The notes beneath the pieces were generated by a model. It saw only the letters and a program-made list of their open reading frames with translations, did not search any database and had not been told where the DNA came from. The position numbers and the translations under genes were made by a program. Shown in pieces: positions 1-64,000 of a DNA stretch of 64,000 bases (within the stretch, counting starts at the first letter, position 1; every line of letters begins with the position of its first letter). The stretch spans positions 4,866,405 through 4,930,404 of the forward strand of contig JBNZDD010013675.1 in the NCBI GenBank assembly GCA_050575255.1, given 5' to 3'. The stretch is from Harriotta raleighana. Taxonomy: Eukaryota.

Positions 1-589
1 CAATTCAAGGGTTTGGCTTTCCGCTGTTTTAGTATCAGTTTGGCTTGCAATGCGGATACTACTACACCAACAATAGTAATTTGCATTTATGTAGAGCCCC
101 TCACGCAGGGTAGTGTCCCAAAGCATTTACCTGGACCTCAAATGTTTTTCAAGATAGCTGACCCAAACCTGAGAATATCTAGTGAAGTCATCTTGGTCTG
201 AGAACACCTGAGTATTTAGAAATATTGTGTATATGTGTGTGGGGAGGAGAAATTTCACTTGTGCAATAAGGTTGCTCTTCCAAGTTTAGTCTTAGAATCA
301 ATGCTTAGCACAACCAGTATTAATAATAATTCTTGCATTTGATATTCATTGCTGAGATGCCCCAAAGTGCTTCATAGAATATATAGAAAAATTAATTGGT
401 TTTGCATTTTGTGGGCGAAACGGGGTAGCCAGTGGCACACAGCAGTGTCCCACAAATGGTTATGCATTGATTATTGTATCATATTATAGTTATGAGGGAT
501 TATTCATCCCGGAAAGTGATCCATCAATCAACTAACAACTGGGCACTTACTTAATCCTAGGTAAGCAGAGATATGTGAAGGAAGGAAAC

Positions 590-687
590 GTCTTGTCACC
601 AAGTTTGGCGTCCGCACTTTCCCCTCCTGCTATCTGTACACCCCCAATAACATCTTCACTGAGGTCACTGTGTATGTACAACTATGT
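590..687 (+). pseudogene. Duplicated fragment of QSOX1 exon 6 (3' part plus donor site)
   Basis: About 97 bp matching 1844-1941 with about 6 mismatches; no acceptor; fused to a truncated SINE. Confidence 0.9.
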
Positions 688-936
688 ATTCAGAAAACCT
701 TATTATTTGATATAGCAACATATTATGTTGTTCAGACATCTCAAAGCACCTTACGGAATATATTTTAAAGTGATTTAACTGTGCATTTTGTGGGCGAAAC
801 ACTTAAGGTTTTTTTTAAACTAAGGTTTTGCTCTGCCCAGGATTCAAACGTGGGTCCTCTTACTTGTGAGACAAAAGTGCTAACCAGCTCCCTAGAGGAT
901 TCCACAATTTGTTGACTGCTTTGTTTTAACCTGCAG

Positions 937-1027
937 GTTGGCAGAGATAACAAGCTTCTTCAACACCAACAAAGTTCAGTACCTGGCGCTGATCTTTGAG
1001 GAGGAAAACTCCTTCCTGGGAAGAGAG
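937..1027 (+). CDS. QSOX1: QSOX1 coding exon (about exon 5; Trx2 region)
   Basis: ctgcag| acceptor and |gtgagt donor; encodes LAEITSFFNTNKVQYLALIFEEENSFLGRE, similar to human QSOX1 LEEIDGFFARNNEEYLALIFEKGGSYLGRE and closer to QSOX1 than QSOX2 (from recall). Confidence 0.92.
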
Positions 1028-1779
1028 GTGAGTCTGCTTTATGTAATAAATAAACGTGCAGTTCTAAAATCCCATTTCCAATTTACATAATAATAATAAT
1101 CCTCGTATTTGATATAGCACCTTATATTGTTGAGCTGTCTCAATGTGCTTCACAGAATATACAGTACTGTAAAGTGAATGGACTGTATATTTTATGGCTG
1201 AAACCCAGCCAACAATTGTGATCAAGAATCAAACCCAGGTCCCCTTGCTTACGAGGCAAGTGCATGACTTGCTAAATTTGGCCATAAGTTCATAGATTTC
1301 AGTCTTATTTTTGAAGCCTCTTAAGAATTGAGAACAATTGCTTCAAAATGTTCAATTCTTCAATTTACGAATTGTCCAGAATTTGCAGCACTGAATGAAG
1401 GAATCTCCATTACATATAAGCCTTCTCCATCCCGCATCATCAAACACGTCAAGATGTGCTGGTTTGCAGGCTGCGCGAATACACTTCTGTCTTGCTGAAT
1501 TCTGTGAGTCTTTTGTGGGCAAACTCGCATTCACATGTGTCCTTCATGGAATGATTGGACGCCATTATCAGTACACCTTGCCCCAACATTTCAGAATATT
1601 AAAAAAATTAATTGCCGCATTTAATAGAGCACTTGACACGATTTTTTATTGTTGGGTTGAGCAAGCCGCTTGCTGTGGTGATGGTGCTTGTGTTGTTTGT
1701 GTGCTCTTAAGTGTCCCAAGATGCTATTCTGTGTGAAGGGCGCTGTATAACTGGGAGTTGCTGTTTGTTGTGTCCCCAG

Positions 1780-1925
1780 GTGACGATGGACATGCTGCAG
1801 TATGAGAACATCGCTGTGCGCAGAGTGCTGAGGAGTGAGGAAAGTCTCGTCACCAAGTTTGGCGTCCTCACTTTTCCCTCCTGCTATCTGTACACCCCCA
1901 ATAACACCTTCACTGAGGTCGCTGT
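1780..1925 (+). CDS. QSOX1: QSOX1 coding exon (about exon 6)
   Basis: ccccag| ... |gtatgt; 146 bp; VTMDMLQYENIAVRRVLRSEESLVTKFGVLTFPSCYLYTPNNTFTEVA; phase continues from the previous exon. Confidence 0.93.
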
Positions 1926-2087
1926 GTATGTACAACTTTGTGTTTCGAAAATTGCGTATCTGAGCGCTTGGTGTATACGTGTGCGCGTGTGTTTGTGTAT
2001 GTGTATGTGCATGTGTATGTGTGCATGTATGCCCGTGTATTTGTTATGCACATGACTCCATGTCTGTGTGTACATATACATGCACAT

Positions 2088-2395
2088 TTAAGCCTTCCAA
2101 CAATGACAACAAAATTGGAGGACACTAGAGGAGAGGACACAAGCTGCAGAGTTTTGGATGATCTGCAGCTTGTGGAGGGAAAAGTTGGGGAGGCCGACAA
2201 GGAGGGAGTTTCCATAGTCAACCCTTGAGGTGACATGTGCATGTATGAGTTGGGTGGCCTGAGAGGTGAGGCAGTGCCAGGACGAGTCGGGCAATGTTGT
2301 GGAGGTGGTGGAAGGCATTGCTGGTCATGGCGCAGATATGGGGGAGAAAGGATGGTCAAGGGTCAAACAAGACTTCCAGGTACCTGACCCTAACC
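2088..2395 (-). mobile_element. L2-clade LINE fragment (RT C-terminal region)
   Basis: Minus-strand translation LIHAHVTSRVDYGNSLLVGLP...LQIIQNSAACVL, typical of L2 ORF2. Confidence 0.85.
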
Positions 2396-4059
2396 CTTCA
2401 AATAAACACAGCTTGTGAGTCTCTGATTTCCCACACCCCAGCAGTTAGTCTCTGCCTGTAAAGACTTCTTCCGTTAAAATTTAAAAGCAAAATCGAGGAC
2501 AATTCTCAAATTCGGGCTTATTCCCAAAGCCAATTTATCAAAGCTTCCTCAAAAAGAAACCAACTTAACAATTTTTCACAATCGATCTTGCAGCTCAGAC
2601 CAAGTGGAATTGGGGATGTCTGCAGTGTAACTGTATTAATGCAGGAAGGCCTGCAGAGGGCTCTGCTGTGCTTCCTACACAGCTGGAGAGTCAAATTCTG
2701 CACTGAAAGCAATCCCAGCAAGGAATTCTTTCCTTTCCTCACTCCCTATGGGATGTGAGGGATGGGAGGCAGAGAGGTTAAGGTGGGAGAAGCGGCCTGA
2801 GATAATGATGATGAGGATGTTAATAATAATAATGATCCTTGCGTTTGATATAGCACCTCATCACATCATTGAGACGTCTCAAAGTGTTTCACACAATATA
2901 TTGCAAAGTGGATGGACTGTGTTCCTAGTTACTGCTGGGTAAAACAGAAGTGTGTAGAGTAAGGAAACGTGTCTAAGGTTCACCCCACCTGGGAATTGAC
3001 TCCTGGTCCTCTCGTTTGTGAGGCGAGTGTGCAAACCACTCTACTGCAGCTTGCTGAGTAGGCCTGAAGGGGTTAATAGCGCTGTGTGGTTGCAGGCAGC
3101 AAGTGTGAGGTCTTCTGGCCTTGTGCAAGGACAAGAAACTCCCAACTGTTGCATGAAAACAATGGCATTTTTCCGTCTGGCTGAGCCCAGGCTCGCATGC
3201 GATCGGCCATTTAAATAATAAGCAGATGGCTGGCTGGATGATTAATGTGACCGAGCTCTGCAATAGCACAATACAGGAGGGAGATGGGGAGAAAGGCAGG
3301 AGGGTGGGAGGGAGGGTGGATGGTGGGCATTGCCTTGCATTGGGTGAAAGGACCTTGCCAGCCAGAATATCATCAGAGCCTGAAAGACAGCTGTGAGTAA
3401 GAGCTGGAGTCAAGTGCAAGCCTGTCACAGGCTATAGCCTTCCTCCCCACTGTCTCTCCCATGACAGACGCGGGGGATAATTGGATGGTACTGATGGCAT
3501 TATCAAAGTGCCAGGCTTTCTTCAGAGCTAGTGGAGGGGAAAATTATTTGTGATAAAGTCTGATGCCTCCATCTGTTCACGGTTAAACAGAGATGCGTAG
3601 TTTGAATGTATGTTTTCCTTAAAAGAGGGATGGAGAGTAGAGAGTAGAGTAGAGAGATAGGGCGGAAAGGTCACAAGCAACTGAGAATTAGGCAATCCCT
3701 CTTCCGGCAACTTGTTCACCTCTCTCTCAAGTTTCAGACCACCCAGATCTCGCCGTCCTCTCTCTTTAGCTCTCCCATTCTTCCTCTTGGTTTCATTTTC
3801 TTTTCAGTCAAATTTGCATGTGTTGCTCTTCCACACTCTCTTTGTTTCTTGCTTTCTCTCTGTCTCAGTGTGTGTGTGTGTGAATGTGTGCATATCTCTC
3901 TCTGTATTCCTCTCTATTTAATTTTTTTATTACTCTCTGTACATTTCATTCTGTTTCCTTTAGTCTTTCTCTTATTTGCTTCTCCTTTATGTTTGCCTTT
4001 ATTTTGCTATTTGTCTCTTTCTCTCTCATGCTTTCTCTTTCCGTATCTCTCCATCTCAA

Positions 4060-4422
4060 GGAATCCTGTAGTGTATTGGTTAGAGCGCTCGCCTAGTTTG
4101 CGAGAGGACGTTGGCTCGTTTCCCAGGCAGGGCAAAACCTTCCGCAAGTTTCATTACTCCATGTACCTCTGTTTACCTAGCAGTAAATAGGAATCCTGTG
4201 GTTAGTTGATTGGCAGATTTCTTTCTGGGCTTTATCCCTTCAAAATAATACTACTAACAATAATTTGGTTACTCAATCCACGACTGTTTATGGAGGTGTG
4301 CAATTGGTATTATGTTTGTCCACAAAATATGTATATAATTCACTTTACAGTGTATCCTGTGAAGTACTTTGATATGTCTCAACAATGTGATATGGTGCTA
4401 TATCAAATTCAAGAATTATTAT
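4060..4422 (+). mobile_element. tRNA-derived SINE with Deu-domain-like body, near full length
   Basis: tRNA-like head (A/B boxes), body shared by dozens of copies in the window, (TTA)n tail. Confidence 0.85.
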
Positions 4423-4529
4423 TTCTTTCATTTCTCTTTCTGTCTCTGTGTATTTCCCCCTCTCTCTATTCATCTGCCTAGGCTTGCAGAGCCTCACGGG
4501 GAGTTTGCAAGTGGATATCGGCACATTGT

Positions 4530-4834
4530 GGAGTCCTGTAGCTAAGTGATTAGAGCACTCGCCTTATAAGTGAAAGACCTGGGTTCAATTCTAGGCAGGG
4601 TGAAACCTTGGGCAAGGTTCCTTACTCCACATGCCTAATAATAATCCCTCAAAAACATTTTTAAAATTAGTCATTTCAATCCACGACTGTTTGTGCGACA
4701 CTAATGTGTGCAAGTGGCTGCCGTGTTTTGCCCACATATCTAGTCAATTCACTTTACAGTATATTATGTGAAGCACTTTGAGACATCTAGAAGATGTGAC
4801 AAATGTTATATCAAATGCAAGGATTATTATTATT
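4530..4834 (+). mobile_element. tRNA-derived SINE (same family, shorter subfamily)
   Basis: ggagtcctgtagctaagtgattagagcactcgcc head to tatcaaatgcaaggattattatta tail. Confidence 0.88.
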
Positions 4835-5154
4835 GTGGTACAGGGTGGCCCAGATTCACACTAAAAGCTCCCCTTTGCCGTATTGAATAAGAAACTAATA
4901 ATAATCCTTGCGTTAGCACCTAAGCACATCATCGAGATGTCTCAAAGCGCTTCACAGAATGAATTGTAGAAATGGATTAGCTGTCTATTTTGTGGGCAAA
5001 AACAATGGCACACAGCAGTGTCCCAGGAACAGATGCACCCATCAAGCCTCTGATGGAGGATGGGGATGGTGGGTTGCCCCTGATGGATTGCAGACTGAAG
5101 GAGGTGCTTTCTCTGAAGGGCAGGGAAATAATCCACACTTTGTGTTCTCCGCAG

Positions 5155-5286
5155 TCGATTGAAAACTCGCACTTTCTACACGTATTACCTGCGGCAGCTG
5201 AGTGGAGTGACACGTGGTGCCTACAAGCTGCTGGTACAGGATTCCGCAGCCGCTAGCACCATGAAACCCTGGAGGTACTTTAACAG
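5155..5286 (+). CDS. QSOX1: QSOX1 coding exon (about exon 7)
   Basis: ccgcag| ... |gtcagt; RLKTRTFYTYYLRQLSGVTRGAYKLL...PWRYFN, similar to human SRSFYTAYLQRLSGLTR; phase 2-2. Confidence 0.9.
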
Positions 5287-5309
5287 GTCAGTAATGTGTA
5301 ATAACAACA

Positions 5310-5625
5310 ACAACAGCAGGGAGAGAGGTGTGAGGGTGGCAGAAGACCTGATCGAAAAGGAGGTTCTTGAGACTGGCTCTGAAGGAGGCAAGGTAGGAAG
5401 CCAGGTGAAGGGACTGTGGCATGGAGTTCCAGAGTGTGGGGGCAGAGACACTGAAAACCTGGCCACCGATGGTAGGGTGGGTCATACAGGAGACACGGAG
5501 CAGACCGGAGCCCGCTGAAAAGAGGAGGCGGACAGGGTGATAGGGAGTCAGCAGGTCGGAGAGATAAGGAAGGGGCAAGGCCGTGAATGGCCTTGAAAGT
5601 GAGGACGAGGATCTTGAATTTGATA
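5310..5625 (-). mobile_element. L2 LINE 3' fragment
   Basis: Minus-strand translation ...PYLSDLLTPYHPVRLL...FSVSAPTLWNSMP...FRASLKNLLF, the L2 ORF2 C-terminus. Confidence 0.85.
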
Positions 5626-6119
5626 GTTTTGTTCTAGCGATGTTGCCCGAAATCTTCACTTTTTTTTGGTGGTGGTGGTGAGGGGGAGAATAGGGGTGGG
5701 GTGGCGGGAATAGAGCGATCAGCATGAACATCAGTGTAATATCGTTAGTCTTGCCAGTGTTGCACTGCCTGTTTCAGACCACTAGAGAGAGCAGTGTCAG
5801 GCTTAACTTTTACTGTTTCTGTTGTTACATCCAATTGCCAGAGTGTAGTGTTATTTTGGCCAGCCACATGTCTGCCCCATGCGGAAACTCATCATCATGC
5901 TAACAAACACCCAAACCAGAATGGGAGTTCAGCTTCTCATGCATGCGAAGCAGGAACTAACTTATCTCCCTGACAGGTGTTTAAACCACATTGAAAATGA
6001 GAATCTAGAGTTTAAACACAAAATCACCCAGGTCACAGGCAGAGATTTTCATCCCATCGGACAGGGCACTATCCAAGCCTATGGAACACCCAATCTCATT
6101 TGCTTTCATTCAGGTATAA

Positions 6120-6470
6120 CCCTGGCTTGGCTATTTGCACTTTTGCCCCTGAATCAGGAGGGTGTGGGTTTACACCCAACATCAACAGTGAGCTCACAGG
6201 TTAGGCTGACATTCCAACGCAATGCTGAGGAGTGCTTTATTGTCAGGCTACCTGTTTAGGTGGATGTTAAAGATCCCATCACGGTACTCAATAAAAGAAA
6301 AGGGAGTTTCTCTCATCCGGTGTCTCATCCGGTGTCCTGGCCAACAGCCCCCCAGATAAAAATTGGTCATTCATTCCATAGCTGTTTGTGGGCCATTGCT
6401 GTGTGCCATTTGGCTGCTGAGTTCACATCCAAAATACACAGTCACTACACTGTACAGGTAATCATGTGAA
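6120..6470 (+). mobile_element. Older Deu-domain SINE (SacSINE1/AmnSINE1-like)
   Basis: ggtggatgttaaagatccc...gggagtttctc...ggtgtcctggccaac Deu core; related copies at about 7240-7605(-), 9375-9690(+), 18850-19180(-), 58040-58370(+). Confidence 0.75.
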
Positions 6471-6958
6471 ATTTGTTGGGTAAGTTTAATGTGTGTGTAT
6501 GTGCGCGCGCGCGCATGTGTATATACCTCAAACTGAGTGGGTGGGTATATTATTTGAGAAGACTTTGTGAAGTCGATTGCAGTGGTTTCTAAAAGGATTC
6601 TTTAGCTTGTAAACCAGAAGTGCATCAAGTTGGCTCGAAGAGAGGGAGACAGGTTCCATTGACAGCTACATTCAGAGTGGCATTTCCACATTGTTGATCC
6701 ATTTACCAGGTTTGGATAGTGTAGGTGGAGCTTTATCCTATGCCTGTCCCTGTGCTGTGTATCCTTGTCTCCTTAAGACTTTCCTCTTTGACCATGCCTA
6801 TCATCACCCACCCACCTCCCCCTCTCGGCCCAGCTTCAAGCTCCGTCATTGTTAAGCGCTCCGAGATGTTACTATGTGTGAAGGGTGCTGTATAAATGCA
6901 AATTGTTCTTGGATCTGAGATGCTCCACTCTGACTCATTGCCTCTTTCCTGTCCACAG

Positions 6959-7088
6959 TTCCAAGGTGTACATGGTTGACCTAGAGTCTGCACTGCAATA
7001 TTCACTGAAGGTAGAAGTCGGAATGCACACACGCCTGGTTGGAGACTCCCTCACTGCTCTGAATCAATATGTCAATGTGCTTGTTAAG
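6959..7088 (+). CDS. QSOX1: QSOX1 coding exon (about exon 8; helix-rich region)
   Basis: ccacag| ... |gttagt; SKVYMVDLESALQYSLKVEVG...YVNVLVK matches the QSOX motif KIYMADLESALHY. Confidence 0.94.
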
Positions 7089-7239
7089 GTTAGTCCTGTG
7101 GATCTGAGCGTTCACCTTATTGGGGTTTACCTCGTACTTAGCGGCCGTGCCTTCACCCACTGCACTCTGAATCTATGTAGCTCTTTGCTCCCACCTGTTG
7201 CAGTGTCCTATAACGTCAGTAAAATGTGAATTGTACAGG

Positions 7240-7605
7240 ATTTACCTTAAAAGTAAATTGACTGTATTTTTGAGAGAAATGCAGAAGCCAGTTGTGCACA
7301 AACCTCACAAACAGCCATGGAGTAAGTGACCAATTTTATTTGGAGGATTGTTGGCCAGGGCACTGGGAAAAACTCCCTTCTCTTTTCGAATAGTGCTATG
7401 GGATTTTTAACATCCACCTGAATAGGCAAACAGGACCTCGGTTTAGCATTTAATCCAAAGAATGACATTTCTGCTGCTGGAACAACTCCCCAACACTGCA
7501 TCAGTATGTCATCTTAGACTAGATGATTCCATGTCCCATTGTGGGGCTTGGACCCACAACCTTCTGACTTGAAAGTGAGAATATTACCACTGTGCCAGGC
7601 TGACT
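7240..7605 (-). mobile_element. Older Deu-domain SINE
   Basis: Reverse-complement copy of the 6120-6470 family including the tRNA-like head. Confidence 0.75.
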
Positions 7606-9807
7606 AGGGATTTAAAGATGAATAGAGATAGGGCTGGGGGTTGGGCAATGGGGTAGAGGGAGAGAGTTCCATAGCAGTTGAAGGCTCAGCCACAGAGAGG
7701 AACATGTATGTTGCTATTTGCATCTATGTCTGTAGAGTTCCTCACTGTGTGACTGGCTGGAGCTTGTTTATACAGCATGGTAAGGTTTCCTCAATGTGGG
7801 CTGTTCTTCATCTCAGGAGGCGTTTATTTACCAGTGTAAGTTAAGGGCTAAATAAACCTGGTTTACACTTAGAATCACTATTCACCTCAATCTGACTCTG
7901 GTAATTCTGTTCCTAACACTGCACTCCCAGGTGCATAATACTGTAATAAAAATAATAATCCTTGCATTTGATTTAGTGTTGAGATGCCTCAAAGCACTTG
8001 ACAGAATATGTTGTAAAATGTATTTTGTGGACTAAATGATTTGTATCTGTTTGGGAGTCTGTGTGGAAATAATTAAGGAAGCAGTTTTTCAACAAACTAT
8101 TCATTTCTGTGTATCGGAGCTAATATTGGAAGTGAACCGTTAAACGATCGAGCTTAAAGCTGTTTACCGGCAATTTTCAGCCACTGGAAAAAAAAAGCCG
8201 TGGCCGAAAAAAGCCAATAAATGCCAGTACTGATATTGGATCTACACTTAGCCCGAAATTCCATCTTTCAGACCGGATCCCCATCTCTCCCCCATTGGTC
8301 CAGCCAGTGACCAGGGTTTTCATGTATTTTTAACTGTAGAAATTGAGTCTTGATTTAGAAGCTTTAATTTTCAAGGACTGCTTCAAGAAAACTGCTTCGG
8401 AGTTAGCCCCATACGGGGAGCCTAAATCCTATTAAAGTGCTTCCACTAACAAGCCGCTGACTGACCTCAACACAAGCTGCCGCGTAGCTTGACAGAAAGC
8501 ATCTGTATTTAAAGCTTTACTAATCTGTTTTCCCCCCTGTGTGTATGTTTGTGTGTGTGGTGGGGTGGGGGATATTTGCGTAAATGTGTAGTATTTATGC
8601 GTATGCAAATGCATATTTCTGTGTATGTGCATGTTTTGTGTGTCTGTGTATATGTAGTATTTATTGCATGAATGAATAATTGTGAATGCATATATATATT
8701 TCTGTATGTACATGATATATTTCTGTGTATATGTCTGTTCATATTAGTATATTTGTGTGTGTATATTTCTGTGTCTGAATATGTGTGTGTATGTAGTATT
8801 GTGTTTGTATATTTGTATGTGGGTGTGTTTACGCACTTCAAGAGACTGGGCTGTTTCTCTCCATCCACTGATACTAATTGAATTTTAGTTTGAAGTTATT
8901 GAACAGAAGTAGATTTTCTAAGTCCTTGGAGGGTAGGGCTGCTGGATTGAAGCAGACATGATTTTATCTCGGCTGGGAGCTGGGGAGTTGAGTGTTTAAG
9001 ATGTTCACCATCGGAATACAAATTGGGAACTACAAGCAGGTTGGAGATGAGCACTGGATCTGCGGAAACATAAAGGGTTTTTAAAGGAAATCTATAGCTC
9101 CTGTTCCACCCCTTCCCTTGGGATGCTATTTACTGAGTTACTGCTGGTTTTCCTGCCTGTCTTTGGATACTCTCATTCTTGTCAGTTTCTTAAAGGCAGT
9201 CTCATCACCCAGGGACAATATTATTTTTTTTCCGTCTCTCAGGATCTCTTGATCAATGCACAGCCCACCTCAGCCAGATCATAGTGTTCCACAGCCCGCC
9301 CTCTCCCTCTCCACCCAGCTCCTGTCAGCAGAAAATGGGACAGGTTTTTGTTCGCTGTTTAGTATTGGATGATCGGCCTGGCTCAGTTGGTGGCTTGCTC
9401 GTCTCTGGGTGTGAAGGTTATGGGTTCATTCATGCCTATGCAGGGCCTTGGAGCTCATAATCCAACATGGCACTCCATTTCAGTCTTGGATGAAGTGCTG
9501 CATTGTTGGAGGGCAGAACTGCGGATGTGGTGTTAAACCAAGGACCTGTCTGCCTTTTTGGACTGTCGCTGAAGATCCCTTGATCATAATCGTCCAGATA
9601 GGTTCCCCTCACAGCGGTTTATGGCACATAGAATGCACAGTCACTACACTACATTTGACAGAACCCTGCAAGGGGCTTTGAGGCATTTCTGAGTTATAAA
9701 TTCTACAAGGAGAGTAATCTATGTGGCCCGAAAATCCCATGGGGTTTAGTGTTAAAACCATTAAATTGAAGAACATTTAGTATTCAGTGTATCATACACA
9801 TACACCC

Positions 9808-10100
9808 TGAAGTTCAGTGGTGAGAGCACTCACCTCGCAAGCAAGAGACTTGGGTTTGCTCCCAGCAAGGCGAAATCTTAGGCATGTTTCCTTACTCCAC
9901 ATGCCTGATAATAGTCACTCAGGAACAAAAATATTTAGTCACTCATTCCATAACTGTTCGTGGGACACTGCTGTGTGCAATTGGCTGCTGTGTTTTGTCC
10001 ACAAATATACAGTCAATTCACTTTACATTATATTCTGTGAAGCACTTTGAGAAATCTAGAAGACATGAAAAGTGCTATAACAAATGTAAGGATTATTATT
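9808..10100 (+). mobile_element. tRNA-derived SINE
   Basis: Family head, body and (TTA)n tail. Confidence 0.8.
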
Positions 10101-10394
10101 AATTATTGTTAGAAAGTCTTCATTTGGAAGCCAGTTAATCTGTGGCTTTTACAATGAAACTGCATCCAAATTAAGATACAATTGAAGAATATTCCCTAAT
10201 TCTGCACCATCTCAAATTTCTAGAGAATGACTTTAACACAAAGACCATGAGAAATTTCTGACTTTTGAAACAGCAGAAATGCCGGCTCTTGGGAGAGCAT
10301 AGAGCTATCTCTCAAGGCTTTGTAGAATGAAGTTTGTGCAGCTATCAATACTTAAACAGGCCAGCATCTGGGGTGGAAGCAGAACCCTGAGATG

Positions 10395-10740
10395 CGAGTC
10401 CCCTAGCCTTAGTGGTTAGCCCACTCATCGTACGAGCGAGAGAACCTGGGATTCATTATTGTGCAGTGCAAAGCCTTAGACAATATTCCTTATTTACACA
10501 CCTCTCTTTACCTCGCAGTAAGTAGGAACACGGTTGGTTGTTATTCGATTGCCGGATCGCTTTTGGGGTGGGGTAATAATCCATCGAAAAAAATTGTTCA
10601 CTCAATCCACAGCTGTTTGGGACATTGCTGTGTGCAATTGGTTGCCGCATTTCAACCACAAAATACACAGTCAATCCACTTGACAACATATTCAGTATAC
10701 TTAACAACGTGGTAAGGCATTATATAAAGATTATTATTAT
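10395..10740 (+). mobile_element. tRNA-derived SINE ending about 30 nt before a QSOX1 acceptor
   Basis: Family head, body and tail. Confidence 0.8.
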
Positions 10741-10770
10741 CCATGCTCTCTCTCTTATCTCTTTCTTTAG

Positions 10771-10890
10771 CTGTTTCCTGGCCGTCCTATCGTGATGAAG
10801 TTGCTTAAGAGTGTGCAGACCTGGCTGTCTGAGACTCGCTCTGCAACACACTTTTCTGGCTTAGCAGAGGTGCTGGACAACAAAATGGGG
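10771..10890 (+). CDS. QSOX1: QSOX1 coding exon (about exon 9)
   Basis: ctttag| ... |gtaagc; LFPGRPIVMKLLKSVQTWL...VLDNKMG (FPGRP motif); not in the ORF track, read manually. Confidence 0.92.
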
Positions 10891-10959
10891 GTAAGCTACA
10901 TGCTGAAGAACTGGCCCAGTAAACCTCGCTCTCACAGCTCGCCCACCACACATATCCAC

Positions 10960-11560
10960 GTAGAATCATAGAAAGTTACACCCCCAGAAGGAGGACATTT
11001 GGCCCATCGGGCCTGCACTGGCTCTCAGAGGCTACTTGCCTTCTCCTTTTACCACTGGAGTGGATCATGGATGATTTGAGCTGTGTAACCATGGTGAGTC
11101 CTGGTCACTAGATAGAAGACAGAACCTTCAGTGTCTCAGTGATGCCTTCATTCACATACGTTACACACTTGGTGAAAGGAATCCCCTCACTCAGTCCACG
11201 ACTGTGCACCTCCTCCTCATCTTCCAGTCAGAAACATTGTCTCCGAGGCTTTCATGCAGGTTCTACCCTCCGTTGATGCCGAAGCGAGTTTGTTGTCAGG
11301 GTTGTGGAGCTTCTGTTCCCCAATTTTCTTTTGCCTGCGAGACTGCGATTTTCTATGACTTACCTGATCCCTCAATATGCTCTTGTGAGGTTAATGGTAT
11401 ATCCATTCTCTCAAGCTCTCATTTCCTCTACTCTCTCCCCTATCCACCTGGCCCCCTGCCATCCCAAGCCCTGTAAGTCTATGTGAACTCTTAACTTGCT
11501 CTCTCTCCTGTCCATTTTGGATTGATAAATGGGGCAATGCATTGACCCACAATATTTTCA
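10960..11560 (-). mobile_element. Degenerate CR1-like LINE 3' fragment
   Basis: tagaatcatagaaagttaca...gaaggaggacatttggcccatc is the reverse complement of a CR1-type 3' tail; the extent is approximate. Confidence 0.5.
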
Positions 11561-11743
11561 CTGATTCCCCCTTGGATTCTGTCTTTAGATGCTGCAACCA
11601 CTGTGCTTCTATTTGGACTGAGAGGGAGAGGGGAGAGAGAGAGATCCAAAAGACCATGTTATAACAGGGATCAAACTGTAGCTACAAACAAAATGTTTCA
11701 AGCGGGTGTACCGATATATCTTCTTTCCTTTCTTGTTTTCCAG

Positions 11744-11894
11744 GTGCCAGGGGCTGCACTGTCGAGCGGGGGTAGTTGGGCGGCCTGTCAGGGAAGCCGA
11801 CCTCAGTTCCGACACTACCCCTGCTCGCTCTGGGTCCTCTTCCATGTCTTGTCAGTGCAAGCGGCAAATTACAACGAAACCGCGGCCGCACGAG
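11744..11894 (+). CDS. QSOX1: QSOX1 coding exon (about exon 10; start of Erv/ALR domain)
   Basis: ttccag| ... |gtaaag; [30 protein letters not shown], the conserved QSOX CxGS...PCSLWxLFH motif. Confidence 0.95.
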
Positions 11895-12080
11895 GTAAAG
11901 TCTTAAACTCGTTATTGATTACGGCCAATCTTTATTGAATTGAATGTATATTTTGTGGGCGAGACCAGGCAACTTTAATGCATTCTTCAAAGTACTGTAC
12001 TTCACCGTGACGAGTGTTAAGTGAGTTTGTAAGTAAACGCAGCAGTCGGTTTGCACCCAGCAATGGCTGATAATAGACAG

Positions 12081-14823
12081 GAGGTGATTGAACAATTTAA
12101 CTGATGGTTTGTTGGCCATGACACCAGGAGAAACTACCTTCTCTTTTCTGTCAGCACCAAGTGTTTATCTCCACCCCAGGCTTCAATGGAGAGTCAGCTT
12201 GGACTGTAAGCTCAAGTACTCACATGGGTCATAAACCCTTCTGATTCCAGGGCAAGACCACTCCCAATTTAGCCACCTGTCTTAAATCTTGTCACGCTCT
12301 GTATGAGAGTTAATCCATGACTTCAGGCTATGATGTGACAAGCAGGGCAGTGCTCGCGAGCTCCCATCTGTGCAGCAGGTTAATTGGAGCTGTTGCTCTG
12401 AGCTGAGCAAACTTAGGAAAGTGTAAAAGGCAAAGTTGTATTTCAGAGAGTGAAGTTTTCGGGAAGGCAATTTCTGATTCTCAGTGGATTCTCATCTTTT
12501 TTTGGGTGGGGTGGTGGGGGGTGCGGGTAGAATACACAATATGATCCTGTATTTATTGCAAACAATTTGCATCCATATAGCGCCCTTTACATGGGGCTGC
12601 GTCTCAGAGTACTTAATACCCACCCCAGAGACCCCATGACGCATGATCACAACATTTAAGTTGGTCCCATTCTAGCATTTAATATTTCTCCTGGCCTCCC
12701 CTACACCCCTCCCCTACCCCCACCCACGTCCCCCACAAACATACACACTCCCCGAACTATTACCTAAAACCTAAAATTCCACCAAATTGTAACCTGTAAA
12801 ACTACTGACTTAATTTGAAAGCCAGTTTTCCACAGTACTCGAAATGAACCAGCTTCCGAATTTAATCCTGCTCAATCTTAAATTACGGGATAAGACCATA
12901 TGAAATGTCAGCCTGCCTGTTCATTTTTTTTTACCACAGGATTTTACTTTTGAAGTGCAGTGATAGTTTTAATAAGGATTCTTGCATTTGATATAGTGTC
13001 ACATTAGGTCATTGAGGTGTCTCAAAGCACTTCACAGAATATATAATAAAGTGGATTGACTATGTACTTTTTGTGCGAAACCCAATGCCCAATTGCGCAC
13101 AACAGTGTCCCTCAAATAGTTGTTTGTTTTTGAAGTGTTGTTTTGTTGGCGAATGCAGCAGCCAAATTTTACACACAGCCACTTCACACGTGAAGTGAAT
13201 GACAAATTTCCTTTTGGGAGGGGGGATTCATGGCGTGGGTAATGAGAGAAAATGGCTTCATGTTTTGGGTAGTGCTGTGGGATGTGTTTAGTTGTTATTA
13301 ATTGTTATTTAGTTGTTGTGGAGCTCCTGTGGCTCAGTGGTTAGAGCATTCGCCTTACAAGCTTGAGACCTGTGTTCGAATCCAAGCAGATCAGGGCGAA
13401 ACCTTGGGCAAGTTTCCTTACTCCACATACCTAATAACAATAATCCCTCCANGAGGTGATTGAACAATTTAACTGATGGTTTGTTGGCCATGACACCAGG
13501 AGAAACTACCTTCTCTTTTCTGTCAGCACCAAGTGTTTATCTCCACCCCAGGCTTCAATGGAGAGTCAGCTTGGACTGTAAGCTCAAGTACTCACATGGG
13601 TCATAAACCCTTCTGATTCCAGGGCAAGACCACTCCCAATTTAGCCACCTGTCTTAAATCTTGTCACGCTCTGTATGAGAGTTAATCCATGACTTCAGGC
13701 TATGATGTGACAAGCAGGGCAGTGCTCGCGAGCTCCCATCTGTGCAGCAGGTTAATTGGAGCTGTTGCTCTGAGCTGAGCAAACTTAGGAAAGTGTAAAA
13801 GGCAAAGTTGTATTTCAGAGAGTGAAGTTTTCGGGAAGGCAATTTCTGATTCTCAGTGGATTCTCATCTTTTTTTGGGTGGGGTGGTGGGGGGTGCGGGT
13901 AGAATACACAATATGATCCTGTATTTATTGCAAACAATTTGCATCCATATAGCGCCCTTTACATGGGGCTGCGTCTCAGAGTACTTAATACCCACCCCAG
14001 AGACCCCATGACGCATGATCACAACATTTAAGTTGGTCCCATTCTAGCATTTAATATTTCTCCTGGCCTCCCCTACACCCCTCCCCTACCCCCACCCACG
14101 TCCCCCACAAACATACACACTCCCCGAACTATTACCTAAAACCTAAAATTCCACCAAATTGTAACCTGTAAAACTACTGACTTAATTTGAAAGCCAGTTT
14201 TCCACAGTACTCGAAATGAACCAGCTTCCGAATTTAATCCTGCTCAATCTTAAATTACGGGATAAGACCATATGAAATGTCAGCCTGCCTGTTCATTTTT
14301 TTTTACCACAGGATTTTACTTTTGAAGTGCAGTGATAGTTTTAATAAGGATTCTTGCATTTGATATAGTGTCACATTAGGTCATTGAGGTGTCTCAAAGC
14401 ACTTCACAGAATATATAATAAAGTGGATTGACTATGTACTTTTTGTGCGAAACCCAATGCCCAATTGCGCACAACAGTGTCCCTCAAATAGTTGTTTGTT
14501 TTTGAAGTGTTGTTTTGTTGGCGAATGCAGCAGCCAAATTTTACACACAGCCACTTCACACGTGAAGTGAATGACAAATTTCCTTTTGGGAGGGGGGATT
14601 CATGGCGTGGGTAATGAGAGAAAATGGCTTCATGTTTTGGGTAGTGCTGTGGGATGTGTTTAGTTGTTATTAATTGTTATTTAGTTGTTGTGGAGCTCCT
14701 GTGGCTCAGTGGTTAGAGCATTCGCCTTACAAGCTTGAGACCTGTGTTCGAATCCAAGCAGATCAGGGCGAAACCTTGGGCAAGTTTCCTTACTCCACAT
14801 ACCTAATAACAATAATCCCTCCA
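12081..14823. repeat. Apparently identical 1371-bp tandem duplication around N13452 (probable assembly overlap)
   Basis: 12081-13451 equals 13453-14823; offset 1372 confirmed by the duplicated ORF 12282/13654. Confidence 0.93.
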
Positions 14824-15022
14824 AAAAAAACACAATAATAAAATTGGTCATTTCAATCCATGACTGTTTGTGGGACACTGCTGTGTGAAATTGGCTGCCT
14901 CGTTCCGCCCACCAATCTACAATCAATTCACTTTACAGTATATCCTGTGAAGCGCTTTGGGACGTGATAAGATATGAAAAGCGCTCTATCAAATGCAAGG
15001 ATTATTAAGGATTATTATTATT
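14692..15022 (+). mobile_element. tRNA-derived SINE, young-looking full copy
   Basis: ggagctcctgtggctcagtggttagagcattcgcc...gttcgaatcc head; (TTA)n tail. Confidence 0.9.
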
Positions 15023-15083
15023 CTTGTAGCCTGAGTGGACCCCAGGTTATGAGTGACTGACCCTCCTCTCTGCTCTTTTCTAG

Positions 15084-15272
15084 GTGAGGTGGTGGACCCG
15101 CTGGAGGTCCTCCACAGCTTGCGAAGCTACGTCAAGAACTTCTTCAGCTGCAGACAATGTGCAACACACTTCGAAGCCATGGCGGCAGAGTCCATGGAGG
15201 ACGTCCGCACCCTGGATGAAGCCATTCTGTGGTTGTGGTCCAGACACAACCAGGTCAACGACAGGCTGGCAG
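15084..15272 (+). CDS. QSOX1: QSOX1 coding exon (about exon 11; Erv FAD-binding domain, redox CxxC)
   Basis: ttctag| ... |gtgagg; FFSCRQCATHF (CRQC at 15149-15160) and LWLWSRHNQVNDRLAG (WxxHNxVN motif). Confidence 0.96.
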
Positions 15273-17471
15273 GTGAGGGGGTAGAAGTTGAGAGAAGCTA
15301 AATGTTGACTGTTCTCGCTGTATTGAATAAGATTGAACAATAATCCTTGCAACATCAGGACTTGGTATTACATAGTCTCAGTTGACACTCCAATACAGTG
15401 CTGGGGTGTGGTTGCATTGTTGGAGGCGGGATTCTTAGGATGAGACATTAAACCAAGGTCCGGTCTGCCTTCGAAAAGAGAGGGGAGTTTCACCAGGACC
15501 ATCCTGGCATAAACCATAAAGAGACAGATGCAGGGCTGGTATGGGGTTCAGTAACCGGGCCAGGGTAGTATCATTTAGCGATGTTACTGTTTAGTGAGAT
15601 AGGTGTGTTGCACTGGTGACATTTAAAAGCTGTGTTTTATTTAAAAGCTTCCTGGTCGGTCCATCCATTTTCTATGACCCATCGGGAGGCATGTCCATCT
15701 TCATTCAGTGCAACCGATTTACAAGTGCAAATGTAGCTCAAATACCGGGGAGGTAGTGTGGCAATGGCCCTGTGCTGCGTTACGCCTGGCTTTGACTCCC
15801 TGCTGATCCGATCACATAGCCCTGTCTTGTCTTGTCAACCTGTCCTGTTTAATTTGAAGGTTCTGAGTTCTGTCCTAATCCTTAATCGCTTTAATGCTGC
15901 AGTACCGGGCAGACAGATCTAACCATCTGCTCCTGACAATGCTCCAGAGATGCTATCACTCCCTGTTTCTGTACTGATTTTCCCCTTTATATAACTGAGG
16001 TCTAATTTGTGTCATTGTTTAATGGGAATTCTTCATAAGGAATCATCTCCCACACCCCCAACCCCTTTCAATTCTATATAGTCACCAACCCCTTCTCCCT
16101 GTTCATTGTTTAACCCCTGTCACTTACTATGTACTATTTCATGGCTGTTTTCAAAGATAGTTGTTCAAGACTTAGGAGAAAGCCACCCACCCTCTGAGCC
16201 ATGGTCTCTTTACATTTCACAAGTTTCAGAATTTGACAGGGACTTAAATACCATATAAACCATGAAAAATACTTCAAAATTGGGACTAAATTCAACAATG
16301 TGCTAAATTCTGAACGCTCTGAAATGCTACATAAAGAGGAGAATCTAGACCTGGGTAAAATTTCTCCCCATATTGTGTTGCAGACTTTTGCTTATTTCCC
16401 CAGGCAAACAGAGCAACCGAAACCATGCATGTGTGGATCTCTCATTTGATGGATTCCGAGACTCATAAGCATGATTTTGGATTTCCAGAGAACCATAGAA
16501 ATACCCCACAGAAGAACGTCATTTACCACCCTGTCTGTGCTGGGTCTTTTAAGAGCAGTCCTTTCAGTCCTATTTACCTGCTCGTTTTCCTCCCATACAC
16601 CTGTAACTTACTCCTTCAGTCTCAGTCAGACTGGCTGAACCAAAACAAAGTGTTTTCTTAATGTTTTGCTGGGATTTTTTTGTGAAGTCAAAAAATACAC
16701 CCTTGTGAAGTGGTTAGTGAGCTTGCCTTGTAAGAAGACCAGAGTCCAATTCCTTGGGGGGCAAAACCTTAAGCAAGTTTCTTTACTTCCTTACACACAC
16801 ACGCCTCTGTTACCTTCCAGTAAGTAGGAACCTGGTCATCAGTTGATTGGCAGATAACTTTCCAGGAACAATAATCCCTCAAAGAAAAAGGGGTCACTCA
16901 ATACATGATTGTTTGTAAGGCACTGCTATGTGCAGTTGGCTGTCCACAAAGTATACAGTTAATCCACTTTACAATATATATTTCTGTGAAGCTCTTTGAG
17001 ATATCTCAACGACATAAAGCGCTATATCAAATTCAGGGATTATTATATTTGTGGACACCTTCGGAGGGGGTTGGGGGGGGCTGGGGGCTGAATAGGGGTA
17101 AAAGAGAGCGAGAGAGATTGACGAGCGAGTGGGAGCTCCTAGGATTACTGAATTATTAATGAGGCAGGCAGCAGGTGGTCGCACGAAGCATTGCTAATCT
17201 CATGCAGTCATTGAGTGACCTTGTTCTTCGGGTCACAGTTGCTGGTGAATGCAGCACGTGGCAGTGTTTGGGGAGGGGGCTGCTTCTCAGGGGAGCATTT
17301 TTGACGTGTGGCGTTTAACACTGATCCTCCAGAGTCAATGAAGCGTGAAATCCATCATTTGTAAAGTGACATTACAATTAATTCTCTTTCTCTCCCTTTC
17401 CCCGCCCCTCTCCCTCGCCCCCTCCCTCCCACCCCCCAACACACGTCTCCTTTCCTCCACTCGCAAGACCC

Positions 17472-20400
17472 TATGACAGCAGTTGGGATCGTTCAAGGTC
17501 TGACTGTACCCTGAGGGAGCTGTTTGCAGTCCGTTCACTTTAGAAACCCAAAGAGAGTGGAGTTAGCCAAATTGAAACAGTCAGTGTGTGTTTACTCAAA
17601 GCCGTTCAACAGCATTGGTGTGTGTTAATTTTTTCGCAAAGAAAACAAAACACCACTTCCTTCCAACTGCAAGAAAGGTCTTCACCGGAACGTAATTTGC
17701 TTAATGAAATGTTGCAGGAAATTTATGCGCATCTTCCCTCCACCTAAGCCCTGAATGTGTTTTTGATGTTGAGTTCCTGAAAAGAAAACTGCTCTGAGGA
17801 TAGAGATGGAGAATGGTGAGGATCTTACAGGTCCAAGCCAAGATCACCCAGCTCACCTTGGAGCTGACATCCTAGCCACGGACAACAGGATTCTCTCTGA
17901 GGCACACACTCCCATCAGTGTTCCTGACTGCTTTTGTGGTATCACTCCAAAAGGCAGGTTACTCTATTGAAACCAATAGCTACAGAGGGATCTTGCTGAT
18001 TTCACTGGCTCTCAAAACGGTGCTTTGGGTAGTTACTATGTAATTTTATTGTTACTACAAGTGTATCAGGCACATCGGAGGCTTATAGTTTGATCAGTTA
18101 GAAGCAGGCTGGCTTCTGTTTTAGTGTGGAATGTGTGGAACAGGTTGAGGCTCTGATAAGCAGGATCCATTCCCTTCTGCATCCCATTCCAACAATCTAT
18201 CCCTGGAATTTCCATGTGTGAGTGGGATGCATGGAATTCTTAATTTGACATGATAATGGTTTCCGCATGTGTCAGCCACTCGGCTGATCAAAACATTTTT
18301 AATAAAATCCTCTTCTGACACCCAAGAGGAGTCTGAACACTTTATGCCCATATCCACCTCCACTGGCGGTTGCTACCACTGTAGGTTGTGGGACAAACAG
18401 CTTTTTTTTTAGGAACTCAACTTGAATAACACATTCAGGGCTTGGTGGGAGGGAAGATGCGCATAAATTTCCTGCAACATTTCATTAAACAAATTAAGTT
18501 CCGGTGAAGACCTTTCTTATTTATTTATTTATATATTATATTTATATAGCGCCTTTCACGTCAGGAGGACGTCCCAAGGCGCTGTACAGTCAAGTGGGGG
18601 GAGGGGTCGGGGGAAGAAAAGCAGGAAAAACTGACTGTATATTTGTGGGCGAAACGCGGCAGCCAAATTGCGCACAGCAGTGTCCCACAAACAGTCATGG
18701 AAGCGAGAGGGAAGGAAGAGGTGGTTGGTTTTCTTTGTGAAGTTTGTACCAGGTGCGGCCTGGTCACATTCACCAGGCCAGTGAGGATTCAGTCCAGCTC
18801 TGTCAGAGTCGGAGGTCAAGAGCCCTCGAAAGAAAGTGACAGTATTAATAATATTACTATTATTAATCCTTAGATTTCATACAACACTTTTTGCATTGGG
18901 ATATCTCAAAAGCGCTGCACAGGATGCACTGTCAAGCGCAGTGAATGTGTATTTTGTAGGCAAATGCATCAGCCAATTTGCGCAAAGCACATTGCACATC
19001 CCTCATACAGTCATGAAGTGAATGACCAATTTTATCTGGTGTATTGTGAGCTAGGACATTGGGAAAAACTCCCTTCCCTTATTAAATAGAGCTGTGGGAT
19101 CTTTATCATCCACCTGAACGGTTTAATGTTTATTGTCTCATCCGAGAGGTGTCTCTCACAATGCAAAACGGCCCCCAACANTATGACAGCAGTTGGGATC
19201 GTTCAAGGTCTGACTGTACCCTGAGGGAGCTGTTTGCAGTCCGTTCACTTTAGAAACCCAAAGAGAGTGGAGTTAGCCAAATTGAAACAGTCAGTGTGTG
19301 TTTACTCAAAGCCGTTCAACAGCATTGGTGTGTGTTAATTTTTTCGCAAAAGAAAACAAAACACCACTTCCTTCCAACTGCAAGAAAGGTCTTCACCGGA
19401 ACGTAATTTGCTTAATGAAATGTTGCAGGAAATTTATGCGCATCTTCCCTCCACCTAAGCCCTGAATGTGTTTTTGATGTTGAGTTCCTGAAAAGAAAAC
19501 TGCTCTGAGGATAGAGATGGAGAATGGTGAGGATCTTACAGGTCCAAGCCAAGATCACCCAGCTCACCTTGGAGCTGACATCCTAGCCACGGACAACAGG
19601 ATTCTCTCTGAGGCACACACTCCCATCAGTGTTCCTGACTGCTTTTGTGGTATCACTCCAAAAGGCAGGTTACTCTATTGAAACCAATAACTACAGAGGG
19701 ATCTTGCTGATTTCACTGGCTCTCAAAACAGTGCTTTGGGTAGTTACTATGTAATTTTATTGTTACTACAAGTGTATCAGGCACATCGGAGGCTTATAGT
19801 TTGATCAGTTAGAAGCAGGCTGGCTTCTGTTTTAGTGTGGAATGTGTGGAACAGGTTGAGGCTCTGATAAGCAGGATCCATTCCCTTCTGCATCCCATTC
19901 CAACAATCTATCCCTGGAATTTCCATGTGTGAGTGGGATGCATGGAATTCTTAATTTGACATGATAATGGTTTCCGCATGTGTCAGCCACTCGGCTGATC
20001 AAAACATTTTTAATAAAATCCTCTTCTGACACCCAAGAGGAGTCTGAACACTTTATGCCCATATCCACCTCCACTGGCGGTTGCTACCACTGTAGGTTGT
20101 GGGACAAACAGCTTTTTTTTTAGGAACTCAACTTCAATAACACATTCAGGGCTTGGTGGGAGGGAAGATGCGCATAAATTTCCTGCAACATTTCATTAAA
20201 CAAATTAAGTTCCGGTGAAGACCTTTCTTATTTATTTATTTATATATTATATTTATATAGCGCCTTTCACGTCAGGAGGACGTCCCAAGGCGCTGTACAG
20301 TCAAGTGGGGGGAGGGGTCGGGGGAAGAAAAGCAGGAAAAACTGACTGTATATTTGTGGGCGAAACGCGGCAGCCAAATTGCGCACAGCAGTGTCCCACA

Positions 20401-20891
20401 AACAGTCATGGAAGCGAGAGGGAAGGAAGAGGTGGTTGGTTTTCTTTGTGAAGTTTGTACCAGGTGCGGCCTGGTCACATTCACCAGGCCAGTGAGGATT
20501 CAGTCCAGCTCTGTCAGAGTCGGAGGTCAAGAGCCCTCGAAAGAAAGTGACAGTATTAATAATATTACTATTATTAATCCTTAGATTTCATACAACACTT
20601 TTTGCATTGGGATATCTCAAAAGCGCTGCACAGGATGCACTGTCAAGCGCAGTGAATGTGTATTTTGTAGGCAAATGCATCAGCCAATTTGCGCAAAGCA
20701 CATTGCACATCCCTCATACAGTCATGAAGTGAATGACCAATTTTATCTGGTGTATTGTGAGCTAGGACATTGGGAAAAACTCCCTTCCCTTATTAAATAG
20801 AGCTGTGGGATCTTTATCATCCACCTGAACGGTTTAATGTTTATTGTCTCATCCGAGAGGTGTCTCTCACAATGCAAAACGGCCCCCAACA
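17472..20891. repeat. About 1.71-kb tandem duplication around N19181 (probable uncollapsed haplotypes)
   Basis: 17472-19180 versus 19182-20891; I see about 3 substitutions and one 1-bp indel. Confidence 0.92.
17634..18741. mobile_element. Long inverted-repeat element (foldback or non-autonomous DNA transposon-like)
   Basis: Left arm 17634-17791 is the reverse complement of 18398-18518 plus 18709-18741; the right arm is split by a SINE fragment. Confidence 0.7.
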
Positions 20892-23070
20892 CTGCATTGG
20901 AGCATCAGTCTTGACCAGGAGTCGCCAATTAGTCGATCACAGCTAGGTGGCGATCTTATGCATAATCAAAAAGACAAGAGGAAGGAGCGACAGAACCGTG
21001 TTGTTATCGAGTCCAATAGAAAATGAAGCCAGGTGCATAAAGTATTTCATGCATCTCAAAATAAAAATAGAAATTCGAATTTTTAAACCGGTAAATACCA
21101 CCTTATGGTGTGTGCATGAGATGCCACATAGCACCAAACGACCGGTTAAAGACCCTTGGTATAGAACCATGAGCTCAAAGTCAACAAGCTGGGGTTTGAT
21201 CACACAGCGTTCTGCCTCTGAGGTGAGAGAGCTGCCAACAGAGACAGGTTGACTACTTCCAGAAGAGAGTGTGAACTTTATTCTGAATATGACCTGCCGA
21301 TGCAATGAAGACCTAAATAGTGGCGGGTGGGAGAGAGGGTGAGGAGGGGTGCATGGCTGATGAGGAATATCCCATAAACTGTCTTGTTTAAATTAATTAT
21401 GCAAATGCTTCTGTAGGGACAATTCTCCGGTGGTGTGTAAATTTTCGACCTCCAAACTATGGAGCTCCCAAGGTCGTTGAAATGTAACATTAATCATTCT
21501 TGAGTTTGATATAGCGCCTTATCACATTGTTGAGATGTCTCAAAACGCTTAATAAAATATACTGTAAAGTGAATTCAATGTATATTTTGTGGGCAAAACA
21601 TGGCAGCCAATCCCACACAGCAGTGTTCCACAAACAGTCATAATAATAAATAATAATAATCCTTGCATTTGATATAGCGCTTTTCACATCTTATCAACGT
21701 CCCAAAGCGCTTCACAGAATACACTGTAAAGTGAATTCACTGTATATATTTTTTGGATTAAATAACCAAATTATTATTTTTTTAAACAATGGTCTCCTGA
21801 CAACAATAGATTCCTGACTCTCAGACTCCAGCTACACTGCCCAACTTCCATTCCAGGGAGCACAACAGTTGGGGTGGGATTTCTGCTCCTTTTGATACCT
21901 CCCTGTTGAACGCATAGCCTTAAGGTTGTTAAAGAGTTGGCCAGGAATCAAGGGAGTGATATAAAATGCTCAGTGTCACGAAGGGTGTATTGGACCCTGG
22001 GGAGAAAGGAGCAGCTGTATCCTAGTGTCTTCATAAAGAGAAGGGGGCTGGATCGGGACACAGAACATCATGTGAGGCAGTAAATAGAAAAGGACCATAT
22101 ATCAAACGAGAGAATACACTCGAATGGTGGCTCCCACAGGGCACTGAATTTATTCATGAGCGTCAGCGAGATTCATTTAGTTGTGAATAAAATAAAAATA
22201 AATTTGATGTGGTTTTAGGAGTGTGTGGTTAGCCTTGCAACAGCTCTGCTGGAGTTTTCTGCTCTTTGTTGGTTGCCCATGCCCCAGTAATCTCCTAATA
22301 ATCCGTGCGTTTGATACGGGGGCCTGTAAACCTCAAACTGTCTCAAAGTGCTTTGCGGGCAATGGCTATAAAGTGCAATGGCTGTGTATTTGGAGGCAAA
22401 CATGGCAGCCAGTTTGCACGCAGTGATGTCCCACAAAGAGACGTGAAATGACCTGTTTTATCTTAGGGATTGTTTGCCAGGACACTGGGAGAAACTCTCA
22501 CTTTTCAAACTGTCACAGGATCCTTAACGTCCACCTGAAGAGGCAAACAGGTTTATATTGTCGTCTAATATATATATATATATATTCACACAATATATTG
22601 TACAGTTAGCTGACTTTGTATTTTGTGCACAAAATGCTGCAGCCAATTGCACACAGCACTGTCCCACAAACACATGGGTTGAGTAACACACAAATTTTTT
22701 GGTGGGAGGGGAGACATTATTATCCCCGGAAAGCAATCTGAAGTGAAAGGCGCTTTATCAAATGCAAGGATTGCTATTTCTAACTGGGGTCCAATAGCCT
22801 AGTGATTAGAGCAAGCGAGAGGACCTTGGTTCGATTCCTGGTTGGGGTGAAATCTCAGATACGTTTTCTTTGTCATTAGTCCATTCTTACTTACATTCTC
22901 AAGAAGTAAAAGGCGCTCTATAATTGTAATCTTGTTGTTGTTGTTGCTGCTAGTTGATTGGCGGATCGCTTTAATAAATAATCCCTATTAAAAAATAGTG
23001 ATAATAATTTGGTCCCCGAACCATTACAGTACTAATTCAAACCCTGATGATTGCTCTTTTCTCTTCTCAG

Positions 23071-23891
23071 GATCATTGAGTGAGGATCCAAAATTCCCGA
23101 AGCACCAGTGGCCAAGTCCGGACCTTTGTGCCGAATGTCATGATGAGGTCTACGGGGAGCATGTCTGGATTGATGATGAGGTGCTGAAATTCCTGAAGAA
23201 GCATTATTCCGCGGACAACCTGGACTACAGTTATGTGGAGGCAGAGGCTGAGCTCCTGAAGAAGCACGTCACGAAAGAGGGGGCAGATTCTGAAGATCGA
23301 CCAAAAGAAGAGAAGCCCAGAAGAGGAGCAGAGCATGTGAAAGAAGAGTCGAATGCAAAGGAGAATGAAGGAAGGGTTGAAGCAGCAACTAGCATTCTTC
23401 AGCGGGACTCAGCAACAACTAGGAGATTGAGAAAGGACAGAACGCAAAGGCGGAGTATTATTGTGGGGAAACACAAGCCTAAAGCGCAAGAAGAGGACAT
23501 TGTGGATCTGGATGATTTCGTGGGGCAACAGTACAAGAGCAGTGCCCAGAGAGTGAGGGTCAGAGATGAGGAGACGATCCACATGGAGGTGCACAACCGC
23601 AAAGGGCAGCTACATCTGCAATCCGTGGATGACTCGGAGGCTGTCGATTACGTGGCCGTAGCGGAGAGGGTCAGGAAACGGGACATTAGGAGTGATTACT
23701 TTGAGGGTGAAGACCATACCAAGAGCAGGGTGTGGCTGCTGAAGTTTGGGACCGGGTTCTCCCGCATGGACATCAGTCTGTGCATTCTGCTCTACTTACT
23801 GACCTCCATTTGCCTCTTGGGAATGTATCTCTACTTCAAAAGGAGATTCTGGTGTGGGTGGAAGTGGGGAAACAGCATGACGCCAGCATGA
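23071..23891 (+). CDS. QSOX1: QSOX1 last coding exon (distal CxxC, stalk, C-terminal transmembrane helix)
   Basis: tctcag| acceptor; SEDPKFPKHQWPSPDLCAECH; TM segment DISLCILLYLLTSICLLGMYLYF; stop TGA at 23889-23891. Confidence 0.96.
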
Positions 23892-24719
23892 GGAGGAAGA
23901 ATGGAAACATCTCCCGACCTCCCCCCCACCCCCACCCTCGGGTGCAAGATGTGCAATTGGATTTTCCTCAGAGACTCAAAACAACTCAAAACTATGTACA
24001 CTGGGCAACCTTTCTACAGGTGGGAAGAAGAAGACGGCGGGGGTAGGGTTGGGGAGGAAGCCCCCAGTCTCGACAGATCCTTTGCCATGGAAATTTGGGT
24101 TCTTAAATAATTTTATTTTCTAAAATATATATATAATATATCCCTTTCCCACCAGCATTCCCACACCCACATAACCAAAAGAGCTGTCGTGGGAATGAGT
24201 GCTACATGTACAGTGTAGTCAGAATATTGTTGTAAGTGGTGTATGTTGGAGAGAACAGGGGTTTAGGGAGTTTGTACAGCTTTGAATTCCAAATTTCGAA
24301 CTCTGATAAGCCTGTTATTTCCCCCTTGTAACTCCCCCCTCCCACCCCCCACCCCGCCAACCCACCTCATAAAGCTGAAATGTGAAAGAAGACAGACACT
24401 CTCTCACAATAGTGTCCATGTTCTCCCACCAGGAACCCACCAGAGATGACTTAGTGTACATGGATTCTGAGCTGTTTGAAGCTGTAATTTTCTGGTGATT
24501 CTTGTGATTCTAAAGGTTAACATGGGTTCTGTGACCTCTCAATTTTTTTCCCTTCTCTTCCTTGCCTTCTGTTTGTACCCTGTCCACATAATCTCTGAAA
24601 CTGCAATGTGTCTGCTTTTGACTGGTCTGTGATTTTACGTTCCTCACATGTGCCAGTGTGTGAAGGCGAAACCCTGTAAATTAGCACAAAGTAGGCTGAA
24701 TGTAATATAGGTTTTTGAT

Positions 24720-24725
24720 AATAAA
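24720..24725 (+). terminator. Probable QSOX1 polyadenylation signal AATAAA
   Basis: AATAAA about 830 nt after the stop codon, at the end of a repeat-free 3'UTR-like tract. Confidence 0.6.
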
Positions 24726-25449
24726 AGCTGTCTGTAGCAAATGCATCTGGTCAGCCTCCACCAGAGTCCACTCCTGCTCCGCTGATTGTTCCATTGATTC
24801 CAACATTATAATAATAATAATAATAATAGTCCTTCTATTTAATATACAATACAAAATTACATTTGCCTGATCACATTATTGACACACCTCAAAGCGCTTT
24901 ACAGTTGAGTTTTGCCTTAGAGGTTAGAGCACTTGCCCCGTGTGTGAGAGAACCTGGATTGTGAGTTGAGTGCGCCAACCACCACACTATGGAACTCCAT
25001 ATACCTTTGCAATGATAAACACATTTTATTGCATTTTTGACCATTTTGTCTCAATATTGATCCCTTGATAAGGAGTAGTGTGATCTCTGTATTTCCATTG
25101 CAGTGAGAGATGGGGGTTGGGAATTGGGAAGAACATGGGTTGAACTGCTTCATTGTGACTAATTTTTCTCCAACTGCAAATTTGTCTTAAAAAATACAAA
25201 AGTTTTATATTGTGCAATATATAACATACCGTCTATAATAAATTGGATGTAATAATAATCCTTGCATTTGATATAGCACCTCAACAGACCTTTGAGATCT
25301 CAAAGCGCTTCACAGGATATAGTGTAAAGTGTAGTGACTGTGTTGTTGATGATGTAGTTAGTATACTGTTTGAGCTAAACCTAGATTAAATATGGTACAG
25401 AAAGTTTGCCTTAAAGTAACCAGTCACTACAATATGTGTATTCCAAGTG

Positions 25450-25533
25450 ATTGATTGAGAAGTTTGTTGAGAGATACAGTTCAGTATTGTCCCATCAGGA
25501 AGACTGTGTGTCTCAACAAACTTATCAATCAAT
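25450..25533. repeat. 84-nt hairpin (31-bp arms)
   Basis: 25450-25480 pairs with 25503-25533: 28 Watson-Crick pairs, 1 G-U, 2 mismatches. Confidence 0.85.
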
Positions 25534-26749
25534 TTATTGCCCCCAAATAGCTAACTAATGCTCAATTAACATAATTATTGATGTGGAGATAAGATCCTAA
25601 GCAAGTTATACACCAGTTTAATTCCTGCTATGGAATCGTAAACCAGTTTCTCTTCTGGTTGAGTATTTAAGGTAAGAAATCTATGGCCATGTCCCTTTAA
25701 CTGTGTTACATATTCTGGATAATTGTGTGCTTGTCCATTGGGAACCCCAATGACATTGCCTGACTAATTTAATTAAAGGCCATTGACAGCACTCAGAGAG
25801 TTGCTGAGCCCACCCACATTTAAACCATCTCCTTTCATATTAAACAAGAAATTCACTATAACCCTCATCTCTCACTGTTAAAAACACAGGCGGCAATGTT
25901 ATGTACACAATTACAGTATACAAATTGCAATACAGGATGGCCTGTGAGGCACTTTCCCCTACTTGAAAGGCACTATATCAAATTTTAGGACTAATATATC
26001 AATGTTGGTAAGAATATGACTGAATTCTTAAAGAAAAACATTTAAGTTAACATCTGAATCTCTACCTGATCTCAAACGGTAAGAGTATTTTGTATTAAAA
26101 TTTAAATCCTGGCCCACAATCCCTCAAACAAAATTGGTCAATCACTCCATGGTGGTTTGTGGGAAACCTCTGTGTGTAGCTGCCTGCTGTGTTTCACCCA
26201 CAAAATACACAGTCACTACACTTGATACGATCGCCTGTAAAGCTCTTTGAGTTGCCTCAATGAAGCTGTATGGCACTATATCAAACACAAGGTTTAATAT
26301 ATAAAGGCAGAATGGTGGAAAATGTGCTTAAACTTAGTATTAGAGTACAATACATTTTGAACAATTTATACGTATACAGTGCATGGCGCAAGGGTAGAAT
26401 GTCTCAAAACAATTCACACTGCTGGTTGGGCACAGGTTGAGAGGGGAGCTGTAGAGGATGTGGGTGGGGGGGGGTAAAGAACTGAAAGATGGGCTTGATG
26501 CAATCTTAATTTGATAACCGCTCTTTGTGCAGCTGTTTTTGTTAAAAAGAACCATCTTCCAAATAAAGACTGAATTGAAGAATATATTTATAATTCTGCC
26601 AATTTAAATTTCAGTCTAAATGTCTCACAGGCTGAGATTGGGCGGAAATTACTTGTGATACTTTTTGCTGGATTCTTGTGCTTGAATAAAGTAACGCATA
26701 CAACCAAGTCAAAGTGTGCTTACATCTTTGAAGGATTTTATTAAGAAGA

Positions 26750-27110
26750 ATAATCCTTGAATTTGATATACGGTAGTGCATCATCATGTCTTCAGGTTGC
26801 CTCAAAGTGCTACACAGGATATAGCATAAAATAAATTGACTATATTTTGTGGGTGAAAGGTGGCAGCCAAATGTGCCCAGCAGTGACTGACAAACAGTTG
26901 TGCGTTGAGTGTCTACATATTTTTTAAGGCATTCTAACTCTGGGAAAACAATCCATCAATAAATTAATTACTGGGTTGCTACTTACAGCTAGGCAATCAG
27001 AGGTGTGTGGAGTAAGGAAACTTATCTAACATTTCAACCCATTGAGGAATCAAACCTGGGTCCACTTGCTTGCGAGGCAAGTGCTCTAACCGCTGCACTA
27101 CCGAACTCAA
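26750..27110 (-). mobile_element. tRNA-derived SINE
   Basis: Reverse-complement full copy. Confidence 0.85.
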
Positions 27111-27244
27111 CATGCCTTGCATTGTAAATGTTGGCTGACTGGCCCATTCCAAGTGGGTGAGGACCATGCAATCTGAATGTAGCATTGGATATCTCATCTC
27201 TGTCCTCTCTCGCTCCCCATTCTTTTTGTGGCTAGTAATTAACA

Positions 27245-27570
27245 ATAATAATAATCCTTGCATTTGATATAGAGCTTTGCACATCTTCCAGATGTATCAA
27301 AGCACTTCACAGAATATACTGTAAAGTGAATTGACTGTATATGTGGGCGAAACGCAATAGTCAGTTGCGCACAGCAGCGTCACACAAACAGTCATGGATT
27401 TAAATGACCAATTTATTATTGGGTTTTTATTTGAGCGATTTTTGTTAGGCATTTTGAGGGATTATTGTTAGGCGTGTGGAGTAAGGAAACTTGCCCATGG
27501 TTTCACCCTGCCTGGAATTCAACCCAGCTTGTAAGGCGAGTGCTCTAACCACTGAGCTGCAAGACTCCCA
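27245..27570 (-). mobile_element. tRNA-derived SINE
   Basis: Reverse-complement full copy. Confidence 0.87.
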
Positions 27571-28337
27571 TTGATTTAGACAGCATGGATCTAGCCATCT
27601 GGTCATCCTCAGATAGCTAAATCCTATCAAATTCATTGGGATTATAGTGACCCAATAATCCAGTCTTCTTTGAGACTGAAAGAGATATAAAAGGATTAAA
27701 ACCTACACGATAATAAAGTTTATTAGGACGCCAATCCTCTTTGTAGACTTTTCTTTGACAATGTCGCTCCCTCTGAATCATGAAAGCTTCCAACTAAAAG
27801 TGAGTTGTATCCCCTCTGGTGCTAACGAGTCACCAGTCCGAACACTGGAGGTGGACAACTTTCATCATCCTAATAATAATAATGTTGAATGATCTCATAA
27901 TGCTTCACAGGATATACTGTAAAGTTTAGCGATTGATTTTATAGATGAATATTGCGGCCAGTGTGCTCTTCAGTAATGTCCCACAAACAGCCATGAAGTG
28001 AAATGACCAGTTTTACTGACACTCGGGACGCTAGGAGATACTCGAGTCTCCCTTCAAATTGTACTGTGGGATTTTTAGTATCCACTTGGATAAAGCGAGA
28101 CTTCGCTTTAACATCTCATTTTGAGGATAGCACAACCAAAAAAAAGCAGCACTCTCACAGCTCCACAAAACATATTGCTCAGAATATATTATGACCTGCA
28201 CACCACATATTCAGCCAGTTTATCCATAACATCCTAATCTCCAAATCGACAGTCGTGGGTTCAAACCTGACATTGAGACTTCGAGTTCATACGTTATACT
28301 ACACAATATTATATATTCACAATATATACTACTTGCA

Positions 28338-28612
28338 CTCCTTGCACTTTGATATATCGCTTTTCACGACTTCTAGATGTCTCAAAGCGCTTCACAGAAT
28401 ATGCTGTAAAGTGAATTTACTGTATATTTGTGGGCGAAACGTGGCAGCCAATTGTGCACAACAGTGGCCCACAAACAATCATGGATTGAAATAACCAATT
28501 TTTTTTGACGGATTCTTATTAAGTGTGTGGAAAAAGGAAACTTGCCCACAGTTTCGTCCTGCCTGGAATCAAACACAGGTCTCACGCAGGTCAGTTCTAA
28601 CCACTGAGCCAC
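28338..28612 (-). mobile_element. tRNA-derived SINE
   Basis: Reverse-complement copy. Confidence 0.85.
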
Positions 28613-31600
28613 ATATACCATCTAAATTTATTTCCAGCAGTTGAGGAGTTAAAATAACTTGGGACAAGCAGGCTCACTAGGAAGAATTTCAAGCACATAG
28701 AGGCTTAAAGAAATTTGATGCTTTGTTCATGACTCAAGGATAAATTGCTAAACTATTTCCCACCTGGCATTACCTGTCCTGTCATTCCAGTCCCCCGCCC
28801 ACCCCCTCCACTCATCCCCTGGGATGGGAGTAGGGGGTGGTGATCCCCTGGTAAATGGAGTAGTGCTTTTTGTGTTTCTGTGGAGCGCAAGAACACCACT
28901 ACACCATTAAACTTTAAACACTACACTTGAGACGTCCACCACAAACAGCCTACCTGAAAGCAACACAATCAAATATTTATCATCTCCTGTTAACATGAGG
29001 TGGAGAGAGGACTGGGCAGCACCCAGAGACATTTTCCACTGCTTTCTCCTCCTTTTGTTTGTCATTTTGCTCTTCCCTTCTTTACTGTGGCTGTCTCTGG
29101 CCTCCTGCTTGTCCCATGTCCCCTCTGTTCCACCATCGACAGCCTCATTTTCAGCCACTATGCCACCAAAGCTTTGAAATTCTCCACCTTCCCCCATCCA
29201 CTCATTCCCATCATTGAATCATAACTGAAGACCTTCCTCTTCGACCGTGCTTACAGTCATATACTCCCTGCCACTGTTAAGCAAACCTGGGCGAAGTTGT
29301 TCATGTTGTTATTCTCTCTTTCGTGCATTGCTTCTCATCTTCTTTGTTCTCTCTTCCCCGTGTTTCTTGCTGCCCACCATCTCCAATTTCTTTTATTTAT
29401 CATTTCCCCTTTTGTGTTTCTGTTCACTGACTGCTGAGCAACAGTTATGGCATAGTTCCTCTGCTTGTCAAGAACTGTACTGAGGGGGTTTGGGGGAGAA
29501 GGAAGGGCTTCCCATTATACCAAATATATAATTATAGTGTCCTGTAGCATATTAGTTGGCAAGCTTGCCTCCCAAGCAAGAGGATCTGGGTTCAATTCCC
29601 AGATGGGGCAAGTTTCATTACTCCACACACCTCTGTTTACCCAGCAGTAAGGAACCCAGTTATTAATTCATTGGCAAATTGCTTTCCGGGGTAACAATCC
29701 CTCCAAAAATAAATAAATAAATACATTTTAATCACTTAATTCAGACTGTTTGTCAGACAATAGGTTGCATCATTTCTCCCACAAAACATACAGTTATTCC
29801 ACATTATAATATATTCTGTGAATATATTATATTCACCGCTTTGAGACATCTCAACGATATAAGATGCTGTGTAATATAATTAATGTTTACATTTGATGTA
29901 GCTCCTTTATGATGTCTCAAGATTGCATTTTGTGTGAATTTGAAGGTGAAACAGCGAACAATTGGGCGCAAACATCCATGAAGTGAGTGTCCAATTTTAT
30001 TTGGTTGCGGGGATGTCCAAGACGTTTTTCGAATTGTGCCATGGGATCTTTTAACATCCACCTGAACAGAATTTTCTAGCAATCAAGCAGTGGACAAATG
30101 TCATTCAGCCTGATGTTGGATGAGTTGATACATCCTGCCTTGTGTCAGGAAATGTAAACCTACCTTTAAAAAGGGTGCACCTGTTCACTAGGTGGAGGAA
30201 GTGATAAAGACGATTAATAATTGAATGCTTTAAAAATTTAATACCTGCTTTGTGTCGTCAGTAAATATGCACCTTTAGAAACTCAGCACTTGTTAAGCCC
30301 TTGGTGGAGCCATTTGTGACTAACAAAAGATGTCCTACTATTAGTCTTAGTCCTGCGAGGCAGTTTTGAACTTGCAGAAAATAGGCTTCAAAATTACGAA
30401 CGCATTTAAGAATTTTCCACAATTAAATGCAAAGCCAAGCCTACTACACCAGGTAGAATTTCAGAGCTTTGATAGGGATATAGCTCAGTGGAACAACAAC
30501 TTGCATTTATATAGTAGCCTTCACTCTGAGTAAAACAATGATAATTATCCTTGCATTTGATATAGAGCCTTTCTTACCACATCATTGAGACAACTCAAAG
30601 TGCTTCACAGAGTGAATTGACTGTATATTTTGTGGATAAAACAGTTGGCATCTAATTATTGAAAATTGTGGACTGAGAGACTGCTTAACAATGGTGGAGT
30701 TTGACACAGAGCTGGGGAGAAAGGGGAGGTGATCTCCAGGATGGTTGAAGAAGACAGTCTTCAGGTGCTATCTGAAGATGGGCAAGGCAGAGAGAATAGC
30801 ATTACTAAGTAGTAACATCAATGTTCACCTACAAGTTACACAGACATCACATTTTACAACAGCAACATTCACTTACTTTCCAATCAATTAGAATTTATAA
30901 AGTGCTTTAAAATATTTATTTTCAATACTAAGTGTGTTATTGTTATTGCCATCATTTCATTCATAATTCCATTATTTCAATTATAGTCATAATTTATTTT
31001 TTTCACCCACAAAATATACAGTCAATTCACGAGCTCAAATAGTATACTAACTGCATCACCAACAACATACAGTCACTACACTTTACAGCATATTCTGCGA
31101 AGCACCTTGAGATGTCTTGAAGGCATGATAAGGCACTATATCAAATGTAAGGATTATTATAATAATTATTACATTTAATATAGCATCCTTCACATGGAGA
31201 CAATGTCTCAAAGTGAAGATTTAAAACAATTTGTAGTGACTGTGTATTTTGTTCAGCAATATCTTCAAGATGCACAGAAAACAATGGGAATGGTTTGAAA
31301 ATAGCGTTTGGTTTAAATATGATTTATATTCAATCTGCTGTGCAATTTGGTACTTTCTAATCCCTTTTACCCCGCTTTGACCGACAATTTTCAGTGAATC
31401 CTGTGAAACACTTTGAAGGGAACTCCCCATGTGAAAGGGGCTATATAAAATGCTTGGATTATTATTTACTGTATTAAATGCCACATATATGTCAGCTGTT
31501 TGGTAGTAGTTATTGGGGTGATGGAGACTGGGCTCAGGTATTCTTCTCCATAGCTGCTCTATTGCTACCTGCAAGACACCCGTCTGCCAAATTGTCCATT

Positions 31601-32951
31601 GATTTTAAATTCATCAGCCACTGAATTGGTAGCACTACACTTAATTTCCCAAGATACCATTTAGGTTAAAGACATCCTGTCAATAAAGTGCAAAGCCTAA
31701 AAACCTTTTTCTCTCTTCCTCCCCCCCCCCGCACCCCTCACCCAGCAATTGTTTCAAGACTTGAGTGGGGCGAAACTGTTGAAGAAAAAATAAAGCCACA
31801 TCTTCTCTCCTAGTCAGATTTGTCGATTATCTGGTGGGGACATCAGTAATCATTAGCTTGGTGTATGTAGAGTGATGCAGAATTTTCTCCTTCAGTTTCT
31901 ATGCTGGGAAGCAGAGATTTACAAAGAAGGTTTGGAAAATTCCATGATAGTTGACAATCAAATGAACACAGCATTGTGATATTCAAAAACTAAAAAACTA
32001 ACAAAAATACTAATTATTCTTGCATTTCATATAGCAACTTATCAGATCTTTGAGGCTCTTAAGGCGCTTCAGAGAATATACTGTAAANGTTGTGATATTC
32101 AAAAACTGAACTTTGTAATATACTAATTATTCTTGCATTTCATATAGTGCCTTATCAGATCTTTGAGGCTCTTAAGGCGCTTCAGAGAATATACTGTAAA
32201 GTGAATTGACTGTATATTTTTAGGGCAAATTTATTATAGTTTTTAAATTTATATTGAAATAATATGAAGTATTTTTGAAGTGATACAAAAAAATTAAACA
32301 ACTGACTTCCAGTTTCAGTTCAACAATTGCTCAATGTGAGCGACTGTGATTAATTTTTTTTGGTGCATCAAAAATAATGCCACACTTACATTGCATCCCT
32401 TGTGATACAGGTCAATGTTAGTTTGAGCCCAACCTCTGTACTGAAGGGTGGTGGGGTGGGGTGGAGTAAAACAGCTCTCAGTTTAACCTGCTCACCGTCT
32501 TGGGACGTCCTCCCAGCGTGAAAGGTTCTCTAGAAATGTAATTTTGTTGTTGTTGTCTGACCAAAGGAACCTACAACAGGCTTGTTCCAAATTTACACTG
32601 ATCACACTGAGTGATTACATAGATAGATTGATAGATGGATGGATGGATGGTTGGAGAGAGTGCGATGGAGAGAGTTTTTATTTCCTACATGACATTATCT
32701 TACTGTTATATCAAAATACACTAGTAGAGACCAGCATCAAATGTGCACGTTTGTATTAAGGTATTACAGGTTAAGTTTAGCATTGATTTGTGGTTTGAAA
32801 ATGGCCTTATCTGACTGTCTGTCCCCCTGCAGTGCACACAACAATATTTACACAAGACAAAGCTCTGGTAATATCGACCATTCGTTATTTTACACAAACA
32901 AGTCTGGTTGCCACAGCGAATAGTTCTGTGCATGTTCACACCACCCTGGAC

Positions 32952-32982
<31 letters not shown>

Positions 32983-33179
32983 TGTGCATTGAGTGTATCT
33001 TAATGCAATGTACTTGCATTAAAACAACTGTGATGTGAAGGGTAGTGAAACACAATCATGAATTGGCTTATAAAAATTGTACTTTGATGCCAAATACATA
33101 AAGTGAGGAGGGGAATGGGGTGGGGGCGAAGGGTTGGAGGGTTAAGGGTACCTGCTTTTTGCCTCCTTGCCTCGTATAA

Positions 33180-33566
33180 CAAGCGCCAGGCAAGTAAAGT
33201 GCCTGTCCCTATAGCTCATCCCTCTGAGAGATGATAGCCTTTGATTACATTACCTCTGATCCCAGGAGAGAAAGAGAGAGAGAGAGCACCGATCGCTTTG
33301 TGTGAGGGCTTCAAGAAGGGAGGGAGGGGATGAGTGAGTGAGTGAGTGGCTGGGTGTATGATCGGATCTGAAACCAGGCACTTTTTCCTGGTTGTCCCAC
33401 AAAGAGGAACTCAGGGAGAAGGTGTGGACAAGAGGGTGGGGTAAAAGAGAGAGAGAGAGAGAGAGAGGGGGGGAGATTGAAAGAGAGAAAGAAAGAGAGA
33501 CTAGAGTCTAAGTGGCGGAAGTGTATCTATCTGGCTTTAGACGTCCCTGCTGAGATGTGCTCAGTG
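33180..33566 (+). promoter_or_regulatory. Putative promoter and 5'UTR of the upstream LHX4 exon
   Basis: GA-repeat tracts, retained CpGs, SINE-poor; TCF/LEF-type CCTTTGAT at 33238-33245. Confidence 0.45.
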
Positions 33567-33657
33567 ATGGACAGCAGGAGAGTAGAGCCAGAGAGCCAGA
33601 GGCTTCACAAAGATTTGCTGCTGTCCCTCCTCGCTCAGAACCAGCAACTTCGAAACG
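33567..33657 (+). CDS. LHX4: Putative alternative first coding exon of LHX4 (LHX3b-like N-terminus)
   Basis: Strong Kozak gtgATGg (in-frame upstream ATG at 33555); 30 codons plus 1 nt; donor acg|gtgaga; DLLLSLLAQNQQLRN resembles LHX3b DLLLALLARRADLRR; phase 1 joins exon 2 to give ...LRN-E-IPLC. Confidence 0.72.
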
Positions 33658-33766
33658 GTGAGAGATTGCGCCCTATATTCGCACACCAGATCCAATTTTA
33701 CCCCCAAAAAAAATTCAGCGACTTATCACGAAGTCGCTTTCACATTCATTCAAATGGAGAAGGGTT

Positions 33767-33798
<32 letters not shown>

Positions 33799-36489
33799 GG
33801 TGGGTGTGTGTATGTGTGGGTGGGGGTGAGGGAGAGTCAGACAGATTCTCGCATTGACTCTCAACGATTATTTTATGTTTCAAATTAATTTGTGGCAAAG
33901 TAATGATGATGGGTTTCTGCTCCCAAAGGGAAGGTTATCGAACCACATATCAACTTCTTGTGGCTGAAATAGATACACACATACAAATATATATATGGGT
34001 ACGATTTAATATATTATATATAAAGTATTTATACAGTATGTCGGATGTGCTAGTTCATTTCAGTTGCTCTGTGATTCAGACCTGAACTACCTTGTGAAAG
34101 ATTCACTTACAATAATACTGCAGTAAATGGATTGCAAAAGTAGACTCAAAGCCATGAGATAATCTTCCGAATATATATTTTTATATATATATATGAGAGG
34201 GGGGAGATAGTGAGCGATGTTGAGTTTTGTTTTAATGTCTTGAACAAATTCCAGCGGATCCTTCGTCCCCTATTTAAGTTTGAGCCTAGCACACATTCTC
34301 CAGTCAATTATTAAGCCAGCAGACTACTCCAGAGGCTGCCCATGTCCCTTAATAGCATTTGCGCTAAACTGCAATTTAATTTCCCTCTGTCTTATCAATA
34401 GCTTTCTCCTCTCCTCTACAATTAGGCAAAGGCTGGGGTCTGAGCTGGGAAAACAGTGACTGGCGGTTTTGTATTGTGTATAGATATGTATTTGATCCTA
34501 AAGGAAAATAAGGCTTTTTTTTGGACGCATAATTAATAATCTGCTTTCGTTTTTTTTAAAAAAAACACAAATTTGTTTCTTCGCTAAAGGACTCAAGTTC
34601 TCCCAGGGAATGTAGAATTCAAGATCTTGGGTAGGGATTTGACTCATTGTGTTGTAATATTTAGCAATAGTTGAAAATAGGAAAATAATGAGAATGTGTG
34701 CGAATTGTTTTTCTTAAAAAAAGCCAGGTTTAGATGCAAGTGTTTTTTTAAAGAGAGTAAAAATGAGGAAAATTGATTTTTATTTACATATCCTGTGTGT
34801 TTATTCATTTTCAGTAAACGCAAGTAGGATAATCCTTGCCTTCTTTGTGTGTGTCTACAGTATGTTTGAGAATTGGTTTAGAAACGGTTTTTGTTGTAAG
34901 ACTTTTTTGGAGGCGAAAACATAGAAAGCAAATACTTTAAATATCATTTATTCAATTGAATGTATTTGTTTTGTTCCATATCGAGTGATTATGTTTTTTT
35001 TGGGGTGTGGAATATTTCGACTGTTGCCTTAGTTTAAGGGCAAATTTATAAATAAATAGTAAATAAATAAATGCTTTTCATTCCCATTGGGACTGTTTGT
35101 TCGACGATTCAGCAAAGCACAGACGAATTAGCACCAGGAAGAAATAAATAATTTGTTTATTGTGTTAAATAAACGCGAGACAGATGTAACAAATGCAATA
35201 CTATATCAAATCAATTACATGTATCAGAAAGACAGAGACAGTGCAACAGTGAAGTGCATTTGGATTTACTTCTGTGTTTCAAAGGGCGATTGGAAAATTG
35301 GTTGATTTTGAATGAAAGTCTTGGTGCAAATCGGATTTAGAAAAGTGGAATATTTTCAATCTTGTCTCCTAGAAAACAAAATGTTCTTGTTGTTAAGTAT
35401 CATAAGTCCCATCGAGTTTGCTAAAATCCACAGTTTAAAATGTAACCCTCCCTTGCTTATTCCAGACTTCCCCTCGCCTCAAATGGTATGTTTTGGCTCT
35501 ATTCGAAAAGAGAAGTGAGTTTCTCTCTCTCTCTCTCTCACTGTGCCCCGACTAATAATTCCCCAAATAAAATTGATCACTCACACCATGGCTTGTTTGT
35601 TGTACAATGCTGTGTGCAAATTGGCTGCCAAGTTACGCCCACAAAATTCACAGTCAAACCATTTTACAGTGTATAATAATAATTGTATTTGATATAGAAC
35701 CTTATTGCATGGTTGACATGTCTCAAAGCACTGCACAGAATATATTGTAAATAGATTCACTGTATATTTTGTCTACGAATATCCTATGAAGCACTTTGAG
35801 ATATCTCAATTGGATATTGATAAGGCACTATATCAAATGAAAGGATTATTATGTATATTTGGGTACAAACATATGTGTGAATATATATTCTTGTATTAAT
35901 GAGAATATGTTGGCATCTATGAGCATCTATAAGCACGTACACATGTGTACGTGTATGCACAAATGTGTATTTTTGTCTTTCGCACATGTATACATATGGA
36001 ATGTATATATAGAGGAACAGCCTTAATCAGGGAATGAGCTGTGACACATTAGCACCAGCTATTAAATCAGCAGCCTAACTTTGAGATGCATCATTTTACT
36101 CCCTGCCAAGCACATGGGCAATTTTACTGGCATCACTTTAGAATTTAATTTCCTATGGAGTATGTTTAATTCAGGCATGTGTGAAATCTGCTAAGTATGT
36201 CATTGTCAGCATCTACAAGTAGGTAGATGTGTGCACATACAAGGATGCATAATATGTTCAGCTATACATGCTTATGTTGTTTATATGGTCATGTACAAAC
36301 ATGTATATTTGTGTACATATATGCATATACATGTTCTCGTAACAATGTGCATATGTGGGATCTACAGCCATGTACAGTGTATGTTTGCATATGCAAAAGT
36401 ATCTAAAGTGCCTTTACAGGGGTGTTCACTTGTGCAAGTACATGTGTGAATATAGATGTACAAAAATGTGCATACATGTGCATCTGTGA

Positions 36490-36750
36490 TCCAGGCAGAT
36501 CAGGGCGAAACCTTGGGCAAGTTTCCTTACTCCACATACATGTCTAATAATAATCCCTCCAAAAAAAACAACACAATAATAAAATTGGTCATTTTCAGAA
36601 AATCCATGACTGTTTGTGGGACACTGCTGTGCACAATTGGCTGCCGCATTTCGCCCACAAATATACAGTCAATTCACTTAAGTTCTGTGAAGCGCCTTGA
36701 GATGTCGATAAGATGTGAAAGCACTATATCAAATGCAAGGATTATTATTA
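36490..36750 (+). mobile_element. 5'-truncated tRNA-derived SINE
   Basis: Closely similar to the body of 14692-15022. Confidence 0.85.
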
Positions 36751-38009
36751 GTATTATCTGGAGGCTCATATATATATATATGCATGCAAACGTTTTCATA
36801 TTTTTTCTTTTCATCTTTTCCTCCCAATTGTGGTATTATTCTGTGGCGTGCATGACATCCTATTTGTAGCACTATTAGTTAACTTTACGAATGAAAAGCA
36901 CAATACTCCAGTGGTGACTGAATTTGTATATTTCTACCGGAAGGACAGAACAAAGCAACACATGCAGTGTTTTTATTGGACGTGCTTGGGTTACAAGACC
37001 TACGAAATGTTCAATTCAGTTGTTTCTCTATCCAAAGCGATCATAGGGGTTAATATCTAGACTGTGCGAGGGTCAGTATTAAATCAGCATCTCCCCTGTG
37101 AGGAGACTGATAAATTACAGCGTGTTCAATTTGAACAATCTTGTATATTATGTAAAATAGAAATGAAAAAAAACGCTACATGGCACTGACTAAAGTCCAT
37201 CAGAGACTGCAATGGAAGCCTCTCGAACGTTTACAGTACAGAAAGATTTTACCCACAAAATAGAGTCAACCCATGTACATCCTGTGAAGCATATGCATAT
37301 ATCTAAATATATATTCTAATGTTAGTAATACGGATCAGTACTCAAACAAGGGTAAAGTAATGACACCTGTGTAACAGAAATGCATTTTTATAGTGTCCGT
37401 CACATAGGGTAATGTCTCAGAATGTTTATCAGAAATATTGTCTCATCTCCTCTTTCAAAACTGTATGACTCCTTTTTCCCACTGGAGGCCAGAGTGATTG
37501 CTTTCACTTGTGATCAAAGTATGTGTACCCGGTGTCTGTCAGAGATCAGCCTGAGATCTCTGAGTGTCCCCACATTTCACCACATTTTCTTGATCCCAAG
37601 TCAATGTGAGCAACCTGTCTGCACTTGCCACCCACCCTGCCATCTAACTTTGTCGCTTGTGAGTTATTGTGGTACTCACTTGTAGAAATGTTAGCACACC
37701 ATATGGCTGGCTGGTTCAGTCCCTAGACTGTGTCAGTCCCTAGATCGATTTGTGCCTCTCAGTGTGTGTGTGTGGAGAAGCTCTGAGACGCATTTTTTTC
37801 TTTCTCTGTGTCTCTGACTATATATTAGTCCACGAATTGTAGAAACACATTGTATACCGCCACACTGAAAAAATATTGGCCCTTATAACACTAACCATGT
37901 TTTACTTTGCTGTACTTGTTTGCAAACACGAGAGGCAGAAAATACAATATCTCGTATTTGCGAAAAAAGCCGGCCACATCAGCCATTTAAAACTTCAGGA
38001 GCTAGAAGG

Positions 38010-38250
38010 AGACATAGGAACCTCGAAACATAGGAACAGGAAACAGGCCATTGAGCCCCTTGAGCCTGTTCCGTTATTCTATTAGATTATACAGATCTAT
38101 ACCTCAATTCCATTTATGGCTTTACTCCATATCCCCTGATGCCTTTAGTGTTGCCAAAAATTTATCCACCTCAATCTGGAAAATTTGAATAGATCTAGCC
38201 TTTTGGTGGAGCAAGTTTCAGATTTCCAGTATCCTTTGTGTGAACCCTCC
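38010..38250 (-). mobile_element. CR1 LINE 3' end
   Basis: acataggaacagga..aggccattgagccccttgagcctgttccg, the reverse complement of a CR1-type tail. Confidence 0.65.
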
Positions 38251-52847: not shown

Positions 52848-53665
52848 GTGAGGGTGAGGTTGGAGCCAGAGTGTTGGGTGAACACATGCTTAGGGTTGTT
52901 TGACTGTTTTGACAGTAAGACGAGTTCCAGCCTCCCAATGCTCCCACTCAGTGAGTATTCCCACCAAGCAATGGACAGATTGGTCTTGCCCCCACCGCCC
53001 CTCTCTCTTCCCCCCACCCCCCACCCCTCCCCACCACTCCCTCTCCCCCTCCCCTCTATCCTATCCCCATCGCCTCGCCTCCCCTTTAACTGGGTTGCAG
53101 AGAAAGTGTGCGATCGAGTGTCCAAAGCCCAGGAAAGGATTTCACGCCGGTCCCTTCACTGATGACTGTTAGTTAGTCCCCAGTGGGCGACATCGGAGTG
53201 GGAGAAGAGGCGGTGTAACGGGTTTCATTCCAAGAGAATATTTGTGGACATGTCCCCGCCCATGATGGATCGACCATCTCCTTCTAGGGTTGAAGCCCCT
53301 CCTCTGGAGGGAATGGGAGTCCTCGGAGCCTGGTTGGCAGGTGGGAGCAGATGATGTAATGATGCATTAAGACTGTCATCCACATCTGAATGTACCGGTG
53401 AGAGAAGGGATTCCCGCATCCAAGCCAGCCACACGCAGGGCAGTGGATTTATGTGTTGATATCTGCACGGATCCCTTGGAAGATAAGACTGGGAGTTATT
53501 AGTATTATCATTATTATTATTAATATTATTATTACTACTATTATAACTGGGAGCTGTTTTATTTTCTGAAGGGAAGGGAAAGGCTGGAAAGGGGGCTGTG
53601 GGGGGGAGGGGGTGGGAGGGGGAGGGTGGGGGGAGTGGGGGTTGAGTGGGCTTTCGAAAAAAAAA
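52560..53665 (+). promoter_or_regulatory. LHX4 proximal promoter and 5'UTR region
   Basis: CpG-retaining, SINE-free, G/C tracts upstream of exon 1; ETS motif ACCGGAAGT at 52607-52615. Confidence 0.6.
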
Positions 53666-53741
53666 ATGATGCAAAGTGCGGCGATCGCCACAGAGAGCCC
53701 TGGAAAAGGAGTTCAGGAGCTGCTGGGAGTCACAGTGCAAC
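53666..53741 (+). CDS. LHX4: LHX4 canonical exon 1
   Basis: MMQSAAIATESPGKGVQELLGVTVQ(Q), similar to human [26 protein letters not shown]; 76 coding nt; donor c|gtaagg. Confidence 0.93.
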
Positions 53742-53896
53742 GTAAGGCCATCCTATTTGCAAAAAAAAGAAAGGAAAGCGATTTAAAAAGAGCTGTAGTC
53801 AACCTTTTTTTCCCCTTGCCTATCGTCCAGTCTATCTAACCTGTCAGCTTCTCACAGCTGATGTAGCTGGAGAGCCGGGGCGCATCCAAACATCTT

Positions 53897-53917
53897 GGAG
53901 CTGTTCCCGGTGCTGAA
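53897..53917 (-). promoter_or_regulatory. RE1/NRSE (REST binding site) candidate in LHX4 intron 1
   Basis: Minus strand TTCAGCACC-GG-GAACAG-CTCC against consensus TTCAGCACC-NN-GGACAG-CNCC; canonical 2-nt spacer, one core mismatch. Confidence 0.65.
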
Positions 53918-56900
53918 AGAGAGGCGAAAATTAGAATTAAAAAAAATTTTTTTTAGATTTAAGCAAACAATTTTGGGGGGAGGTGGGTGTGGTGGGGGAA
54001 GGGAAGGGAAGGGAAGGGAGGGGGCCGGCGGATCATAAAGGGAAAGAAAATAAAAGCGAGTGTAAAACGATGCTGACATTTTTTAATAGGCTCAGAGATT
54101 TCAGTAAATGCATGGATTAAAGGCCTCGGTAATTGGGGCTGGGCACTGCAACTTTTTAACCGTTATTTTTTCCAATGGCATCTTATATAAAATGAACCGT
54201 ATTTTATACGCACTCCAACTTTAACATGGAGCAGTGATGGAGAGAGAGAGAGAGAGAGAGAGAGTGCAGTAGAACGGTGGGCTGTGATATCCGGCGAGAT
54301 AAGGGGTTGGGGAGTTATCTATTTTCTGAGATAACTCCCAAAGCCCCCACTCCCATCCCGTTATATATATATTCGGGATAAGTACGTGTGTTGCATTATC
54401 CGGATATAGCAAATGCAAGGATTGTTGTTCTCTGTTTGTAATGAACAGCTCCCACTTAAATGGGAGCTTTGCAGAGGCGCCGCGTTAGCTGTTGTACTGT
54501 ATCATGCATTTGGTGCACTGCTTCAAGTCTCCTTGTGCTTGTATGTAGCGCTGAAAAGTCTAGAGACAACTTCAGGAAATAACCACAGCCGACTGTACTG
54601 TGTTTCTTTCTCTCCCCAATTTGCTGCGGGCAGCCAGGGCAATGTGCAATCATTATAGTGATCGATTTCATTCAATTTATTTATCCTACATGCTTGTTTT
54701 TTTTCCAAAAAAATAATTAATTAATTTTGTGGGGTTTTTTTGGAGGGTGGGGTGAGGGTAGGGGGAAACAGTCTCCTTGTATTGTTTATCCAACAAAATT
54801 GTATTGCATATGTTAAGTGCCAAGTGTAAGTGATTTTTGTGTATTATATCATATATATATTTGATTTTTAAAAAATAATTGGGGGTTGTATGCTTGTACT
54901 GTTTAGCAAAGGGAAATCCAACATCTATCAAGTTTCAAGTGGTGCGCATATATGTGTATATATTATATATTAGGAAAGTAAAATCTTAATGAGAACAGGT
55001 CGGAGTTATATACAGGACTGGGAATCAAGAATGGATGGGAATAACAGGTGAGGCAGCCTAGGTGTGGGCAATGCCTGGTTTAAGTTGTGTTAACACTAAG
55101 AAGTAGGTGTGTATGGGGAGCCTTGCTGACAGAAACCTCTCTACAAATGTTGAATGAACGTTTTATCTGTTTTGTTGGTCTGCTGAGAGCTCAAGTCTGA
55201 TAGCAGTATTTTTGTGTGCTTTTTTTAACAACAAAATCGCCTTCAAAAGATTGTAATTTGAGGCTCCCTCGACATTAAAATAAATAAATTACCTCCAAAA
55301 GAAATGTATTAAGCGGCCCACCGGGCTGGCGAGTAAATGAACAAATTGACAAGACCTCCTTCCACAGAGACAAGAAGGATATTTATTTATTAATCTAATA
55401 CATCTGTAATGTACTCACATAAATACAGTATCCAGACTCGGATCAGCCGGTAAAGGATTTTGTACTTAAGATTTTCTGACAACACAGAACAACTGGCTGG
55501 ACAGAAATATCCCATTTATGTAATATTTGAGCTCTAAAGCGTTATCCGTTTAGCTGGTTCCACTGGGGGGTGTTTGCAAGAGAGCGGGGAAACTCTAACC
55601 AAGGGACATTTCATCATTAATGGAGCCAGGACAAGAGGGCAGTTTTACCTTGCAAAAATCTGCAAAATGTCTTTATTTACAGTTGGGTGTGGGTGGGCGG
55701 AGGGGGAGGGTTTGAGCTCTTGTAAATCCTTCCTTCCCAGCTAAACAGAACCGCTTTTTGGATCTAAAAAAAAGCACTATTTGATCTAAATATATAATAA
55801 CGTGTAATTTAACAAATCCGCAACCGCAAATAATTCAGAAAGAGTAAGCATGGCATTATATGCAGAAATGGATATTCATTCGATTATACATGGAATGGTG
55901 GAATGGTTTTGGACATCTAATTCTTTTATCTGCATTTAAATATAAAACCCAAATGCAACATTATAAATATATATATGTGTGTGTGTATATATATATATCA
56001 TATATATATTTATCAAGACATTTTCTAATAGTTAACAATATGCCGCCACACTTCGCCTTTCACCAACCAGACAATTCTCCTTAAATCGATTTAAATAAAC
56101 TCTTTCAACTATGTTTTAATAAAAACACAAATCGTCGATTTATTATCTGGGCTTGTTCGCTTTTCAAACCATGACACCAGGATTAAGAGTATCCAAATCA
56201 AACTGAGAATTCCGTGTGTACCAACACACCCAACACACAGAAATTCCCGTAAACACACACACATACTGTATTATGTATAATTGGGGGGAAATTCTGCTAT
56301 ACTTAGTGAATGGAAGACAGTCAAATACACAAACCACTCTTCCTCACACGTCCAACCAGGTTTAGATCTACAGATTTACTTTTCAAAATACTTTTTCCCC
56401 CCCGCAAAATATACAGCGAATTATTTGCAATATATTCTGTGAAGCGCGTTGAGATAAGGCGCTGTATCAAATGCAAGGAATAGTATCATTGTGGGTGCAT
56501 TTTTTTTTCTCTCTCTCTCGTTACAATATGCCGCTATAACAAAGTATTTCAGTGTTATCGATGTAATTGTGTTTCACAATGTGAATAGCTTGATATTTCT
56601 GTCTAGCTGAACAGTAAGGGTTAGTTTGGGAGGTCGCTTTGGACCAGTTCTGTGCCTCGTGTTTTGGGTGTGATCAGCTGATTTTTTTTTGCAACCTTCT
56701 CTGGTTTTCTGATCACACTTGTGTCCAGTCACAGGTTACAGAAAGCTTCCCAAGCCCAATCTAGGCTGCCCAACGTGAAGTGTTGAAAGAAAGGTTTATC
56801 GCTGGTAATCTAGGAGATAGGAGATGGGTTTGTGGATTAAATGTTTGCCCAGCCCTTGTGTATTCCTCATCTTGCTGTGCCTGGTATCCAGTGTTAATCC

Positions 56901-57444
56901 AGCCCACTGAAGTATTACACAAAGTCGTCTTAAACAAGGAGGAGGGGGGAAGGGGAGCGCATTAAAACAATACATCTGGACATCTGAAAAGTTTATCTGT
57001 TCAAGGGGAAGTGAGTTTCTCTGGGAGTATTAACCACATTATTAAATCTAATCAACTCCGCGCTATTGATCCAGATCAAATACCTAAACAGATACCGTGT
57101 TTATCATCCAGTTGGATGGATTTTGAATCATTTTGTGCCTCACTCTCGGTCTATCGTTTTCTTCCCTTGTCCACCCTTCGCCTTGGGGTCTGTTAGATGC
57201 AATCATATCAACGCCAGTTTGTCTGTCATCTCTGACACTTCAGACCTCATTCCTTTACTCTATCTGTTTCGCTCCTTGCATGTGTGTGTGCATATATATA
57301 TATATATACACACGTTTTTCCTTTTTTTGGGGGGGTAAAATCTTGCTACTTGTTTCTAACCCGTTCCAACTCTCCCAATCTCCTGAGTAATTTGGATCAT
57401 TGTCAAGTCGTATGTCACTACTTATCCTATTTTGTAAATGCATA

Positions 57445-57746
57445 TAATAATAATAATAATCCTCACATTTGATGTGGCTCCTTTTCACGTTGTTGAGACA
57501 CCTCAAAGTGCTTCACAGGGTATATTATCAAGTGATTTGACTGTGTATTTTGTGCGGCAGCCAATTGCGCACAGCGGTATCCCACAAATACTCGCGCATT
57601 TAGTGACCAAATTTTATTTTGTTTGTTTATTTATTTGGGGGATTGTTACTCGGGAATGCGATCCGCCTGATCGACTAACAACTGGGTTTCTACTCACTGC
57701 CAGGTAAACAGAGGCATGTAGCGTAAGGAAACCTGCCTAAGGTTTT
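57445..57746 (-). mobile_element. 5'-truncated SINE abutting the LHX4 exon 2 acceptor
   Basis: Family tail and body on the minus strand, ending about 25 nt before the AG at 57770-57771. Confidence 0.85.
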
Positions 57747-57771
57747 TTATGTCTGTTTGTTCCCTTTGCAG

Positions 57772-57943
57772 AGATCCCACTGTGTGCAGGCTGCAATCAG
57801 CACATCCTGGATAAATTCATCTTGAAGGTGTTGGACCGACCTTGGCACAGTAAATGCCTCAAATGTGCTGACTGTCAGCTACAACTGTCAGACAAGTGTT
57901 TCTCCAGAGCCGGAAACGTTTATTGCAAGGAAGACTTCTTCAA
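57772..57943 (+). CDS. LHX4: LHX4 exon 2 (LIM1 domain)
   Basis: ttgcag| ... |gtgagt; 172 bp; [56 protein letters not shown] with the full LIM Cys/His/Asp ligand pattern and LHX4-type residues (N, DK, V, ADCQ, RAG, KED); the gene continues beyond the window. Confidence 0.97.
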
Positions 57944-59949
57944 GTGAGTCAGCCTGAACTGTACAGTGTCAAAGGCAGCATATATCAAGTGCGCACACGT
58001 TGCAGTCTAGTCACTCACTCATTCATCTTATCTCAACAGCCCGGTGCTGTGGTAGCACTCTTGCCTCTAAGTCAGAAGGCTTATGGGTTCAAGCCGCACT
58101 TTGGCACGTTGAATCATATAGTCTAAGCTGTCATTCAATACAGTCCTGGGAATGTGTTGCATAGTTTGAGGTGCTGTCCTTCAGATGAGACATTAAACCG
58201 AGGCCTCATCTACCTGTTCAGATGTGAGACATTGTTGTACACAAATGGCAGCCACAAGTCATCCACAAAATACACAGTCAATCCATTTTACAGTATGTAA
58301 TCCACAAAGCAATTTGAGATGTCTCGACAACGTGATAAAGTACTACATAAAATTCAAGGATGATTATTATTAACAACTGTATCCAGCTCGGCCATTTATT
58401 CATCATTCATTCCCTTGTCACTTCACTGGTTTCGAAATTCCGCCTGGTCATTGTCTTAACCTGACACTTTGCTATAAAATGTAACATGGGTTATGCAAGA
58501 TCAAATTAAGTCTCAATTCGGAAGCTTTTTTTTCAGAAAATCAGCTTCCAAGTTCAAGATTGAATATAATTTTTTTTCACAAATTCTGTGCAATGTTAAT
58601 TTTAAGGCAAAATGGCTGAGACTAGGGGGAATTTCAGGTCTCCTTGTCATTTTCAGCTCAATAATTCTCATTTGAACAATCCCTGTGTCATCCTGTAAAT
58701 CTACACCGGATCCTCCCCATATTAACCTCGTGTAGTAGAATATCAGGTGTTAATATTTCCATGCCAGAAATTGTGATTTTGAGATGTGTTTGTAGAATCA
58801 TGTAATCATGCTGCTTTTGAGCACAGTCTATCTCATGTTCCATGTCATACGTGTGTGCACAAGAAATGATGGTTGTAAAATTATATGTAGATGATCACAA
58901 ATCCATAGAAACCCATGAGCACCCAATAAAAATGGGCTGCCCTTAACTTGGTAGAGCCTGCATCCTCTATTATTGGAGATATACAGATATTGTTTATATC
59001 CATATAAACATCTGTGGTGTTTCATCATTAATCATTAATTTACGCTGCTGTTTATTTATCAACCACAACATGCACTAGTTGGAGCAAATGGCCTGTTTCC
59101 GTGCTACAGTTTGTCAGAAATGTGACCAATTTACCTCATATGATTTTTTTTCCTCCAAGTCACCGTTATGGGTTGAATCCCCTTTCTCACATTGGGACTT
59201 TGAAACCATAGTCTTCAAAGTCATTCACTGCTGGTGGTGCACTGCATAGTCAGAGGCGTCGTCCTTCAGTTAAGGTATTAAACCGCTTGGATGGATGTTA
59301 AAAATCCCTGTGAAAACCAGAAAAGAAACATATTACGTTCAGTGTGGATCTTCTTTAATCGGTGGCCGAATGAATGAACAAGAGAAATGTCCCAAACAAC
59401 TTCACAAGTAATTACTCTCAAGTATGGTGACTTTTTTGGACCACCAGAGCAGGTTATGCATGAGTGTGGTCCTGCAAACAGCCAGGAGGCAGGTGAATGA
59501 CCAATTAATCTGAAATGAACACATGGTCCAGGCAGGGAAATAGATTATAATACATGCCATAAAGTGTGAAAGATGACAGATTAGAAAGCAATAAGATCAG
59601 TATCAGAAAGACCTATGAAATTGATAGGTTATTTTGCCTTGGATTTGTATTCAGATGGGAAATTAAGATAACAAGCCCATGTTATCAACACTCTGCCTTG
59701 CCTCCTCCTTCCCTATTTTCAGAAACGCCTGAAGACCCACCTCTTCGACTATGCCTACGGTCACCTCCCCACAACTCAGAGTTATGTTCCACCACTGTCA
59801 AGCACTCTAGGATTCTGCTCTGCCTGATGGGCACTGTATAAATGCAAGTTGTTGTTTCTGTTGTTGTTACATAATAATGTTTTACATCACATTTTTGAAG
59901 GACGGATTTTGAATAGATTCTGCTGGTTCATAGAAATTATATGTGAATG

Positions 59950-60290
59950 CAACCTATTAACACCATCCCAACCTACCCGTTCTCTCGGTTTTGTGGGCAC
60001 CTGCCTGCTCCATGTCTCATGTCCTGCCCGCCCCACCATCAGCGGTCTCTCCTTCAGCTTTTCTGCCCTTACCCTCTGGAACTCAATCCTGGAGCACATC
60101 CTTCAAGGCCCATCTCAAGATTTTCCTCTTTGACCATATCTCCCTCCCCAACCCCTCCTCTGCACCCCCACAACCCTTCTTGACTCCAACCCCTAGCTTG
60201 GGTGGAAACCCTTGACAGCACAGCACCATATCACATGCTCCTTAACATGAAAGATACTATATAAATACAATTCGTTGTTGTTATTCTTGT
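59950..60290 (+). mobile_element. L2 LINE 3' fragment
   Basis: TPSQPTRSL...SFSFSALTLWNSI translation followed by an L2-type tail. Confidence 0.75.
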
Positions 60291-63200
60291 TTTTGGACAT
60301 AATTAATCTGCAGGATTGTTGGCCAAGACACCAAGAGAAACATTCTTCTCTTGTTGGACAGTGTAATAATAATAATAATCTTTGCATTTGATATAGTGCT
60401 TTTCACATCTTCTAGACATCTCAAAGCGCTTCACAGAATTCACTGTAAAGTGAATGGACTGTATATAGGTGGGTGAACCTTTAGTGTTTATTTGAAGAAA
60501 AAAGCCAACTCGGGAGGAATTCTTTTGTGGGTCTTGAGCCCACATCTTGTGACAGGTGCAAGACTGAGAAAGCAACAAACTGTGATATCTGCCTATCTAA
60601 CTATCCCAAAGAAGAGGGTCTTATCCCAGTTAATGGGCAAGGACTTTATTTCCTTAGATGTTGTGTTTGTGGGAGATTCAGTAGAGGACACAGCATTTCA
60701 AACAAAATAACTCTTTGGGATCAATTTTTGAACAGTTTTCATATAGTAAGACATGATCTGAAATGCAAGCATCATTTATCATTAACAGCAAAGGCAGTGA
60801 ATTTGGATTTACCTGTTAATATTGTAGGTGTGAGGAGATGATTTGGGTGGCTTAGCTGTGAGGTGATGTGAAACAGAGAGAGACCTTTATTTTCCCTAAG
60901 CAAAGCCCTTAAAGTCTGGTTTAAGGTGTTACCTTATACAGTATCTGCCGAACCCGAATTATTTGAGTGGTGTACAAGAACACCTATTTCTTTCTCTCCT
61001 CAATCAGTCATAGTTGGCAGAATCTGACTCAGAGTGCTTTAAAGTCCTGCCTAACTAAGCAACCCACCATTAACACTGCCTACTGTTTTGCAAATAATAC
61101 TATTAATTTTGCCGATAGAAAGCAAAGTGCCGACTTGAAATACAGTACACAGAATTTTGTAGGCTGGCGATTTCCCTTCATATATTTATATGTAAATACA
61201 CATATATTTAGCATTTTCCCAACGCCTTGGGACGTCCTCCTGACGTGAAAGACGCTATAGAAGTGTAGTTTGGTTGTTGTTGTTGTTGTAATTCACTCAA
61301 CTGCTGTTTGGAAATAATCTGCCCAGTGTTGGGAAGGCAGTTCAGGTGCAGTTCACACGCCTTTGTACCTCAGCACTCCAAAAGTGTACACTAGTGTAGT
61401 GTGTGTATGTGTGTGTGTGTGTGTGTGTGATAGAGAAAGAAAGGAAGGTTTTGCAGTGCACATCTGTCTGGTTTCCCAGAGTGCGAATGAAATGTAAAAT
61501 TGAATGCAACGGCAGATGCGAACGAAGGCGTAGAGAATAAGAGGTGTTTTTGAAATTCCGATTTCGGATCCAGCAACGAATGATGATTTGTGGAGAGAAA
61601 TTGGATGTGTGAGGATTGTGTGTGTGTGTGTGTGTGTGTGGATGAACCCATAGTGTTTGAGCTCACTATCGAATCTACTCACACGAATTACTTTAATTGA
61701 AACATGAATAACAGCCTGTTTCACTGTTTGTCAAATTCCTGTATATGAAGAGGTTCTGTACCTTGTGTTAGTTGCAAGCTTTCGGCTCAGCCTGAGTGTG
61801 TTTGTGTTACTTGTCGCTTTCTCGCTCCCCACCCACCCTCTCCTTTCCTCTGATGCATTTTTTGACCCAGATACGAAAGATTAATTCCTGCGTGTTGCCC
61901 ACCGAATTGCACTGAAAATGTGAATCCTTAATCACATCACCAGCGCTCAGGCATCTGTCCTCCAGCAAATCCATCCCAGCATTTCTCCCACCCCTTTCCC
62001 TTACACATATCACATGCTGGACGCAATTTGTGCACCTTTTTAATCAGGTTAGAACAGAGAATAGAGAAACACAGACAACACGAACGCACGATCGGTTGTT
62101 ACAAACCAAGACATTTCTGTTTCAACTTCGACTGGAGTATTGTGGATCTGACTAGAATAGATCTGCGTCGAGTTTGATATATTCCATTAATATGTAACTA
62201 CTACATATAAAATATATATATACCACGTATATATTTGTGTGTGAGAAGGATTATATACATCTGGATGGGAAATAAACGATATATGAGTGAAGTGAATATT
62301 TGTTAAGAGATTGGCATGTTTGTCCCATGTAAAACACAAACTAAAACAATTTCAAAGCAATCTATGCAGTCAGTGTATGTATAATATAACGTGTACATAG
62401 TATGTGTATGATATTATTAGCAAAATAGGTCATGTAATGTCATCTATAAGCAGAAAGTGGAATGATATCTCGGCATTAGATTTCATAGATGTCGGGAGCT
62501 TTATATAATTCTGTTTGTTTATTCCCCCCTCTGTATATAAACTGTATCATCCCATTGAACTGTCAGATGGGAACTCTGCAAAGTTCTTTCCACCGAAACC
62601 TGACCGGTGGGAAATATTCTGCATATTTTGACGCTAAATTTATCGGCTTTCTCTTCGTGTATTTATTTAATTGAAACGAAAAATTGACAGGATTTTTTTT
62701 TGGGAGGGGGGGCGGGGGGGAGTGGGTGGAGAGGGAATGTGGAATGTCAAACTGTAATCCTAGCGAAAGAATAACAACAACAATAATAATAATAGTAAGA
62801 AAGTCAGTATGATCAGAAATGTGAGCAGTTCTATAAACGGGTTAGCGGTCGTTAATCGAGCGTCGATCTCAGTCCCTCGTTAACCGGGGTGATCTCGACT
62901 CATTTACCAACGTTTCTAATAATAATCCGAATTTATATTTTGTACCGATTTGTATTGCTAAAATCACTTGATACAAGTTAACCGGCGACACGGTTTTAAC
63001 TGAGGCGTCGAGTAGATGTGAATTATATCTTAGAAAAACTAGCACTCTACAGAATTAATCTTAACAATTCGAATAACTCTCATATAATATATAATACAAT
63101 TCTCGTATTCTTATTATAAATAATAACTATTATTTACAATAACTATTATTGCAAACAGTAAGTTAATACTAATCATTTTGCGGATATAGTACTTTACGTT

Positions 63201-63333
63201 TGACCAGTTAATCCGAAAATGCTAAATATTCTCATCAGTAATAAGTATTCATGATGAGTTGCTTAAACAGTTTAATTACAAAAATCATCAGAGAAAAACC
63301 CGAAAGAAGGAGTGGAGGTAGAGAGTGTGTATA

Positions 63334-63366
<33 letters not shown>

Positions 63367-64000
63367 CGACCTCAAACATTAATATCCCGGATAAATCCAA
63401 TTCCTGATGGTGGGGACAAACTGGGACATGTTAGTGAAGGGAAGGGAGCTGAGAGAGAAGCTGGGCCTGGGGTTTGGACAGTGCTCTGTTATTGAAGGGG
63501 AAGAGGGAGCAGTTTAATGTTATTGATTGATTGATTTTATTTTTTGCGGCGCTTTCCTTGAAATCTGCCTTTCTTTAAATAACCAACCATATGCCAGGAC
63601 ATGGGCAGCGCAAAACGGCTTCATGGCCTCAAAATGAAGCCAGATTAAAAGGGATGTGGGGGGGGGGGGGGGGGGGNGGGGGGGGGGTGCACACACTGAG
63701 AAAGCGCCCGCACTTTCTACCATCGGCTCTTTCTGATGCAATGAACACACGGGTTTCTCTCGTATATTCGCTCGGATTTGCTCTCCTCTGGTCCTGTCCT
63801 CTCGCTGTGTCCTGCATTCTCTCTCTCTCAGTCCTGCAGCCTGTTGGATTTCAGATGTTTTCCTATCCACTCACACACACACACACACACTCCATACACA
63901 CACACACCCACTCCACACACACACTTATACACACTCCACACACACACACACTCCACACAGAGAAAGCAATTACGCTGCAATAGGGATGGCCTTAAATAAA

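What the first reader, a model, noticed from the sequence alone, without database searches (positions are those of the whole stretch)
33555..33663. Candidate LHX3b-type alternative first exon: an LHX4 'b' isoform with an inhibitory-type N-terminus
Seen: 20 kb upstream of canonical LHX4 exon 1 is an ATG in strong Kozak context followed by exactly 30 codons plus 1 nt (MDSRRVEPESQRLHKDLLLSLLAQNQQLRN+g) and a G|GTGAGA donor. Phase 1 fits exon 2 and gives ...[11 protein letters not shown], whereas canonical exon 1 gives ...VQ-Q-IPLCAGC. Known: mammalian LHX3 has two first exons, and LHX3b ([39 protein letters not shown]) carries an N-terminus that inhibits DNA binding and transactivation; mammalian LHX4 is usually described with one first exon. 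The DLLLxLLA...LR motif, near-equal length, identical phase and recreated E-IPLC junction all match. Inference: the two-promoter activator/attenuator design predates the LHX3/LHX4 duplication and survives at LHX4 in this lineage. I cannot tell whether automated annotation already lists it as an isoform.
Basis: partly seen in the sequence, partly recalled or inferred. Interest (0 to 1): 0.85.

Follow-up and report, generated by a model that had tools for sequence, protein, structure and literature searches.

The report
Ancient second first exon of LHX4
A chimaera's LHX4 gene, which helps build the pituitary and nervous system, keeps a second, distant starting exon matching the 'b' start of its sister gene LHX3; predicted proteins of a shark, sturgeons, gar, jawless fishes and horseshoe crabs carry the same start, so it looks like the ancestral one, though its dampening effect is untested here.

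Summary
The exon is real and homologous to LHX3b. ATG 33567, 30 codons + 1 nt and a phase-1 donor are as described. An LHX3b-only profile ranks this frame first of 3653 six-frame peptides in the window (E 0.009).

It is not new to annotation. Bamboo shark LHX4 isoform X1 (XP_072429620.1) matches 16 of 17 core residues, and sterlet and gar carry diverged versions. These are 5 of 207 LHX4 records examined; none is from a teleost or lobe-finned vertebrate.

It sits in the same register in lamprey, hagfish and horseshoe-crab Lhx3/4. The partner first exons (LHX3a, canonical LHX4, horseshoe-crab X1) show no detectable homology, so the b exon is the shared part, not a matched activator/attenuator pair.

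The conserved core is predicted as a helix abutting LIM1 (moderate confidence). Inhibition is an inference from mammalian LHX3b and is untested. Transcription in this species could not be tested. Ten literature searches found no description of this LHX4 isoform, but the key older papers were unavailable.

The parts
33567..33657 (+). Coding part of the distal, LHX3b-type first exon of LHX4 (30 codons + 1 nt, phase 1)
   Evidence: orthologue XP_072429620.1 aligns over 33567-33656, E 1.6e-15
33609..33657 (+). Conserved core (K15 to the junction Glu): leucine-rich segment with LxxLL, predicted helix abutting LIM1
   Evidence: 16 of 17 identical to bamboo shark; column counts over 27 b-type N-termini; helix 17-33 in the shark model
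33555..33557 (+). Second in-frame ATG, four codons upstream, weaker context; absent from the bamboo-shark record
33539..33540 (+). Possible weak splice acceptor AG (11 of 15 pyrimidines) that would make 33541-33657 a phase 1-1 exon; unverified
33658..33663 (+). Splice donor of the b exon (GTGAGA)
33000..33566 (+). Presumed distal promoter and 5' UTR: GA-rich repeats, TATAA at 33069 and 33175, several short upstream ORFs; start site unknown
   Evidence: sequence only; function inferred
33658..57771 (+). First intron of the b transcript (24,114 nt), containing the canonical promoter and exon 1
53666..53741 (+). Coding part of canonical LHX4 exon 1 (25 codons + 1 nt, phase 1; donor at 53742)
   Evidence: matches C. 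milii XP_007893720.1; canonical-LHX4 profile E 4.4e-15
57772..57943 (+). LHX4 exon 2 (LIM1), shared acceptor for both first exons
   Evidence: PF00412 E 3e-16; 100% identical to C. milii LHX4
935..23891 (+). Upstream neighbour QSOX1 (3' exons to the stop at 23889-23891); context and synteny marker

Best explanation
LHX4 in this chimaera has two alternative first coding exons. A distal promoter about 9.7 kb after the QSOX1 stop starts a transcript whose first coding exon (33567-33657) splices over 24 kb, skipping canonical exon 1, onto exon 2. The product is LHX4 with the same LIM, homeodomain and C-terminal parts but a 31-residue b-type N-terminus: a variable, disordered first half and a conserved 17-residue leucine-rich helix that ends at the start of LIM1. 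This exon is the orthologue of the first exon of shark, sturgeon and gar 'isoform X1' and the paralogue of LHX3 exon 1b, inherited from the single bilaterian Lim3/Lhx3/4 gene. The helix most likely works as a protein-contact surface that retunes the factor; by analogy with mammalian LHX3b the likeliest effect is weaker DNA binding and activation on some targets. The strong start context may also limit leaky scanning to a shorter internal-start form. Shown: anatomy, frame, homology, conservation, age. Inferred: transcription in this species (about 0.9), helix as binding surface (about 0.65), net attenuation (about 0.45). The confidence below is for a used, b-type first coding exon.
For: Frame and phase. 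LHX3b-only profile: rank 1 of 3653, E 0.009; isolated peptide 17.9 bits. LHX3b, lamprey and hagfish N-termini (5 of 5 tried) each find 33612-33653 as their best tblastn place; the sterlet LHX4 b form and the two LHX3a forms do not. Junction-anchored, ungapped scores beat 20000 shuffles in 0-3 cases for all 11 b-type N-termini and not for the 4 non-b ones. Core conservation against bamboo shark is 16 of 17, canonical exon 1 is 22 of 25. Shark, sterlet and gar b records share their body letter for letter with a canonical isoform of the same species from the exon-2 boundary on. Shark and sterlet b records fall inside LHX4 (100/99). Helix 17-28 and 30-33 in a model whose LIM domains folded (block pLDDT 76-93; helix blocks 46, 61, 72). 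LxxLL in 24 of 27 b-type cores. Pig LHX3b matches 10 of the last 16 residues without gaps (read by eye from a font-shifted supplementary figure of PMC4919287). LHX3a is cited as making short forms by leaky scanning (PMC2330153).
Against: No RNA or junction reads could be examined. Only 1 of 21 chondrichthyan species with LHX4 records seen has a b-type record, and none was seen for C. milii, so use may be rare or tissue-restricted. All supporting LHX4 records are automated gene models. The donor is middling. For attenuation: the primary papers were not available, so the inhibitory role rests on reference-list titles and recall; in PMC4919287 both pig isoforms activated Fshb in CHO cells and repressed in LbetaT2 cells, although Cga activation in CHO cells was reported for LHX3a only; the Gln-Asn pair common outside mammals (20 and 17 of 27) is Arg-Arg in pig. 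The model gives no contacts and one earlier model failed.
Confidence: 0.88

Rival explanations
1. The exon is real but not an attenuator. The b form is the ancestral, fully active protein, and the two promoters mainly divide expression in time and tissue; inhibition is a mammalian or assay-specific property of LHX3b.
For: 6 of 7 cyclostome records are b-type and none has an LHX3a-like or canonical-LHX4-like start. Ascidian Lhx3/4 splits early and late functions between two first-exon variants (PMC4356046). Pig isoforms behaved alike on Fshb. The core differs in pig at the Gln-Asn pair.
Against: The hydrophobic core is the part shared with pig LHX3b (10 of 16), and such conservation implies a protein-level role. 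A paper title calls the domain inhibitory (reference lists). Cyclostome annotation may simply miss other first exons.
Confidence: 0.4
2. The segment is mainly an internal exon (33541-33657, phase 1-1), entered from an upstream non-coding exon or from QSOX1 read-through transcripts, rather than a promoter-driven first exon.
For: AG at 33539-33540 with 11 of 15 pyrimidines gives an open, in-frame 117-nt exon, and the QSOX1 donor at 11895 is phase 1. QSOX-LHX read-through models exist for C. milii, three sharks and lungfish. Fly Lim3B has two 5' exons.
Against: All 26 b-type records measured begin with Met 28-38 residues before exon 2, and the shark record starts with the same four residues as the window exon. 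All 6 read-through models join QSOX straight to exon 2 without the b segment. The tract is weaker than most real acceptors in the window, by eye. An upstream non-coding exon would not change the protein.
Confidence: 0.1
3. The exon is a silent relic or a chance look-alike.
For: 19 stretches with similar anatomy occur in the interval. No direct database hit for the peptide alone. Few chondrichthyan records carry it (1 of 21 species).
Against: 16 of 17 core identity across the chimaera-shark split, intact ATG, frame and donor; E 1.6e-15. The failed direct search is explained by a 40-residue query and by the shark record being a hidden cluster member, not a representative.
Confidence: 0.04
4. The segment is a misplaced or converted piece of the LHX3 locus.
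For: The window has assembly irregularities: single Ns and two overlap-type duplications.
Against: The core is 16 of 17 identical to shark LHX4 X1 but 8 of 17 to C. milii LHX3 b. It lies between QSOX1 and LHX4 exon 2.
Confidence: 0.01

Closest known systems
LHX4 isoform X1 of Chiloscyllium punctatum (XP_072429620.1), Acipenser ruthenus (XP_058887916.1, XP_058887917.1) and Lepisosteus oculatus (XP_015211910.1); automated gene models
   Same: Same gene, same junction, same register of the core; each species also has the canonical isoform with an identical body.
   Different: The window's N-terminus is 31 residues against 35, 36 and 30. Sturgeon and gar cores are diverged (8 and 7 of 17). No b-type record was seen for any holocephalan. 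None of these records is described as LHX3b-like in its name.
Vertebrate LHX3b (exon 1b isoform)
   Same: Same length class, same core, same end at the exon-2 boundary; pig 10 of 16 identical. Two isoforms differing only at the N-terminus (PMC5356396), from two promoters (PMC2935391).
   Different: Paralogous gene. The partner exon is unrelated. Here the b exon is the distal one, 20 kb upstream of its partner; in mammalian LHX3 exon 1b is recalled to lie downstream of 1a (no call confirms this). Inhibitory activity is reported for mammals only, as far as I recall.
Cyclostome Lhx3-like proteins (lamprey XP_032814559, hagfish A0A8C4Q1J1)
   Same: Same core, 9-10 of 17 identical.
   Different: They fall outside LHX3+LHX4 in the tree, with moderate support (83/80); no second full first exon was seen among 7 records.
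Invertebrate Lim3/Lhx3/4 first-exon isoforms (horseshoe crab X1/X2; Drosophila Lim3A/B; ascidian variants)
   Same: Two or more N-termini on a shared body. Horseshoe-crab X2 carries the b core in register (14.8 bits; 0 of 20000 shuffles). Fly Lim3A starts inside an intron of Lim3B, a nested layout as here.
   Different: Horseshoe-crab X1 matches neither vertebrate non-b exon convincingly (493 to 19773 of 20000 shuffles as high). Whether fly Lim3B or an ascidian variant carries the core was not tested.

Membership tests
LHX4 locus | Downstream exon encodes LHX4-type LIM1 and the gene follows QSOX1 | tested here: met
   LHX4 clade 100/99
LHX3b-type N-terminal domain | Significant similarity to a profile built only from LHX3b N-termini | tested here: met
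   rank 1 of 3653, E 0.009; 17.9 bits alone
LHX3b-type N-terminal domain | About 28-38 residues from Met, core ending in register at the exon-2 boundary, in frame | tested here: met
   31 residues, ungapped register
LHX3b-type N-terminal domain | Encoded by a transcribed first exon with its own promoter | not testable with these tools
   No RNA or CAGE data; indirect support from orthologous gene models
LHX3b-type N-terminal domain | Lowers DNA binding and transactivation (recalled; paper titles) | not testable with these tools
   Needs EMSA and reporter assays; mixed picture for pig LHX3b
Matched LHX3a/LHX3b two-promoter pair inherited by LHX4 | Partner first exon homologous to LHX3a | tested here: not met
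   LHX3a profile: canonical LHX4 N-termini at most 1.0 bit, no hit in the window below E 0.35; anchored score not above shuffles. Short, fast-evolving exons could hide old homology.
Matched LHX3a/LHX3b two-promoter pair inherited by LHX4 | Same order of the two first exons as in LHX3 | tested here: inconclusive
   Here b is distal; LHX3 order 1a then 1b is recalled and was not found in readable papers
Short leucine-zipper / coiled-coil segment | Heptad a/d pattern of hydrophobic residues with a buried Asn | tested here: inconclusive
   a/d positions L-L-N-L-I in 25, 26, 17, 24 and 27 of 27 rows, only about 2.5 heptads, low hydrophobic moment near 0.24; no solved-structure match; zipper likeness is recalled
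Purifying selection at codon level | Synonymous-biased change across chondrichthyan genomes | not testable with these tools
   No vertebrate DNA collection; protein-level proxy 16 of 17

The most novel reading that the evidence does not exclude
The 'LHX3b inhibitory domain' is a bilaterian-wide helical module and the ancestral N-terminus of Lim3/LHX3/LHX4, with no Pfam family of its own. LHX4 of cartilaginous fishes, sturgeons and gar keeps the ancestral layout (distal b exon, a second first exon nested in its intron, as in fly), LHX3a and canonical LHX4 exon 1 arose separately, and teleosts and tetrapods each lost the LHX4 b exon. The helix binds a conserved, still unknown partner or tunes LDB1/ISL1 complex assembly next to LIM1.
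Probability: 0.35. Interest if true: 0.72.

Novelty: new variant of a known kind. Interest (0 to 1): 0.5.

Why it matters
LHX3 and LHX4 specify pituitary cells and motor neurons, and one textbook difference (recalled) is that only LHX3 has a/b isoforms. The evidence here makes that difference a secondary loss in some lineages. It also reverses the usual view: the 'special' b start is the conserved one, shared from horseshoe crabs to chimaeras, while the 'standard' starts differ between genes. A 17-residue helix kept in register for that long probably binds something, so the mechanism of LHX3b inhibition becomes testable with natural variants (chimaera, shark, gar, lamprey, horseshoe crab) and a short list of invariant residues. 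The limit on interest is that orthologous isoforms already sit in RefSeq and two-isoform Lhx3/4 genes are known in mammals, flies and ascidians.

Tried and rejected
Direct protein search with the b peptide plus 10 upstream codons: 18 candidates, none at E <= 10; weak evidence, since the orthologue is a hidden cluster member. Pfam: no family for the b peptide or canonical exon 1. PDB sequences: no match for the peptide. ESM Atlas: best scores 0.84, leads only. Profile search with the b-type alignment returned 21 proteins: 19 named (17 gnathostome LHX3 b forms, lamprey, one sturgeon LHX4) and 2 unnamed that were not used; no mammalian LHX3b came back. First AlphaFold model (31 rows, mean pLDDT 48, LIM domains misfolded) was discarded. 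Homodimer prediction for residues 1-40 of the shark b form gave no answer (score 0.07, mark 0.32); it is not counted for or against. Search of the window for an LHX3a-like exon: none. Exon 3 motifs were not found after exon 2, so the rest of the gene lies beyond the window. A basic-charge explanation of mammalian inhibition was dropped: by eye the pig core is net neutral, the others 0 to -2. The LHX3b-only profile missed the gar b form (under 5 bits); the junction-anchored score recovered it, so profile counts undercount. Three primary papers were not held. The 50%-cluster library and the prokaryotic genome scan were not used. Unnamed hits from read or metagenome sets (16, 2, 3) were left out of all counts and stayed unchecked.

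Full report
Observation. ATG 33567 has G at -3 and +4, 30 sense codons and one base follow, and the donor GTGAGA starts at 33658. Canonical exon 1 (53666-53741) and exon 2 (57772-57943) are where stated, and both first exons join exon 2 in frame. A second in-frame ATG lies at 33555 and the frame is open back to 33369. The anatomy alone proves little: 19 stretches of ATG + 10-60 codons + phase-1 GTRAG occur between 24,200 and 57,771, against 6 on the reverse strand, and the donor matches the recalled consensus at 5 of 9 positions.

Locus. Exon 2 is a LIM domain, 100% identical to Callorhinchus milii LHX4. QSOX1 lies upstream on the same strand and ends at 23891. Two QSOX1 exons differ from C. 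milii at 5 of 48 and 6 of 43 residues, so the window is probably from another chimaera (inference).

Orthologues. Looking up cluster members of named LHX4 hits (at most 15 members shown per cluster) gave Chiloscyllium punctatum isoform X1, XP_072429620.1. Its N-terminus starts with the same four residues as the window exon and matches 16 of the last 17; tblastn places it on 33567-33656 at E 1.6e-15. Sterlet X1 and X3, a Chinese sturgeon model and gar X1 carry diverged versions. A junction-anchored score trained on 27 non-LHX4 b-type N-termini gives 39 for the window, 21-42 for these 5 records, and at most 6.9 (mean -16.7) for the other 202 of 207 LHX4-group records with an N-terminus of 17 or more residues. 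In shark, sterlet and gar the b record and the canonical record share their body letter for letter from the exon-2 boundary. A tree of 33 bodies puts the shark and sterlet b records inside LHX4 (100/99); gar was not in the tree. Against: only 1 of 21 chondrichthyan species seen has a b record, none was seen for C. milii, two members of one shark cluster and several numbered isoforms were never listed, and all are automated models. No coelacanth, bichir or frog LHX4 record was seen, so absence in teleosts and lobe-finned vertebrates is absence from a sample of proteins, not from genomes.

Homology to LHX3b. A profile of 24 jawed-vertebrate LHX3b N-termini, with no LHX4 and no LIM columns, ranks this frame first among 3653 six-frame peptides (E 0.009; next 0.87) and scores the peptide at 17.9 bits. 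No mammalian LHX3b came from the databases. The pig sequence, read by eye from a font-shifted supplementary figure of PMC4919287, is 32 residues to the junction and matches 10 of the last 16 without gaps. The window core is closer to shark LHX4 (16 of 17) than to C. milii LHX3 (8 of 17), so it is not a stray LHX3 piece.

Age. Six of 7 lamprey and hagfish records carry the core; the seventh has only 6 residues before exon 2. They fall outside LHX3+LHX4 with moderate support (83/80). Four of 8 horseshoe-crab records carry it too, in the same register (14.8 bits for two, about 4 for two; 0 of 20000 shuffles as high for the two tested), as alternative N-termini on a shared body. The b exon therefore predates the LHX3/LHX4 duplication and, on this evidence, the protostome-deuterostome split.

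What is not shared. LHX3a and canonical LHX4 N-termini do not match each other's profiles (at most 1.0 bit), the window has no LHX3a-like exon, and horseshoe-crab X1 matches neither convincingly. Two first exons are common in the family: mammals (PMC5356396), fly (PMC2935391), ascidians (PMC4356046). But only the b exon is demonstrably inherited. Here b is distal and the canonical exon nests in its intron; fly Lim3A likewise starts inside an intron of Lim3B, though I could not test which fly form has the core. In mammalian LHX3 I recall 1a lying upstream of 1b; no call confirms it.

Mechanism. Over 27 b-type N-termini the first half varies freely, while the last 17 residues hold L, L, N, L and the exon-2 Ile at heptad a/d positions in 25, 26, 17, 24 and 27 rows, and LxxLL in 24. 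An AlphaFold model of the shark protein from 88 rows folds both LIM domains and the homeodomain, leaves residues 1-17 disordered, and makes 17-33 a helix running into LIM1 at moderate confidence (block pLDDT 46, 61, 72). It reports no contacts. I infer a protein-contact helix beside the LIM1 surface that the C-terminal half of the LDB1 interaction domain touches (PMC3405102). For mammalian LHX3b an inhibitory role is named in a paper title and otherwise recalled; DNA binding is said to vary by isoform. The one functional paper I could read is mixed: Cga activation in CHO cells was reported for LHX3a only, but both isoforms activated Fshb there and repressed in gonadotrope cells. With b the only full form seen in jawless fishes, I put attenuation at about 0.45 and an active ancestral form with divided expression at about 0.4.

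Internal-exon rival. An AG at 33539-33540 would give an open phase 1-1 exon, and the QSOX1 donor at 11895 is phase 1. All 6 QSOX-LHX read-through models seen join straight to exon 2, and b records start at Met, so this is at most a minor route.

Literature. Ten full-text searches found no account of an LHX3b-type exon at LHX4 or of the motif in arthropods. The library lacks most subscription papers, and three primary papers were not held, so prior description is not excluded. Seen: passages of PMC3405102, PMC5356396, PMC3223203, PMC4709138, PMC3521148, PMC3701669, PMC2533040, PMC2330153 and PMC10810493; passages and one section each of PMC2935391 and PMC4356046; passages, two sections and the supplement of PMC4919287. 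Sloop 1999 and 2001, Yaden 2006, Mullen 2007 and Kobayashi 2010 were seen as reference-list titles only. Supplements of the other papers were not examined.

Verdict. The activator/attenuator reading is plausible and unproven. New variant of a known kind; interest 0.5.

Noticed in passing
window 11895 (QSOX1 donor) to 57772: This phase-1 QSOX1 donor joins LHX4 exon 2 in frame. RefSeq has QSOX1-LHX4 read-through models in C. milii, Carcharodon, Hemiscyllium and Rhincodon, and QSOX2-LHX3 models in C. milii and lungfish, all joining at exon 2. The parallel in both paralogous loci may be conserved read-through or a shared annotation artefact.
   Followed up: partly
P0364, P0362, P0366, P0367 (horseshoe crab Lhx3-like): Arthropod Lim3 isoforms carry the vertebrate 'b' core in the same register; Pfam gave no family for the window's copy.
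   Followed up: partly
window 12078-13451 / 13450-14823 and 17472-19180 / 19182-20891: Two tandem blocks, 99.8-99.9% identical, each pair split by a single N; likely scaffold-overlap assembly artefacts in QSOX1 introns.
   Followed up: partly
window about 590-670: A diverged partial copy of the QSOX1 exon at 1783-1935, lying upstream of the exon at 935 and so out of order.
   Followed up: no
P0315 (gar) and P0156, P0322, P0003 (sturgeons): The ray-finned LHX4 b core has changed faster (7-8 of 17 against the window) and lost the Asn, while matching each other well (0 of 20000 shuffles), which may mean relaxed or altered function before loss in teleosts.
   Followed up: partly
window 43173-43623: Degenerate tandem repeat of about 40-nt units inside the b intron (self-matches).
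   Followed up: no
window 4526-4836, 9947-10101, 14688-15007, 27240-27452, 36489-36756: Dispersed copies of a 200-300 nt repeat in both orientations, 78-86% alike; probably a SINE-like element.
   Followed up: no
P0012, P0155-P0157 (paddlefish, sturgeons): Some acipenseriform LHX4 models have a 44-residue insert between LIM1 and LIM2, absent from other isoforms of the same species.
   Followed up: no
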